A stretch of DNA of 64,000 nucleotides from Candidatus Eiseniibacteriota bacterium (lineage in GTDB: Bacteria; Eisenbacteria; RBG-16-71-46; CAVPCR01). Numbering within the stretch: the first letter of the stretch is position 1; the number at the start of each line of letters is the position of its first letter. The notes under the pieces were generated by a model, which did not search any database, was not told the DNA's origin, and saw only the letters and a list, made by a program, of their open reading frames with translations. The stretch lies in the NCBI GenBank assembly GCA_963823555.1, contig CAWGMA010000002.1, positions 288,001 through 352,000 of the forward strand. Direction: 5' to 3'. Both the position numbers and the translations under genes were made by a program. Below are positions 1 to 64,000 of this stretch, piece by piece.

Positions 1-791
1 TCGTTCTCGCGCGTGGCGAGCGCCGAGTCGCCGTGGGCCAGGTACTCCTCGGCGTAGCGCAGGTGAGCGCGCACGAGATCGCCGGCCTCGTGCATCTCGT
101 AGACGCGGCGTATCTCGGCGATGGGCTCGGGATGGTCCTCGACGCGGAGATCGACATACCGCGTGCGGTATTCGGGGTAACGTTCGCTCGGGCGGACGAC
201 CAGGATCGCCGCCGACTGCTGGCCGCGCTTGTCACCGCCCGCCTCCTGGGCTGCTTCGAGGGCGGCGATGAGGCGGCGCGAGAGCTCACCGGGCGTTGTC
301 GTATACGCCCGAGCCATGGCCTCGACCACCGCCTCGCCGGCGAGAATGTTCCCCTGGCATGAATAGCCGGATCCGGCGCGGTGCCCCGCCCAGTCGAGGC
401 AGCCCGATCCGGTGTGCACGGCGACTCGCCCGGCGGCATCGACGATGGCGAGCTGCCGGCGCTCGGGATCGTCATCGCGCGCGAGGAGGGTGTCGAGCGC
501 GGATTGCGCGTCGAGGCCCGCCGCGAGGAGCGCGAGCCCGTTCGGTCCGAACGATTCGTTGGTCGAGGCCTGGGTGGCGATGGCGCCGATCGAGGCTTCG
601 GCCCAGGGCACGGCGGCTCCCACGCTGAACGCGCGGGACTGGACCGCCACCCCGAGCTCGCCGGTGACCGAATCGCGCGCGACGATCGAGAAGGTGCCGG
701 TCGCGGGCTCGGCGCCGACCGCGGGGACGAGCGCCGCAACGAGCCCGATCGCGAGGATCGCCGTGATGAGGATGATCTTGAATCCGTTCAT
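1..791 (-). CDS. DUF1028-family (Ntn-hydrolase-like) secreted protein, 3' end runs off the window
   Basis: Read manually (not in ORF track): ATG at 791 with upstream GGAG; MNGFKIILITAILAIGLVAALVPAVGAEPATGTFSIVARDSVTGELGVAVQSRAFSVGAAVPWAE...QGNILAG...GGDKRGQQSAA...VDLRVEDH, matching DUF1028 motifs. Confidence 0.85.
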   Translation of the reverse strand, partial: MNGFKIILITAILAIGLVAALVPAVGAEPATGTFSIVARDSVTGELGVAVQSRAFSVGAAVPWAEASIGAIATQASTNESFGPNGLALLAAGLDAQSALDTLLARDDDPERRQLAIVDAAGRVAVHTGSGCLDWAGHRAGSGYSCQGNILAGEAVVEAMARAYTTTPGELSRRLIAALEAAQEAGGDKRGQQSAAILVVRPSERYPEYRTRYVDLRVEDHPEPIAEIRRVYEMHEAGDLVRAHLRYAEEYLAHGDSALATREN

Positions 792-945
792 GACGAGGTC
801 TCCCCAGCTCCTGGACGGCGCCGGCGATTATTGGACTCCGCCACGGCGAAATGCAATCGGCTTGTGGGGCGAAGCGGGGTATGCTCGTGCGACTCGAAGC
901 GCTAAGCAGCGCACCTTTCGTCTGGGTTCAGCTGGAGGACGACGG

Positions 946-2913
946 ATGATATCACCGGTGAGCGCGGCCCCCTTTGGATCGTGGAAGTCGCCGATCACGG
1001 CGGATCGCGTCGTGGCGGCGGGGATCCGCATCGCGACCATCCGCCTCGCCGGGGATGACACGTACTGGATCGAGGCCCGGCCCGCGGAGAAGGGGCGTGC
1101 GGTCATCGTCCGGCGGCAGGCGGACGGGAGCACCGCCGACCTTCTTGCCGCGCCCTGGAGCGCCCGCACCCGGGTGCACGAATATGGCGGCGGCGCCTAC
1201 GTGGTCGCCGGGGGAGATGTCCTCTTCAGCCACTTCGACGATCAGCGGCTGTATCGGGTGACGCCAGGGGCGCCGCCCCGGCCCGTCACGCCGGAGCGAG
1301 CGGCGTTTCGCTACGCCGATGCGGCGGTCGATGCTCGGCGCCAGCGTCTCATCTGCGTGCGGGAGGATCATTCCGCGCGCGAGCGGGAGCCCGTGAACAC
1401 CCTGGTCGCGGTCGGCCTCGACGGCCCGCTGGAAGCCGGTCGCGTCCTCGTTGCGGGGCATGACTTCTACTCGTCACCGGCGATTTCGCCCGATGGCGCC
1501 CGCGTTGCCTGGCTCGCCTGGAACCACCCCAACATGCCCTGGGATGGGACGGAGCTGTGGGCGGCCGACATCGCCGCCGACGGGTCCTTCTCCTCTCCGC
1601 AGAAAGTGGCGGGTGGGATGGAGGAATCGATCTTCCAGCCCGGATGGTCGCCGGACGGGGTGCTCCACTTCGTGTCGGATCGCACAGGATTCTGGAACCT
1701 CTTTCGCCTGGATTCCCGCGGCGGCGCCATGGAACCCCTCTGTCCGCTCGACGCCGAGTTCGGCCTGCCGCAGTGGGGCTTCGCCATGTCGACCTACGGC
1801 TTCACGGAGGACGGCCGGATCGCCGCCGCTTACACCCAGGGTGGTGTCTGGCGGCTCCTCGTCCTCGATCCCGAGTCCCGGCGAGCCGACGCGCTGGATC
1901 TCCCCTGGACCGAGATCTCCTCCTATGCCGGGGTCCGTGTTGCCGGTCACCGTGTGGTGTGTGTCGCCGGTTCCGCCACTGAGCCCGAATCGCTGGTGGA
2001 GGTCGACATCCGGTCCGGTGCGACGCAGGTGCTGCGACGTCCGGATGGCGAGGCGGTCGATTCCGACTACTGCTCCGTTCCCGAAGCCATCGAGTTCCCG
2101 ACGACCGGGGAGCGCAAGGCCTACGCCTTCTACTACCGGCCGCGGAACCGGGACTTCGCCGCCCCCACGGGCGAGCGGCCGCCGCTCCTCGTCATGAGCC
2201 ACGGCGGTCCGACCGGGGCGGCGGGGAGCGCGCTCGAGCTCGAGATCCAGTACTGGACGAGCCGTGGTATCGCGGTCCTGAACGTGAACTACGGCGGATC
2301 GTCCGGCTACGGGCGCGCCTACCGCGAGCGGCTGAACGGGCAGTGGGGAGTGGTCGACGTCGATGACTGTGTGAATGGAGCGCTCCATCTCGTGGCGCGC
2401 GGTGAGGTCGATGGCGGGCGGCTCGCGATCACGGGAGGGAGCGCCGGCGGGTTCACGACGCTCTCGGCTCTCACCTTCCGCGATGCGTTCCGGGCGGGCG
2501 CCAGCCACTATGGAGTGAGCGACCTGGAGGCGCTCGCCCGCGACACGCACAAGTTCGAGTCGCGCTACATGGATCGACTGATCGGTCCGTATCCGGAGCG
2601 CAAGGATCTCTACGTGGCGCGCTCGCCGATCCACGCCACGGACCGCCTGTCGTGCCCGGTCATCTTCTTCCAGGGGCTCGATGATCCGGTGGTGCCTCCC
2701 AATCAGGCCGAGCGGATGGTCGAGGCGCTGCGCGAGAAGGGACTGCCGGTGGCCTATGTGGCCTTCCCCGGCGAGCAGCATGGCTTCCGGCAGAGCACGA
2801 ACATGAAGCGCGCGCTGGAGGCGGAGCTCTTCTTCTACTCCCGCGTGTTCGGATTCGAGCTGGCCGATCCGGTCGAGCCGGTGGTGATCGAGAACCTGGG
2901 CGTGGCGCGGTGA
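946..2913 (+). CDS. S9 family (prolyl oligopeptidase/acylaminoacyl) peptidase
   Basis: Start MISPVSAAPFGSWKSPI after GGAGG; beta-propeller region, HGGPT, GGSAGG nucleophile, QGLDDPVV, GEQHGF. Confidence 0.92.
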   Translation: MISPVSAAPFGSWKSPITADRVVAAGIRIATIRLAGDDTYWIEARPAEKGRAVIVRRQADGSTADLLAAPWSARTRVHEYGGGAYVVAGGDVLFSHFDDQRLYRVTPGAPPRPVTPERAAFRYADAAVDARRQRLICVREDHSAREREPVNTLVAVGLDGPLEAGRVLVAGHDFYSSPAISPDGARVAWLAWNHPNMPWDGTELWAADIAADGSFSSPQKVAGGMEESIFQPGWSPDGVLHFVSDRTGFWNLFRLDSRGGAMEPLCPLDAEFGLPQWGFAMSTYGFTEDGRIAAAYTQGGVWRLLVLDPESRRADALDLPWTEISSYAGVRVAGHRVVCVAGSATEPESLVEVDIRSGATQVLRRPDGEAVDSDYCSVPEAIEFPTTGERKAYAFYYRPRNRDFAAPTGERPPLLVMSHGGPTGAAGSALELEIQYWTSRGIAVLNVNYGGSSGYGRAYRERLNGQWGVVDVDDCVNGALHLVARGEVDGGRLAITGGSAGGFTTLSALTFRDAFRAGASHYGVSDLEALARDTHKFESRYMDRLIGPYPERKDLYVARSPIHATDRLSCPVIFFQGLDDPVVPPNQAERMVEALREKGLPVAYVAFPGEQHGFRQSTNMKRALEAELFFYSRVFGFELADPVEPVVIENLGVAR

Positions 2914-2921
2914 ACTGCGTT

Positions 2922-2964
2922 TGACGGCGGGCTGAGGAGCGCCCTCGGCTGCGAACCGCCGTCA
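2922..2964. terminator. Stem-loop between convergent genes
   Basis: TGACGGCGG (2922-2930) / CCGCCGTCA (2956-2964) with an inner GC stem. Confidence 0.55.
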
Positions 2965-2966
2965 GC

Positions 2967-5900
2967 CTATTCCCCGAGCGCCCGCGCTCGTTCGAGGCCC
3001 AGCCTGGCCCCGGCCTGCTCGAAGAGGCTCATCGCCCGTTCCCGATCGGCGAGCGCAGTGTCGCGGTCCCCTACCAGGAAACGGAGGCGCGAGCGCTCCA
3101 TGAGCGCGCGCGCCAGTTCGAGCCTGGCTTCCATCTTCTCGGTGCAGGCGACCGCAAGATCGAGCGAGCGCGCGGCATCCTCCCAGCGCTCCTCGGCCAT
3201 GGCGATCTTGCCTTCGACTCGTCGCGTGACGCCGATGTAGAAGTCGCTCTCCGCCTCGGTGACGATGGCGAGGGCCTCGGCGACCACGGTCTTGGCTTCC
3301 TCGAGCTTGCCGAGGCCGAGCTTGGTCTCAGCCACCGCCCACCAGCTCAGGAACTTCCCCAGGCCGTTGTCGGTGCCCGCAAAGATCGCGCTCTCCCGGG
3401 CGAACGCCGCCTCCGCCGCGGCCCAGTCCTCCTCCTGCATGTGGACGACGGCAAGGGCCCGGTGCGCCTCGGACTGCATCCAGAGCTGGCCGGTCTCGAC
3501 ACCGATGGCAAGTGCGGTCCCGGCCTCGGCGCGGGCGCTCGCGAACTCGCCGCGCTCGGCGTGATTGAGTACGAGGTGGACGTGGAGAAGCGACGCCACG
3601 CGGCGGTCGCCGACTTCCTCGGCGGCGAGGATCGTCGAACGGGCGAACTCGCGGGAGCGGTCCAGCTCACCACCCAGATGGTGGGCGAACGAAGCAGCGA
3701 AGTCGGCCCAGACGACACGATCGCGGGCTCCCAGTTGCAGACCGATGCGACGGTTCTCTGCCGTGTGGGCGAGGGCCGCGCGCCAGCGACCGAGAATGGC
3801 CGTGTCCTCGGCCATGAACTCGTGGCCGAGAGCGATCGCAAGCGGAGCCTGCTTGCGCTCTCCGAGCTCGATGCAGCGCCGAGCCCAGCGCATGCTCTCC
3901 GCGATCCGCCCCATGTGCTGGTAGGCGCCGGCCAGATAGGCGTAGATCGAGAGCAGCGTGTCGGCATCGTCGATCGGCTCGGCGATGCGTTGGGCCTTGG
4001 TGAGGAGCTCAACGGCCTTGCCGTGCTCCATGCGGTAGTGATGATAACGGCCCATCATGGCGGTGGCGACGGCGATCTCCATGGTCTGGGCGGGGTCGAG
4101 CTCGCGCAGGGCCTCCTCGAGAAAGTCGCGGGCTTGCACCTCGCCGCTCGTGACGTAGGCCTCGCCGATCCGGGCCTTGAGCATGGCGCGGCGCCCGGGA
4201 TCGGTGGCCAGCTCGAGCGCACGCTCGAGCGTCTGGCCGGCCACATGGGCGGTGCCGCGCCGGAGATGGACGGCGGCCATGCCCTCGAGCGCCTCCACCT
4301 GCCCGGCGGGAGAGCCCATCGCATCGGCGCACTCGTGTGCTTGCTCGTAGTACTGGATCGCTTCCTCGTGGGCGAAGAGCTGTTCGGCCTTGCGCGCCGC
4401 GCGCCGCGAATACAGAAGGGCCTTGGCAAGGTCGCCCGCGAGCTGGAAGTGGTGCGCGAGATCCTGCACGTGGGCTTCCGTATCGCGGGCATGCAGCGTC
4501 TCGAGCCCATCGCCGATGCGCTGGTGGAGGCGCCGCCGGCGCACCGGGTTCAGCTCCTCGTAGAGCACCTCCCGGATCTTGTCGTGGGTGAAGATGAAGT
4601 TCTCGCCTCGCTCGGGACGCACGAGCTGGACCGCGGCAGCCTCGTCGAGGGCATCGAGGACCTCGTCCTCGTTGCGGGCCGGCGCGAGCGCCGCGGCCAG
4701 CTCGGGGAAGGCGAAGATCTTGCCGAGAGCGGATGCCGCGTGCAGGACCTCCACGCAGCGATCGTCGAGGTGGCTCAACCGCCGTCCGATCGCCTCCTTG
4801 ACGCTCTGCGGCAATGCCAGCTCGCCGACGTCTCGCCGCTGCCAGTCCCCGTGCTCGCGGTAGATCTGTCCCTGCTCGATGAGCGACTTGACCACTTCCT
4901 CGATGAAGAAGGGGTTCCCCTCGGTCTCCCTGTGCATGGCGGTGGCGAACTCGTCCGACACCCGCTCCTGGCCGAAGAGCGTCGCCAGGAGGAGGCCGGT
5001 CTCGGCGGCCGACAGGCGGCCGAGGGCGATGCGGTGGGCGAGCCGTTCGCGATTCCACTCGACGAGCGCCGTGGCCAGTGGGTGGCTCCGGTCGAGCTCC
5101 ATCTCGCGATAGGCGCCGAGGAAGAGAGCGCGGTCGGCGCGCAGGTGACGAACCAGGTAGTGGAGGAGCGAGAGCGTGCCCTGATCGGCCCAGTGCAGAT
5201 CATCGAGAAAGACGAGCACCCCGCCGTCGCCGGCGCGGTCGCGGAAGAAGCGGGCGACGTGATCGAAGAGACGGAGTCGCTCCTCATTGGGAGAGAGCGC
5301 GGGATTGGCGGGCAGGGGACCGAGCTTGCCCTCGATCTCGGGAGCGAGGCGGGCGAGCTCGGGCGCGAGCGGACCGAGATCGGCGGCCAGCTCATCGCGC
5401 CCGCGGCCCTGCACCCAGGCGCGGAGCATCTCGACGAAGGGCAAGTAGGGGGTGGTGGCCTCGAGCTCGTAGCAACCACCGCGCATGACGAGCGCACCCG
5501 AGAGCTGGGCGCCGACCATGGTCTCGCTCGCGAGCCGCGTCTTCCCGATGCCGGGTTCCCCGGAGAGGAGGACGAGCTGGCTCTGCCCGCGTAGCGCGCG
5601 CCGCCAGTGCTCGCGGAGCGCCTGCACCTCGCGCGCGCGGCCCACCAGCCGGCCGCGCGCCAGCTGGTCGAGGAGGACGGTCGTCGAGGTGGGCTCGGCT
5701 TCGGCTTCCGCTTCGATCGCGCCCGGAGCCGTTGATTCCGGCGCCGCGAGCGCGCGGCCGACGTCCTCGGCGGAGGGGAAGCGATCGCCGGGGCGCTTGG
5801 CGAGGAGGCGCATCACCGTCGCCGCGAACGCCGGCGGCAGCTCGGGCTGGAGACGGCGGAGCGGGGGCGCCGGAGTGTGGATGTGCTGGGTGACGATGAC

Positions 5901-6638
5901 CAGGGGATCGTCGCCGGTGAAGGGCGGCCGGCCGCTCGCGAGCTCGTAGAGCAGTGCCCCGAGCGCGTAGAGATCCGCGCGGCCGTCGACGGGATCGCCA
6001 AGGGCCTGCTCGGGAGCGAGATAGAGCGGTGTGCCGACGATCACGCCGTCCGCGGTGAGGTGCGATCCCGGACCCAGGCGTGCCACGCCGAGGTCGGCGA
6101 GCTTGGTGCTGATCTCGCCGTGTTCCTCGATCACGAGCACGTTCTCGGGCTTCAGGTCCCGGTGCACGATGCCCTGGGCGTGGGCGTGGGCCAGTGCGTC
6201 GCAGAGCTGGAGCCCGATCCGGCGGGTCACCTCGAGCGGTAGCGGCGCGCCGCCGGTCAGCTCCCGCAGGCTCCGGCCCTCCACCAGCTCGAGCACGATG
6301 AAGGGCGTGCCATCGGTCTCACCGGCATCGTGGATGCTCACGATGTGCGGGTGATTGAGCCGTGCCGCGGCGCGCGCCTCACGGAGGAGGCGGGCGCGTC
6401 CCGCGGTCCCGACCCCGGGATCGGCAAGGAGCTTGAGCGCCACGTCGCGGTCGAGAGTCCGATCGTGGGCGCGATAGACGACCCCCATCCCGCCGCGTCC
6501 GAGCACCGAATCCAGCCGGTAGCGGCCGGCGAGAACGGCGCCGACCGCCGGGAGATCGGCGGTGCGAGCTGCGGGAGCCGCCGGTGGCGCCTGGGTGCCG
6601 GCTCTCGTCTCGTGAATGGGATCTTGGTTCGAGCTCAT
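2967..6638 (-). CDS. Hanks-type Ser/Thr kinase fused to AAA (STAND-like) ATPase and TPR repeats
   Basis: LGRGGMGVVY, VALK, HRDLKPEN, DLG, GTPLYLAPE; Walker A GEPGIGKT, Walker B VFLDDLHWAD, GNPFF; helical repeat C-terminus. Start chosen at MSSNQD. Confidence 0.9.
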   Translation of the reverse strand: MSSNQDPIHETRAGTQAPPAAPAARTADLPAVGAVLAGRYRLDSVLGRGGMGVVYRAHDRTLDRDVALKLLADPGVGTAGRARLLREARAAARLNHPHIVSIHDAGETDGTPFIVLELVEGRSLRELTGGAPLPLEVTRRIGLQLCDALAHAHAQGIVHRDLKPENVLVIEEHGEISTKLADLGVARLGPGSHLTADGVIVGTPLYLAPEQALGDPVDGRADLYALGALLYELASGRPPFTGDDPLVIVTQHIHTPAPPLRRLQPELPPAFAATVMRLLAKRPGDRFPSAEDVGRALAAPESTAPGAIEAEAEAEPTSTTVLLDQLARGRLVGRAREVQALREHWRRALRGQSQLVLLSGEPGIGKTRLASETMVGAQLSGALVMRGGCYELEATTPYLPFVEMLRAWVQGRGRDELAADLGPLAPELARLAPEIEGKLGPLPANPALSPNEERLRLFDHVARFFRDRAGDGGVLVFLDDLHWADQGTLSLLHYLVRHLRADRALFLGAYREMELDRSHPLATALVEWNRERLAHRIALGRLSAAETGLLLATLFGQERVSDEFATAMHRETEGNPFFIEEVVKSLIEQGQIYREHGDWQRRDVGELALPQSVKEAIGRRLSHLDDRCVEVLHAASALGKIFAFPELAAALAPARNEDEVLDALDEAAAVQLVRPERGENFIFTHDKIREVLYEELNPVRRRRLHQRIGDGLETLHARDTEAHVQDLAHHFQLAGDLAKALLYSRRAARKAEQLFAHEEAIQYYEQAHECADAMGSPAGQVEALEGMAAVHLRRGTAHVAGQTLERALELATDPGRRAMLKARIGEAYVTSGEVQARDFLEEALRELDPAQTMEIAVATAMMGRYHHYRMEHGKAVELLTKAQRIAEPIDDADTLLSIYAYLAGAYQHMGRIAESMRWARRCIELGERKQAPLAIALGHEFMAEDTAILGRWRAALAHTAENRRIGLQLGARDRVVWADFAASFAHHLGGELDRSREFARSTILAAEEVGDRRVASLLHVHLVLNHAERGEFASARAEAGTALAIGVETGQLWMQSEAHRALAVVHMQEEDWAAAEAAFARESAIFAGTDNGLGKFLSWWAVAETKLGLGKLEEAKTVVAEALAIVTEAESDFYIGVTRRVEGKIAMAEERWEDAARSLDLAVACTEKMEARLELARALMERSRLRFLVGDRDTALADRERAMSLFEQAGARLGLERARALGE

Positions 6639-6729
6639 TCGGGATCCTGATCGGAGACCGGGGGGTGAAAGGATGCGAGGGTGTCGATGATGCGCGAAAC
6701 GCGCGCTCGCGTCCAGCGGCAAGCGTCCG

Positions 6730-7692
6730 CTAGGCGGCGAAGCGAGAGAGGCCCACCTCGCGAGCGTAACCGTAGGCTTCCTCCAGCTCGCTCACGGTCG
6801 GTCTGCGGTTGATCTCCGGATAGTTGCCCGGACCGACCTTGCCCGCGGGGCGGTACTGATCCATGAGGTTCAAGAAGGTCCCGGGTGAGATATCTCTGGC
6901 AAGGAAGCGCAGGATTTCACGAGTCTCCGCCATCAATCCCGGCATGACCAGATGGCGCACGAGCAGGCCGCGCGCGGCGAGGCCCTCGGCCGTGAGGACG
7001 AGATCGCCTACCTGGCGATGCATCTCGCGGAAGGCGGCCCGGGCGGCTGCGGGGTATCCCGGACACTTGAGATAGCGCCGCGCGGCTTCCTCGCTCCACA
7101 GCTTGAAGTCGGGCATGTAGATGTCGACGATGCCGTCGAGCAGGCGAAGGCTCTCGAACGAGTCGAAGCCGCTCGTGTTGTAGACGATGGGGATGCGGAG
7201 CCCGTCGGGGATGGCCAGCTCGAGCGCCTCGAGCACCTGCGGGACCACGTGCTCGGGTGTGACGAGGTTCACGTTGTGGCAACCGGCGAGCTGGAGCTCG
7301 AGCATCATGCGCGCCGTGCGTTCCGGGGGCAGCTCAGCGCCGGCATCGCGCTGGCTGATATCGAAGTTCTGGCAGAAGACGCAGCGCAGGTTGCAGCGGG
7401 CGAAGAAGATGGTGCCGCTGCCACGCCAGCCGCGGAGGCAATCCTCCTCACCGTGGTGTGGGAAGTAGCTCGATACGCGCGCGTGGCGACCGGTGTGGCA
7501 GATGCGCTCCTCCCCGCGGAGCCGATCGATGCCGCAGTCCCAGGGGCAGACGCGGCAGTGGGCCAGGGCCTCGCGCGCGACGGCGACCCGGCGTGCGAGC
7601 TCGCCCGAGCGATGCAGCTCGACATAGTGCGGGATCCGCCCCCGGGCCGGCAGCGCGGACGGCCGCGCGTTCCCTGGCGGGCGGCGGATCAT
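6730..7692 (-). CDS. PflX-like radical SAM protein
   Basis: CRVCPWDC, HHGEEDCL, GSGTIFFARCNLRCVFCQN (CxxxCxxC), HNVNLVTP, YMPDFK, VRHLVMPG. Confidence 0.88.
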   Translation of the reverse strand: MIRRPPGNARPSALPARGRIPHYVELHRSGELARRVAVAREALAHCRVCPWDCGIDRLRGEERICHTGRHARVSSYFPHHGEEDCLRGWRGSGTIFFARCNLRCVFCQNFDISQRDAGAELPPERTARMMLELQLAGCHNVNLVTPEHVVPQVLEALELAIPDGLRIPIVYNTSGFDSFESLRLLDGIVDIYMPDFKLWSEEAARRYLKCPGYPAAARAAFREMHRQVGDLVLTAEGLAARGLLVRHLVMPGLMAETREILRFLARDISPGTFLNLMDQYRPAGKVGPGNYPEINRRPTVSELEEAYGYAREVGLSRFAA

Positions 7693-7720
7693 CGCCGCCA
7701 GACGACGAGAGAGCGACGCA

Positions 7721-9424
7721 TCATCGATCGAGTACGACGAGCCGAGAGGTCTCGCTCATCACGTGCCCGCTGGCGTCGCGGGCATCCACGGTCAGGAAGT
7801 ACACACCCGCGGGAAGCTCCGGGGTCCCCGCCAGCGGCCAGGCGAACTCGTGGCGGGTGGCGCTCCCGCCCGCGACGCGCCTGGCCAAGGGGATCCGCCG
7901 CCCGGCGGCGTTCACCAGCGCGACGCGCTCGAGCGCGAAGGGACGATCGGCAGCGAGGACCAGCCGCGACGAGGTCACGATCGGGTGCGGTCCGAAGGAG
8001 ATGCGGAGCCCCGCGGCCGGAGGCGCGCCGCCGGCCGTACCGATCCCGGCTGCACCACCGGTATTGAGAAAGAGCTCCACCGGGCCGTTCGCCACGCCGA
8101 TGGCGAGATCGAGGAGTCCATCCCCGTTCACGTCGCCGAAGGCGAGCGCGGTACCGCTCGAGGCGGCGTCGTACTGCCAGTCGGCGAGCGTCGGCAGCAC
8201 GCCGCCCGTGTTCAGGTAGATGCGCGCGTGCCCGTTGCCGAAGTTGATGGTCGCGAGGTCCTCGTCGCCATCGTGATCGATGTCCGCCCAGGCCAGGTCC
8301 TGGCAGCCGTGGTACGACTCGCCCGAGGACCACACCGGGAGCGCCCCGAGGATCGTGCCCTCGTTCTCGAAGAGCCAGTCGGGGCCGCCGTTGCCGCCCA
8401 CGGCGAGGTCGGGCATCGCGTCGGCGTTGACCCGCGACCAGCCGATCCCCTTGTCGGTGCGCTCGGGATGCCCGGTCGTCCAGCCGAAACCGGTGTCGAG
8501 CGTCGTGCCCTGGTTCAGGAAGACGCCGGTCTGCCAGTTCACCCACCCCGAGACGGCGAGATCGAGCCGCCCGTCGCCGTTCATGTCGCCCCAGTCGACA
8601 TCGTTGGTGATGCCGATCTGGGCCGAGGACCAGGAGGGCACGGTCTCGAGCCCGGTGCCGAGGTTCCGGAAGAGGTAGGTCGGGCGATACGGATCTACCG
8701 AGTTCCCCTGATTCGCCGTGGCGACATCCACGTCGCCGTCCTGGTCGAAGTCCGCGAGCGCGCAGCCGATCGCCCAGCAGTTGTCGCTCGAGAGCCAGGC
8801 CGATGACGTCGGCAAGAGGCCGTCGAGGCCGAAGAAGACCTGATTCGGCTGCAGCGACTGCCCGCCATTGGCGACGAAGAGGTCGGGATAGGCATCCGCG
8901 TTGATGCGCCCCCAATCGGCATCGGTCGTGTGCCTCTCGTCGATCGAGATCCAGCTCGGCTCGTTCTCGAGCATGCCGCCCACGTTCAGGTAGATGAAAT
9001 TGTAGTAGTCGACGAGCGGCGGGAATTGCTGGGCGTAATAGGTGCCCACGAAGAGATCCTCGTCGCCGTCATGATCTGCATCGCCGAAGACGAGGGTGCC
9101 GACGGCGCGTACCCGCGTCCCGACCCAGTCGGGAACCGCGGGCAGCGGCACCGTGGAGCGGTTGAAGATCTCGCGCGGTTCGTCTTGCACGAAGCCGTCG
9201 GGGGCGAGGGCGGGGTCGTCCCGCTCGGCGGGAGTCGCCGGCCGGCAGGTGCACGGGGCCGAGACGAGACCGTCGGGGGAGACATGGGTGTGCGGTGAGG
9301 CGGTGGCCAGGGTAGCCGCTGCGAGGGCGAAGAGTGTCGTGGCCAGAAGAGCCGCCCCCAGCGGGCGCGACCTGGGGGCCGGATGTCCTTGGCTCCTGAT
9401 GAGTTCACAAGCTGGCTGAGGCAT
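7721..9424 (-). CDS. Secreted FG-GAP/VCBS-repeat beta-propeller protein with a degenerate CTD-like tail
   Basis: Repeated GD.D.DGD.DL motifs; hydrophobic N-terminus; RBS GGAGAGG; C-terminal 'NAAGRRI...LPAGVYFL'. Confidence 0.85.
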   Translation of the reverse strand: MPQPACELIRSQGHPAPRSRPLGAALLATTLFALAAATLATASPHTHVSPDGLVSAPCTCRPATPAERDDPALAPDGFVQDEPREIFNRSTVPLPAVPDWVGTRVRAVGTLVFGDADHDGDEDLFVGTYYAQQFPPLVDYYNFIYLNVGGMLENEPSWISIDERHTTDADWGRINADAYPDLFVANGGQSLQPNQVFFGLDGLLPTSSAWLSSDNCWAIGCALADFDQDGDVDVATANQGNSVDPYRPTYLFRNLGTGLETVPSWSSAQIGITNDVDWGDMNGDGRLDLAVSGWVNWQTGVFLNQGTTLDTGFGWTTGHPERTDKGIGWSRVNADAMPDLAVGGNGGPDWLFENEGTILGALPVWSSGESYHGCQDLAWADIDHDGDEDLATINFGNGHARIYLNTGGVLPTLADWQYDAASSGTALAFGDVNGDGLLDLAIGVANGPVELFLNTGGAAGIGTAGGAPPAAGLRISFGPHPIVTSSRLVLAADRPFALERVALVNAAGRRIPLARRVAGGSATRHEFAWPLAGTPELPAGVYFLTVDARDASGHVMSETSRLVVLDR

Positions 9425-9735
9425 GACGGGGTCCTCTCCACTGGGCTTGGATGCTTCACGCTGAGGCGCCTCACGATTATCCCACAGCTTGGCCCCTCGT
9501 TGGCGCCGGGATGGCGACCGCCTGGGTGGAATGCCCCATGCTCCAGTCGCTGCTATCAAGGTGTGGGCCGTTCCGGATTCGAGTCAGCATGGGGGCGGAG
9601 CTGACCGAAAACTCACCTTGGAAGCGCGACTTCGCTGCTCCTGGCGGGACCTTGGTCGTCGATCGCGCCGCTTGGGGGCGGAGAAGTCCTATCTTGTCGC
9701 GCCGCGCCGGACGCGCGGCGCCCGCGGAGGACCTC

Positions 9736-11865
9736 GTGAGCTCGCATCCCTCTTCCCACCTCCGATCAAAGAAGAGGATCGGTTTCGTCGAGTTGCCGGA
9801 TCACTCGGTCGACGTGCTGGTTCGCTACAGTCAGAGGCCCGCCTGGCACATCGCGGTTGTGGTCAGCAGGGACTCCGGTTCCGAAGCGGCGCAGATCGCT
9901 GCCAAGCTCGGCATACCGGTGCTCGAGACGCCGCATCGCGCCGCGCTGGCGTCCTGCGATCGCATCGTGGTCGGCAATCAGAACCTGCATCTCTTCGTTT
10001 CGGTCAAGGAGCTCTTGCGCGGCAGCGCGGTGGAGGTGCTGCGCCTGAGTCAGCTTGCCGACTTCATGGAGCGGGAGGAAGTGCCGCGGAGCGGACCTGC
10101 GGAGCCGGCTCCGTCGGCGTCGATGCCCACCGCCGTACCGGATCCGACTGAACCGCCGCCATTGCCCGAGCCGGCGGATGAAGCCGCGGAGCCGGCGGAT
10201 GAAGCCGCGGAGCCGGTGGCAGCCGCGGAGGCGGCGGAACCCGCAAAGCCCAGCGCAGAATCGCTCCCGACCCCGGCCGCCTTCGCGGCGCTCGCACCCA
10301 CTCAGCCTGGCGCCGGAGACCAGAAGGTCGCGGAGGAGCTCTTCCATCCCGCCTCGCTCCTCGGGGGCGACGTCCGTGGTTGCGAGGGCATCGCTCTCGA
10401 TACGCAGCATCCCGCCCTCCTCGAGATCCTCGATCGCGCCATCGAGGTCACTGACGCCAAGACGAGCAGCATCATGCTCGTGGATACCGACGGCGGTCGC
10501 CTGCGCATCGCCAGCGCGCGTGGCATATCGGAGAGCACCGTGAATCGTCTCCGCCAGCGCATCGGAGAGGGCGTGGCGGGTACGGTGTTCGCCACTCACA
10601 ATCCGATGACCGAGCGCGGCCAGTTCCCGAGCCTGGCCGAGGAAGACGGCCGCCCGGTCTACCGGGTCGCGGCCAGCGTTCCGATCACGGCCTCCGGCAA
10701 GCCCATCGGTGTGCTGAGCATCAACGCCGAATCGACCGAGAACCTGCTCGACAAGAAGGTGCTCAATCCGCTCACCCGCCTCGCGCGACGGTTGCCGGGC
10801 ATCATTCTCGCCGCCGTCGACCTGAGCCACCTTCCCGGCCCCGCCCGCTGGGAGGCGCTGAGACTGCAGATCGATCGCTTGATGACGCTCGATCACGCCC
10901 TTCCCGACCGCCTGGGCGCGGTAGGGGAAGCCGTGCGCAAGGCCTTGCATGCGGAGACCGCTCACTTCTTCCTCGTGGATCCGCATCGGCGACGGCTGCA
11001 CTCGGCCCATCCTCCCAAGGGGATGGGGCACCTCGCCGATCGCACGCCCACGATCGACAGCGGGCTCTTCGGCTGGGTGCTGAGGCACGACAAGCCCTGC
11101 GCCTTCGAGCTCACCGATGACAAGAGCGGGGAGACCGTGGTCACGGTCATGTGTCCGCTGGGCGTGGCGCGTGGCCGGAGTCTCCTCGTCCTCGAGAATG
11201 TCCCGCTCGCCGGGGTCACGAAGGACGAAGTTCTCGCGGCTGTGCGCGAGATAGCGGGTCAGGTCGAGGGCATCGTCGACATCGAGGAGGGGGTTGCGGT
11301 CCAGGAGCTCCTCGCCGAGATCAAGATGCGCATCGCCGATGAATCGGAGCACATCAACCGGCAGCCGCCCGAGCGCCGCATGGGCTCGTTCCTCGAACTC
11401 GTGCTCACGATGGTGGCGGCGGAGTCTGCGATCTGGATCCCGGCTGACGGTGGCATGCCGATGGCCACGCAGCCCGACACGCTCGAGGCGGCTCGCGTGC
11501 TGTCCCAGGCCTGGGAGAAGCTCGAGTCCCTCGTCGACTGGGTGCACGAGAAGGGGGCCGAGGCCGAAGGCGCGGTGGCGACCGAGTTCGACAAGCAGGC
11601 GCCGCCGATGCCCGCGCCCTATGTCGGCGTGATCGGTCCGGACGGCGAGAGCGTGCTCATCGTCTTCTTCTCATCGCAAAGGGAAGGGACCGCAGGAGAG
11701 CAACTGCCGGCCCAGGTCCTGTGGCAGATCCTGAACCGGATCTGCGAGCTCATCCCGCCCGGGCTGACCGAGCTCCGGGCGGGTAGCAGCGGCCGTATTG
11801 CAGGCTACGGCACCGGCTGGGCGCAGGTCCGCAATCAAGGTGAACACAACGGCTCGGCCGCCTGA
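9736..11865 (+). CDS. GAF-domain protein with Pro/Ala/Glu linker and no recognisable output domain
   Basis: GTG after GGAGG; SSIMLVD...LRIASARGI...GEGVAGTV...SVPI...IGVLSI GAF signature, followed by further GAF-like regions. Confidence 0.7.
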   Translation: MSSHPSSHLRSKKRIGFVELPDHSVDVLVRYSQRPAWHIAVVVSRDSGSEAAQIAAKLGIPVLETPHRAALASCDRIVVGNQNLHLFVSVKELLRGSAVEVLRLSQLADFMEREEVPRSGPAEPAPSASMPTAVPDPTEPPPLPEPADEAAEPADEAAEPVAAAEAAEPAKPSAESLPTPAAFAALAPTQPGAGDQKVAEELFHPASLLGGDVRGCEGIALDTQHPALLEILDRAIEVTDAKTSSIMLVDTDGGRLRIASARGISESTVNRLRQRIGEGVAGTVFATHNPMTERGQFPSLAEEDGRPVYRVAASVPITASGKPIGVLSINAESTENLLDKKVLNPLTRLARRLPGIILAAVDLSHLPGPARWEALRLQIDRLMTLDHALPDRLGAVGEAVRKALHAETAHFFLVDPHRRRLHSAHPPKGMGHLADRTPTIDSGLFGWVLRHDKPCAFELTDDKSGETVVTVMCPLGVARGRSLLVLENVPLAGVTKDEVLAAVREIAGQVEGIVDIEEGVAVQELLAEIKMRIADESEHINRQPPERRMGSFLELVLTMVAAESAIWIPADGGMPMATQPDTLEAARVLSQAWEKLESLVDWVHEKGAEAEGAVATEFDKQAPPMPAPYVGVIGPDGESVLIVFFSSQREGTAGEQLPAQVLWQILNRICELIPPGLTELRAGSSGRIAGYGTGWAQVRNQGEHNGSAA
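10168..10216 (+). repeat. 21-bp in-frame tandem repeat (EPADEAA x2 plus partial)
   Basis: GAGCCGGCGGATGAAGCCGCG twice, then GAGCCGG. Confidence 0.9.
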
Positions 11866-11876
11866 CCGGAGGTGAG

Positions 11877-12797
11877 ATGCGTCTAGTCGCCTGCCGGGAA
11901 TGCCACACGCAGTACGACGCGAGCCAGGTCGCCGAGGAGCGCATTCGCTGTCACTGCGGCGCCTCGATCGAGAATCGGGCCCCGGAAGCGGTTGATGTCC
12001 CCGTGCAGCGCTGCTCCGCGTGTGGCGCCGCGCTCGCTCCGGACAGCGAGCACTGCGGCTACTGCGATTCAGCGATCGAACGCGAGCCGGGGAAGCTGAG
12101 CCTCATCTGCCCGGAATGTTTCGCGCGCAACCGCGAGAGTTCGCGCTTCTGTGGCGGGTGTGGGGTGGCGTTCCGCCCGCAACCGCTCCTGGTGCCCGGG
12201 GAGAAGCTCAGGTGTCCGGCCTGCGAGCGCGAGATGCAGCCGCGGGCGATCAACGGGATCGGAGTCTCCGAGTGCCTGGTCTGCCACGGCCTCTGGGTGC
12301 CGGGCGAGAGCTTCGATGCGCTTCTCGAGCAGGCGATCGCCGGCTGGCGCGCCCAGGCGGCGCCCGCCCGCCCTCTGGCCGGTCGCCTGCGCCGGCGGGC
12401 GGCGCTTCCCGACAAGCTTGTCTACCGCCGCTGCCCGCGCTGCGCCTCGCCGATGACGCGGAAGAACTTCGGGCGGGCGTCCGGAGTGATCGTCGACTGG
12501 TGCGGTGAGCATGGGACCTGGCTCGATGCCGACGAGCTCGAGGCGATCGCGGACTTCATCCTGAGCGGACGAGGTGCGGCGGCGGCCGGCGGTGCGGCGG
12601 CGGTGTCGACGCTCCGCTTCCCGAGCGCCGAGACGGTGCGGGCGCGCACCGAGGCCGAGCGCCTGCAGGCGGACGAGAAGGCGAAGAGTCGGGAGCGGTT
12701 GGAGCGAATCTTCGGCCGGCACGCCGAGTCCGAATTCAGTTTCACGGTCGGAGATCTTTTCGAAGCGATCTTCAAGATCGGTGGGTTCCCCAGGTAA
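11877..12797 (+). CDS. Multi-zinc-ribbon protein (double zinc ribbon plus two zf-TFIIB-like domains)
   Basis: CREC, CHC, CSAC, CGYC, CPEC, CGGC, CPAC..CLVCHGLW, CPRC..CGEHGTWLDADEL. Confidence 0.8.
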   Translation: MRLVACRECHTQYDASQVAEERIRCHCGASIENRAPEAVDVPVQRCSACGAALAPDSEHCGYCDSAIEREPGKLSLICPECFARNRESSRFCGGCGVAFRPQPLLVPGEKLRCPACEREMQPRAINGIGVSECLVCHGLWVPGESFDALLEQAIAGWRAQAAPARPLAGRLRRRAALPDKLVYRRCPRCASPMTRKNFGRASGVIVDWCGEHGTWLDADELEAIADFILSGRGAAAAGGAAAVSTLRFPSAETVRARTEAERLQADEKAKSRERLERIFGRHAESEFSFTVGDLFEAIFKIGGFPR

Positions 12798-12819
12798 CCG
12801 GGATCGAGGAGGCACTGGC

Positions 12820-13941
12820 ATGGGATTCGTCGCCAAGCTCCGTGCTGAGTTCATCGACATCGTCGAGTGGGTGGACGACAGCAGGAACACGCTCGTCTGG
12901 CGCTTTCCGCGCTATCACAATCAGATCAAGAACGGGGCGCGGCTCATCGTGCGTCCGGGGCAGGTGGCGGTCTTCGTCCACATGGGCAAGCTCGCCGATG
13001 TCTTCACGCCGGGGACCTACACGCTGGACACGCGCAACCTGCCCATCCTGAGCACGCTGCAGGGGTGGAAGTACGGGTTCGACAGCCCGTTCAAGGCCGA
13101 GGTCTACTTCGTCACCACGCGCCAGGTCAGTGAGCTCAAGTGGGGGACACCGAATCCTGTGCTCATGCGCGACATCGACTTCGGCCCGGTGCGCCTGCGC
13201 GCCTTCGGAAGCTATACCCTCCAGGTGCGTGAGCCGCGGAGCCTCATGACCGAGCTCGTCGGCACCGATGGCGAGTTCATCACCGACGAGATCAACGTGC
13301 TCCTGCGCTCGATCATCGGCAACGCGTTCGCCGATCTCGTCGCCAACTCCGAGCTCTCGGTGCTCGATCTGGCCGCCAACTATCGCGACCTGTCGGAGAA
13401 GCTCCGCCAGATGGTGATCGAGCGCGTCGACGATGAGTACGGTCTCGATGTCCCGCAGCTCTACATCGTGAACGTATCGGTGCCGGAAGAGGTGGCGAAG
13501 GCGGTCGACGCCTGTACGAGCATGAACGTGATCAACAACCTGGGGCAGTACCAGCAGTACCAGCTCGGGCAGTCGATCCCGGTGGCGGCGGCGAATCCCG
13601 CGGGTGGGCTCGCCGGAGCCGGCGTGGGCCTCGGTCTGGGGGCGGCGATCGCCGGGCGCATGATGCCGGGGACGGGGGGCGCTCCCTGGCCGGGTGGCGG
13701 CGGTGCGCCGACCCCGCCGGCACCGAGCGCCAGCTGGTACTTCGCCGAGAATCGCGAGACCCGGGGTCCGCTCACCATGGCGCAGCTCGGAGAGGCCATC
13801 GCCGCGGGCCGGGTGAGCCGCGCGACCCTGGTGTGGACCGGCGGTATGACGGGCTGGATGCCGGCGGGCGAGGTGCCGGAGATCGCCGCGCTCCTCCAGG
13901 CACAGACGCCGCCGCCACCACCGTTGCCGCCGCAGGGGTAG
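12820..13941 (+). CDS. SPFH/band-7 (YdjI-like) protein with C-terminal GYF_2/DUF4339 domain
   Basis: EFIDIVEW, LIVRPGQVAVF, PG.YTL.T.NLPIL, SPFKAEVYF, KWGT.NP; WYFAENRETRGP...LVWTGGMTGW; RBS GAGGAGG. Confidence 0.88.
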   Translation: MGFVAKLRAEFIDIVEWVDDSRNTLVWRFPRYHNQIKNGARLIVRPGQVAVFVHMGKLADVFTPGTYTLDTRNLPILSTLQGWKYGFDSPFKAEVYFVTTRQVSELKWGTPNPVLMRDIDFGPVRLRAFGSYTLQVREPRSLMTELVGTDGEFITDEINVLLRSIIGNAFADLVANSELSVLDLAANYRDLSEKLRQMVIERVDDEYGLDVPQLYIVNVSVPEEVAKAVDACTSMNVINNLGQYQQYQLGQSIPVAAANPAGGLAGAGVGLGLGAAIAGRMMPGTGGAPWPGGGGAPTPPAPSASWYFAENRETRGPLTMAQLGEAIAAGRVSRATLVWTGGMTGWMPAGEVPEIAALLQAQTPPPPPLPPQG

Positions 13942-13975
13942 CGCCGCTGCGAGGTCAAGGCGACTCGAGGACGAT

Positions 13976-14012
13976 GCCCGGGGGATGTCAGGTCCCCCGG
14001 GCTCTATCTTTC
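13976..14012 (+). terminator. Intrinsic terminator of the GAF-Zn ribbon-SPFH operon
   Basis: GCCCGGGGGA / TCCCCCGGGC stem followed by TCTATCTTTC. Confidence 0.65.
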
Positions 14013-14127
14013 CCGGGATGAAGAGACCCCGCGTTGTCCCTCGGTTTCGGCTCTGCTAGCCTCATGTCCTTCCGCGATGATCGTGAAGACAGCCCGGTAC
14101 CCATCCCAGCAACAAGTGGAGTTGGCC

Positions 14128-15300
14128 ATGAAGAAGAAGGCAACCAAGGCGGGCAAGGCATCCAGTGGCAAGCGTCGGAAGAGGACGGTCCTCCTCGTCG
14201 GGACTCGCAAGGGCGCCTTCATCTATCTCGCCGATGCCGCGCGCAGGAGCTGGCGCGTGAGCGGGCCGCACTTCCTCGGTTCGATCGTGCACCACCTGGT
14301 CCTCGACCCGCGCGACGGCAGGACGCTGCTCATGGCGGCGCGCACCGGGCATCTCGGTCCTACCGTGTTCCGCTCCACGGACTGGGGCAAGAACTGGCAG
14401 GAGGCTGCGACCCCGCCCGCCTTTCCCAAGGTGCCCGAGGGCGAGAAGGGGCGCGTCGTCGACCATGTGTTCTGGCTCACGCCCGGGCATGCGAGCGAGC
14501 CCGGGGTGTGGTACGCCGGCACGTCGCCGCAAGGGCTCTTCCGCACCGCGGACGGCGGGGCCACCTGGCACGGTGTCGCCGGATTCAACGAGCACCCGAT
14601 GCTGCCCCAGTGGATGGGCGAGGTCGGTGGCACCCCGGACGGCCCCAAGCTGCATTCGATCCTCATCGACCCCCGCGACGCCGCTCACATGTATGTGGGC
14701 ATGTCGGGCGGGGGCATCTTCGAGTCGACGGATGCCGGAAACTCGTGGTCGCCGCTCAACAAGGGGGTGGCGGGCGACTTCCTCCCGGATCCCAATGCCG
14801 AGTACGGTCACGACCCGCACTGTGTCGTCCTGCATCCGGCGGATCCCGATCGCCTCTACCATCAGAACCACTGCGGCATCTACCGGCTGGATCGTCCCGG
14901 GGAGTCCTGGGAGCGGATCGGCAAGAACATGCCGAAGAAGATCGGCGATATCGGTTTCCCGATGGTCGTTCACCCGCGCGACATCGATACCGCCTGGGTG
15001 TTTCCGATGGACGGCACCGAGGTCTGGCCGCGCACGAGCCCGGGCGGGCGCCCGGCCGTCTACCGCACGCGCGACGGCGGGAAGAAGTGGAAGCGCCAGG
15101 ATGCGGGGCTTCCCGCCGAGCAGGCCTGGTTCACCGTCAAGCGGCAGGCTTTCACCGCCGACGATCGCGACCCGGTCGGCCTCTACTTCGGCACCACCTC
15201 GGGCGAGATCTGGATGAGCACGAACGAGGGCAAGCGCTGGCGCCCGCTGGCCGCGCACCTCCCTCACATCTACTCGGTCGTCGCGGCGACCGTGGGCTAA
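14128..15300 (+). CDS. BNR/Asp-box beta-propeller protein (sialidase-like)
   Basis: LLVGTRKGAF; repeated S.D.G.(T/S)W boxes; QNHCGIYR; IGFP. Confidence 0.85.
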   Translation: MKKKATKAGKASSGKRRKRTVLLVGTRKGAFIYLADAARRSWRVSGPHFLGSIVHHLVLDPRDGRTLLMAARTGHLGPTVFRSTDWGKNWQEAATPPAFPKVPEGEKGRVVDHVFWLTPGHASEPGVWYAGTSPQGLFRTADGGATWHGVAGFNEHPMLPQWMGEVGGTPDGPKLHSILIDPRDAAHMYVGMSGGGIFESTDAGNSWSPLNKGVAGDFLPDPNAEYGHDPHCVVLHPADPDRLYHQNHCGIYRLDRPGESWERIGKNMPKKIGDIGFPMVVHPRDIDTAWVFPMDGTEVWPRTSPGGRPAVYRTRDGGKKWKRQDAGLPAEQAWFTVKRQAFTADDRDPVGLYFGTTSGEIWMSTNEGKRWRPLAAHLPHIYSVVAATVG

Positions 15301-15316
15301 CCGGTCGGAGCGTGTG

Positions 15317-15577
15317 ATGAAGATCCTGATCCCGACGCCGCTCCACTCCTACACCGGCGGCCGGTCGGCGGTCGAGGCGGAGGGCGGGTCGCTGGGCGAA
15401 GTGCTCGCTGATCTCGATCGCCGCTTTCCCGGCCTCCGCTTCCGCGTGGTCGACGAGCAGGACGGCATCCGCGCCCATATCCGCTTCTTCGTCGGGGGCG
15501 AGATGGCGCGCTCGCTCGCCCATCCGGTGGCGCCCGGGGCGGAGGTGCAGATCATCTGCGCCTTGAGCGGCGGTTAG
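15317..15577 (+). CDS. MoaD/ThiS-family ubiquitin-like protein
   Basis: IPTPLHSYTGG...RFPGLRFR...ALSGG with C-terminal diglycine. Confidence 0.88.
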   Translation: MKILIPTPLHSYTGGRSAVEAEGGSLGEVLADLDRRFPGLRFRVVDEQDGIRAHIRFFVGGEMARSLAHPVAPGAEVQIICALSGG

Positions 15578-15648
15578 TTCGACCTGGCAGGGACTTCATC
15601 GGGGCTGGGTCCTTCGCGAGTCGACGTTCGAGCTGTGGCAGTGCGGCA

Positions 15649-15677
15649 TTGACTCCCGAATGGCGGCAACCTAGGAT
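15649..15677 (+). promoter_or_regulatory. Sigma70-like promoter
   Basis: TTGACT-17 bp-TAGGAT upstream of the 15761 gene. Confidence 0.55.
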
Positions 15678-15760
15678 GAGACGTCTCCTTTCCGTCCCCT
15701 TGGCGGACCAAAGGAGATCCGATTCCATGCGGATCCCCAATGGTCGAAGGAGGCTCTGTC

Positions 15761-16162
15761 ATGTACAGATTCTCAATGTTCCTTCTGCTCTGTGTCGCGA
15801 GTTTGGTGGTTGCGACATCGGCCAATGCAGTGGACTGTGCACCCTGCGGTAACGACTGCTATATCTTCGACGCCATTTGTCAGGGAGGTGGCGGAACCGA
15901 GCTGCAATGGGAGGCCATGTGTCATTCCAGCTGCAGTCCTGATAAGTTCAAAATCTACCGCTATGCGCATGATCTCAACTGCACCTTCCTGGCTGGGTAT
16001 ATTGGGGAAGTGGACTGGACAGGGGATGATCAGGTATATACGTTCACGGATACTTCGAACCCAAACCAGTGCAGATCCTACAAGGTGCAGCTCTATACAG
16101 CCTCGGATCAACTTCTCTGTAGTGTGATCATCTATGCTTGTGGCGGATGCCCTTGCTGGTGA
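15761..16162 (+). CDS. Small secreted Cys-rich hypothetical protein
   Basis: AGGAGG RBS; signal peptide ending SANA; 12 Cys in the mature part; ends CGGCPCW. Confidence 0.75.
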   Translation: MYRFSMFLLLCVASLVVATSANAVDCAPCGNDCYIFDAICQGGGGTELQWEAMCHSSCSPDKFKIYRYAHDLNCTFLAGYIGEVDWTGDDQVYTFTDTSNPNQCRSYKVQLYTASDQLLCSVIIYACGGCPCW

Positions 16163-16191
16163 GATTAGCCCGTGCGAGTCACGAATGAAGT

Positions 16192-16213
16192 GGGGGAGCG
16201 CTGGGGCTCCCCC
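16192..16213. terminator. Hairpin between convergent genes
   Basis: GGGGGAGC / GCTCCCCC. Confidence 0.5.
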
Positions 16214-16217
16214 TCGG

Positions 16218-18212
16218 TTATTCTCGCATCAAGTCTCGGGCCATCTCGGCATAGCGACCATCAGGATTGAGGCTCAGGTAGGCTGAGAAGAACGTCCTCG
16301 CTTCGCGGATTTGCTTGCACTGCAAGTGAGCGAGCCCGAGGTGGAACTCGACGTCGCTATCCGAACCCAAATTCCTCCGGGCCAGCTCAAGCTCGACAAT
16401 CGCGTCTGCACTTCGTCCGCCATAGAGCAGCGCAACGCCTCGAAGATAGTGAAGTTCCCCATCCTTGGCCGCCTCGCCTGATGCTTCGATGGCGTCCAAA
16501 GTGGAGATGGCTGCACGATAGTCGTGAGCCTCAAGGTGGACTCTTGCCAATGCAATGGCCGCGTCTCGGAGGGCGTTGCCCTCACCGATGATGCGGTCGA
16601 GGCGGGCAACTGCTGTCCGGGTGTCACCCAATTCCGCTTCAATCAGTGCGACCTCCAAGTCGATCGCCACGAGCGTCGAGTCTGAGGCCAGGATTGTGAC
16701 CAATGCCCTGTATGCTTCTTCAGGTGGCATCGACCGGCTCACCGCTTGTAACTGAGCCAGGTAGCGCTTGTACCCTGGGCGGTGCTTCAGGGCATTGCCG
16801 AATGCACTCAAGGCGCCCTCCTTGTCGCCTCGATCGCGGAGGAAGACTCCCAGAGTCTCATAGCCGTAGGCGACTCCAGGTCGCTCATTGTCCACCTCGA
16901 GGAGCGAGTGGAACCGCTGGATGGCGGCTGCATCGTCGTGGTTCATCAGGACCCAGGGTGCTGTACAGCAGAAGGCGCTGAAGAGCATGACGATGCTGGC
17001 CCGAGGCGTGACGTGATCACTGACGACCACGGGCATACAGAGCAGGATGATGACTGGTGCCAGCATGCAGGCAAGGAGGTCCCAATCCCGAGCCATTCCG
17101 AGTTTGGGATCGACCGCAAAGGCAAGCGCTATGCCGACGATTGCGGCGAGAGTGAGGAAACTGAGCTGTGGTTTGGCTGTTCTCGGAAGGTGACGTAAAG
17201 AAGTCGCGCTCGCCACGGCGAGTGGAATCAGAATCGGAAACACGAGCATCAGCTCATTCACAAAGTCGCGGATATGAGCCGGTGACAGCATCCCGTAGTC
17301 CCCAAGAGGAGCAAGGAGGGCATCAGTCAGCGTCAGGCTCGATCCGCTTGGCCGCAGGCCCGCAATGACCACGATCCATACAACTGGTACGCCGCCGGCA
17401 CTCAGGAGAGCTAATCGCCTCGCTCTCCCGGTGCGACGACATTCGCGGACAAGGACGTAGACATAGGCTGGCAAGAGGAATATAGCTGAGACGTGGGTGG
17501 CGATGGCTGAGGCCAATACGAGGCTGATCCAGGGGAAAGCAACCTTGCCAGCGAGGTGAGCCAGAGCTAGGAGCAGAAACAGCAGGATCAGGAAATACAC
17601 CAGCGGGTAGCTCTCGATGTAGCCGCACCAGAACTGTGCAGTACCTGTGGTCAAGATGAGCGCTGCAAAGATGCTGTGCTTGCGGTGCGGGCTGATTAGA
17701 GCCGCGAGCTTGATGGCGACAAGGATACCCAGCATGCCGAGCAGACAGCTCCAGGCCTCGAGTGCTGCAACAGGGCCGATGTGAAATCGTGAGAGAAAGA
17801 GGACCACGATCCGGTTGATGGCTTGCGCGCCGGGCTCGGTGATGAGGACCGGATCAGAGCGAATGGTGGCAAGGAGCGTCCTTCCTCCGTCACCGAGAAG
17901 ATGGGTCGTGTCTCGCAAGGTCCAGAAACACACGGGGCTGGCGACTACGAGTAGGAAACGGATGACTCTTGCATGGAACAGCCGAAAGGCGAACGCTCGC
18001 GACCCGTTGAGAAGAGGCTGCAGCGAAGGCAATCGCGAGAAGCAGCGTGGCGGCTACGGTGAATGCCAGAATGGAGATTCCGGGTAAGGTATCGTAGGTG
18101 ATCGAAAGCCCCATTGGTTCAAAGGAAGATGTGGGCCAAGGCTCCGCATCCACACGACAAGAAGAGAAAGAAGGAGGATCACGCAGTCCGTGTGATTGGA
18201 TCTGTGTCTCAT
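16218..18212 (-). pseudogene. Multi-pass membrane (GT-C-like) protein with C-terminal TPRs; 5' end frameshifted (pseudogene or assembly error)
   Basis: Intact 16218-18032 with LLGDG, FWCGYIESY, LGMARDWDL and TPR helices; N-terminal TM segments split over three frames between about 17960 and 18212. Confidence 0.6.
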
Positions 18213-18359
18213 AGAGGTCTGGTCAGGAGCCAGATGCGTCAAAGTAGAGACGAATGGCAACAGCCATTGCTACACAGGGTCGAGTAGACTACCGCGGAGG
18301 CCGAGGGTCAAGCCGGAAGGAACCATTCCCGCCGGCAGCCGCCGGTGACGAGCCCGGGC

Positions 18360-19142
18360 TCAGCTGATCAGTCGCCGCCGCATGAGGCGGATCGAGAGCA
18401 CGAAGAGAGCGGAGCCCACGACCGCCATCCACGCCGTGCTCGCGAGCGCCGCCGACGCGCCCTCGCCGAGCATCAGGTAGCGGCAGAGCCGGACCGCGTG
18501 GTAGAGCGGCGTGAAGAGTGCCGCCGTGCGGAGCACCGCCGGCATGCGCTCGAGCGGGAAGAAGATCTCCGAGAACAGGAAGAGCGGCGTGATGAAGAGG
18601 GTGAAGTAGTAGCTGTAGAGCTCGATGTTCTTGTTGACGGCGGTGAACGAGAAGCCGATCCCGGCGAAGAGGAAGCCGATCAGGAGCGAGGCCGGGATCG
18701 CGAGCAGGGCGAGCGGCGAGTGCACGAGCCCGAAGAGCGCCATCACGACGAGGAACGCCGTCCCGTAGAGCCCCGACCGCGTGACCGCCCACGCGATCTC
18801 GCCCACCGTGATGTCCTCGACCGAGAGCGGGGTCGAGAGCATGGCGTCGTAGGTGCGGTCATAGGTCGCCTTCACGAACACATTGTACGTGACCTCGAAG
18901 GTGGCGCCGTTCATGGCGCTCGCCGCCAGGAGGCCGGGGGCGACCCAGGCCAGGTAGCTGTCGGCGACCCCCGCCACGTAAGCCCCGAGCCCGATTCCCA
19001 TCGACAGGAGATAGAACACCGGCTCGAAGAAGTTGGGCAGGATGTTGAACTTGAAGGTGCGGCGATAGACGGTGGCGTTGCGCGACCAGACACGGGCGGC
19101 GCCATCCAGCGTGAAGCCGAGCCCGAGGACGCCCCGGTTCAT
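18360..19142 (-). CDS. ABC-2 type transporter permease (NodJ-like)
   Basis: FFEPVFYLLSMGIGLG, APGLLAASAM, YDAMLSTPL, PLFLFSEIFFPL, PLYHAV. Confidence 0.88.
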   Translation of the reverse strand: MNRGVLGLGFTLDGAARVWSRNATVYRRTFKFNILPNFFEPVFYLLSMGIGLGAYVAGVADSYLAWVAPGLLAASAMNGATFEVTYNVFVKATYDRTYDAMLSTPLSVEDITVGEIAWAVTRSGLYGTAFLVVMALFGLVHSPLALLAIPASLLIGFLFAGIGFSFTAVNKNIELYSYYFTLFITPLFLFSEIFFPLERMPAVLRTAALFTPLYHAVRLCRYLMLGEGASAALASTAWMAVVGSALFVLSIRLMRRRLIS

Positions 19143-20062
19143 GGGTTCAGCTCCCGCCCCGTCAGGCGCAGGAACACGTCCTCGAGCGTGGTGCGGCGCG
19201 CGACCTCGGAGAGGATCGAATATCCGCCCTCATGCAGGGCCAGCAGCACGCGGTCGCCGTCGGTCGTGTAGTAGACGAGGCGGTCCGAGTACTGCTCGGG
19301 GGTCCCGAAGTCGGGCGCCAGCTCGCGAGCGATGCGCGCGCGCTCGGCGGCGGTGGCGCGTACCTCGACGGCGGCCGGCGGCACGGTCGCCTGGATCAGC
19401 TCGGCGGGGCTCCCGGTGGCGGCGATCCTGCCCTCGTTCATGATGACCAGCCGGTCGCAGAGGCGCTCCGCCTCCTCCATGTAGTGCGTGGTGAGAAGGA
19501 GCGTGATGCCGCGGGCGCGGAGATCGAGGAGCCGCTGCCAGAGATCGTGGCGGAACTGCGGGTCGAGGCCGGTCGTCGGCTCGTCGAGGATCAGGACCTG
19601 CGGCTCGGCGAGCATGGCCCGGGCGATCGCCACCCGGCGCCGCATGCCGCCCGAGAGCTTGCGGATGTGATCGCGCCCGCGGTCCTCGAGCCCGAACAGC
19701 GCGAGCGCCTCCCGGGCCCGGGTGCGCGCCAGGCGGCGGTCGAGTCCGTGATAGACGCCGAAGAGGACGAGGTTGTGCTCGACGTCCAGCGCCTCGTCAA
19801 GGAGATCCTCTTGCAGAACGACGCCGAGCTCGCGCTTGATCTGGCGCGGCTCGAGATCGGGATCGCGGCCCAGCACCTGGAGCTCGCCTCCGGTCCGCGG
19901 CGAGGCACAGAAGATCATGCGCATGGTCGAGGTCTTCCCGGCGCCGTTCGGCCCGAGGAAGCCGAAGCACTCGCCGGGCTCGACGGCGAAGTCGACGGCA
20001 TTGACGGCGGTGAAGGAGCCGAAGCGCTTCACGAGGCCTCGGGCCTGGATGATGGGGGGCAT
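19139..20062 (-). CDS. ABC transporter ATP-binding protein (NodI-like)
   Basis: GPNGAGKT, LSGGMRRR, ILDEPTTGLDP, TTHYMEEAERLCDR, LEDVFLRLTG; 4-bp overlap with the permease. Confidence 0.92.
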   Translation of the reverse strand: MPPIIQARGLVKRFGSFTAVNAVDFAVEPGECFGFLGPNGAGKTSTMRMIFCASPRTGGELQVLGRDPDLEPRQIKRELGVVLQEDLLDEALDVEHNLVLFGVYHGLDRRLARTRAREALALFGLEDRGRDHIRKLSGGMRRRVAIARAMLAEPQVLILDEPTTGLDPQFRHDLWQRLLDLRARGITLLLTTHYMEEAERLCDRLVIMNEGRIAATGSPAELIQATVPPAAVEVRATAAERARIARELAPDFGTPEQYSDRLVYYTTDGDRVLLALHEGGYSILSEVARRTTLEDVFLRLTGRELNP

Positions 20063-20073
20063 GGTGAGCGGGC

Positions 20074-21222
20074 TTACCGCCGGAAGCGGGACTTGATCTG
20101 GCCCCAGGTGGCGTCCTCGACCGCCTGCGCTCCGCAGGCCACCGGCCGCGCCCCGACCTGGCCACAGCCCCCGGAATTGCCCTCGGCGCACGGGGAGTCG
20201 GCCTGGAGCGTGAAGCAGGTGCCGTCGGTGCAGCAGAACTCGGGATCGAGCGCGAAGTCGGTGGTGTGGTCGCCGCAGGGGCCGTCGTAGCCGCTGACCG
20301 TGTTCTGCCACACGTCGTTGCAGGTGAAGGTGAGACCCGACTCGCAGGTGACGCCGATCTGGTTCATGCCGATGATGTTGCGCGCGATCGTGATCGCGGC
20401 GCCGGCGGTGGTGCGCACCCCGACATCCCCGTTGCCCCAGATGGTGTTGCCCTCGACGATGGCGGTCGAGGAGGTCAGCGTGAGAAAGACGCCGCTCTCC
20501 AGGTTGTCCATGATCAGATTCCCGCGGATATCAACCGAAACTCCCGTGCCGGAGAGGACGAGACCGAATCCACGGTTAGCCCGGATGGTGTTGTCCTCGG
20601 CTACCATCTCTCCAGCCATCGACACCCAGGTTATGGCGTCGCCAGCGGAGCCGCTGATCATGTTGTTGCTGAGGGTGAGTCCCGATTCCTGGGCGAAGAC
20701 GGCATCCCCGGCTGCCGCGCCGATCTCGTTCCCGCTGATGAGCGCGCTCGGGCAGTTGCGGATCCGGATGCCGGCTCCGCACACCGAGTTGAGGACCGTG
20801 AGCTGGCTCGTGTCGGCGTCGATCGAGCGGCTGGGCCCCGGGGGCAGTTCGAATCCATCGACGGTGACCGCGCCATCGCCGGCGGTGGCGATGGCCACCC
20901 GCTCCTCACCGGCGGCGGGCGGCCCGACGTCGATGACCGGCCGGGCCAGGTTGCCGGGATGCGAGAGCAGGTAGACGCCGGGATAGAGCACGGCGCCGGC
21001 CATCGTGTTGCCGCCGGGGAGATCCGAGAGCACGACCTCGGTGTAGGTGCCCGAGCGGACGAGGACGGTGTCCACGCCGGACTGGGCGCCGGCGGCGAGC
21101 GCGGCGGCCGGGCTCGGATGGTCGTCAGGGACGACGAGGCTGGAACCGGCGGCGGGAGTGGCCATGGCGCCCATGGCGAGAACGAGGACGGCGGCGCGAA
21201 GAGCGATCGGAGGATGGTTCAT
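20074..21222 (-). CDS. Secreted right-handed parallel beta-helix protein with TWG C-terminal tail
   Basis: Signal peptide; VPDD...DTVLVRSGTYTE; repeated 'I.GN.I..N...G'; ends VEDATWGQIKSRFRR. Confidence 0.82.
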   Translation of the reverse strand: MNHPPIALRAAVLVLAMGAMATPAAGSSLVVPDDHPSPAAALAAGAQSGVDTVLVRSGTYTEVVLSDLPGGNTMAGAVLYPGVYLLSHPGNLARPVIDVGPPAAGEERVAIATAGDGAVTVDGFELPPGPSRSIDADTSQLTVLNSVCGAGIRIRNCPSALISGNEIGAAAGDAVFAQESGLTLSNNMISGSAGDAITWVSMAGEMVAEDNTIRANRGFGLVLSGTGVSVDIRGNLIMDNLESGVFLTLTSSTAIVEGNTIWGNGDVGVRTTAGAAITIARNIIGMNQIGVTCESGLTFTCNDVWQNTVSGYDGPCGDHTTDFALDPEFCCTDGTCFTLQADSPCAEGNSGGCGQVGARPVACGAQAVEDATWGQIKSRFRR

Positions 21223-21274
21223 GGCGCGGGGATTATCCCACTTCCGATCGGGATGCAAAAGTCGGGAGTGGCCC

Positions 21275-21317
21275 TTGACCGCGGCCGGCGGCCGGTTATA
21301 CTTACCGATCGGTAAGT
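21275..21317 (+). promoter_or_regulatory. Promoter overlapped by a perfect 18-bp palindrome (probable TetR operator)
   Basis: TTGACC (21275-80), 16-bp spacer, TATACT (21297-302); ACTTACCGATCGGTAAGT at 21300-21317. Confidence 0.75.
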
Positions 21318-21372
21318 CCGTCCGCCGCCCACCCCATCCGCGGCGCGATCCCCCGAGTGAGGTGCATCGCGC

Positions 21373-22050
21373 ATGGTCACGCTACGCGCTGCCGCCATGA
21401 GGCAGACCGCGGTGAAGGGGCCGCCTCCCGGGCGGCCCGGCATCCGCTCTGTCGCCGCCGGCTCAGGCTCCACGACACGAGAGCGCGTTCTGCGCGCCGC
21501 GGTCCAGCTCTTCACCGAGCGCGGCTACGCCGCGGCCTCGATGCGCGAGATCGCCGATCGAGCTCGGGTGACGAAGCCGGTCATCTACTACTACTTCAAG
21601 AGCAAGCAGGAGCTCTACGCCTCGCTCCTGCGCCATGTGCTCGAGGAGACCGACCAGCTCTTCGCGACCGAGGTCGCCCGCCGCGGCAGAGCGAAGAGCC
21701 GGTTGCGGGCCCTGATCGCGACCCATGTCCGCATCTGCCGCGAGGAGCCCGATCTCGCTCGCTTCGTCTACGAGGTGTTCTCCTATCCCGGGTCGCTGCC
21801 GCTCGGGTTCGACTACCAGGCGCTCGGACACCGCATTCTCGGCCGGGTCGAGGATCTGATCCGCGAAGGACAGCGCTCGGGCGAGTTCCGGCGTGTGGAT
21901 CCGACCTGCGCCGTCCTGATGCTGCATGGAGCGGTCCACTTCTATGTGGCTGCCCATCTGAGCGGGGTGCCGCCGGAGCTGAACGAGCGCACGGCGTCGT
22001 GCCTGTCCTCGATCCTCTTGCGGGGTGTGGTGGCGGAGGGGTGCCGATGA
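21373..22050 (+). CDS. TetR/AcrR family transcriptional regulator
   Basis: RVLRAAVQLFTERGYAAASMREIADRARVTKPVIYYYFKSKQEL; exact start uncertain. Confidence 0.92.
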   Translation: MVTLRAAAMRQTAVKGPPPGRPGIRSVAAGSGSTTRERVLRAAVQLFTERGYAAASMREIADRARVTKPVIYYYFKSKQELYASLLRHVLEETDQLFATEVARRGRAKSRLRALIATHVRICREEPDLARFVYEVFSYPGSLPLGFDYQALGHRILGRVEDLIREGQRSGEFRRVDPTCAVLMLHGAVHFYVAAHLSGVPPELNERTASCLSSILLRGVVAEGCR

Positions 22051-23618
22051 AGCCCCTGACAGTCACCGTGTGCGCCATCGCGATCGTCGTGGGCTTGGCT
22101 GCGGACTCCACAGCAGAAGCGCCCCGCTCCACTACCGATCCGGCCGTTGTCACCTTCGGCCATTCTCCGCTGCCCGTGATCGATGCCGCCGACACGCTCC
22201 GGCTCGGACTGGGTGGCGCCATCACGATGGTGCTCAACGTCAGCGAGGAGGTCCGGATCGCCGAGTCCGATCTCGCCCGGGCGCGTTCGCTCGTGACCCA
22301 GAGCCGATCGCAGGTGTTGCCGCAGTTGAACGCCGGCCTGAGCTACGCGCGACAGTTCGCGAGCGTCTTCGAGGGCGAATCGGGCGCGGAGTTTCCGCCT
22401 TTCGAGCCCGACACTCTCGCCCCGCTCGAGGACCGCGTGCGTTATCTCGAGGAGAACACCCCCACGGCAGCCCTGTCGGGGCTCAGCGATCTCTTCGGGG
22501 ACCTGCCCTTCGGGCGCGAGCACAGCTGGGTGGCCAGCCTCGGCCTGAGCCAGAAGGTCTACAAGGGGGGTGCCCTCCTCGGTGCCATCCGTGCCGCCGA
22601 GCATGTGCGCGCCGCCGCCGATGAAGCCCTCGCCAGCGCGAAGACCGATCTCGTGCAGGCGGTCATGGAATCCTATCTGGGGGCGCTCCTGGCCGATCGC
22701 CTGGTCTCGATCGCCGAGATCGGCCTCGGCCAGGCCACGCAGCAGTATGAACTCGTGAGCCTGCACCACCAGGTGGGACGGGCGTCCGACTTCGACCTCC
22801 TGCAGGCCGAGGTCCAGCGCGACAACCAGAGACCACTCCTGGTCGAAGCCGAGAACGCGCGTTCCCTCGCCTACCTGAGCTTGCGCCGGCTCATCAACCT
22901 GTCGCCGAACAAGCCGCTGGTGCTCACGGACACCCTTCTTGCCGATAGCACTCCCATCCCCGACATCGCGAGCCTCGATCGGGAACAGCTCGCCCTCGAG
23001 GCCGAGAGCCGCCCGGCCATCCGCACGGTGGAAGAGGCCGTGGCCGCTCGCGAGCAAGGCGTGAACGTGGCTCGCAGCGGCTGGTTGCCGGAGGTCTCCC
23101 TGTTCGCGAACTACAGTCAGCAAGCCTATCCGGGCGATGTCGTCCCCGGCGGGGGGGACTGGGTGGACGACTTCGCGGTCGGCCTCCGGCTCGATCTGGC
23201 GCTCTTCGACGGGTTCCTGACCAGCGGTCGGGTGAGCGAGGCCAAGGCCCAGCTCCAGTCCGAGGCGCAGCGGCTGGCCATCCTCCGCGAGGAGCGGCGG
23301 CTGGCCGTCGAACAGCGGAGCGGCGAGCTCGAGCGAGCCCGTGCCGACCTCATGAGCAGGCAGCAGACCGTGCGCTTCGCCGCCAGGGCGCATGATCTGG
23401 CACGGCTTCGCTACGATGAGGGGGCGGCGAACCTGTTCGACGTCGCGGACGTGCGCGTCACCGAGCTGCTGGCACGCATCAACGAGGCGCGAGCCCGGTA
23501 CGACATGATGGTGGCGCTCGCGCGCCTCGAGAAGCTGACCGGCCGCCCGTTCCTGACCTCGCAGATCGTGCCGGGAGGAGTGGTCGACGTGCCCGTGGAG
23601 CCGGGGGAGGAGAAGTGA
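22047..23618 (+). CDS. TolC-family outer membrane efflux protein
   Basis: Signal peptide; ATGA overlap with tetR; LP.L.A motifs; 'DLLQAEV', 'RYDEGAANLFDV'. Confidence 0.88.
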   Translation: MKPLTVTVCAIAIVVGLAADSTAEAPRSTTDPAVVTFGHSPLPVIDAADTLRLGLGGAITMVLNVSEEVRIAESDLARARSLVTQSRSQVLPQLNAGLSYARQFASVFEGESGAEFPPFEPDTLAPLEDRVRYLEENTPTAALSGLSDLFGDLPFGREHSWVASLGLSQKVYKGGALLGAIRAAEHVRAAADEALASAKTDLVQAVMESYLGALLADRLVSIAEIGLGQATQQYELVSLHHQVGRASDFDLLQAEVQRDNQRPLLVEAENARSLAYLSLRRLINLSPNKPLVLTDTLLADSTPIPDIASLDREQLALEAESRPAIRTVEEAVAAREQGVNVARSGWLPEVSLFANYSQQAYPGDVVPGGGDWVDDFAVGLRLDLALFDGFLTSGRVSEAKAQLQSEAQRLAILREERRLAVEQRSGELERARADLMSRQQTVRFAARAHDLARLRYDEGAANLFDVADVRVTELLARINEARARYDMMVALARLEKLTGRPFLTSQIVPGGVVDVPVEPGEEK

Positions 23619-24802
23619 TGGAGAGGTGTAGCGTGATGACCCATCGGCCCGGGGTGCAGGGTGGATACGCCGGCATGTGGATCGCCGCCGGCTTGCTTCT
23701 GGCCGCGATCGGATGCGGTGGATCCCCGGAGGCCAACCGCGACGCGGATGAGGCCACGCTCATCGTCGCTCCGGATCGCGTGGTCGAGGCCGAGATCAGG
23801 CGACTCGAGGCCGGCGTGCCCTTCACCGGTGAGCTGCGCCCGATCCTGGCGGTCACGATCAAGGCGCAGATCGACGGCGATCTCGATGCGGTGCTGGTGC
23901 GCGAGGGGACACGGGTACGCGTTGGACAGCCGCTCGCGCGCTTCGATCCCGGCGACACGCGTGATCGCCACGCCGCCGCCGAAGCGGACTTCCTGGCGGC
24001 GAAGGCCGGGGCCATCGCCGCCACCAGTGATCTCAAGCGCGTCGAGCGCCTGCTGGAAGCCGGCGCCGCTTCGCCGGCCGAGCTCGAGCTGGCCCGGGCC
24101 AGCGCCGACGCGGCAGAGGCCAGACTGCGGCTCGCCGAGGCGACCCGGAATCGCGCCACCGATGACCTGGCGCGGCTCGATGTGCCGAGCCCGATCGCGG
24201 GAGAGGTGAGCCAGCGTTTCGTCGGTCAGGGAGACCACGTCGCCATCGGCGATCCGTTGATGACCGTGGTCGACACCGAGACCCTCGAGCTCGCGGCGAC
24301 CATTCCCGCCGATGCTCTCTCCCGGGTGCGCGTCGGCACTCCAGTGCGGTTTCAGGTCGATGCGTTCCCGGATCGGGTGTTCTCGGGGGAGGTGGCTCGT
24401 GTCAACCCGGTCACCGAACCGGGCACGCGCCAGGTGCAGATCTATGCCCGTTTGCCGAATCCGGAACGCCTGCTCGTGGGCGGTCTGTTCGCCTCGGGAC
24501 GGGTCGTCGATGCGGTCGCCGAGAGTGCCCTGGCGGTGCCCGTCGCCACGCTCCGCCAGGAGGCGGATACGCGTGTGGTGTATGTCGTTCGCGATGGCAG
24601 GACGGTGCGCGTGCCGGTGACCACCGGTTTCACCGATGAGGGCCTGGACCTGGTGGCCGTGAACGGGGATCTGGCTCCCGGGGACTCGCTCCTCATGGGC
24701 ACGATTCCCGGGCTCCGGTCCGGGATCCCGATCCGTCTCAGCGGCAACAACGGCAAGAACCAGGACGGCGGCACCGCGCCCGGGCACGCGGCAGGACAGT
24801 AG
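23615..24802 (+). CDS. RND periplasmic adaptor (MFP) subunit
   Basis: Lipobox-like AAIGC; G.L.P..V.IKAQIDG; SPIAGEV; PVTEPGTR; G.FASG. Confidence 0.9.
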   Translation: MMERCSVMTHRPGVQGGYAGMWIAAGLLLAAIGCGGSPEANRDADEATLIVAPDRVVEAEIRRLEAGVPFTGELRPILAVTIKAQIDGDLDAVLVREGTRVRVGQPLARFDPGDTRDRHAAAEADFLAAKAGAIAATSDLKRVERLLEAGAASPAELELARASADAAEARLRLAEATRNRATDDLARLDVPSPIAGEVSQRFVGQGDHVAIGDPLMTVVDTETLELAATIPADALSRVRVGTPVRFQVDAFPDRVFSGEVARVNPVTEPGTRQVQIYARLPNPERLLVGGLFASGRVVDAVAESALAVPVATLRQEADTRVVYVVRDGRTVRVPVTTGFTDEGLDLVAVNGDLAPGDSLLMGTIPGLRSGIPIRLSGNNGKNQDGGTAPGHAAGQ

Positions 24803-24805
24803 GAC

Positions 24806-27800
24806 ATGTTTCTCTCCGAACTCTCGATCAAACGCCCTGTCTTCGCCACGATGATGATGGTGGCGCTGGCCACGCTCGGCATCTTCTCCTACCGGCGCCT
24901 CAACATCGATCAATGGCCGGATATCGACTTCCCGGTGATCGTCGTGCAGACCATCTACCCCGGCGCCTCGCCGGAGGCGGTCGAGCGCGAGGTCACCCGC
25001 CGGGTCGAGGAGGTCGTGAACCCGATCGAGGGCGTGCGCGAGCTCACCTCGACGTCCCTCGAGGGGCTGTCGAGCGTGGTCGCCATGTTCGAACTGGATG
25101 TGAACAGCCTCGACGCCCAGCAGGACGTCCGGACCAAGATCGAGTCGATCCGCGCCGAGTTGCCGGCCGACATCGAGGAGCCGCTCGTCCTGCGCTTCGA
25201 TCCCGACGAGATCCCGATCATGTCGCTCGCCCTGCGCTCGGAACGGCAGAGCCGGCGCGAGCTGACGACCCTCGCCGAGGAGACGCTCAAGAAGCGGCTC
25301 GAGGCGGTGACCGGCGTCGGTCAGGTCTCGATCGTCGGCGGCGAGAAGCGCGCGGTCGTGATCGAGCTCGATCCCGACCGCATGGCCGCGAGCCAGGTCA
25401 GCGTGGGCGAGGTGATGGCGGCGGTCGCGGGGGAGAACCGCGAGATCCCGGCCGGGCGCCTGGAGTGGGGACCGGGGGAGCGCCTCGTCCGGCTCGAGGG
25501 GCGGATGCGGACGCCCGAGGAGTTCGCGACCATCGCCGTCGCCCAGCGCGGCGGGCGAGTGGTTCGTCTGGGCGAGGTGGCGACCCCGCGTGACGACGCC
25601 GAGGAGCGGCGCTCGGCGGCCTTCGTCGGCGCCGAGCCCGCGGTGGCGATCGATATCCGGAAGGTGTCGGGGGCCAACACCGTGGAGGTCGCCGATCGGC
25701 TCAAGGAGGAGATGGACGGGCTCCGTGCCGTCGTGCCGGAGGGCACCGAGCTCGGCATCGTGCGCGACAATTCGATCTGGATCCGCGAGTCGGTGGAGGA
25801 CGTGCAGACCACGATCATCATCGGCGCGATTCTGACCGTGCTCGTCGTCTTCCTGTTTCTGAACTCATGGCGTTCGACGGTGATCACCGGACTCACCCTG
25901 CCGGTGTCCTTGATCAGCGCCTTTCTCGCCGTGTATGCCTTCGGCTTCACGCTCAATGTGATGACCCTGATGGGCCTCTCGCTCGCCACCGGGATCCTGA
26001 TCGACGATGCCATCGTGGTTCGGGAGAACATCGTGCGCCACGTGCAGCGCGGAGAGGACCATCACACCGCGGCGCGAAAGGGCACGAGCGAGATCGGTCT
26101 CGCGGTGATGGCGACGACCTTCACGATCGTCGCCGTGTTCGTGCCGGTGGCCTTCATGGGCGGCATCGTCGGCAAGTTCTTCTACGAGTTCGGGATCACC
26201 GTCACCTTCGCCGTGCTCGTGAGTCTCTTCGTCTCCTTCACGCTCGACCCCATGCTGTCCTCGGTGTGGTACGACCCGGTGGCCGCCGGGACCGCCGAGC
26301 ACGGGCGATTCGGGCGGGCCATCGAGCGCTTCAATGACAGTTTCGTCGGGATCGGGAAGCGCTACCGCCGGATCATCGGCTGGGCGCTCTCGCATCGAAT
26401 CGCCACCCTCGGCATCGCCATCGCTTCCCTCATCGGGGCGATGGCGCTCTTCCCGCTCATCGGGGGCGATTTCATGCCCAAGTCGGACGAGGGCGAGCTC
26501 GCGGTCGTGGTCAAGACCCCGGTCGGCTCGAGCCTCGAGTACACGCAGGAGCGCGTGCGCGAGGTGGCGACCCTCATCGAGCGGCATCCGGAGGTCGCCT
26601 ACACCTACTCGACCGTGGGGGGTGGCTGGGAGGGGCAGGTCAACGAGACCGAGATGTACGTGAAGCTGGTGCCCAAACGGAAGCGCGAGCTGAATCAGTT
26701 CCAGTTCGAGGAGCGATTGCGCGAGGAGCTCGGCGCGCTCCCCGGCCTTCGGGTCTCGGTGCTCCAGTCCGGCGGGCTGGGCGGTCCCGAGAAGCCGGTT
26801 CAGGTCTACGTGAGCGGACCACAGCTCGACGAGCTCCGCCGGATCTCGGATGACTTCCTGGCTCTCATGCGCCGCACGCCCGGGTTGATCGAGGTCGAGT
26901 CGGGGCTCGAGGCCGATCGACCGGAACTGCGGGTCGAGCTGCGCCGGGATCTCGCCAGCGATCTGGGGCTCGGCGTGGCGGCGGTGGCGCAGACCCTGCG
27001 CCCAGCGCTCGCCGGGGACGAGATCAGCTCCTGGGAGGACCCGGACGGCGAGGAGCATCCGGTGATCGTACGGTTGCCCCAGTCGGCCCGCACATCCGCC
27101 GACGAGCTGGCGCGGCTCCCGCTCCTGACCGGGACCGTCGATCCCCTGACGGGGGCGCCGCGCACCGTGACGCTCGGCCACATCGCGCGCCTCGAGGAAT
27201 CGGCGGGTCCGCAGAAGATCGAGCGGCGGAACCTCGAGCGGCTGGTCGCGCTCGAGGCCAACTACGACCAGCGCACGCTCACCGAGGTGAGCCGCGACAT
27301 CGAGCGCGGGGCGAAGGCGATCGACATGCCGCCCGGGTACCGCATGGTGCTCGGCGGCGAGACCGAGCACTTCCGGGAGACCGTGGGCTTCATCCTCGAG
27401 AGCCTGGTCCTTGCCGTGGTCTTCATCTATCTCATCCTGGCGAGCCAGTTCGGCGCCTTCCTGCAGCCGCTCGCCATCATGCTGTCCTTGCCGCTGTCGC
27501 TGGTCGGTGTGTTCCTCGGGCTCCTCGCCACCGGCTCGACGTTCAACCTGATGAGCATGATCGGGCTCATCCTGTTGATGGGGCTCGTGACCAAGAACGC
27601 GATCCTGCTCGTCGACTTCGCCAACCAGGCGCGGGCGCGCGGCTCGGATCGGCGGCGCGCGCTGATCGATGCCGGAGAGACGCGGCTCCGGCCGATCGTG
27701 ATGACCACGCTCGCGATGATCTTCGGCATGCTGCCGATCGCGCTCGCGATCGGCGCCGGGGCCGAGTTCCGGGCGCCGATGGCGCGCGCGGTGATCGGCG

Positions 27801-27949
27801 GGCTCATCGCCTCGACGCTGCTCACGCTCGTCGTGGTGCCGGTGGTCTATACCTTCCTCGATGATGCGGGGGGGTGGGTGAAGCGGCGGCTGACTCGGGA
27901 GCGGCGCAGTCACGCCACCGATCTTCCTCCCTCGCTTCCGTTGCGGTAG
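24806..27949 (+). CDS. RND efflux permease (AcrB/HAE1 family)
   Basis: [43 protein letters not shown]; 1047 aa. Confidence 0.95.
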
Positions 27950-30163
27950 CGCCAGGAAGCACGCCATTGGGCGAGGTGGGCCTCGGCCTGCTGGGCGGAG
28001 ATGCGGCGTTCGTTGAAGAAGCAGGCCAGGGCACGCCCGGTCCTGGGATGGATGCCGAGCTTGGTGGTGAGCTGGTGGGGCGCCAGGCCGCCGATGTCGA
28101 TGCGGCCTTCATGCTGTCCGGCGATGTGGTGTCCGGCGCACAGGGTGGTCTTGTTGCTGGGGTCATTGGAGCCGCCCATGGGCGCGGGCACGCATGTGAT
28201 GGGCGTGAAGATTGGCGCGGGACGTACACCCGGGGCAGGAGCAGAGGTAGCGATCGCGGGCGATGATGCGATGCCGGCGGGCGAGAGCGCGGGCAAGTGG
28301 CGTGTCGTGAGTGTGGAAGAAGTGGAGGAGGATGAGCTCGAATGAAGTCCACATGGGACTGAGTGGTTGGCGCAGGAAGTGGCGAGCGGCGTCGAGTGCC
28401 TGGTGAGCCAGAGGCCGGACGTCGGCGGGAAGCCAGAAGCGGATGCGGGCGATGCAGAGCTCGGGCGGGGCGAGGGCGATGTCGTCGGGGATGCCCGTGA
28501 TCCTGGGGAGAGCGCCGGGAGCGGTGGGTGGAAGAGCAACGCCGAGGGGCAGGGGCGGGTCGGTGGCTGAACCGAGGCTGGCGATGCCGAGGGTGGCTGC
28601 AAACGCGGTCGCTTCGGCTCCAGCCATGGATTCAACCTGCCCTTCGACCTGCCGGGCGAGGCCCTGAGACCTGAGTCCGCGGATCCAGGACGCAAGGACG
28701 GTGGGATGGGCCTCGGGGAGGGTGTAGGTGCGAGCGAACTCGACCACGCGCTCGAGCTCGCGATAGGTGATGCCGTCGGCCCAGCGCACCCAGATCGGCT
28801 CGGTGGCCGGATGGAGGATGGGCAGGAGGAGGAGGGCCGCGGTGTAGGAGAGGGCGCCCTCGAGATAGGCCTGCTCGAGGCGGGGGAAGCGGTGGAGGCC
28901 CCTCTGGAAACGGAGCAGGCGTTCGGCGCGGCGCACGCCGAAGCCGAGGCGGCGTTCGCAGTAGTCGGCGAACGAGGAGAAGCCGAGGAGGCGCCATGAT
29001 CCGTCCGCGGTGAGGCGCTCGAGGTGGACCGCGATCGAAAGGCGGAGCTTCTTCTTCAAGTGCGCGAGGCGGGCGAGGGTGGCGGCGATCTGCCAGGGAT
29101 CGGCCTCCTCATCGCATACGCAATCGGCGGGGAGCTGGTGCTCGGGGTGGCGCCAGTCGAGAACCGGTGACCTCGCCGTGGCCGATGCCGGGCCGTCATC
29201 GCTGGGCGCCAGGGGTCGGCTTTCTCCCGGCGTCGCGCTCACCGGCGCCGACTCCGCACCCGCGGCGTGCGGCTCCCGATTCATTGCAGCGATCACGGCA
29301 TCCAGAAAGCGCTCGCGCTGGGATCCCACCGCATCACCCTTGCTTTCCTTCGGGGACTCGGCCGTGGCGCCCTGCGCCGACAGGTACTCGGCGAAGATCA
29401 GCTCCGCACATTGGCCGTGGTGGAGATGGCGGCCGGCGGCGGCGCGGGCCAGCTCGACGGCGGCATGCCACAGGACGGCGACGCGGGCTGGAGCGGCGAT
29501 CGACATCCAGCCCCCGGCCGGGGGCCCAGCGAAATCGCCTCCTGCAGCGAACGCCCCGAGGTCGGCCCCCGCACTGAGATCGAGAACGGTGACCGCCGCG
29601 GCTTCCTCGGCATCTGCGGTCGCCGCCTTGGCCACCACCCCAGCCACCGCTTGCTTCCTCTCGGCGCGCGTCCGGCGTACCAGCCGATGCAGCGTGCGGA
29701 TCGACATCCCTTGCGCGCGCTCGATCCACGCCTGGCGCTCGGCGGCCGGGGTGGTTGCATCCACCACCGTGCCGAGCTCGATGGCGTGGGAGGCGGAGAT
29801 GTGCCCGGCGACGAGCGCCTGGTCGATGTCGGGAGCCGTGCGGAGGACGCGGCCGAGTCGCGCCAGCCAGCGGGCGCGGCCTTCCTTGATGCCGAGCTCC
29901 TCGCGCACGAAGTCGGTGGCGCGCACGAAGCCGAGGGGGCGATAGAGCTCGCGGTCCCAGAGCAAGGCGAGACCACGCGCGAGCTCGCGATCCGCTTCAC
30001 TCTCGGCGCGCGCAAGGCGCCACAGCGCGGCGTCGCGGGCCAGGGCCGCGGGCTGGGCACCGAGGCTGGCCACCCGCGGATCAGGCACCGCCGCTGGATT
30101 CGTGCCCGCTACGGAAGACGGCCTCGCCGTCGCAATGGCAACCGACACCGATCGACTCCCCAT
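27910..30163 (-). CDS. Large HNH endonuclease with duplicated DUF222-like helical domain; single +1 frameshift near 28177
   Basis: RDRYLCSCPGC...LHAHHMRARAHG in ORF 28163-30217 continues as GGSNDPSNKTTLCAGHH...HEG in frame 27910-28695; two copies of 'LGF....(F/Y)....LG....A..L.R...L...P....A...G.(I/L)S'. Start uncertain (30163 or 30217). Confidence 0.75.
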
Positions 30164-30329
30164 CGTGAGCGCGCCGGGCGCACGCCTTCTGTTGCCAGCC
30201 GGAAGCGCGCGCCGCATGGGAGCAAACCGCGCCTCGGCCCATCATGGTTCGGGGTCTGTCGGGGTCCTTGGGGCTCGTCGCCGCCGCAGGGTGGGAGGGG
30301 AGGGCGGACGATGCGAGCCGACTCCCTGG

Positions 30330-30359
30330 AGTCTAGAAGGCCAGTTCGGGGCCCGTCAA
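30330..30359 (-). promoter_or_regulatory. Sigma70-like promoter for the HNH gene
   Basis: Minus strand TTGACG-18 bp-TAGACT. Confidence 0.45.
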
Positions 30360-30412
30360 CACAAAAGTATAGTCCCGTCGAAAATGCCCACAGATACCAC
30401 ATAAGTCTTTAT

Positions 30413-30428
30413 CATATATGCATATATG
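30413..30428. repeat. AT-rich 16-bp palindrome CATATATGCATATATG
   Basis: Tandem copy of the self-complementary 8-mer CATATATG within an AT-rich patch. Confidence 0.85.
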
Positions 30429-30641
30429 TGGCTGTTGCGGGTTCCGCTCACCCGGGGGCGGCATCCCGCCTGCCTCCTCCGACCTCCCGGGGAGCCCCCG
30501 TTCTCCCACCTCGCGACCAGGCGCGAGCGGCCACCGGGATCCCGCCCCGGATCCCTCAGGTACACTGCCGCGGCGATTTGCTAGCATCATATGTCCGTTT
30601 CGCTCGGCCCCCCACCCATCAACACAGGACCCGGAAGGACC

Positions 30642-31163
30642 ATGAACACTCGCCATTGCTCTGTCTTGCTCATCCTGTTCGCCGTCACCACCCTCGGCAT
30701 CGCCCCGGCCCAGGCGGATCCGATTCCCTACCCCGATGAGTGGATCGGCGTCTGGGAGATCACGTCCATTGCTCGAGACTGCGACACGCAGGCTATCCTC
30801 TTTCAGAACACGGTTCTGGACACGATCTGTGCCGGGGAAATCTACGAGCCGGACCCGGAGGATCCGCTGACCTGCTCGGGGACGATCACCCAGAACACGG
30901 TCAGCATCCAGTGCGAGGGTTCCTACGAGGAGGAGCCGGGGTGCACGGCCAATGTGCAGCTCACGATCGATGGCACCCGCAACGGCAATGCATGGAGCTC
31001 GACGACTCGAATCGAGACCACTTTCGTCGGCTCGACGTGTCCCATCTCCGAGTTCTGCATCGTGACAACTCAGAACGCGGCCCGGATCGATCTCGATCCT
31101 GATTGCCCGGCGGCGCCCGTCGAGCCCATCACCTGGGGATCGCTCAAGCACATGTATGACTGA
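30642..31163 (+). CDS. Secreted beta-rich hypothetical protein with TWG C-terminal tail
   Basis: AAGGA RBS; signal peptide ending AQA; WIGVWEI; several Cys; ends VEPITWGSLKHMYD. Confidence 0.78.
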   Translation: MNTRHCSVLLILFAVTTLGIAPAQADPIPYPDEWIGVWEITSIARDCDTQAILFQNTVLDTICAGEIYEPDPEDPLTCSGTITQNTVSIQCEGSYEEEPGCTANVQLTIDGTRNGNAWSSTTRIETTFVGSTCPISEFCIVTTQNAARIDLDPDCPAAPVEPITWGSLKHMYD

Positions 31164-31216
31164 GACGCCGGCTCCCTCGTGAGGAAGGAGCGGTCGCACC
31201 TATTGCGATTCTCGAG

Positions 31217-31245
31217 CTGGGCGGCCTCCCGGGCCGCCCAGTTTC
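31217..31245. terminator. Hairpin terminator between convergent genes
   Basis: CTGGGCGGCC / GGCCGCCCAG followed by TTTC. Confidence 0.6.
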
Positions 31246-31256
31246 ATCCTGGCCCG

Positions 31257-32384
31257 CTACTGCAAGAGCGACAGGAACACCCCCGCCACGACCGCGGATC
31301 CGACCACTCCGGCGACATTGGGTCCCATCGCCGGCATGAGAACATTGACCTCGCCATCGGTGCTGTCGGAGACGAACTTCTGGACCACCCGCGCGGCCAT
31401 CGGCACGGCGGATACGCCGGCGGCGCCGATGCACGGGTTGATCTTCCTCGACGCCGGCAGCGCCAGGTTGAGGAGCTTCGCGAAGAGGACGCCGCCCGCC
31501 GTGCTGAAGGAGAACGCCACCGCTCCGAGCGCGAGGATCATGAGCGTCTGGGTCGTGAGAAATCTCGTGCTCTCCATCGTGGCGCCGACGGTGATGGCCA
31601 GGAAGATGGTGACGATGTCGATGAGCGGACCGCTGGCGGTCTTGCGCAGGCGCTCGGTGACCCCGCTCTCCCGGAGGAGGTTCCCGAACATGAGCATGCC
31701 GACCAGCGGTGCGCTCGAGGGCACGGCGAGAGAGGCCACGGCTCCCGTGACCAGCGGGAACAGGACGACCGCCGTCTTCGACACTCGCATCGCCTGCGGC
31801 ATCGGGATCGACCGCTCGTGCTTCGTGGTCAGGAGACGCATGATCGGCGGCTGGATGATGGGGACGAGCGACATGTAGCTGTAGGCCGCCAGTGCCACCG
31901 GGCCCAGGATGTGCGGGGCCAGCTGGGACGAGAGGAAGATCGTGGTCGGCCCGTCGGCGCCGCCGATGATCCCGATGGCAGCCGCCTCTTGCGGCGTGAA
32001 CCCGAAGAGGTAGGCCGCACCGAGAGCAGCGGCGAAGATTCCAAGCTGCGCGGCCGCACCGAGGAGGAAGGTGAGCGGGCGGGCCAGGAGCGGTCGGAAG
32101 TCCGTGAGCGCGCCGACCCCGAGGAAGATGATCGGCGGCAAGAGCTCGGTCTTGACGCCGGCCTGGTAGATCAACGAGATGATCCCGTGACCGTACGATC
32201 CGAGCTCGGCGAGAGGGAAATTGGCGAGCACGATGCCGAACCCGATCGGGATCAGGAGGAGCGGTTCGTAACCTCTCGTGATCGCCAGGTAGACCAGGGT
32301 TCCCGATATCGCGTACATGACCCAGTTGCCCCAGGTCATGTGCGCGAATCCGGATTGGCTCAGGAGTCGGATGATCTCGTCCAT
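31257..32384 (-). CDS. oadB: Na+-translocating decarboxylase beta subunit
   Basis: YEPLLLIPIGFG, PPIIFLGVGALTDF, IGIIGGADGPT, AAYSYMSLVP, IGAAGVSAVPMAARV, AMGPNVAG. Confidence 0.93.
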   Translation of the reverse strand: MDEIIRLLSQSGFAHMTWGNWVMYAISGTLVYLAITRGYEPLLLIPIGFGIVLANFPLAELGSYGHGIISLIYQAGVKTELLPPIIFLGVGALTDFRPLLARPLTFLLGAAAQLGIFAAALGAAYLFGFTPQEAAAIGIIGGADGPTTIFLSSQLAPHILGPVALAAYSYMSLVPIIQPPIMRLLTTKHERSIPMPQAMRVSKTAVVLFPLVTGAVASLAVPSSAPLVGMLMFGNLLRESGVTERLRKTASGPLIDIVTIFLAITVGATMESTRFLTTQTLMILALGAVAFSFSTAGGVLFAKLLNLALPASRKINPCIGAAGVSAVPMAARVVQKFVSDSTDGEVNVLMPAMGPNVAGVVGSAVVAGVFLSLLQ

Positions 32385-32396
32385 GTGCTTGCCCCG

Positions 32397-34274
32397 TCAT
32401 CCAATCGTGATGAGAGGCCGCGATGAATCGGGTTCATCGCCCACCCGGACATGGACGGCGATCACGGAGCCGTCGCGCGGCGAACGGACCTCGTGCTTCG
32501 CCTTCATCGCCTCGACGGCGGCGAGCACCTGACCCTTCTTCACCGCATCGCCCACCTTCACCAGGATCTCGACCACCTCGACCGATCCGCCGAAGCCCGA
32601 GAAGACGGGCGTGCCCGTGGCGACCGCCGTGCCGGCCCCGGCGGCCGGAGCGGCCGCCGCGACGGCGGCGCCGCCGCCCCCCGCGGCGCCCATGGGCTCG
32701 ACCGTGACGAGGAAGGTCCGGAGGCGCCCGTTCTCATCCACCGTGCAGCGCGAGGTGACCGGTCCCGTCGCGGCGATCGGGGCTGGCGCGACCGCCACCG
32801 GTGCCGCGGCTGGAGCCGGCGCGCCGGCTCCCTTGTCGCCGTTTCGCTTGATGAGCGGAATGTCGATCTTGGCGTTGCCGGTGAGGAAGCGGATCCCTTC
32901 GTTGGCCTCCATGTTCTTTCCCGGCACGATGGCGGAGAGGACGAGGAAGATGTTGCGCTCCGTCACCGGGAGCTTCCGCTCTTCCAGCTCCTTCCTTGCG
33001 ATCTCGATGTTCTTCGGGGCCGCCTCGAGCGGATCGCCCTCGAAGGGCGCGAGCTTGAGTTGCTCGGAAGCCTTGGCCACGACGGCTGGATCGGGCGACA
33101 GCGGCGTCTTTCCGAAGTAGCCGAGCACGGCCCGGCCGTAACCCGAATCGATCTTCTCCCAGCGACCGTACATGACGTTGTTGAAGGCCTGGAGCCAGTA
33201 CTGCTGGCTACCGGGCGTGACGCTGGTCCAGGCTCCACCGGCCTCGACCACGACCGGGAACTCGGCCAGCACGTCACCGTACTTGTTGAGGATGCCGGCC
33301 TTCGCCATCATGTGGACGTTGGGTCCGATCGCGCCGCCCGGCATCGGGAACCCGACCACACGGGCATCCGCCGTGGTCGTGGTCGGGTTGAAGTCGTATT
33401 CCTTGAGCCCCTCGTTCAGCAGATCCTCGATCTCCGGGATCTTGCTCACGTCCAGATCGAGCGAGTAACCCGTCCCCTTCAGGGCGTGCGCCACCGAGCG
33501 GACATCGGGTTGGACGGTCCCGCTGGCCATCGGGCGAACCGACAGATCGATGCCGTCCACCCCACCCTGGATGCCCGCCATGTAGCAGGCCACCGCCATG
33601 CTGGCGGTGTCGTGGGTGTGGAACCAGAGCGGCATCTCGGGCGGCATCAGCTTGCGGAGCCCGACGGCGGTGTCGTAGACGGTCTTGGGGTCGGTGGTCC
33701 CGCTGGCATCCTTGAGGCAGATGCTGTCCATATGGAGGCCGCTCTTCAGGAGCTGGGCGCCGATATCGATATAGAAGGCAGCCGTGTGCACCTTGTCGGA
33801 CTTGAAGGGAAGCCCCATGAGGGCGATCGCCGCCTGGTGGTGCATGCCGGAGTCGACGATCGGCTGCCCGGTGTTGATGAGATTCCGGACATCGTTCATG
33901 TAGTCGAAATTCCGATCCCAGGTGGTCCCGGCCTCATGCATGAGCTTGGCCTGCAGGGTCAGCGCCTCGATCGACTGCGTCGTCAGCGTCACCCCGGACA
34001 CCGAGCGCGTCAGGATCTGGAGATCGACTCCCGGGCCGACGGCGTCGCGGATCTTCTGCATGGTGGCGAAGGGATCCTCGCCCAGATAGAACAATGGAGC
34101 CTGGAACCGCGCTCCGCCTCCGAACTCGAAGTGACGGATGCCCGCTTCCACCGAGGCCTTCATGGCGGGAAGGAAATCAGCCAGACGAACCTTGCCGCCG
34201 AAGGAACTCTGGAGCCCGTCGCGGAACGGGGTGAACATGACGCGTATCTTCTTGGGCTTCGATGTGAAGATCAC
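32397..34274 (-). CDS. oadA: Carboxyltransferase plus biotinyl domain (oxaloacetate decarboxylase alpha / PycB-like)
   Basis: FRDGLQS, GGGARFQ, CLKDASG, HTH, MPGG, VTPGSQ; Ala/Pro linkers; VEAMK biotin site; GTG start overlaps the upstream stop. Confidence 0.85.
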   Translation of the reverse strand: MIFTSKPKKIRVMFTPFRDGLQSSFGGKVRLADFLPAMKASVEAGIRHFEFGGGARFQAPLFYLGEDPFATMQKIRDAVGPGVDLQILTRSVSGVTLTTQSIEALTLQAKLMHEAGTTWDRNFDYMNDVRNLINTGQPIVDSGMHHQAAIALMGLPFKSDKVHTAAFYIDIGAQLLKSGLHMDSICLKDASGTTDPKTVYDTAVGLRKLMPPEMPLWFHTHDTASMAVACYMAGIQGGVDGIDLSVRPMASGTVQPDVRSVAHALKGTGYSLDLDVSKIPEIEDLLNEGLKEYDFNPTTTTADARVVGFPMPGGAIGPNVHMMAKAGILNKYGDVLAEFPVVVEAGGAWTSVTPGSQQYWLQAFNNVMYGRWEKIDSGYGRAVLGYFGKTPLSPDPAVVAKASEQLKLAPFEGDPLEAAPKNIEIARKELEERKLPVTERNIFLVLSAIVPGKNMEANEGIRFLTGNAKIDIPLIKRNGDKGAGAPAPAAAPVAVAPAPIAATGPVTSRCTVDENGRLRTFLVTVEPMGAAGGGGAAVAAAAPAAGAGTAVATGTPVFSGFGGSVEVVEILVKVGDAVKKGQVLAAVEAMKAKHEVRSPRDGSVIAVHVRVGDEPDSSRPLITIG

Positions 34275-34486
34275 TTCACTTCCTCCACATGGGTGACTTT
34301 CGTCCCCGGATAGAGGCTTGAGTAGACGGAGGTCACGGCGGCCACGAGGGCGGCATCCCCCTCTCCTTCCACTGCCGGGAAGGCCATCGTGATCAAGCGG
34401 ATGCTTCCGGCGAGAACCGCCAGCAAGACGAGAACGGAGCCGAAGGCAATGGTCGATATGCTGAAGAGATCCGGTGTGGGCATCAT
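34271..34486 (-). CDS. oadG: Decarboxylase gamma subunit (OadG-like)
   Basis: 71 aa; one TM helix (AFGSVLVLLAVLAG) plus DAALVAAVTS; directly upstream of oadA. Confidence 0.75.
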   Translation of the reverse strand: MMPTPDLFSISTIAFGSVLVLLAVLAGSIRLITMAFPAVEGEGDAALVAAVTSVYSSLYPGTKVTHVEEVK

Positions 34487-34497
34487 GGTCCTGGTCG

Positions 34498-35433
34498 TTA
34501 GTTGGGGAGCAGTTCCAGCCTCCCGGTGGGAATCGGGGATGGAGCTCCATCGAGAAAGAGCTGCAGATCGTCGCCGATCGACGATACGACGCCGTCCCTG
34601 AGCTCCTCGCCCATGGCGCCGCTCCGATCGCGGTGGACGCGCACGTGCCTTCCGAGCACGAGCGACCGTGAACGGTAGAGATCGAGGAATCGAGGAAGGC
34701 TGCCGGCCAGCAGCGACCGATAGTTGGTCCCGAGATGGGCGGCCAGGCTGTGGAACACGGCCGACAGGGAGCACTGCGATGGATCAAGAGAGAACTCCCG
34801 GACCGACCCGACTTGCGGCACGAAGGGAGTCGCGGGCACGACGGGAGTCACCTCGACATTGAGGCCGATGCCCAGCGTGGCGCTGATCACGGTGGCGTCC
34901 TGAATCTGGGCACTGGCCAGAACGCCCCCGACCTTGGCCGGGCCGATCATGACGTCATTGACCCACTTCACGGCTGGCGGCTGATGCAGATTCCCCACAT
35001 CGTCGAGGGATTGCAGGACCGACACCGCGGCGAGAACGGTGAACGCCACACCGGCATGCTCGATCCTGGAACTGGGATGGACGAGAGCGCAGAGATGGAG
35101 ATTGCCCGGGGCGGCGACCCAGGGCCGATCCTTGAAGCCATGGAAGCGTTCGCCGGTGCCGGCGATCGCGAGCAGGTCCGCGGCCGGGGAGGACGAACGG
35201 GCCAGCCGGTTGAGGACATCGAACTGCGAGTCGGATGCGCGGCCGACGGCAACGAGGTGCTCCCAGCCCGATGGCAACAGGACATCGGCGCGCTGAACGC
35301 GGTCGGCCTGCACCAGGGCTTCTACGATCGGTCGAATGGAAGGCTCGAGGGCCCTGGTCTTGATCGGTTCCCACCTCAGATCGTCCTGAATCAAGCGGTG
35401 GGCGAACCGGATGTCGTCGGTGTAGAGAACCAC
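34498..35433 (-). CDS. Biotin--protein ligase (BirA/BPL-like)
   Basis: FHGFKDRPW..PGNLHL, VKWVNDV, KVGGVL, GIGLNV; first gene of the oad operon. Confidence 0.8.
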   Translation of the reverse strand: MVLYTDDIRFAHRLIQDDLRWEPIKTRALEPSIRPIVEALVQADRVQRADVLLPSGWEHLVAVGRASDSQFDVLNRLARSSSPAADLLAIAGTGERFHGFKDRPWVAAPGNLHLCALVHPSSRIEHAGVAFTVLAAVSVLQSLDDVGNLHQPPAVKWVNDVMIGPAKVGGVLASAQIQDATVISATLGIGLNVEVTPVVPATPFVPQVGSVREFSLDPSQCSLSAVFHSLAAHLGTNYRSLLAGSLPRFLDLYRSRSLVLGRHVRVHRDRSGAMGEELRDGVVSSIGDDLQLFLDGAPSPIPTGRLELLPN

Positions 35434-35570
35434 CCGTCGTCGTCCTTGGGGATCGCCAATCTGAGCCTACACCCGGGCGATAGTGTAGCACGGTCCAGGC
35501 GGTCGCGGTCCGCGAAGCCCCGCCCGGGCCGGTCGAGCGGGGCATACGGGGCCGGAGGGGGACCGCGGGC

Positions 35571-35604
35571 AAAGCAAAGCGGGCGGCCTCGCAGCCGCCC
35601 GCTT
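35571..35604 (-). terminator. Intrinsic terminator of the 35629-36378 gene
   Basis: AAGCGGGCGGC / GCCGCCCGCTT stem followed by TGCTTT on the minus strand. Confidence 0.7.
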
Positions 35605-35628
35605 GAGAGGACCAGGTTTCGGCCCGGT

Positions 35629-36378
35629 CTACTTGTAGGTGCTCTTGATGGCGCCCCAGGTCGTGTTCTCGACAGGGACCGCGCCGCAGAGGTTCTGAGC
35701 GCAGGGCGAATCCCCATCGACGTTGTAGATGCCCTGCGGGTTCTGGAGGAAGCAACCGCCGGCACCCTCGGTGCCCGCGAGGCAGATCATCCCCCAGCCG
35801 CCGTCGCAGTCCACGCAGCGGGCCACACCGGCGGGATCGAAGTCGGCCGTGCCGTCGGGGCCGGTGTCGGGGCCGAGGCCCGGCACACCATAGTAGGTGA
35901 AGCAGTCGCCCTGGCTCGGCCGGCCCATGCCGACGCCGTCCACGATGGTGCCCGGGAAGGGTCCATCTTCCATGCAGTCATCGTTGGCATCGATGTCGTC
36001 CCCGACGTTGCCGGTGAAGTCGGCGACGAGCAGGATGGTGACACCACCGTTCTCGATGTTGAGCGTCTCCACCTGGTCGGCGCAAATGACCCGCGCCTGC
36101 CCGACCGTGTAGAAACCGCTGGCGCCCACCATGCCCGTGAGCTGGATCGCCTTGTCGATGGTGCCCGTGGCGCTGCCGAAGTCACCTTCGATCTCGATGA
36201 TCCAGAAGCGGCTGAGGTCCGTGCCCGGATCGGCGCAGATCTCCACGAACTCGTAGTCGTCCGTGCTCGTGTCGTTGCGGGAAACTTCGTTCAAGTGAGG
36301 CGCGACCTGCGCCACTGCGAGCGAAGCAAGACCGAGCGAACAGATGGCAGCAAGGAGAAGCGTTATCGAGGTCTTCAT
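35629..36378 (-). CDS. Secreted lamin-tail-like domain protein with TWG C-terminal tail
   Basis: Signal peptide; LNEV....DDYEFVEI; IEN...TILLV; IVDGV; ends VENTTWGAIKSTYK; RBS GGAGG. Confidence 0.78.
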   Translation of the reverse strand: MKTSITLLLAAICSLGLASLAVAQVAPHLNEVSRNDTSTDDYEFVEICADPGTDLSRFWIIEIEGDFGSATGTIDKAIQLTGMVGASGFYTVGQARVICADQVETLNIENGGVTILLVADFTGNVGDDIDANDDCMEDGPFPGTIVDGVGMGRPSQGDCFTYYGVPGLGPDTGPDGTADFDPAGVARCVDCDGGWGMICLAGTEGAGGCFLQNPQGIYNVDGDSPCAQNLCGAVPVENTTWGAIKSTYK

Positions 36379-36471
36379 GTGTTCTTAATCCTCCGGGAGT
36401 AGGGAGTGTCAAGCGTCGAGGAACGGCACGCCAACCCTGGCGGCCACTTGCCTCCCAGATGCACCCTCAAG

Positions 36472-36500
36472 ACTATAGCAGAGAAGAGGGTGGATCTCAA
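36472..36500 (-). promoter_or_regulatory. Sigma70-like promoter with extended -10
   Basis: Minus strand TTGAGA-17 bp-TATAGT, with TG at the extended -10 position. Confidence 0.6.
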
Positions 36501-36571
36501 GTGAGCCGACATCGGAGCGACCGCTCAGCGTGAGGCTCGAGCGGTCGCTCCGGCGTCCAAGCGGGTCCCTA

Positions 36572-39220
36572 TCAGTGCAGGAGCAACATGGCTCTGCTGA
36601 CATTCACATCATGGACCCGGACTCGGTAATAGTACACACCCGCTGCGGCACGCCGGCCATCTGCACTCCTTCCGTCCCAGGGCACGGCGTGTATTCCTGA
36701 GAGGTAGCGGGTGCCCTGGGCCAGCGATCGCACGTGGCGCCCGGTGACATCGAACAGATCGATGTCAACCTCCGTCGCGGCGGGCAACTCGAACCGGATG
36801 GAGGTCATCGTACTGAACGGATTGGGCGTGTTGTCCAGCACCCGGAAGCGGAGGGCGCTGGCCTGATCCGGGGCCGCGGTCGACGCACAGCCCTGGCCGT
36901 GGGCGCCGATGAGGACCCCGCAGGAGTTGTTCTGCGGGAGACACGGCGAGCCGGCGCGGAGCCCCATATCCCCGGTGTCATGACTACAGAGCAGCGGATC
37001 GAGCGCGAGATTCCCGTTGGCGCCGGCCTGTCCGGCAATGCAGCCGACCCAGTCGCCGCCGGCGTTGCCGTAGATGTCGCTGCAGCTCAGGGCCACGCTC
37101 CCGCTCGATGTGCAGTAGACGGCCTGGCCTTCGCTGCTGTGGGCGATGATCGTGTCCTCGACCAGCACATGCGCGCTGTTGCGCGTGTAGATGCCGGCAC
37201 CCTGCGGGGCGGCGTTCCCGCAGAAGGTGGAGTCGTAGACCCAGGGAACGGACTCGACCCGGTCCGCGTGCAAGGCGCCGCCCCAGTGGTCGGAGCTGTT
37301 GCGCCAGAAGGTGCAGCGGCCGATGTCCGGGCTGCCGCCATAGAGATGGATGGCGCCCCCGCCCCACAGGGCCCAGTTGTCCTGGAAGACGCAGTCGAGG
37401 TACTCGCCACCGGCACCGGGCAGCCCGGTGATGATGGCGCCCCCGGCGTTGTCGGCCGTGTTCCCGATGAACCGGCAGCCGGCGATGAGCGGGAACGCAT
37501 CGTTGCAGACGATGGCGCCGCCGCTGTCGGTGGCATGATTCTCCTCGAAGATGCAGTCGCGGATGGTGGGATCGGCACCGACCATCCGGATGGCTCCACC
37601 CGAGACCTGCCGCCCTCCCCGGAGCGTCACGCCTCGCAGCTCGGCATCGCGCGACTCGCCGTTGGCGAACACGAAGGCACGGTAGCTGGGGCCGGACAAG
37701 GCGCAGTCGATGATGCAGGTCGAGGGATCGCCGCTGATCGACTCGATGACCATGTTCTTGCCGCGATAGGAGATGTCATGGTTCCCGGGGCCGGAGAAGA
37801 TGCCATCGCCGAGGCGGATGGTGTCGCCGTCGGCGGCGATGTTGGCGGCGTCATCGATGGTCGCGACATCGCCGCTGCCATCGGGATAGACATAGTAGAC
37901 GTGGTTGCCGGGCCGGTCGAAGTACGTGGCCAGGGTCGGCGTGCGCGTGTCCGACCAGGCCACACCCGGCAGGATGCGCTGCCACTCGATCGCGACGGCC
38001 GCCGGCGCGTAGTCCGGGCTCGCCTCATGTGTATCGTTGACGACCTGGGTCCGAGGCCAGGAATGAACGCTCGTGACGGGAGTCCAGCGATACACGATGT
38101 CCTCGAGGCTGGAGAGATACGTCGCGTGGTAGCCGGTGTGGTCGGCGGCGATCGATGGAGCCTCCTCGTCGATCGCCGGCTGGCAGGAGAGGCAGAAGTC
38201 CGAGTTCCAGCTGGTGCCGCCGTTCTGCGTGTAGGCATACTTGACATCGTCGTGCTGCCCGCCGTTATCGACCTTGTACACGATCATGGCATCATCGCGT
38301 GTCTTGACGGCGGCGATCCGCGGCTCGTAACAGTCCTCACAGACGAACTGCAGCGGAGACCAGCTGAGGCCGTAGTCCGCGCTGGTGCGCACCGCAATGC
38401 CCCAGGGAACGAGGCCCGGATCGTCACCCGCGCCGGCCAGCACATAGAACCACGTTGCATAGAGAACGTCGTTGGCAAAGGCGATGTCGGGGGTGGCGAT
38501 GGCCTGGGCCAGGGGATGCAGGTTGCCCGAGGTCGACCACGATTGCCCTCTATCCGTCGAGACATGGACCTCGTCATCGACGATCAGATAGACGTAGTAT
38601 TCCGTGAACTCGAAATCATCCGTTGTGATGCGCGGTCCGTCCTCGTCGCGGGGGGCGACGGCAAAGGTCTCGAGCTGATTGGTGCTCAGGTTGATGCGGG
38701 TGATCTGAGCGTATCCGCCGTACTCATAGGCGATGAAGAGATAGTCCTGGGTGAACTCGGGGACCGTGATGTCCGGATGGGTGACGTCATTTCCCTCGAC
38801 ACCGCAGATCCAGCCGTAGTGGTTCCAGGTCGTGCCCCCGTCGTTGGAGCGGAAGAGGTTGATGCATGTGTTATCCATGCTCTCGACGATGGCAAAGAAC
38901 CGACCGGCGGTGTCGCCGGCCATGTTCAGGTTGCCCTCGATATCCGTGACCTGATCGGCAACCAGGATGTCGCCGCCCCAGCGTTGATGCTCGCCGGTGG
39001 AACCGTCGATCACTCCGACCTCGGGGACGGGCACGTCAGCCGGCACGGCGGCGTTCCGGGCGGGCATCAGCGCCTCGAAGCGGGCCCTGGTTGCTTCGAC
39101 ATCGCGGGTCTGTCGACTTGGCTCGATCCCCATGAGCGGCGAAGAGTCGGGCAGGGCGGTCTGTGGAAGCTGGATGAGAAGAACGAAGAAAATGCCCGCG
39201 GCAAGCCGTGGCGATGGCAT
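36572..39220 (-). CDS. Secreted BNR-propeller + beta-helix (GGAI repeats) + FlgD-Ig CTD protein
   Basis: RBS GGAGGT; S.D.G.TW boxes; GGAI/F..N repeats; NTPNPFSTMTSIRF...FDVTGRHV...WDGR...AGVYYYR. Confidence 0.85.
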   Translation of the reverse strand: MPSPRLAAGIFFVLLIQLPQTALPDSSPLMGIEPSRQTRDVEATRARFEALMPARNAAVPADVPVPEVGVIDGSTGEHQRWGGDILVADQVTDIEGNLNMAGDTAGRFFAIVESMDNTCINLFRSNDGGTTWNHYGWICGVEGNDVTHPDITVPEFTQDYLFIAYEYGGYAQITRINLSTNQLETFAVAPRDEDGPRITTDDFEFTEYYVYLIVDDEVHVSTDRGQSWSTSGNLHPLAQAIATPDIAFANDVLYATWFYVLAGAGDDPGLVPWGIAVRTSADYGLSWSPLQFVCEDCYEPRIAAVKTRDDAMIVYKVDNGGQHDDVKYAYTQNGGTSWNSDFCLSCQPAIDEEAPSIAADHTGYHATYLSSLEDIVYRWTPVTSVHSWPRTQVVNDTHEASPDYAPAAVAIEWQRILPGVAWSDTRTPTLATYFDRPGNHVYYVYPDGSGDVATIDDAANIAADGDTIRLGDGIFSGPGNHDISYRGKNMVIESISGDPSTCIIDCALSGPSYRAFVFANGESRDAELRGVTLRGGRQVSGGAIRMVGADPTIRDCIFEENHATDSGGAIVCNDAFPLIAGCRFIGNTADNAGGAIITGLPGAGGEYLDCVFQDNWALWGGGAIHLYGGSPDIGRCTFWRNSSDHWGGALHADRVESVPWVYDSTFCGNAAPQGAGIYTRNSAHVLVEDTIIAHSSEGQAVYCTSSGSVALSCSDIYGNAGGDWVGCIAGQAGANGNLALDPLLCSHDTGDMGLRAGSPCLPQNNSCGVLIGAHGQGCASTAAPDQASALRFRVLDNTPNPFSTMTSIRFELPAATEVDIDLFDVTGRHVRSLAQGTRYLSGIHAVPWDGRSADGRRAAAGVYYYRVRVHDVNVSRAMLLLH

Positions 39221-39529
39221 GAATGCACCTCCTGAATCAGCCATCCCCGATCTCGAGGACGGAGCCATTCACCTGCGATGCGGTGTGATCGCATGCGCCC
39301 ATCGACTGGTCCGGAGCGCAGGTACCGGCGTTCGGCGCGGCGTGGTTCTCCGGTGGCGGTCGCGGCACAGGACAGGACGAGCGCCGTGAGCACCGGATGG
39401 ATCGCTTTGCCCTCCGGTCGGCCGGAAACTCCGCGTCCCTGTAGGGTGAGTCGCTCCCCTGGCCCGAAAAGTCACAGTGAAATGATGATGAATCGGAGCT
39501 GTCCACGTGGATCAACCCTGCTTGGGACC

Positions 39530-39558
39530 TTGCCCGGCCGGCCCGCTGGGCCCACACT
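39530..39558 (+). promoter_or_regulatory. Putative promoter of a leaderless mRNA
   Basis: TTGCCC-17 bp-CACACT, 6 nt before ATG 39565; no SD sequence. Confidence 0.45.
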
Positions 39559-39564
39559 GACCCC

Positions 39565-40827
39565 ATGTCCGAGCGTCGTGTCATCGTCATCGGGGGTGGG
39601 CCGGCCGGCCTGATGGCCGCCGGCGAGGCCGCCCGTGCCGGTGCCGCGGTCACGCTCTTCGAGAAGATGTCGCGTCCCGCGCGCAAGCTCGGCCTCACCG
39701 GCAAGGGCCGCTGCAACCTCACCCACATCGCGCCGATCCCGGAGTTCATCGACCATTTCGGGCCGAGCGGCGTCTTTCTCCGCCAGGCCTTTGCGCGCTT
39801 CTTTGCCGAGGATCTGATGGCCTTCTTCGAAGGGCAGGGTGTCCGGCTCGTGACCGAGCGCGGCCAGCGCGTCTTCCCGGCAAGCGGTCAGGCAAGAGAT
39901 ATCGTGAATGCGCTGCTGGGCTGGGTGCGCGCGAGCGGGGTGACGCTGCGTGCGCAGTGCCCGGTCGCGGCATTGGGCGTCGACGCCGGCCGCGTATGCG
40001 CCGTGCGGCTCGCCGGCGCCGACGAGGTTCCTGCCGACGCCGTCATCCTCGCGACCGGCGGCGCGTCCTACCCGGCTACCGGATCGACGGGCGACGGCTA
40101 TCGCCTCGCCCGCGCAGCCGGCCACGAAATCGTTCGAGTCCGTCCCTCGCTCGTCCCGCTCGAGACCGCAGGCGATATCGCGCCGCGCCTCCAGGGTCTC
40201 GCTCTCCGCAACGTCACCGCACGTGTCGTGGTCGACGACCAGGTGAGCGCCGAGGCGTTCGGCGAGATGCTCTTCACGCATTTCGGCCTCTCGGGACCGA
40301 TCATCCTCACGCTCAGCCGCACCGTGGTCGATGCGCTGGGTGGAAAGTCGCGCGTCGAGATCGTGATCGATCTCAAGCCCGCGCTCGACGAGGCGAAGCT
40401 CGACGAGCGGATCCGGCGCGACATTCGGGAGCATGGGCGGCGCCCCTACCGAACGCTCCTCAGGGAGATGCTCCCCCGCAAGCTCATACCGGTCTGCGTC
40501 GATGTCACCGGCATCGAGCCCGAGAAACCGAGCAATCAGCTCAACGCTGCCGAGCGCGCGCGGCTCCGCGCCTGGCTCAAAGCCTTCCGCTTCCAGGTGA
40601 CCGGCCATCGGGCCTGGGCGGAAGCGATCATCACCGCCGGCGGCGTCGACACGCGCGAGGTCAATCCGCGCACGATGGAATCGCGGATCATCACCGGCCT
40701 CTATCTCGCCGGCGAGGTGCTCGATCTCGACGGCGATACCGGAGGCTACAACCTGCAAGCGGCTTTCTCGACCGGATGGGTCGCCGGCCGGGCGGCGGGC
40801 ACGGATGCGGCGAGGGCGCCGGGCTGA
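39565..40827 (+). CDS. HI0933/BaiN-family NAD(P)/FAD-dependent oxidoreductase
   Basis: VIGGGPAG, TGKGRCNLT, ATGGASYPATGSTGDGY, LFTHFGLSGP, TAGGV, GGYNLQAAFSTG. Confidence 0.93.
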   Translation: MSERRVIVIGGGPAGLMAAGEAARAGAAVTLFEKMSRPARKLGLTGKGRCNLTHIAPIPEFIDHFGPSGVFLRQAFARFFAEDLMAFFEGQGVRLVTERGQRVFPASGQARDIVNALLGWVRASGVTLRAQCPVAALGVDAGRVCAVRLAGADEVPADAVILATGGASYPATGSTGDGYRLARAAGHEIVRVRPSLVPLETAGDIAPRLQGLALRNVTARVVVDDQVSAEAFGEMLFTHFGLSGPIILTLSRTVVDALGGKSRVEIVIDLKPALDEAKLDERIRRDIREHGRRPYRTLLREMLPRKLIPVCVDVTGIEPEKPSNQLNAAERARLRAWLKAFRFQVTGHRAWAEAIITAGGVDTREVNPRTMESRIITGLYLAGEVLDLDGDTGGYNLQAAFSTGWVAGRAAGTDAARAPG

Positions 40828-40853
40828 CGCTGGTCATCACGACCCGGCGGACT

Positions 40854-41753
40854 TCACTGGCGGAATTCCCTGGCCGGCATCCCGGGCAGCAAGAGGAACA
40901 GGTCCTGGTAGGAATCCCGGACCTGCTCGATCTTGTCGGGCGCTGTGCTCTCCTGGCGGATCGGGAGATGCATCAGGGCGATGTGGTCCGGCTGGATGAT
41001 CTCCTGGAGGAAGCGCGCGCAATCGGGTTCGAGGGGAAACCAGAAATGGACCAGGGCCAGGTCGATCGGAGCGCCACCCAGCCCGAAAGCGCGGTATTCA
41101 GCGCAGTTCCCCGGCGAATCCCCCTCGTGGAAGACACGCCAGCCGTTGACCGCGAAGACATACATGATGTTCATGGGGGCTTCCCGGTTGCCGCTATGCA
41201 GGGTGCGGAGCGCCATGACCGGGATCTCATTCGGTTCCAGCGCCGCCTTCTCCCCGACCTTCATGTCGAGCGCCTTGACGCGGGGCTCGATCTTCGCCCA
41301 GTCCGCGGCCACATTCCGCATCTCCCTCACGGCATCGGTGGGGGCCACCAAGATCGGACCGGGAACCTCCGCCAGGTAGTGGGCGGCCAAGGCTGCGTCG
41401 AAATGATCGGGATGGTCATGAGTGACCAGGACGAGATCCACTCCGTCAAACGGAGCGATGCCCTTCATCATCTTGTCGAGGGTTTCCGCGGACGGGGCCC
41501 GGTACTCCGGATTGGGCCTGTCGAAGAGCGCGTCGACGAGGATCTTGGTTTCCCCGGAAGTGAGCAGAACGCCTTCGTTGGCGACATAGGTGAGAACGAG
41601 CGGCTCCGGCCGGATGATGGCGCCGGGGGAGCCGGGGTCCGTCGCCCGCGCCTCCTGTCCGAAGGCGCTGAGCGCCATCAGCGCGAGCGCCGCCAGGCTG
41701 CGGACAGCCCGGCTTGACCCAAGCCTGGGATTGGGCTCCACTTCGCGCGCCAT
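40854..41753 (-). CDS. Secreted MBL-fold metallo-hydrolase
   Basis: YVANEGVL, ILVDALF, THDHPDHF, FHEGDS, LMH. Confidence 0.88.
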   Translation of the reverse strand: MAREVEPNPRLGSSRAVRSLAALALMALSAFGQEARATDPGSPGAIIRPEPLVLTYVANEGVLLTSGETKILVDALFDRPNPEYRAPSAETLDKMMKGIAPFDGVDLVLVTHDHPDHFDAALAAHYLAEVPGPILVAPTDAVREMRNVAADWAKIEPRVKALDMKVGEKAALEPNEIPVMALRTLHSGNREAPMNIMYVFAVNGWRVFHEGDSPGNCAEYRAFGLGGAPIDLALVHFWFPLEPDCARFLQEIIQPDHIALMHLPIRQESTAPDKIEQVRDSYQDLFLLLPGMPAREFRQ

Positions 41754-41943
41754 GCATTGAGCTTACCACTGTTCGGGCGGGCGATGTCCACCACCGCGAG
41801 CGCCGCGCGTGGCTGCCGACCGATACGCCCCATGCAGCAGTCCGAAGGCGATTTCTCTGGCCATGGGTTCGCCGGATCGGCGAGAGTCTCGTCTTCGGAG
41901 AACGTCGAGATCGCCAGCTGGATGCGGAGAGCAGGCAAGCGCA

Positions 41944-43470
41944 ATGAACCCACGCGACGTGGCTGTCGACAGCCGGCACACGAGCGGCATCGGTCGCCGC
42001 AACTCTCTGCTCGCCATCCTCGTCGTGGCGGCAGGCGCCGCGGTGCGCCTGCGCCTGTATCTCGCCGCATGGCCCTTCCGGTTCGACGAGCTCAGGGTCG
42101 CATACAACCTGATCGAGCGGTCCTTCCTCGGACTGGTGCGCCCTCTCGACCATGGCCAGAGCGCGCCGATCGGTTTCCTGTGGCTCGAGAAGCTCGCGCT
42201 CATTCTCTTCGGGACGAGCGAGCATGCGCTGCGCCTGGTGCCGCTGCTCGCCGGCGTGGCGTCTCTACCCCTGCTGCTGAGCACAGGTCGCCGCGCCGCG
42301 CTCGCCTCGGGGGCGCTCATCGCGGCGTTGCTGATGGCCTTGAGCCCGCCGCTCGTCCTCCGCGCCTGCGATCTCAAGCAGTACTCGACCGATGTCCTCG
42401 CCACCGTCCTCGTGTTGCTCGCCGCCCTGCCGCTCCTGCGTCCGGCGAGCCCAGCTGGAGAGCGCCGCCACCTCATCGCGCTCGCGGCGGCCGGGAGCGC
42501 GGCGTTGTTCTTCTCCCATCCCGCTCTCTTCGTCGTCGCCGCGGTCGGCCTGGCGCTCGCGGCCGACGCCGGGGCCAGGCGGCGATGGACCAGGATGGGC
42601 GCCCTGGCGGTCATCGGTGGCGTCTGGTTCCTGGTCCTCGCCATCCTCTACGTGGTCAACCTGCGCCATCTGCAGGGAAGAGACACCCTCGCCACATGGT
42701 TCGGGCCCGATTTCATGCCCTGGCCCCCGAGCGCGGGCGATCTTCACTGGTACGGCGCCGCCTTCGCGAGCCTCCTGGCATCGCTCGGGTTGACGCATCT
42801 CGTCCTCGGAGCTGTCATGCTGGCTCTCGGCGCCGTGCGGTTCCTGCGGCGCCAGTGGCCCGTCGCGGTCATGCTCGTCGTCCCCATCCTGCTCGCGGCC
42901 GTCGCCTCCGCCTTCCGCAGCTACCCGTTCCAGGGCCGGCTACTGACCTTCACGGCACCGCTCCTGTGTCTCCTGATCGGAGCCGGCTTCAGCGCCATCC
43001 TCGACATGACACCCCGCTATCGGATGCTCGTCGGAGCCATCGTGGTCGTTCCGCTGGCGGCGGGGATGATCGGTGATCTCTTTCGTCTGCCCCGCTGGGG
43101 CGGGGGGCGCTACGACATCGTCACGGTTCTCTGGGAGGTGACGCCGCTCGTCGAGGAGGATGACCTGATCCTGGTCTCGGGCGCCCTGCGTTATCCCTAC
43201 GAATACTATGCGGCCCGCTCCGGGCTCCGTGTGGAGCCGATCATCGTCGAGCTGCCGCTTTCCCCCGGCGATCCGATCCGGAACCTCGAGCTCGCGTCGC
43301 TGCCCGGCCATCGCGCATGGCTGTTCACTCCCCACACGCAGTATGCCGGCCGGGACGAGAGCGGCGATCCGCGTCCGGCCACTCGGGCCATCCTCGACCG
43401 GGTGGGCACCCGCCGGGCCGCCTACGCCGGCGCCAACATGAGCGCCATGCTCTACGAGTTCGCCCCGTGA
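41944..43470 (+). CDS. GT-C (PMT/ArnT-like) membrane glycosyltransferase
   Basis: FRFDE, QSAPIGFL, FGTSEHALRL, LKQYSTD, YPFQGR; many TM helices. Confidence 0.78.
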   Translation: MNPRDVAVDSRHTSGIGRRNSLLAILVVAAGAAVRLRLYLAAWPFRFDELRVAYNLIERSFLGLVRPLDHGQSAPIGFLWLEKLALILFGTSEHALRLVPLLAGVASLPLLLSTGRRAALASGALIAALLMALSPPLVLRACDLKQYSTDVLATVLVLLAALPLLRPASPAGERRHLIALAAAGSAALFFSHPALFVVAAVGLALAADAGARRRWTRMGALAVIGGVWFLVLAILYVVNLRHLQGRDTLATWFGPDFMPWPPSAGDLHWYGAAFASLLASLGLTHLVLGAVMLALGAVRFLRRQWPVAVMLVVPILLAAVASAFRSYPFQGRLLTFTAPLLCLLIGAGFSAILDMTPRYRMLVGAIVVVPLAAGMIGDLFRLPRWGGGRYDIVTVLWEVTPLVEEDDLILVSGALRYPYEYYAARSGLRVEPIIVELPLSPGDPIRNLELASLPGHRAWLFTPHTQYAGRDESGDPRPATRAILDRVGTRRAAYAGANMSAMLYEFAP

Positions 43471-44921
43471 GGGCGCCGGCGGTAGACGCCACGTAGCCGG
43501 CGACCCAGCATCAGCCACAGCATCCCCCAGAACGTGTGGAAGTTCTGGTACTTCCGGTACATCGAGTAGCTGCGCGGCATGTAGTGCACCGGGACCTCGA
43601 TGATCCGTTCGCGTGCCTCCAGGAGCTCGATCATCATCTCGGCTGAGAACTCGGGGCCCGTGGCCACGAGGTTGGACTGGATCATGTCCAGGGAGCTCCG
43701 CCACACCGCCCGCAGGGTGCAGCCCACATCGGTGAAGCGGCAATCGAACCGCCACCACAGGAGCTCCATGAGCTTCGCCAGGATGATGTTGGCCAGGCGC
43801 ACGATGCCGCGCATCTGGGAGCCCCGGCTGATCAGCTGCCGCGTCGTGCGCGTCCCGATCACCATGTCGGCGTCCGGCAAGTAGGCGAGCAGCTTGGCCA
43901 CATCGCGAGCCGGATAGGAGTAGTTGGCGTCGGTGAGCATGATGACATCACCCGGAAGCTGGGCGAGGGCATACCGGAGCTTCTCGCCGTATCGAGTCAG
44001 CCGCGGCGGACAGCGGATCACACGGACACCGCTATCCGCGATCAGGGCTGTGACCGAGTTGTCGTGCGGGACCACGACAGCCAGGCGATGGATGCGTCCT
44101 TGCCGCCGGTACTGGGCGATGGTCAGGTTGATATCCGTTTCGTCGCCCTCGCTGTAGATGAGGAGGGAGACATCGACGGACTCGAGCAGCTTCTGCCGCG
44201 TATGGTACTTGGCGAGCTGGAGAGAATCGCGATCGTTGATGTTGACGTAGGTGCCCTCGATGCGGAAATGCCGGATGCGCTCTCCCTCCGCGCACAGCCG
44301 ACCCAGTTCGCCGACCAGATCCACGCCGCCTTCGCCCACCTGGGCGAAGGCCTCTTCGAGGATGGTGAACAGGCGCGGATGGAACACGAAGGTGCCTGTT
44401 CCCAGCAGGCGGTTGGGGATTGCGGTGGGCTTCTCGATCAGGCGCGTGACGCGATCGCCCTCCAGCTCGACCGAGTAGTTGCGTCGGATCACATCGTCAT
44501 CGTCCACCTCGAGCACGCCGCAGGTGGCCAGGGCATCACGGTAGGGGAAGGTCGCGAGGGCTCCGTGGTTGGTGTCGATGTAACACTCATCGGACAGCAT
44601 CACGCAAAAGTAGTCGTCGACGTAGCGGCGGGCGAGCAGCACCGAGTAAGCGAGGCCGCGCTCGATGGCATCGTTGTGGACATAGCGGATACGCACGCCG
44701 AGCTGGCTGCCGTCCCCGAAGTGGCCCTGGATCTGGTCGCCGAAGGGGCCGATCACGATGCAGATGTCGCGTATGCCCAGGGCGTCTCGCATGATGGTCA
44801 GATTGCGCTCGATATTGGGCACGCCGTTGATGCGGAGCATGCCCTTGGGGGTGTTGTGCGTGTAAGGGTAGGCGCGGGTGCCGCGCCCTGCCGCCGGTAT
44901 CACCCCCTGGAGCGTTGCCAT
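43452..44921 (-). CDS. Sugar-phosphate nucleotidyltransferase fused to a C-terminal GT2-like domain
   Basis: GVIPAAGRGTRAYPYTHNTPKGML, GLAYSV, LIEKP; then TDANYSYP, VIGTRT, FTDVGC, IEVPVHY. Confidence 0.85.
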   Translation of the reverse strand: MATLQGVIPAAGRGTRAYPYTHNTPKGMLRINGVPNIERNLTIMRDALGIRDICIVIGPFGDQIQGHFGDGSQLGVRIRYVHNDAIERGLAYSVLLARRYVDDYFCVMLSDECYIDTNHGALATFPYRDALATCGVLEVDDDDVIRRNYSVELEGDRVTRLIEKPTAIPNRLLGTGTFVFHPRLFTILEEAFAQVGEGGVDLVGELGRLCAEGERIRHFRIEGTYVNINDRDSLQLAKYHTRQKLLESVDVSLLIYSEGDETDINLTIAQYRRQGRIHRLAVVVPHDNSVTALIADSGVRVIRCPPRLTRYGEKLRYALAQLPGDVIMLTDANYSYPARDVAKLLAYLPDADMVIGTRTTRQLISRGSQMRGIVRLANIILAKLMELLWWRFDCRFTDVGCTLRAVWRSSLDMIQSNLVATGPEFSAEMMIELLEARERIIEVPVHYMPRSYSMYRKYQNFHTFWGMLWLMLGRRLRGVYRRRPHGANS

Positions 44922-44945
44922 GTCCAGCCTGTGCCCTCCGGTGAA

Positions 44946-45629
44946 TCAGCCGAGCAAGCGATAGCGGACCAGGAGCCAGAAGAACTTCGTGGTCTCGGTC
45001 AGGTGGCGCATCTTCGAGGCGCCACCCTGGCGCGGTGCGTAGGCGATCGGGATCTCGGCGATGCGGATTCCCCGGCGCGAGAGCTTCACCCCGAGCTCCA
45101 GCACGTGCTCGAAGCCCTTGCGCTCGAGCACCATGCCATCGACCGCCGACCGGCGCAACGCCTTGCATCCGGTATAGAGGTCGGTGAGGCGCTGACCGAA
45201 GAGGATGTTGTAGAGCGTGGTGATCATGCGGTTGCCGATGCGACGGAGCCACGGCATCTGGAGCTCGCGCGGGTCGAGGAAGCGGCTCGTATACACGGCT
45301 TCATGGCGCTCCAGCTCGCGCACCAGCGCTGGAATCGCCTCCGGAGGGTATTCGCAGTCGGCGTCGATGATGATCAGGGCCTCCGCGGTCGAGCGGGCGA
45401 TCCCATCGATGATCGAGCCGCCGTAGCCTTCGTTCCGCTCGTGCTCGATGACGGTCGCATCGGGGAGGGATCTGAGGATGGGGAGAGTACGATCCGTCGA
45501 GGCATTGTCCACGAACAGCAGGCGCAGCGGCAACGGCAGGCTTTGCACGCGGGCGAGGAACTGCGGTAGCAGTTGCTCCTCGTTGAGCACAGGCACGATG
45601 ACATCCACCGCCGGGAACGAAACAGGCAT
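44946..45629 (-). CDS. GT2 glycosyltransferase (DPM1-like)
   Basis: IVPVLNEE, VDNASTDRT, NEGYGG, IDADCEY, TDLYTGCK, EIPIAY. Confidence 0.9.
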   Translation of the reverse strand: MPVSFPAVDVIVPVLNEEQLLPQFLARVQSLPLPLRLLFVDNASTDRTLPILRSLPDATVIEHERNEGYGGSIIDGIARSTAEALIIIDADCEYPPEAIPALVRELERHEAVYTSRFLDPRELQMPWLRRIGNRMITTLYNILFGQRLTDLYTGCKALRRSAVDGMVLERKGFEHVLELGVKLSRRGIRIAEIPIAYAPRQGGASKMRHLTETTKFFWLLVRYRLLG

Positions 45630-45759
45630 CGAGCGCGCTCTCCTGGAAGTCTGGCGCCGGCTGAATGAATCGCGGGCGAGTGTAACCTCCCGCTGCCGCG
45701 ATCTCAACAGGGCCAGGTGATGGACTCGCCGTCTCCGGAGCGAGCGCGGATCCCGCCGA

Positions 45760-46761
45760 TCAGCTTCGCGGTTCGAGCGGAATCCCGTCCTCGAACGTGA
45801 ACCCCCCGGTGAGAACCCGGGCGCCCTCGGGAGCCTCGTCCGCCGGCAGACGCTCGCTCTCGACGTACTTCGTGCCGTCGAAGGTGTGCCTGACGTAGGA
45901 CGCCGGCGCGCCGCCGCCCGATTCGAGACGGATGAGATCATGCCAGCCCGCGGTCTTCCGGGGCGAGACGATCACGGGCTCGCGACTGATCGGAAAGTCG
46001 TTGACCAGGGTGTAGCCGTCGGCCGGATGGGTGAACACGAGGAGGTTGCAGCCGCCGGTTCCACAGAAGATCGAGCCCAGGAGATAGACGAGCACCTCGT
46101 CCTCACCGTCCTCGTTCAGATCGATCCGGCCATACACGTATCGCGCGCGACCGACACTCGATTCGATGTCGATGATCTCGTGCCGGTAATCAGGGAACTC
46201 ACGCCGGATTGCTGTCTCGAGGGCGGCATCGGGCTCCGTGAGGAAATGGCCTTCATCCGGCTCCCACGCATAGATGCCGCCGTCGGCCATGAGGCTCAGG
46301 TAGAGACGGTCGCCTTCGAACCGGTAAGAACGGACGTAGGCGGCGTCCGCGCTCACGCGCTCGTCGAGGCTTCCCGGCGGGCAGATGGCCTGCGTGGTCG
46401 CCAGCGGGCCGAACTCGAAGCGACCGCCCGCGCCGTCGGCGCCGGCCTCGGCGGACCAGGTACCGTTGGCGCGATTGCAGTCGAGACGCAGGTTGACGGT
46501 GCCGTCGCGGTTCAGCCGCATCGTGTAGACAGACGGGTCGTCGGGGCGGACAGTGCCCACGGCATCGTCCATCGACTGGATCTCCACCAGCCGCCAGACC
46601 GTCCCCGCGAACTGGCTCGGCGTCGCTTGCGGGGCGTCGCCGCTTACCTCACGCTTGGGCGGCTCGGCTCCCCGTTCGGACTGCTGTGCACTACAGCTGG
46701 AGAGAGCGACGGTGGATAGCAGAATCACGGCAGCGGTCCAGCTGCGGAGGGCTCGATTCAT
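45760..46761 (-). CDS. META/HslJ-domain lipoprotein with a second CGTGGC-containing domain
   Basis: Lipobox ALSSC; FAGTVWRLV..DCNRANG..FGPLATTQAICPPGSL; DLNEDGEDE..FCGTGGC. Confidence 0.82.
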   Translation of the reverse strand: MNRALRSWTAAVILLSTVALSSCSAQQSERGAEPPKREVSGDAPQATPSQFAGTVWRLVEIQSMDDAVGTVRPDDPSVYTMRLNRDGTVNLRLDCNRANGTWSAEAGADGAGGRFEFGPLATTQAICPPGSLDERVSADAAYVRSYRFEGDRLYLSLMADGGIYAWEPDEGHFLTEPDAALETAIRREFPDYRHEIIDIESSVGRARYVYGRIDLNEDGEDEVLVYLLGSIFCGTGGCNLLVFTHPADGYTLVNDFPISREPVIVSPRKTAGWHDLIRLESGGGAPASYVRHTFDGTKYVESERLPADEAPEGARVLTGGFTFEDGIPLEPRS

Positions 46762-46952
46762 CGGTTGCTCTCCCCTCAATGGCTTGCGGAGTATCTGGTG
46801 CACCCTGCAGGGACACCCCGAGCCCGGGGCGGCTCCACGGAGCTCGAGAACGGGGAATCGTAGCGCCCAGCGTGGCCGTAGTGCAATCCGGCTCGCGCTG
46901 CTCCGCCGGCGCGATGGGCTCTGTGGTGACCGCCCTTCCGCCTGGCGGGCGC

Positions 46953-47942
46953 TTACCCGCGGGCCGCTCTCCTCCGTGCCCGGCGCCGCGCCTGGTGGCG
47001 CCGCTCGGCGGCCCACTTCTGGCGGATGGCATCGCGCATCCAGGTCCACTGCATCCGCGCCCACTCGCCGCGGCCGAGCCGATCGGTCCCGCGCTCCTCA
47101 CGCAGGTAGTCGAGCAGCTCGCTCAGGTTCGGGAACCATCCCCGGCGTGCGGAGAGCTCTGTCAGCAGGCGCTCGACCTCGGGGTTGATCCGACCATCAC
47201 GAAAGAAGTGCTTGGCGAGGTGAGTGGCCACGATGCACACGCCGCCCTCATGCTCCAGACGTTCCTGCCGTTTTGAGCCGATCAGGCGGATGAACTCGTG
47301 GACGTCGTCGGCGTTGGCGGCGGAGAACCACCACCGGATCAGGGGCCGCGCTGGATCGTGATAGGGGAGGGTGGGATTCACGGCGCGGACGTTGATGCCG
47401 TCGAAGACAAGGTTACGCACGTACGTGACATGCGACCGGCAGAGATCTCCCCACCAGTAGTCCGAGCCTGCGATATGACCCTGGTAGTGATCGGCGGGTA
47501 ACGAGCTCCGGCGCAGCATCATCTTGAGCAAGGGATCATCGACCCGCTCCGGACCCCAGTACAGGTTGTCCCGGTTCTCGGCGTGATTGATGTGCACGCG
47601 CGGGTAGGCGCCGAAGACGGAGCGAAACCGCTCGAGCGCGAGCTGGGTCTTCTCCCGCGGGCTCGACACCATCGATGCGCCGTGCATGGCGATCTCGAAG
47701 CCGCGCTGCTGGAGATCCACGACGAAGGCCACGTATTCCTCATCCTCGAGGGTCTGCGAGATGTCGTAGACGTTCTGCTCGCCGCCGCTCGCGAGCGGCC
47801 ACACCGACTTGGCGGCGCGGATGCCGAGATTCTCGAGGAGGCGGTAGACCGGTTCGACCGTCTCCACCCGCGCCATGTCGGTGTCGTCGCAGATCACGAA
47901 GGCGAAGCGCTTGCCGCCGGGAAAGGTGAGTTTGGCCGCCAT
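46953..47942 (-). CDS. Polysaccharide deacetylase-like (NodB-fold) protein
   Basis: FAFVICDDTD, GFEIAMHG, HINH..N..NLYWG, CIVATH. Confidence 0.65.
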   Translation of the reverse strand: MAAKLTFPGGKRFAFVICDDTDMARVETVEPVYRLLENLGIRAAKSVWPLASGGEQNVYDISQTLEDEEYVAFVVDLQQRGFEIAMHGASMVSSPREKTQLALERFRSVFGAYPRVHINHAENRDNLYWGPERVDDPLLKMMLRRSSLPADHYQGHIAGSDYWWGDLCRSHVTYVRNLVFDGINVRAVNPTLPYHDPARPLIRWWFSAANADDVHEFIRLIGSKRQERLEHEGGVCIVATHLAKHFFRDGRINPEVERLLTELSARRGWFPNLSELLDYLREERGTDRLGRGEWARMQWTWMRDAIRQKWAAERRHQARRRARRRAARG

Positions 47943-47943
47943 G

Positions 47944-49101
47944 TCAGAACGCCTCATCGGCATCCGAGTCGCCGCGCGTGAGCCACCAGGCATCGAGCGC
48001 GCGGGGAAGCGCCGGTCCTGCCGCAGGGGTACGGGCCATGAAGTGCACGTTTCCCGCCACCGGCACGTAGGCGCGCCGGCGGAGGAGGGGCGCAAGAGAG
48101 GCGTGGCTCGCGGTGGCGAGCAGAGCGTCGGCGCCTGCGCCGCGCGCCGCAGCCTCGGCTGCGGCCAGGAGGGCGAGGAGGATGTCGGGCCGGTCGGCGG
48201 AGGCGACGAGCTCGGAGAGGACGGCGACGCGAATGCCGCGGAGCCGCGGATCGCCGCTCGCGCTCGGCTTGCGCACGACGGCGAGCCCCTCCACGCGCTG
48301 GCTCGAGCGCAGGGCCACCGGCAAGTACGATTGAGCATGCCGGTCGCCATAACGCCACGAGAGATACTCCCCGTTGCGGACGATCGATGCGGCGATCGAC
48401 TGCCGGGCGCGCGACCAGAGGTCATCGAGCTCCGCCGGCACCAGGGACGCCGGCTGCTCCACGGCGAAGCGCCCGCCACGCCCCCGGGCACGGGTCCAGA
48501 GCCCGGCGGCGCCGCGGAAGGCCCCGCCCGCGATATCGGCCAGCGGCCGCTGCTGGGCGGCGCGGAAGAGCGGCTGGAGGGGGCGCGGTATCGACGAGAG
48601 GCCGACCGTACCGAGGTCCACGGCGCGCAGGACGCGCGTTGGATCGAGGAGCCGCATGTGATTCGGAATGGCGCCCAGATCCATGAACCCATGCGCGGTG
48701 AAGAGCCGGCGCGCTGCCTGCTCCACGACCAGAGCCATGGCCAGCCCGAGCTGCCGCGTCGCCTCCTTGAGGACGAGAAACCCGATGGGTCCGTTCTGAT
48801 GAGCGGGAAGCACCCAGAGACCCTTGAACCAGTAGGCAGGGTGCTCGCTGCCTCCGCTCCAGACCCGGACCGGGATCGTGCCCAGGTGGCCGAGCGCCTC
48901 CCCTCCCTTCAAGAAGATGAAGGTCGGCGGTGCTTCGCCGGGAGTGATCGGGTTGGATGCCGCGGCTGCTTCGCGATTTCGCCGGATGGTCTCGGCCGTG
49001 ACGTCCTGTCCCCAGGCGGTGGAGTAGAAGGCGGCGAGGGCAGCCGCCGAATCATCATCGACGCGAATCACGCGCGCGGCACCCTGTGTCACCGGATCCA
49101 T
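47944..49101 (-). CDS. GNAT-family acyltransferase (double GNAT)
   Basis: GHLGTIP..WFKGLWVLPAHQNGPIG; R...YLSWRY; C-terminal TRGDSD. Confidence 0.7.
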   Translation of the reverse strand: MDPVTQGAARVIRVDDDSAAALAAFYSTAWGQDVTAETIRRNREAAAASNPITPGEAPPTFIFLKGGEALGHLGTIPVRVWSGGSEHPAYWFKGLWVLPAHQNGPIGFLVLKEATRQLGLAMALVVEQAARRLFTAHGFMDLGAIPNHMRLLDPTRVLRAVDLGTVGLSSIPRPLQPLFRAAQQRPLADIAGGAFRGAAGLWTRARGRGGRFAVEQPASLVPAELDDLWSRARQSIAASIVRNGEYLSWRYGDRHAQSYLPVALRSSQRVEGLAVVRKPSASGDPRLRGIRVAVLSELVASADRPDILLALLAAAEAAARGAGADALLATASHASLAPLLRRRAYVPVAGNVHFMARTPAAGPALPRALDAWWLTRGDSDADEAF

Positions 49102-49117
49102 GGAGCTCGCCGCGCGG

Positions 49118-49345
49118 CTACCAGACCGCACCCTGCGTGCGGAGGATGTCCTTGATCGTCTTCAAGTCGCTCATCCTGAGCGTGTCGTCCGCCGAGAAGG
49201 AGATGCCGTACGTCGATTCGAGCTCGACGACGAGGACCATGTGACCGAGCGAATCCCAGGCGGGAAGCGTGCGGTTCGATGTCGTCTCAGTGATCTCCGA
49301 GACCGGAACCCCGAAGACCTTCGCCACCACTTCTTCCGGAGTCAT
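49118..49345 (-). CDS. Acyl carrier protein
   Basis: 75 aa; WDSLGHMVLVVELESTYGISF phosphopantetheine Ser motif. Confidence 0.9.
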   Translation of the reverse strand: MTPEEVVAKVFGVPVSEITETTSNRTLPAWDSLGHMVLVVELESTYGISFSADDTLRMSDLKTIKDILRTQGAVW

Positions 49346-51630
49346 GTCTGATCCTCGACTGCGATCCAGGACGGCGGCTCGACCGCGGTGGAACCGAGAT
49401 CGAGATGCCACAGGTGGACAGGAGCCGAACTCCCATCCGCTGTGGCCGGTCCCGCCGCCTCCCGCTCGGTGAACCCGTGGCGGGCGTAGAAATCGCGTGC
49501 CGGCGCGTTCTTCTTGGTCTCGATGTACTCGCCGACGAGCCTGGTCACGCCCTGCGCGCGCCCGGCGGCGGCCACGGCGGCCAGGAGTGCGGTTTCGACC
49601 CCGTAGCCGATCACGCGGCAGCTCAGGATCATGCTGTCGACGATCCAGGCTTGCGGCTCCTTGCGGACGAGGGCTGCCGCTACCAGACCGTGATCCCCGA
49701 AGCGGTCGCGGGCGCGCAGCGTGTAGAACCCGAAGCGCTCGGCGTCGCGGGCGAACGACGTGAGCTCGGCGAGCTCGTAGCGCCTCGTCGTCAAGTTGAA
49801 CTGATTGGTGCGCTGGAAGACCTGCAGCAACCTCGGCAGCGAGGCGTCATCGGCCCGGGCGATCGTGACCTGGATGTCGAGGGACTCGAGATAGTCGGAG
49901 AGGGATGTCGAGTGCTCGCGGGCGAGCTTGCGTTCCCGGATCGAGCGGTACTGGTCCACCCGGCCGCGATCCTCCTCCGTGACGACCAGGCTCTGCAGCT
50001 GGGGCAGGAGCTCGATCGTGGACCGGTAGAGAGCCGGATCGTGGGGCAGATCCACGGTCAGGACGCGGGGGAACACCTGACGCATCAGCTGCCGTTCCTC
50101 CGGGCTGTCATCGATGAAGACCATCTGGTCCACTCCCAGGTTGAGCTCGTCGGCGATGCTCGCCATGTTCTCGCTCTTGGGGAGCCAGTTGATGCGGATC
50201 GCGCTGAAGTTCTCCTCGCGCAGGATCATCCCCTCGTGGTGGCGGATCACCTCCAGCGCATCATCGGGGTTGTTCTTCGAGTTGACCGCCAGGAGGATGC
50301 CGCGCTCGGTGAGCGTGCGGAGGTAGCGCTGGAAATCCTGGTATTCGATACCGGGAGACGTGTTGCCGAGCCGGATGCCGTGAAGTCCGTCCTCGCCCAC
50401 GATGCCGCCCCACAGCGTGTTGTCGAGGTCGAGAACGACGCACTTGCGGGTGAGCCCCTTGAGCGGGGCTACATAACGTGCATGCGCGCGCGCCACCTCG
50501 CCGAGGACGCCGTCGGCGAGCCGCATCGCGGCCAGGTAGCGCAGCTTCGGATGGTCGGCGCTGCCTCCGGGCCGGCGTGCCAGGACCTCCTGCATGTCGA
50601 GCAGGTAGGTGCGGGGAAGGGTCGCCAGTTGCTCGGCAAGTTGCCGGTTGAGGCCGTGGATCCAGTGCTCGCGAGTGAGAGCCGTGCTCGTCTCGACCGC
50701 TCCGCCCGGGGAACGGTAGGCCGAGTGGAAACTGTGGACCACGAGGACCGCATCGGCGCTCTCGGCGAAGCGGCGCGCCGCGAAGAGAACGCGATCGACG
50801 GCCTCGCGGCCTGCCGCCTCCAGCCCGGCGGGTCCGGCGCCGGAAGCCAGGTCCGGCACGAGGTCATCGATGGCCACGGCCAGGAAGGCGATTTCGGGCG
50901 AGAACCGGTGGAGCCCGGAATCCTCCGCCATCACCTCCTGGGTCCAGCTGTTGAAGGGCGCCACGTAGAGCTCTGGGGTGAGTCCGAGCGCTCGGAGCTC
51001 GAGGTCGAGATAGGGAGCGAGGGTCTCGATCGAGTACGAGCTCAGGAGCGCAGCGCGCACGGTGGGGCCATCGGGAGCGGGCAACGCCTGTCGCCGGCGG
51101 TGGACCAGGTTCACCGTGGCCTGCGTGGCTTCGGCCCGCGCCAGTCGCGTCAGGAGCTCGTGGGCGCGCGCGACCTCACCGGCGCGGATGGCCGCCTCGG
51201 AGGCCAGGCGCAGCAGCCCGGGGTGAGCGGGTGCGCGGGCGAGTGCCACCTCGAGAAGCGGTCCGATGGTCGCGGCGTGCTCGGTGCCGGCGGCCGCACT
51301 CAAGCGCTGGATCGTGTCCGGCGCCGCTGCATCGGCGCGCCTTTCGAGGAGCGCGCCGAGTTCCGGAATGGAGCTCGCACCATGTCGGGCGAGTCCCTTC
51401 TCGACCACGACATCCAGGAGCTGGCGGAGCGTCGCCGATGAGTCCCTGGCCGCGAAGTGCTCGCCGGCACGCAGCATGCCGGCCACTGCCAGTGGTTCGA
51501 GATGGGCGAGGGCGAACAGGGGAGCGGGTCCCGACCAGTCCAGCTCGGGGGCTGCGTTCCGCAGCCGCTCGATGAGATCAGTGTGCCGGAATGGGTCGGT
51601 CCTGCCTTCCTCTGGTCGCGCCCTCTTCAT
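49342..51630 (-). CDS. FkbH-like HAD-IIIC protein (glyceryl-ACP loading) with N-terminal helical extension
   Basis: KCVVLDLDNTLWGGIVGEDG, SKNN, INWLPK, FIDDSPEER, RTNQFNLTT, DRFGDHG, LSCRV. Confidence 0.92.
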   Translation of the reverse strand: MKRARPEEGRTDPFRHTDLIERLRNAAPELDWSGPAPLFALAHLEPLAVAGMLRAGEHFAARDSSATLRQLLDVVVEKGLARHGASSIPELGALLERRADAAAPDTIQRLSAAAGTEHAATIGPLLEVALARAPAHPGLLRLASEAAIRAGEVARAHELLTRLARAEATQATVNLVHRRRQALPAPDGPTVRAALLSSYSIETLAPYLDLELRALGLTPELYVAPFNSWTQEVMAEDSGLHRFSPEIAFLAVAIDDLVPDLASGAGPAGLEAAGREAVDRVLFAARRFAESADAVLVVHSFHSAYRSPGGAVETSTALTREHWIHGLNRQLAEQLATLPRTYLLDMQEVLARRPGGSADHPKLRYLAAMRLADGVLGEVARAHARYVAPLKGLTRKCVVLDLDNTLWGGIVGEDGLHGIRLGNTSPGIEYQDFQRYLRTLTERGILLAVNSKNNPDDALEVIRHHEGMILREENFSAIRINWLPKSENMASIADELNLGVDQMVFIDDSPEERQLMRQVFPRVLTVDLPHDPALYRSTIELLPQLQSLVVTEEDRGRVDQYRSIRERKLAREHSTSLSDYLESLDIQVTIARADDASLPRLLQVFQRTNQFNLTTRRYELAELTSFARDAERFGFYTLRARDRFGDHGLVAAALVRKEPQAWIVDSMILSCRVIGYGVETALLAAVAAAGRAQGVTRLVGEYIETKKNAPARDFYARHGFTEREAAGPATADGSSAPVHLWHLDLGSTAVEPPSWIAVEDQT

Positions 51631-51763
51631 GATAGGAAAATCGGCCCTCTCCAGCGTTCCGTTTAGACGGCATCGCGCCTGTCACCGAGTCCGGGACCGA
51701 CCCGTAAGAGACGTCAGGATAGCACTTTTCGGCGGCCGATGGCCGGCCCTTGCCGGTCTCCGG

Positions 51764-52144
51764 TCACTCGCCGCGGCGGCCGCCCGCGATCTTGCCGCCG
51801 ATCAGGGCGACCGGCACGATCAGGACCAGGAACACGACATGGTACCAGGGAGGCATCAGCGCCCACACCCCGGCCTGGACCGCGATCCCGGTTGCGAGCA
51901 GCAACCCGGCCATCACCAAGACGGCACGGGAGTGGCCCCCGGCAATCCTGGCAGCCGCGAACCCCGCAGCGAGCGAGCAGACGATGCTGAGCGCGATCAC
52001 TCCGAGGAGCCCACCGGTCGCAGTGTACGGTTGACCGGACTCGACGACCTCGGCCGCATCGGCGAAGAAGACCGCGTTACCCAGGAGCCACAGCACGGTC
52101 CATACCGTGTAGCCCAATATCACTCCGAGAACGGCTCGTCCCAC
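51764..52144 (-). CDS. Small 4-TM membrane protein
   Basis: Hydrophobic helices; P.WY motif; RBS GAGAGGAG. Confidence 0.7.
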   Translation of the reverse strand: MGRAVLGVILGYTVWTVLWLLGNAVFFADAAEVVESGQPYTATGGLLGVIALSIVCSLAAGFAAARIAGGHSRAVLVMAGLLLATGIAVQAGVWALMPPWYHVVFLVLIVPVALIGGKIAGGRRGE

Positions 52145-52205
52145 CAGTTTCTCCTCTCGTGATCGGGATCCACCCGATCATACACCAGGTTTCACGACCT
52201 CCCCC

Positions 52206-52235
52206 TTGACAGGTTCTGCGCGGGGCGGATAGCAT
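52206..52235 (+). promoter_or_regulatory. Sigma70-like promoter of the rsgA leader
   Basis: TTGACA-18 bp-TAGCAT about 300 nt upstream of rsgA. Confidence 0.6.
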
Positions 52236-52305
52236 TCTCAGGTGCCACGGGTCCGAATGTGTGTCCGGACCCACCGCTCCTCACCCTAGCCTGTGGAGGT
52301 GACCT

Positions 52306-52350
52306 ATGACGACCGCCACTGTGTTCCAGGGAGCCCACTCCGGCCGTTAG
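52306..52350 (+). CDS. Putative 14-aa leader peptide MTTATVFQGAHSGR
   Basis: GGAGGT SD 5 nt upstream of ATG; TAG at 52348; lies between the promoter and rsgA. Confidence 0.5.
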   Translation: MTTATVFQGAHSGR

Positions 52351-52533
52351 GCCGCGTCTGCACGCCCGCCTTTCGGCCGACTCCCGGTCGGCTTCCCGCT
52401 AGCCCAGATCCTCGTTCATCAAGGCTCTTGCCTGGCGCTTCGCTGCGCCCTGGCGTGCCTGCGACCGTGTCCGGGGCTCGCGCCATGCCGTCCATGGCAC
52501 CTACCTGTTTGCCATAGGCAGAGGACAACCACA

Positions 52534-53619
52534 TTGCTGAGTCTGGAATCCCTGGGGTGGATCCCCTTTTTCGCAGAGCAGATCGATCTCAACGCAGAAC
52601 CAGATCGCACGCCGGTGCGTGTGGTCGAAGAGCAGCGCGGTCGCTACCGCGTCCTCGGCCCGGACGGGGAATGGCCGGCGGAGATCTCGGGGCGACTCCG
52701 TCACGCGGCGGCAGCGGATGAAGGCGAGTTCCCGGCGGTGGGCGACTGGGTCATGGCCCAGCTGCCGTCGCTTCCCAGCGGAGGCGTGGCGATCATCCAC
52801 CGTGTCCTTGCGCGCCGGAGCAAGTTCTCGCGCCGGGCGGCCGGTGAGCGCACCGTCGAACAGGTGATCGCGGCCAATGTCGACACCGTGTTCCTCGTGC
52901 AATCGCTGAACCGCAACTTCAACCTGCGCCGTCTGGAGCGCTACCTGGCTCTCCTCTGGGAGAGCGGTGCCCGGCCGGTCGCCGTTCTCAGCAAGGCGGA
53001 TCTGTGCCCTGATCCCGAGCGTCAGGTGGCGGCGGTCGAGGCGGTGGCGGCGGGCGTTGCGGTGCATGCCACGAGCGCACTCGTCGCCGGCGGTCTCGAT
53101 GGGCTCAGACCCTATCTCCGGTCGGGACAGACCGTGGCTCTGGTGGGTTCTTCAGGAGTCGGGAAGTCGACGATCGTGAACCGGCTCGCGGGTCGCGATC
53201 TGATCCCGGTCCAGGAAATCCGCGCCGATGACCGCGGCCGGCACACGACGACGGCTCGCCAGCTCGTGAGGTTGCCGGATGGGGCGATGCTCCTCGACAC
53301 GCCGGGTATGCGCACGGTCCTCATGTGGGAGGGCGAGGATGGTCTGGCGCAGACCTTCGCCGATGTCGAGACGCTGGCCGCGCGGTGTCGCTTCGGCGAT
53401 TGCACGCATGCCTCGGAGCCCGGGTGCGCCGTACGCGAGGCGATCGAGCGCGGGATGCTGGACGACGGACGGTTCTCGAGCTATCTCAAGCTCCAGCGTG
53501 AGGTCCGGCACCAGGCCAGGAAATCCGACCAGCGGCTGCGCCAGGCGGAACAGAAGCGATGGCGGCGGCTCAGTCTCGAGATGCGCCGGCGGCCGGACAA
53601 GCGCGCGGCGCGCCCCTGA
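52534..53619 (+). CDS. rsgA: Ribosome small subunit-dependent GTPase A
   Basis: PAVGDWV, IAANVD, SKADL, GSSGVGKS, GRHTTT, DTPG, CRFGDCTHASEPGCAV; TTG start. Confidence 0.93.
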   Translation: MLSLESLGWIPFFAEQIDLNAEPDRTPVRVVEEQRGRYRVLGPDGEWPAEISGRLRHAAAADEGEFPAVGDWVMAQLPSLPSGGVAIIHRVLARRSKFSRRAAGERTVEQVIAANVDTVFLVQSLNRNFNLRRLERYLALLWESGARPVAVLSKADLCPDPERQVAAVEAVAAGVAVHATSALVAGGLDGLRPYLRSGQTVALVGSSGVGKSTIVNRLAGRDLIPVQEIRADDRGRHTTTARQLVRLPDGAMLLDTPGMRTVLMWEGEDGLAQTFADVETLAARCRFGDCTHASEPGCAVREAIERGMLDDGRFSSYLKLQREVRHQARKSDQRLRQAEQKRWRRLSLEMRRRPDKRAARP

Positions 53620-53630
53620 TGGACAAGGGG

Positions 53631-53675
53631 GAAAAGCAAGACCCCGGCGGACCGGGCTCCGCCGGGGTTCTTGCT
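53631..53675 (-). terminator. Long hairpin terminator between convergent genes
   Basis: AGCAAGACCCCGGCGGA / TCCGCCGGGGTTCTTGCT; TTTT tract on the minus strand. Confidence 0.75.
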
Positions 53676-53694
53676 GCCGGGACGGGGATCCAGG

Positions 53695-55815
53695 CTACTT
53701 GACGAGCACCATCGGCTGGACGGCCACCGTGCCGCCGGCGCTCAGACGCGCGTAGAAGACTCCCGCCGGCACGCTCTTGCCGGCCGAGTCCTTGCCATCC
53801 CATACCGCCTCATCGCTGCCCGCGGCGAGAGCCCCCTCGCTCAGGGTGCGCACGAGGCGGCCGGAGGCGTCATAGATGTCGAGGCGAGCCGTCATGTTCG
53901 CCGCCAGCTCGAACGGGATCACGACCGATCGCGAGAAGGGATTCGGGCGCGCCGGCATGAGCGCGACGCGGCTCACCGCGGGCGCCCCGGGGACACCGAG
54001 CACGGTGTTCTGCGGGCCGGTCGTCGTGGCCAGGACCTCGGTGCCGGTGCCTGGCTTGAAGATGCCGAGCGTGGCATCGATCGCTGCGGGCGGGGTCTCG
54101 GCGTCGAAGCGGAAGTTGAACATGTAGCCGAACACGAGCGAGTTGGCGTTCGGGTTCTGGTCGTAGGTCTCGGTGCTCCAGGTGAGCGTCGAGCCGTCGA
54201 GGGTGACCTGCCAGTCGTTGCCGGCGTCGAAGTCGTTGTCATGGAAGCCGAGGTTCGTGATGCCCGGCACGCCGACCACGGGCAGGCTGAAGGAGCGGAT
54301 CTCGCGATCCGAGTCCTTGTTGAGAAGCGCGTACTCGTAGTGCCAGGTGCCGTTGCCGAGGTCGGTGGCCTGGACCGCGAGCATGACCTCGCCGTCGGCA
54401 GCGGCGACATTGATCGTCGTCTGCTGGTCGCCCCACCGGCCGAGCGCTGGCCCCTCGACGAGCGGGTTGTTCGATGAGGGTGTCGTGAAGTTCCATACGC
54501 TGCCGCTCCAGCTCATGGTGCACCGACGCGAGCCCCAGTTGTTCATCCGGCTGCCGTCGTTGCGGACGACATAATAGCCCTCGTAGTAGTACTCAGCGCC
54601 TGCGTTGTTGAGATCGGCGTCGAGGACCTGGAGCCGGTGGTCGATGTCGGAATGACCGGAGCCGGTGTGGCGGCGCACGCAGTCAGGTTGCCCGCCAGCG
54701 AAGTGCGATCCCGTGCATTCCCAGGTGCCGAGAAAGGGATCGACTTCGCTGCGCGGGCCGAGGTAATTACGATCGCGGTTGTTGCCTGGACCGTAGGTGT
54801 CCGAGCAGCCGACGCCGAGGAAGGTGCCGTTCGAGGGGTGCTGGCAGGGCGTGCACTGGCTGTTGGAAAGAGCGAAGAAGCCGTGCTTCATCCATGACAC
54901 GCCGACCTGCTCGAAGCGCCCATCCTTGAGCCGGTAGAGCGCCATGTGGATGAGGGGATGATCCTCCTGCATGGGAGCGAGCCAGGGCACGTCCACATCA
55001 CCCACGTTGCAGCTCGTGGTGGCCATGGTGAGGGCGGCGATCCCGTTCGGGTAGGTCCCCTCGTGTCCGGCCTGCTGGATCGAGTCGAGAATGCCGAGCT
55101 TGACGTCCGTGAGCCCACCTTCGAATACAGGCACGTAGGGCTCGGGCTCGATTCCGTGCGCTTCCACGAGCTCGGCTTGGGCCACGACCTCGACCAGCCC
55201 CACGAACCACCCCGCCAGATCGGGACGACCCATCTGCTCCGCCCACGGCTTGCTTATGCGGGCGTTCAGATAGTGAATGTAGAGCCGCTGTTCCTTGCGA
55301 TCGAAGCGGAACATCGAGTCGTGTAGCTCGAAGACGAGCGGGCTGTCCGGGACGCCAGCCCGCATGTAGAGGGAGGGGTACAGCTCGCGATCGTCAGGCG
55401 AATACACCTGGGGATCGATGTAGGCGATCTCCGGCGTGTCCACCACCTCGCGCTTGCCGGAGGCGGTATTGACGATCGTGAAGGATCCCTGGAGGCGGAT
55501 GGCGCCGCCCGCGATCCCGCCCGGGACCGGGACCCCGGCCAGAGTGCTGAACTGGAGATCAGAGCTCGGGTCGATGGCGAAGGTCCAGTTCGGGTGCTCC
55601 ATCGGCTTGACGGAGGGCTGGTCCAGATTGCCGGCGACGTCCGCGATCTCGATTCCGAGGTCCGAGAGCAGATGGGTGCTGAGGTGGATCGACGTATCAC
55701 CCGAGCGCACGGTCCAGATCTCTTCGGCCGCAGCCCGGCTTCCAGAAAGGGCGAGGATGCCCATCGCCATGATCATGAGAGCCGGAACGACCCTCACCAT
55801 GGAGGTCTTTTGCAT
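53695..55815 (-). CDS. Secreted multidomain protein with a Cys/His-rich core and FlgD-Ig CTD
   Basis: Signal peptide; RBS GAGGAG; ARPNPF..IYDASGRLV..WDGKD..PAGVFY. Confidence 0.82.
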   Translation of the reverse strand: MQKTSMVRVVPALMIMAMGILALSGSRAAAEEIWTVRSGDTSIHLSTHLLSDLGIEIADVAGNLDQPSVKPMEHPNWTFAIDPSSDLQFSTLAGVPVPGGIAGGAIRLQGSFTIVNTASGKREVVDTPEIAYIDPQVYSPDDRELYPSLYMRAGVPDSPLVFELHDSMFRFDRKEQRLYIHYLNARISKPWAEQMGRPDLAGWFVGLVEVVAQAELVEAHGIEPEPYVPVFEGGLTDVKLGILDSIQQAGHEGTYPNGIAALTMATTSCNVGDVDVPWLAPMQEDHPLIHMALYRLKDGRFEQVGVSWMKHGFFALSNSQCTPCQHPSNGTFLGVGCSDTYGPGNNRDRNYLGPRSEVDPFLGTWECTGSHFAGGQPDCVRRHTGSGHSDIDHRLQVLDADLNNAGAEYYYEGYYVVRNDGSRMNNWGSRRCTMSWSGSVWNFTTPSSNNPLVEGPALGRWGDQQTTINVAAADGEVMLAVQATDLGNGTWHYEYALLNKDSDREIRSFSLPVVGVPGITNLGFHDNDFDAGNDWQVTLDGSTLTWSTETYDQNPNANSLVFGYMFNFRFDAETPPAAIDATLGIFKPGTGTEVLATTTGPQNTVLGVPGAPAVSRVALMPARPNPFSRSVVIPFELAANMTARLDIYDASGRLVRTLSEGALAAGSDEAVWDGKDSAGKSVPAGVFYARLSAGGTVAVQPMVLVK

Positions 55816-55981
55816 GAACTCCTCTTCGCTCGATGAGTGGTGGGGTAGAAACCTGCTGGCCGCCGGGACTGGACAGAGAGGCAGGATCCGCTGGACTCCA
55901 CAATAATACCGGGGAGCAGTGGGCTACAGCAAGACGACTGTCTTGCCAATGTGAAGAAAAGAACCGGCCAACAGATCATCA

Positions 55982-55997
55982 TGTGTTGGTAATCACA
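55982..55997. promoter_or_regulatory. CRP/FNR-family-like binding site
   Basis: TGTGT-TGGTAA-TCACA, one mismatch from TGTGA-N6-TCACA, in an AT-richer intergenic region. Confidence 0.4.
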
Positions 55998-56016
55998 TGA
56001 CGACATCGGCAATGTT

Positions 56017-56054
56017 CAAGAGGAAACGGCCACCACCTCATGGGCGGTGGCCGT
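56017..56054 (-). terminator. Terminator of the GSDH gene
   Basis: ACGGCCACC / GGTGGCCGT stem followed by TTCCTCTT on the minus strand. Confidence 0.6.
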
Positions 56055-56075
56055 GGCGGCAAGTGGCGCCGGCTT

Positions 56076-57593
56076 CTAGCGGATGAGAACGAGGCGCCGC
56101 GTCCGAGCCTCGCCGTTCACCTCGGCGCGGACGAAGTAGTTACCGGATGGGCTCGCGGCTCCGCTGGCGCTGACCCCATCCCAGGCGAAGGTGCGGCTTC
56201 CGGCGGTGATCGTCTCTCCCGAGGCAAGCGTCCGCACCAGGCGTCCGGCCGCGTCGAAGATCTCGAGCGTGAGCTCTCCCTCCTGCGCCGTCTGGATCCC
56301 GAACTGCGTGAGGCCGGGGAACGGATTCGGGCTCGCCGGCGTGAGCGCGAAGCGCGGGGCGGATGGCGCTTCGCCCCCGACCCCGACCGTGTCGGACACG
56401 ATCTTGTAGATCTCGCCGTTCGTGCCCGAGCCGCGGTCGCAGAGGTAGAGCTCGCCGCTTCCGTCCTCGCCGAAGCCAGCGATCGATTGGAGCGAGAGCC
56501 CGCCGCCCGGCGCCAGCTCGCTCGTGCGCTCGGTGAACTCGGTCACCACCCCGTTCACGACCTTGAACGACCACACCTGGTTCGAGCAGAAGTCGGCGAA
56601 GAAGTAGTGGCCCGCGATCTCGGGGACGGCGCTGCCGCGATAGACATAGCCGCCGGTGATCGAGCAGCGGAAGGGCGTGCCGCCGTGGCTGTACTCGTGG
56701 ATCGGAAGCGTGAGGAACGGCTCGCCGGGGTTGCAGTTCTGCGGCGGGTTGTAGCAGTGGAGCCCCTCCATCAGCCGCCAGCCGTAGTTCTGGCCGCCCG
56801 AGTCCGGGAGCGCGGGCTGGAAATCGATCTCCTCCCAGGCGTTCTGGCCGACATCGGCGATATACATGTCGCCGGTCAGGCGGTCGAAGCTCCAGCGATA
56901 CGGGTTCCTGACCCCTTTGGCCCAGATCTCGTCGAGCGGGAGCCCGGGAGCGGCGAAGGGATTGGTCGGCGGGATGGCATAGGGCGTGCCGCCATCGACG
57001 TCGATCCGGAGCATCTTGCCGAGGAGCGTGTCGTCGCGCTGCCCGTTGTTGCTCGGATCGCCGGCGCTGCCCCCGTCGCCCATGCCGATGTAGAGGTAAC
57101 CGTCGTTGGGGCCGAAGAGGAGCGTCCCACCGTTGTGGTTGGTGTCGGGCTGATCGACGGTGAGGATCAAGAAGGCGCTCGTGACGTCGGCCGAGTCGGG
57201 GTCCGAGGACACGGTGTAGCGAGCGATCACCGTGTCGCTCGCGAGATTGGTGTAGTCGATGTAGAAGTACCCGTTCGTGGCGAAATCGGGGTGGAAGGCG
57301 AGGCCGAGGAGGCCGCGCTCGTCGTTGCCCGAGATGTTGGGGACCAGCGCGTCGATGTCGAGGAAGGGTCGCGTGAGCACCTGTCCGTTGCGCCAGATCT
57401 TGATGACTCCGCGTTGCTCGATGATGAACAGCCGGTCGTCCCCGGGCGGGGCGGTGACGAAGATGGGCCGGTTGAGCCCGGAGGCGATGCGCTCGGTCGA
57501 GAGCGCCGCGCGGGCGGGCTCCGAGGTCATGAACCCCGCGAGGAGAGCCAGCGCGAGGCCCGGAAGGGCGAGGGAGAAGGGGCGACGGGTCAT
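56076..57593 (-). CDS. PQQ-dependent sugar (glucose/sorbosone) dehydrogenase with FlgD-Ig CTD
   Basis: ERGLLGLAFHPDF, NHNGG, GMGDGG, LGKMLRID, GVRNPYRWSFD, ADVGQNAWEE, SITGGYVYRG; SPNPF..WDG CTD. Confidence 0.92.
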   Translation of the reverse strand: MTRRPFSLALPGLALALLAGFMTSEPARAALSTERIASGLNRPIFVTAPPGDDRLFIIEQRGVIKIWRNGQVLTRPFLDIDALVPNISGNDERGLLGLAFHPDFATNGYFYIDYTNLASDTVIARYTVSSDPDSADVTSAFLILTVDQPDTNHNGGTLLFGPNDGYLYIGMGDGGSAGDPSNNGQRDDTLLGKMLRIDVDGGTPYAIPPTNPFAAPGLPLDEIWAKGVRNPYRWSFDRLTGDMYIADVGQNAWEEIDFQPALPDSGGQNYGWRLMEGLHCYNPPQNCNPGEPFLTLPIHEYSHGGTPFRCSITGGYVYRGSAVPEIAGHYFFADFCSNQVWSFKVVNGVVTEFTERTSELAPGGGLSLQSIAGFGEDGSGELYLCDRGSGTNGEIYKIVSDTVGVGGEAPSAPRFALTPASPNPFPGLTQFGIQTAQEGELTLEIFDAAGRLVRTLASGETITAGSRTFAWDGVSASGAASPSGNYFVRAEVNGEARTRRLVLIR

Positions 57594-57858
57594 GGCAGGT
57601 CCTCTTCTGGGATAGGGTTCGCGCGATCGACGAGGTCAGCAGGGAGTGGCCGGCGGAGCCGGGATCCTCCCTTGGGATTCGAGCACGCCTGCCGCGGATG
57701 CACGGATTGCCGGCGCGTCGGGAATGGGGACAACGAGGTGCGATATGCGCGCGAGACGGATGGAGATATGCTTGAGGGGGCAGTCCCGGCCGCTGGCACC
57801 GCCGGCGCGCCCGGCGCGACCAGCTGTCTCCGCCGCTCTGCGGCGGGAGGAGGCGGAT

Positions 57859-58773
57859 ATGAGAATCCTCTTCACCCTTGTCCTCATGCTCGGAACGGCC
57901 GGGCTGGCGCATGGGGCGCCGACCGTGTACACGGACGAGAGCGCCTTTCTCGCTGATCTCTCCCTGCTCGGGTATCAGATCCTCACGGAGAGCTTCGAGG
58001 ACGATGCTGCCTGGGGCTCGGTGCGGACCACGATCGGCGGGGGTACGCACACGGCGCCGAGCATCACCCATCTCGGCGTCACCTGGATGGCCAACAACCC
58101 GAACGGCGGGGTGACGACCGGAAACGGCCCCGCCCGTACCGGAGAATGGGGTTTCTTCTGCCTGCCCCACGGCGATTACCCCAACGGGGTTCGCGACGGC
58201 TTCGTCGCGACGTCGGCTCAGCCCATCTTCGGCGTCGGCGGGTGGTTCGTGACCAACACTCCATTCGCCAAGATCGTCATCATCCTCGATGGCGGCCGCA
58301 TCGCCGACTTCGGGGACCGGCTGCTCGGCAGCCAGCATGACTTCTATGGTGTCATCGACACGGATGGATTCTCGAGCTTCGAGGTGAACGAAACCGAGGG
58401 CACGCTGGAAGATCAGAAGTTCATCTTTGCCGATGACTTCTCGTTCACGCCGGCGGAGCTGATCGCGGTCGCGGACCAGCCCGCGGCGGTCCCTCATTTC
58501 GGGTTCCTCCCCGGTGTTCCGAACCCATTCAGGTCGACGACGCAGCTTCGCTACGAGCTATCCCGGCCGTCTCGGGTCACTCTCCAGATTCGCGATGTGT
58601 CGGGCCGGCTGGTGCGAGAGCTCTGCCGTGACGCCGACCAGCTTGCCGGGCTGCACGTCGCAGCATGGGATGGCAGGGATGCCCGCGGAGGCCTTGTTCC
58701 CAGCGGGATCTACTTCTCCAGCCTGGAAGGGGACGGCAAGGTCCAGACAGGACGAATCGTCCTGGTTCGTTGA
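57859..58773 (+). CDS. Secreted beta-sandwich protein with FlgD-Ig CTD
   Basis: GGAGGAGG RBS; signal peptide; VPNPF..DVSGRLVR..WDGRD..PSGIYF. Confidence 0.82.
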   Translation: MRILFTLVLMLGTAGLAHGAPTVYTDESAFLADLSLLGYQILTESFEDDAAWGSVRTTIGGGTHTAPSITHLGVTWMANNPNGGVTTGNGPARTGEWGFFCLPHGDYPNGVRDGFVATSAQPIFGVGGWFVTNTPFAKIVIILDGGRIADFGDRLLGSQHDFYGVIDTDGFSSFEVNETEGTLEDQKFIFADDFSFTPAELIAVADQPAAVPHFGFLPGVPNPFRSTTQLRYELSRPSRVTLQIRDVSGRLVRELCRDADQLAGLHVAAWDGRDARGGLVPSGIYFSSLEGDGKVQTGRIVLVR

Positions 58774-58802
58774 TTGTCCTCTGGCCGGGAGGGACCTATA
58801 GT
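58774..58802 (+). promoter_or_regulatory. Promoter of a probably leaderless mRNA
   Basis: TTGTCC-17 bp-TATAGT, 6 nt before ATG 58809; no SD sequence. Confidence 0.6.
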
Positions 58803-58808
58803 CGCCCC

Positions 58809-60284
58809 ATGAACGCAAGGGACCGTCATCATCGCGCCGAACTCGAGCACATTGCCCGCCGGGCCATGCTCGAACGTGGCCTCCTCCCCGACTTCTCCCC
58901 ATCAGCGCTGCAAGAACTCGCCTCGATCCGGCCGGCGCCGGTCGGCGCCGACTCCTCCCGGCGCGATCTGCGCGACCTCCTCTGGGCTTCGATCGACAAC
59001 GACGATTCACGCGATCTCGATCAATTGACCGTCGCCGAGCGACTGGCGAACGGGGAGGTGCGCATCCTGGTCGCCATCGCCGAGGTCGATGCCCTGGTCG
59101 AGAAGGACTCGGCCATCGACGATCACGCGCGCCACAACACCACCTCGGTCTACACGCCCGCCAGGATCTTCCCGATGCTCCCCGAGACGCTCTCGACCGA
59201 CCTGACGTCGCTGGCCTACGCGGAGGAACGTCCCGCGATCGTCATCGACATGGCGATCGCCGAGGACGGTTCGATCCGGGATTCCGACCCTTATCGCGCA
59301 ACGGTGCGCAATCGCGCGAAGCTCGCCTACTCGAGCGTCGCGGCCTGGCTGGAAGAGGCCGGCCCGCTGCCGGCGGCGATCGCGGCTGTCCCCGGCCTCG
59401 AAGAGAACCTCCGTTTGCAGGATGAAGCCGCCCAGCTCCTGCGGTGCCGGCGTCACGAACAGGGGGCGTTGAATCTTGAGACCATCCAGGCGCGTCCGGT
59501 GTTCGACGGCGATGTGGTATCCAGTCTCGAGGTCGACGTGAAGAACCGGGCCCGGGAGCTGATCGAGGATCTCATGATCGCGGCCAACGGGCTCACGGCG
59601 CGCTATCTCAAGGCCAGGAACCTGCCGGCGCTCCGGCGCGTGGTGCGCCTGCCGAACCGGTGGGAGCGGATCATGGATGTCGCCGCTACCCTCGGGGATC
59701 GCCTGCCGGTGCGCCCGGAGGCGAAGGCCCTGGCCGAGTTCCTCGACCGGCAGCGGGAGAAGGACCCTCTCCGTTTCCCCGATCTCTCGCTCACGATCGT
59801 CAAGCTGATGGGCTCGGGCGAGTACACCGTCGAGTCTCCGGGTGACGCCCCGGAGGGCCATTTCGGTCTCGCGGTTCGCAACTACACGCACTCGACGGCC
59901 CCCAACCGGCGGTTCCCGGACCTCGTCACCCAGCGCCTCTTGAAGGCCGCACTGGTCGCGGAGGATCTGCCCTACTCGGTCGATGAGCTCGCGGAACTGG
60001 CGCGGCACTGCACCCGGAAGGAGGATGACGCCGACAAGGTGGAGCGGCTCGTCGCCAAGTCGGCTGCCGCGCTCCTCCTCGAGTCACGAGTCGGCGAACG
60101 ATTCGACGCGATCGTCACCGGGGCATCGCCGAAGGGGACGTGGGTTCGTACCCTCCATCCCCCGGTGGAGGGGATGCTGGTCGCCGGCGCGCGCGGGGTG
60201 GATGTCGGAGATCGGATCCGCGTCGAGCTCGTGAGCACCGACGTCGAGAACGGCTACATCGACTTCAAGAAGACACGGCCATAG
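58809..60284 (+). CDS. RNB-domain (RNase II/R family) ribonuclease, short form with C-terminal S1
   Basis: SIDNDDSRDLDQ, TSVY..FPMLP, LIEDLMIAAN, HFGLA..YTHSTAPNRRFPDL, GYIDF. Confidence 0.9.
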   Translation: MNARDRHHRAELEHIARRAMLERGLLPDFSPSALQELASIRPAPVGADSSRRDLRDLLWASIDNDDSRDLDQLTVAERLANGEVRILVAIAEVDALVEKDSAIDDHARHNTTSVYTPARIFPMLPETLSTDLTSLAYAEERPAIVIDMAIAEDGSIRDSDPYRATVRNRAKLAYSSVAAWLEEAGPLPAAIAAVPGLEENLRLQDEAAQLLRCRRHEQGALNLETIQARPVFDGDVVSSLEVDVKNRARELIEDLMIAANGLTARYLKARNLPALRRVVRLPNRWERIMDVAATLGDRLPVRPEAKALAEFLDRQREKDPLRFPDLSLTIVKLMGSGEYTVESPGDAPEGHFGLAVRNYTHSTAPNRRFPDLVTQRLLKAALVAEDLPYSVDELAELARHCTRKEDDADKVERLVAKSAAALLLESRVGERFDAIVTGASPKGTWVRTLHPPVEGMLVAGARGVDVGDRIRVELVSTDVENGYIDFKKTRP

Positions 60285-60311
60285 GGGCGCGTCACGTCGC
60301 CGCCCGCTTCC

Positions 60312-61640
60312 CTAGCGTGAGCCGGCCGCTTCCGGACGCGGCCGCGCGTTGTACTTCTGGTAGAGCGCCCGGTGCCGGTTCGAAAGATCGACGTCGTGGC
60401 CCGAGATCCAGGCCCGGTGTACCTGGGTCGTGACCTCGAGCGGGTCGCCATCGACGAGGATCAGCGTGGCGTCCTTTCCCGGATCGATCGAGCCCAGACG
60501 GTCGGCGACGCCGAACACCTCCGCCGCGCCGAGGGTGAGGGCGCGGATGGCGGTCTCGCGCGGGAATCCGAAGGAGACCGCCTTGGCCGCCTCGTAGGGC
60601 ACGTTTCGTGCGTTCGCCGCACCGAAGCTGCCGGGCCCGGTGGAGAACAGGACCTGGACCCCCGCGGCATCGAGCTTCGCCGCGTTGGCATACGGTGTGT
60701 CGTAGGGCTCATAGCTGCGCGCCGGGAGGGTGTTCACGGGGTTCAGGATGACCGGGATCTTCCGTCGCGCGAGCTCATCGGCCACGCGCCAGGCATCGCA
60801 GCCGCCGGCGAGAATCATGTCGAGATCTTCCGCCCGGGTCCAGTCGAGCGCGGCCCGGATCTGCGCCAGATCATTGGCCTCGATGATGAGTGGAATCTCA
60901 CGCTCGACGACGGGCCGCATCGCCGCCCACGCGACATCCTCGTCATGCCGCGGCACGTCCTGTTCGCCCTCGGCTCCCCGCGCCCGCCAGTAGGCGCGGG
61001 CATCGGCGAACGCCTGGCTCAGCTCGCGGAGCGACTTCTCCCGCGCCTCGATCTGTTCCTCCGGCGTCTTCTTCGCCTCCGGCCGGCGATCGACCTGCAT
61101 TCCCGGCCAGCGCACGTGCATGGCGACAGGCGCCTTGATGGTCATCTCCTCCCAGGTCCAGCCGTCGAGCGTGATCAGGGCCGATGTGCCCGCGATCAAG
61201 CCGCCACGTCCCGCGGTGAGCGCCAGGAGCACACCGTTGGCGCGGGTCACCGGGATCAGCTCCGAGCTCGGATTGAGCGCCACCTCGGCGCGGGCGTCGG
61301 GGTTGAGCCTTCCGACCTCGGCCACATCGACCGTGGCGCGCACGGCGCCGATCTCGACCAGACCGAGAACGGTGTTGGCGTTCACGAGACCGGGATAGAG
61401 CTGCAGGCCCGAACCATCCACGCGCTCGGCATCGGCGGGGGCCGGCGTCGAGGCGGCAGGTCCAACGGCCGTGATCTTGCCTTTCGCGTCGATCACCACG
61501 ATGCCGCTCTCGATATCGGGTCCGCTCACGCGATGAACCGTGGCGCCGACGATGGCGAGAGGACGCTCGCGGTCCGGCGTGGCGGCCAGGGTGAGCGCCG
61601 GGAGGAGAGCCGAGAGCGCGATGATCCCACCGACTCGCAT
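60312..61640 (-). CDS. Secreted amidohydrolase-family protein (metal-binding His motif degenerate)
   Basis: Signal peptide; LYPGLVNANT, ALTLGAAEVFGVADRLGSIDPGKDATL..GDPL. Confidence 0.85.
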   Translation of the reverse strand: MRVGGIIALSALLPALTLAATPDRERPLAIVGATVHRVSGPDIESGIVVIDAKGKITAVGPAASTPAPADAERVDGSGLQLYPGLVNANTVLGLVEIGAVRATVDVAEVGRLNPDARAEVALNPSSELIPVTRANGVLLALTAGRGGLIAGTSALITLDGWTWEEMTIKAPVAMHVRWPGMQVDRRPEAKKTPEEQIEAREKSLRELSQAFADARAYWRARGAEGEQDVPRHDEDVAWAAMRPVVEREIPLIIEANDLAQIRAALDWTRAEDLDMILAGGCDAWRVADELARRKIPVILNPVNTLPARSYEPYDTPYANAAKLDAAGVQVLFSTGPGSFGAANARNVPYEAAKAVSFGFPRETAIRALTLGAAEVFGVADRLGSIDPGKDATLILVDGDPLEVTTQVHRAWISGHDVDLSNRHRALYQKYNARPRPEAAGSR

Positions 61641-61642
61641 CG

Positions 61643-64000
61643 TCAGTTCTCCTCGCTGCCGGCGGAGAGATCATCCCGCAGGTCATCGACATCCCGGCGG
61701 TCGGTCGCCGATCCCCCGAAACGGTGGCGGAAGGTCGGCTGCCAGGACGACTTCTCGTTCCTGGCCTCCTGGTCGGCCCGCGCGCTCCGGGCGCGGGCGA
61801 GCAGGGCTTGTCGCTCGGCCTCGGCTGCTGGGCGCGCCGCCAGGTCGCGCTCGCGGCTGAAGAAGCGGCGGCCCTCGATCCAGGTCTCCTCGCAGCGGGC
61901 GTAGCTGGACAGAGGCGGCGCATTCCAGATGGCGAAATCCCCGTCCTTGCCGGGCTCGAGGGATCCGATGCGATCGGCGACCCCGAGCTGGAGCGCCGCG
62001 TTCAGGGTGACGAACTTGATGGCCTCCGCCGCCGGCACGCCGCCGTACTTCGTGGCCTTTCCCGCCTCGGAGTTGAGCCGGCGCGCGAGCTCGGAGCTAT
62101 CCGACTTCATGGTGACGACCGCGCCGCGGTCCCAGAGGATCGCGGCGTTGTAGGGGATGGCGTCGTAGACCTCGAACTTGAACGCCCACCAGTCGCTGAA
62201 CGAGGCCACGCTGGCGCCGTGCGCCGCCACCTCATCCGCCACCTTGTAGCACTCCAGCCCGTGATCGAAGCTCTTCACCTGGAACCCGAACTCATCTCCG
62301 AGACGGATGAGCATGAGGATCTCGTCCTGGCGATAGGCGTGGCAGTGCACGAGCCGCTCACCGCGGAGGACCTCGGCGAGCGCTTCCAGCTCGAGATCGC
62401 GCGCCGGCGCTGGACCCTTCTTCTGGTCCCGCCATTCCTGCCATTCCCTTTCATAGTCGCGGGCGGCCAGGAAGCGATCGCGGAACCAGGACTCGACGCC
62501 CATCCGCGTCTGCGGGTAGCGCGTGGTGAAGCGATCACCCCAGTTCGACTGCTTGACGTTCTCGCCGAGGGCGAACTTGATGCCGGGCGGAGCGCCGGCG
62601 AGGAGGAGCTCGTCGGCGTTCGCCCCCCAGCGGTGCTTGATGACCGCGTCCTGGCCGCCGATCACGTTGGCGCTGCCGTGGAGCTGGTGCGAGGCGGTGA
62701 CGCCGCCGGCGAGGTGGCGGTAGATGTCGACGGTCTCGGGGTCGATGACATCCCCGATGCGCACCTCGGCGGTGGACGAGCGCGTGCCCTCGTTGACCCC
62801 GCCGGCGATCGCCGAGTGGGAGTGGGAATCGATGACGCCCGGTGTCACATGCTTTCCCGTGCCGTCGATGACCGCCGCGTCCTTGGGCGCGCGGAGGCCA
62901 GCGCCGACCGCGGCGACCTTCCCACCGGTGACGAGGAGGTCGGCGCCCTCGAGGACGCCCGCCGGACCCGCCGTCCAGATGGTGGCGTTCGTGACGAGGA
63001 CCGCGGGCGGCGCCGGTTCGGGTCGCGGCGGGAAGGGCTCGGCGGTCGCGGCGATGAGCGGCTCCTGGGGATGAGGGTCGGTCTTCCTTTCCTTCAGGCC
63101 CGCGACCGGGAGACCGGGAACGCCGCTTCCGGTCCCGGGAGGAGCCCATATCCACTGGCCGGCCAGCTTCCGCTGCTCTCTGATCTCGCCGCGGACGAGG
63201 ATGTCGCGTCCCGCCGCCCCGGCGACCGCACCCGGCATGAGGAGTTCGAGGCGGCCGCGTTCGAGGGCGACATGCCTGAGCGGCGTCGTATCGGGCGGCG
63301 TCGCGGCGATGAGAGCGGCAAGCAGCACGCCGCGCTCCCGGCGGAGGCTCACCTCGGCGTCGCTCGTTCCGCCGTCCTCGCGGGTGAAGGTGAGCTGCCA
63401 GGTCCCGGTCAGATCCTTCTCGCGCGGTAGCGCGGGTGCCGGCTCGTAGCGCGTCCCATCGATCCAGACCTCGAGCAGGCTCGAGTCCTCGGCGAACAGA
63501 TCGCCATCGGCGACGGTGAGGTTGGCGATCTTCCCGGGGGCGAGCGTTCCGAGCTGGTTCTCGACGCCGAGAAGCGACGCGGGCTCGACCGTGAGCGCAG
63601 CGAGCGCGACCTGCGGCGGCAGCCCGCGCGCGATGGCCTCCCGCACGCGCGCGCGCCAGGAGGCGCGCTCCTTGAGACCCTGCGTGGTGAAGGAGAAGGG
63701 GATCTCCACGGCATGGAGCCGACCTGGATTGGCGGGCGCGAGCTCCCAGTGGCGGAGCGTCTCGAGCTCGACATCGAGCGCTTCATCCTCGCTCTCCCAC
63801 ACCGGTGGAGCGGGGAAGTTGAGTGTGGTCACGAGCCCGAGCCCGGCGGACTTCACGGTATCGAGCGCCTTGTACTCGTCGGCGCCGCCGGCCACGACCC
63901 ATCCCTCGAGCTTGAACTCACGGACGAGATGGGTGGCGCGCAGGACCATGGCCGCATCCTCGGTCTCGATGGCCACGGGCCGGGTGCCCGCGAGAACGGG
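61643..64000 (-). CDS. Large tandem amidohydrolase-family protein (5' end outside the window)
   Basis: End of a first domain (LGTLAPGKIANL); linker; second domain TPGVIDSHSH, KFALGENVK, HCHAY, SDS, GSLEPGKDGD. Confidence 0.88.
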   Translation of the reverse strand, partial: PVLAGTRPVAIETEDAAMVLRATHLVREFKLEGWVVAGGADEYKALDTVKSAGLGLVTTLNFPAPPVWESEDEALDVELETLRHWELAPANPGRLHAVEIPFSFTTQGLKERASWRARVREAIARGLPPQVALAALTVEPASLLGVENQLGTLAPGKIANLTVADGDLFAEDSSLLEVWIDGTRYEPAPALPREKDLTGTWQLTFTREDGGTSDAEVSLRRERGVLLAALIAATPPDTTPLRHVALERGRLELLMPGAVAGAAGRDILVRGEIREQRKLAGQWIWAPPGTGSGVPGLPVAGLKERKTDPHPQEPLIAATAEPFPPRPEPAPPAVLVTNATIWTAGPAGVLEGADLLVTGGKVAAVGAGLRAPKDAAVIDGTGKHVTPGVIDSHSHSAIAGGVNEGTRSSTAEVRIGDVIDPETVDIYRHLAGGVTASHQLHGSANVIGGQDAVIKHRWGANADELLLAGAPPGIKFALGENVKQSNWGDRFTTRYPQTRMGVESWFRDRFLAARDYEREWQEWRDQKKGPAPARDLELEALAEVLRGERLVHCHAYRQDEILMLIRLGDEFGFQVKSFDHGLECYKVADEVAAHGASVASFSDWWAFKFEVYDAIPYNAAILWDRGAVVTMKSDSSELARRLNSEAGKATKYGGVPAAEAIKFVTLNAALQLGVADRIGSLEPGKDGDFAIWNAPPLSSYARCEETWIEGRRFFSRERDLAARPAAEAERQALLARARSARADQEARNEKSSWQPTFRHRFGGSATDRRDVDDLRDDLSAGSEEN

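Follow-up and report, generated by a model that had tools for sequence, protein, structure and literature searches.

Short C-terminal motifs borne by many unrelated exported proteins, and expanded in some lineages, are familiar from the LPXTG/sortase, PEP-CTERM/exosortase and GlyGly-CTERM/rhombosortase systems, whose tripartite signals carry a transmembrane (TM) helix and then a basic cluster after the motif. The known signals of the system for type IX secretion (T9SS) are, to our knowledge, folded domains, and the T9SS has been studied almost solely in Bacteroidia. The type A C-terminal domain (CTD; TIGR04183/PF18962, and FlgD_ig-type PF13860 in the genome described here) is a beta-sandwich of 70–80 residues (at minimum a three-strand sheet of ∼45 aa), and known CTDs bind PorV by way of their Ig fold and of the B, D and E motifs (PMC11969387, PMC10994853). 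The first of these studies also gives a PorU cut preference of PT/GI, with Ile at +2 preceded by a small residue at +1, and reports that short CTDs of Prevotella intermedia, 43–55 aa long, are still cut and glycosylated (PMC11969387). Type B CTDs use PorP/SprF shuttles, with some orphan cargos sharing one common orphan shuttle (PMC12618676), and in F. johnsoniae the motor drives release (PMC10994853).

The element analyzed here, which we call the TWG tag, is a peptide of about 16 residues that resembles each of these signals in part. Like the tripartite signals it sits at the C-terminus of varied exported cargos, but without the TM helix and basic cluster. Like the type A CTD it follows a Sec-type signal peptide and a cargo; unlike that domain, it has none of the motifs B, D (GxY) and E, it can be internal or repeated, and in this genome it is found on small cargos only, with bodies under ∼480 aa. 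The P. intermedia CTDs are a precedent for shrunken T9SS signals (PMC11969387), although they retain the three-stranded sheet as well as the B, D and E motifs, whereas the tag has neither and is about one-third of their length. Type B CTDs are a precedent for a second signal class with its own barrel (PMC12618676), and one of the several PorV paralogs in this genome is an orphan PorV2-like gene; however, type B CTDs are folded domains, which the tag is not, and the PorV2-like gene tracks the tag imperfectly.

The window, the whole 64,000-nucleotide stretch of Candidatus Eiseniibacteriota DNA that was analyzed, contains three tagged proteins, which an earlier note had picked out as unrelated secreted proteins with a common tail. 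All three open reading frames (ORFs) and tails are present as described (Table 1), and with their tails removed the bodies are indeed unrelated, the best pairwise BLASTP E-value being 0.33 or worse. Their signal-peptide-like N-termini were judged from the sequence. Neither protein 2 nor protein 3 matches a Pfam or NCBIfam family. The tag is kept in 10/10 database homologs of protein 2; of the homologs of protein 3, 44/46 have either the tag itself or its WGx[T/A]K variant, one of the 44 being cut short at WG. Up to the junction, protein 1 and the CTD protein adjoining protein 3 can be aligned weakly over their beta-helix ends (28% identity over 114 aa, E 1e-5), which gives a local hint of the swap between tag and CTD. 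The Cys that the earlier note placed shortly before the tail did not generalize: it lies 15 to 6 residues upstream of the T in just 59/107 tagged ORFs, and we therefore assign it to the ends of the cargo domains rather than to the tag.

Table 1. Tagged proteins, tags and CTD-bearing proteins in the window
Feature	Position	Strand	Annotation
Beta-helix protein 1, TWG-tagged, 382 aa, signal-peptide-like start	20074..21222	-	right-handed beta-helix, PF13229
TWG tag 1, AVEDATWGQIKSRFRR and stop	20074..20124	-	
Protein 2, TWG-tagged, 173 aa, signal-peptide-like start	30642..31163	+	no known family
TWG tag 2, PVEPITWGSLKHMYD and stop	31116..31163	+	
Protein 3, TWG-tagged, 249 aa, signal-peptide-like start	35629..36378	-	no known family
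TWG tag 3, PVENTTWGAIKSTYK and stop	35629..35676	-	
CTD protein adjoining protein 3	36572..39268	-	T9SS-type Ig CTD: FlgD_ig PF13860; TIGR04183 slightly below cut-off
CTD-bearing protein (alternative signal class)	53695..55815	-	FlgD_ig
CTD-bearing protein	56076..57593	-	local CTD profile
CTD-bearing protein	57859..58773	+	local CTD profile

Across the genome, the pattern [ST]WG.[ILVM]K has 109 matches in 73,655 six-frame ORFs, and 104 of the 109 are no more than 11 residues away from a stop, which bears out the strict C-terminal position on which the earlier note wanted a check. A degenerate DNA pattern for the tag matches 106 times, compared with twice for the reversed control; the C-terminal motif is far above chance expectation. 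Position counts and alignment give a 16-residue consensus of small-V-E-x-x-T-W-G-x-I-K-x-x-Y/F; among the roughly 3,500 genes, some 105 encode likely exported proteins that end in it. The 90 called genes among these fall into 60 unrelated body clusters. By a hydrophobic-segment heuristic, 78/90 have a signal-peptide-like N-terminus versus 1030/3156 other genes, and none of the 90 has a TM segment after residue 50, in line with the claim that the tail has no such helix. The proposal of a modular export or anchoring tag is supported on each of these counts. Clustered at 50% identity, tag-bearing database sequences form at least 1311 clusters, and in 149 of the best 150 no more than 11 aa separate the last copy of the motif from the end. 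Neither Pfam nor NCBIfam has a named entry for the tag, 33 tails compared with Pfam at E-values up to 1 gave five scattered single-member matches and no dockerin, SLH or cell-wall-binding repeats, and the ESM Atlas returned nothing usable for a tail query. No paper naming the motif was found in the openly accessible literature, where only unrelated ‘TTWG’ strings stood among the best 25 of 372 matches.

The tag had been thought lineage-specific, which proved too narrow: it spans many FCB-type lineages and Poribacteria, some of them with a single gene. One small protein with a near-invariant tail occurs in Ignavibacteria, Calditrichia, KSB1, Marinimicrobia and a few Bacteroidia, and consists of a signal peptide, an Fn3 domain and the tag; in other proteins it is a CTD that follows this Fn3. 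No neighbor of this single-copy gene is common to more than 3/16 loci, six Bacteroidia loci have no T9SS-like neighbor, and in the ESM Atlas the protein finds unnamed clusters only.

The relation between the tag and the CTD is one of exclusion and exchange. Among 90 tagged and 236 CTD genes of this genome, no protein combines a TWG tag with a T9SS-type Ig CTD, and no tagged protein matches Por_Secre_tail or FlgD_ig. The two signals are interchangeable on paralogs: a CTD-bearing paralog exists for 21/90 tagged proteins, and the closest pairs, with 61–78% identity, part exactly at the junction (...AVWACGG-PVAVEPATWG versus ...AAWACAGG-TTGVAE...PNPF in one pair, ...PDCG-ATAVEPSTWG versus ...PSCG-VVAVEDE...PNPF in a second). 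The junction itself, [GASPT][VI][ED] at positions -5 to -3, is found in 69/90 tags and in 52/150 CTD linkers versus 20/150 upstream controls (500 shuffles gave a mean of 24.7 and a maximum of 40). As a sequence, this small-V/I-acidic junction, common to tags and CTD linkers, fits the cut preference of PorU, and cleavage there is predicted.

For the machinery, which the earlier note had called unknown, a SprA/PorV/PorU set of the T9SS type is likely, although no reader of the tag was found. Tag, CTD and these components occur in the same genomes. This genome encodes SprA, at least six PorV paralogs, and PorU directly upstream of PorV; a PorU model matches 36/36 tested tag-bearing genomes, 31 of them above cut-off, and SprA is present in 53/56 genomes of the same phylum and 23/26 others, counts that include related genomes and are not independent. 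Since SprA and PorU are common to many T9SS owners that have no tag (∼110 of 121 sampled Bacteroidia do not show the TWG pattern, and the tag is present in 8/121), this co-occurrence is evidence of a necessary type only. GldL, GldM and GldN, parts of the GldKLMN/PorKLMN motor and hub that goes with the type A CTD, were found in 0/5 genomes including this one (92.5% complete), and GldN in 0/26 tag-bearing genomes, with a model that matched three Bacteroidia controls. A rule that the tag occurs only in motor-less systems was rejected, as all five tag-bearing Bacteroidia tested match GldN, two above cut-off.

Several candidate markers or partners of the tag were also tried. Orphan PorV2-like barrels from the tag-bearing phyla group into a single clade, but the barrel failed as a marker, with true PorV2 in 3/3 tag-less Bacteroidia and a weak or missing match in 2/2 tag-bearing Kapabacteria; a predicted complex of this barrel, PorV and one window tail, with a score of 0.00 (mark 0.32), speaks neither for nor against it. 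GWxTD proteins were rejected because they are missing from three tag-rich genomes and present in most tag-less Bacteroidia. Family f7 first seemed tag-less, with 1–8 pattern matches, and genome G055 was discarded as a tag-less comparison after three real tags and 72 CTD ORFs were found in 2.80 of its 3.12 Mb. Between G055 and this genome there are 1087 reciprocal matches, including 110 shared exported-looking candidates; in a Pfam scan of the ∼75 annotated orthologs among these, no reader or receptor stood out.

Taken together, the C-terminal position, the unrelated cargos, the relation to the CTD (mutual exclusion, and exchange in register), the shared junction and the co-occurrence with PorU and SprA lead us to favor, at a probability of roughly 55%, a tag that acts as a short docking signal, replaces the CTD and is read by the SprA/PorV/PorU-type machinery of the genome. 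Once Sec has exported the protein, the T-W-G-x-I-K core would bind, probably as a short helix, to some conserved component of the system in the periplasm or outer membrane, and would route small single-domain cargos (bodies under ∼480 aa) through SprA, with large cargos taking the full CTD. In some cargos the small-V/I-E/D junction would then be cut by PorU, which would attach the cargo to a surface glycan. The single-copy Fn3 protein of other FCB lineages would be the old dedicated ligand from which, in a few phyla, tens of cargos acquired the tag. Also in favor of this account are the Fn3 that the single-copy protein has in common with CTD proteins, the frequent adjacency of tagged and CTD genes, and the metagenome loci, described below, in which the peptide directly precedes a CTD. 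Several observations weigh on the other side: no reader has come to light and the PorV2-like gene does not mark the tag cleanly, the tag lacks both an Ig fold and the B, D and E motifs, the GldL/M/N genes were not found in this genome, AlphaFold2 does not pack the peptide on a CTD in cis, and internal copies and as many as four in tandem are awkward for a signal that is cleaved.

These copies occur in one small lipoprotein family, which has both internal and tandem tags (2x, up to 4x) as well as an untagged paralog; the internal copies are retained between domain halves that are 42–59% identical. They favor binding over a signal that is simply cleaved and, in the docking account above, would raise avidity and not be removed. 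The earlier note had counted an internal motif against its idea, and such copies change the mechanism here while leaving the tag itself standing. They would also suit a peptide that works independently of the T9SS, a minimal dockerin- or SLH-like element that holds proteins non-covalently to a receptor or polymer of the envelope (be it outer-membrane protein, S-layer, glycan or peptidoglycan), in which case the CTD exchange would only mirror shuffling at a linker prone to recombination. The single-copy family lends this some weight, as its tail is far more conserved than its body (T, W, G, I, K and F are invariant; mean column identity is 37%), and so do metagenome loci where the peptide lies in frame just upstream of the NYPNPFN strand of a CTD (103/120, 93 of them distinct), a combination that implies a role beyond export. 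A narrow peptide-then-CTD pattern has no match in five genomes, two of them Poribacteria, so taxonomically unassigned metagenome contigs are the only source in which the combined form is confirmed. An anchor would be expected often alongside a CTD, yet 0/236 CTD proteins here carry the tag; the PorU-like junction is retained before it, every tag-bearing genome tested matches PorU, and the orthologs shared with G055 offered no receptor candidate. We regard this alternative as rather unlikely.

The metagenome loci could also be read as placing a pure sortase site, in those 93 distinct proteins, after the junction and ahead of the first strand of the CTD; PorU or a second C25 sortase would read this site, cut at the junction and attach the cargo, with outer-membrane passage provided by a CTD in cis (the Poribacteria type) or by a carrier in trans. 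The genome has 21 C25 matches, and its tagged genes often adjoin CTD genes (29/90 versus 348/3156 other genes). Against this, the 236 CTD proteins manage without the peptide, internal and tandem copies would split the lipoproteins, no carrier is evident, and AlphaFold2 (AF2) leaves the peptide upstream of a CTD unstructured or at low confidence (pLDDT <50) and unpacked on the domain. This explanation is improbable.

Still less probable is a tail that binds membrane or LPS directly as an amphipathic helix, with no protein reader. The tail has no TM segment and a mean net charge of +1.6, its W, I and Y/F are spaced like one face of a helix, and AF2 places a low-confidence helix at residues 118–128 of the single-copy protein; however, the helical moment of tails in this genome barely exceeds that of shuffles (0.35 versus 0.33 and 0.32 versus 0.26 on two scales), the invariance of T-W-G-x-I-K across many phyla is beyond what lipid binding needs, and the junction and CTD exclusion would be left unexplained. 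The amphipathic helix suggested in the earlier note is thus weakly supported. A DNA repeat, domain end or functionless relic is largely refuted, since, despite tandem arrays (18/90 tagged genes adjoin another), the codons of the tag vary synonymously with all four Gly codons in use, the 60 bases 3′ of its stop show no conserved DNA, and the bodies and database clusters are too many and too consistently tagged at the C-terminus.

The docking reading can be extended, more tentatively, to an evolutionary one. TWG may be the ancestral linear signal of an FCB-wide SprA/PorV/PorU system, with the single-copy Fn3 protein, which lineages ranging from Ignavibacteria to Marinimicrobia have retained and most Bacteroidia have lost, an unrecognized core part of the machine. 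Eisenbacteria-type lineages, Latescibacterota, Fermentibacteria and Poribacteria could then have made the peptide a third signal class that exports and anchors tens to more than 100 small proteins without a folded CTD, and mostly without the Gld motor.

The single-copy gene makes the question testable, as it occurs in lineages with cultured members, including Ignavibacterium, Melioribacter and Rhodothermaceae, while some Bacteroidia have it together with GldN. If the docking reading is true, a very small display tag would be on offer, and a few per cent of the proteome would be reassigned in several uncultured phyla (∼105 of ∼3,500 genes in this genome). If a 16-residue peptide does replace the CTD, the definition of a T9SS signal would change.

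All three ORFs carry the tails that the earlier note had described, and their bodies are mutually unrelated, as it held; Pfam recognised a family only in the first, and neither Pfam nor NCBIfam profiles cover the tail. Among the 73,655 six-frame ORFs of at least 30 aa in the source genome (4.62 Mb, 67% GC, 92.5% complete), 104 of 109 matches to [ST]WG.[ILVM]K lie within 11 residues of the stop, with the consensus [A/P]-V-E-P-x-T-W-G-x-I-K-x-x-Y/F-R. The proposed C-terminal position also holds in the database, where the last motif falls within 11 aa of the protein end in 149 of the 150 best tail-profile matches and the profile recovers at least 1311 clusters at 50% identity. The preceding Cys, claimed as a shared feature, is found in only 59 of 107 tagged ORFs.

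Cargo counts are based on the 90 of ∼107 tagged ORFs captured among the 3,482 genes of a simple gene caller. A signal-peptide-like segment is present in 78 of these 90, compared with 1030 of 3156 other genes; no tagged protein has a TM helix further along. They form 60 body clusters, and the bodies are small (median 213 aa, maximum 478); in the same genome, 129 of 236 CTD bodies exceed 500 aa. Most of the 108 database proteins scanned, out of the best 150 representatives, are without a Pfam family; beta-helix was commonest (17). The putative decarboxylase and efflux operons between the tagged window genes show no link to the tag.

Features located in the window and in the genomes compared
Location	Strand	Feature
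Window 20074-21222	-	Tagged protein, beta-helix
Window 30642-31163	+	Tagged protein
Window 35629-36378	-	Tagged protein
Window 21373-27949	+	Ordinary-looking operon, by sequence presumably a TetR-TolC-MFP-RND efflux set
Window 27910-30217	-	684-aa ORF, no Pfam match, C-terminal CxCxxC...H-x-H-H stretch, overlapped by a short ORF in a different frame; presumably resembles an HNH-type mobile or repeat element, possibly frameshifted
Window 31257-34483	-	Ordinary-looking operon, by sequence presumably a sodium-pumping decarboxylase set
G000:C1:490000-516200	+	Six large genes for C25 (gingipain-like) peptidases, arranged in tandem; their products carry CTDs
G000:C1:701094-715022	+	PorU-PorV operon, followed downstream by a pair of unnamed proteins, one NHL-like protein, a putative barrel of 1106 aa and a probable POTRA/BamA-like protein
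G000:C1:1479659-1482161	-	BamG-like barrel adjoining lipoprotein
L037:14930-16258		BamG-like barrel adjoining lipoprotein
G000:C1:1650359-1653470	-	TWG lipoprotein family
G000:C2:173417-174076	-	TWG lipoprotein family

The source genome encodes SprA, at least six PorV-family barrels, a PorU above the NCBIfam cut-off immediately upstream of PorV, 21 C25 matches and 236 proteins with FlgD-Ig/T9SS-type CTDs; GldL, GldM and GldN were searched for in it and not found. No protein of the genome has both tag and CTD, yet for 21 of the 90 tagged proteins there is a paralog that ends in a CTD. In the closest such pairs (61–78% identity) homology stops at the junction, where the V/I-E/D/S/A of the CTD linker stands in register with the V-E of the tag. 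The motif [GASPT][VI][ED] occupies positions -5 to -3 in 69 of 90 tags and occurs in 52 of 150 CTD linkers versus 20 of 150 upstream windows (shuffle maximum 40). By sequence, this junction motif matches the PorU preference reported for Prevotella (PT/GI, with a small residue at +1 and Ile at +2; PMC11969387); CTD alignments in the supplement of that paper bear on the junction claim. The tag resembles the T9SS CTD in position and exchange, but it lacks the Ig fold and motifs B, D and E and so falls outside that class. We consider it likely, with a probability of about 0.55, that the TWG peptide is a short signal by which small cargos dock with a conserved part of the SprA/PorV/PorU system, in place of the Ig CTD. 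No published description was found in the literature searched; subscription journals and supplements, outside that scope, could hold one.

The additional genes of the PorU-PorV operon may encode components of a motor-less T9SS. Separately, the BamG-like barrel, whose G055 ortholog matches NF053685 under the cut-off, and its lipoprotein suggest a Bacteroidota-type BAM complex outside Bacteroidota.

Across 151 genomes of the same phylum, matches number in the tens in most families, with 1–8 in G092 and in family f7, whose member G055 has three real tags. A GTDB-wide pattern scan gave at least 120 matches, and 111 of those listed have an open frame of at least 45 aa upstream: 53 are mixed cargos (44 clusters) and 58 belong to a single Fn3+TWG family. 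Titles of mixed-cargo records, read for the first 80 listed loci, include Eisenbacteria, Krumholzibacteriia, Latescibacterota, Handelsmanbacteria, Aegiribacteria, Zixiibacteriota and Poribacteria; the source genome probably groups with the first two of these. The PorU model matched in 36 of 36 tag-bearing genomes tested (31 above cut-off) and SprA was found in 53 of 56 genomes of the same phylum and in 23 of 26 others, which is consistency and not a statistical test, since the genomes are related and were not drawn at random. A second small family (L154, L163, L202, L223, L244), two of whose loci have Zixiibacteriota or Ignavibacteria in their titles, has the C-terminus ...[LV]xLx-TWG[KR]IKALF[RK].

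The Fn3+TWG protein (130–140 aa) consists of a signal peptide, a variable Fn3-like sandwich body and a near-invariant tail, TWG[S/M/A/G]IKx[M/L/I]F[R/K/Q]; AF2 predicts the Fn3 fold and, at low confidence, a terminal helix. Its 58 loci in the scan come from Ignavibacteria, Kapabacteria, Rhodothermaceae, Calditrichia, KSB1 and Marinimicrobia; loci L272-L287 and L314-L319 represent the family across many FCB lineages and a minority of Bacteroidia. Each of 16 genomes, picked for having the gene, has one full-length match; by a strict pattern, 38 of the phylum's 101 genomes have exactly one copy and none has two. Eight of 121 Bacteroidia have a TWG tail, and all six retrieved belong to this family. 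Database homologs number at least 1069, and the named ones among 120 listed are 'hypothetical' except for five labelled FlgH; we found no NCBIfam name, no common Pfam family in Atlas clusters and no constant gene neighbour. The same Fn3 also precedes CTDs in other proteins, following a PVEL junction. A Kapabacteria-type variant, TWGMIKE[M/L]F[R/K] (L171, L177, L190, L207, L215, L224, L237, L267), possibly co-varies with a PorV2-like gene, a clear copy of which is absent in two such genomes tested.

That the tag docks proteins at the envelope independently of T9SS is a less likely alternative. Two results weigh against a simple T9SS reading: most T9SS owners sampled are without the tag, and the best candidate for its reader is weak in Kapabacteria and also found where the tag is absent. 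This candidate is a PorV2-like barrel, an orphan present in single copy, whose sequences from tag-bearing phyla form one clade. Of 120 metagenome loci, 103 (93 of them distinct) have the peptide ahead of a CTD, although a narrow pattern for this form had no match in five whole genomes, and AF2 models suggest that the peptide does not pack on the CTD in cis. Neither restriction to motor-less systems, outside which the tag also occurs, nor GWxTD proteins, whose distribution does not track it, could be retained as a marker.

A sortase-only site is improbable. In a lipoprotein family (also P0179, P0222, P0258, P0316; no Pfam match for the member scanned), where acidic residues follow the lipid Cys in most members, the motif lies internally between duplicated domains 42–59% identical in 4 of 4 two-domain members examined; across the family it occurs once, twice or four times in tandem, internally, or, in one paralog, not at all. 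Such copies are easier to explain by a binding motif that gains avidity than by a signal that is cut off and discarded. A lipid-binding helix is more improbable still; helical amphipathicity exceeds that of shuffled sequences only slightly. A relic or repeat is scarcely credible, since tag codons differ synonymously among genes and no conserved DNA was found in the 60 bases downstream of their stop codons, so selection acts on the peptide.

If the TWG peptide is a docking signal for T9SS, cargo would bind through it, leave via SprA and be cut by PorU at the junction. In F. johnsoniae, cargo is bound to a carrier barrel within SprA and release needs energy (PMC10994853), and separate T9SS signal classes have separate shuttles, orphans included (PMC12618676). 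By analogy with these systems, a shuttle that reads the TWG peptide is plausible.
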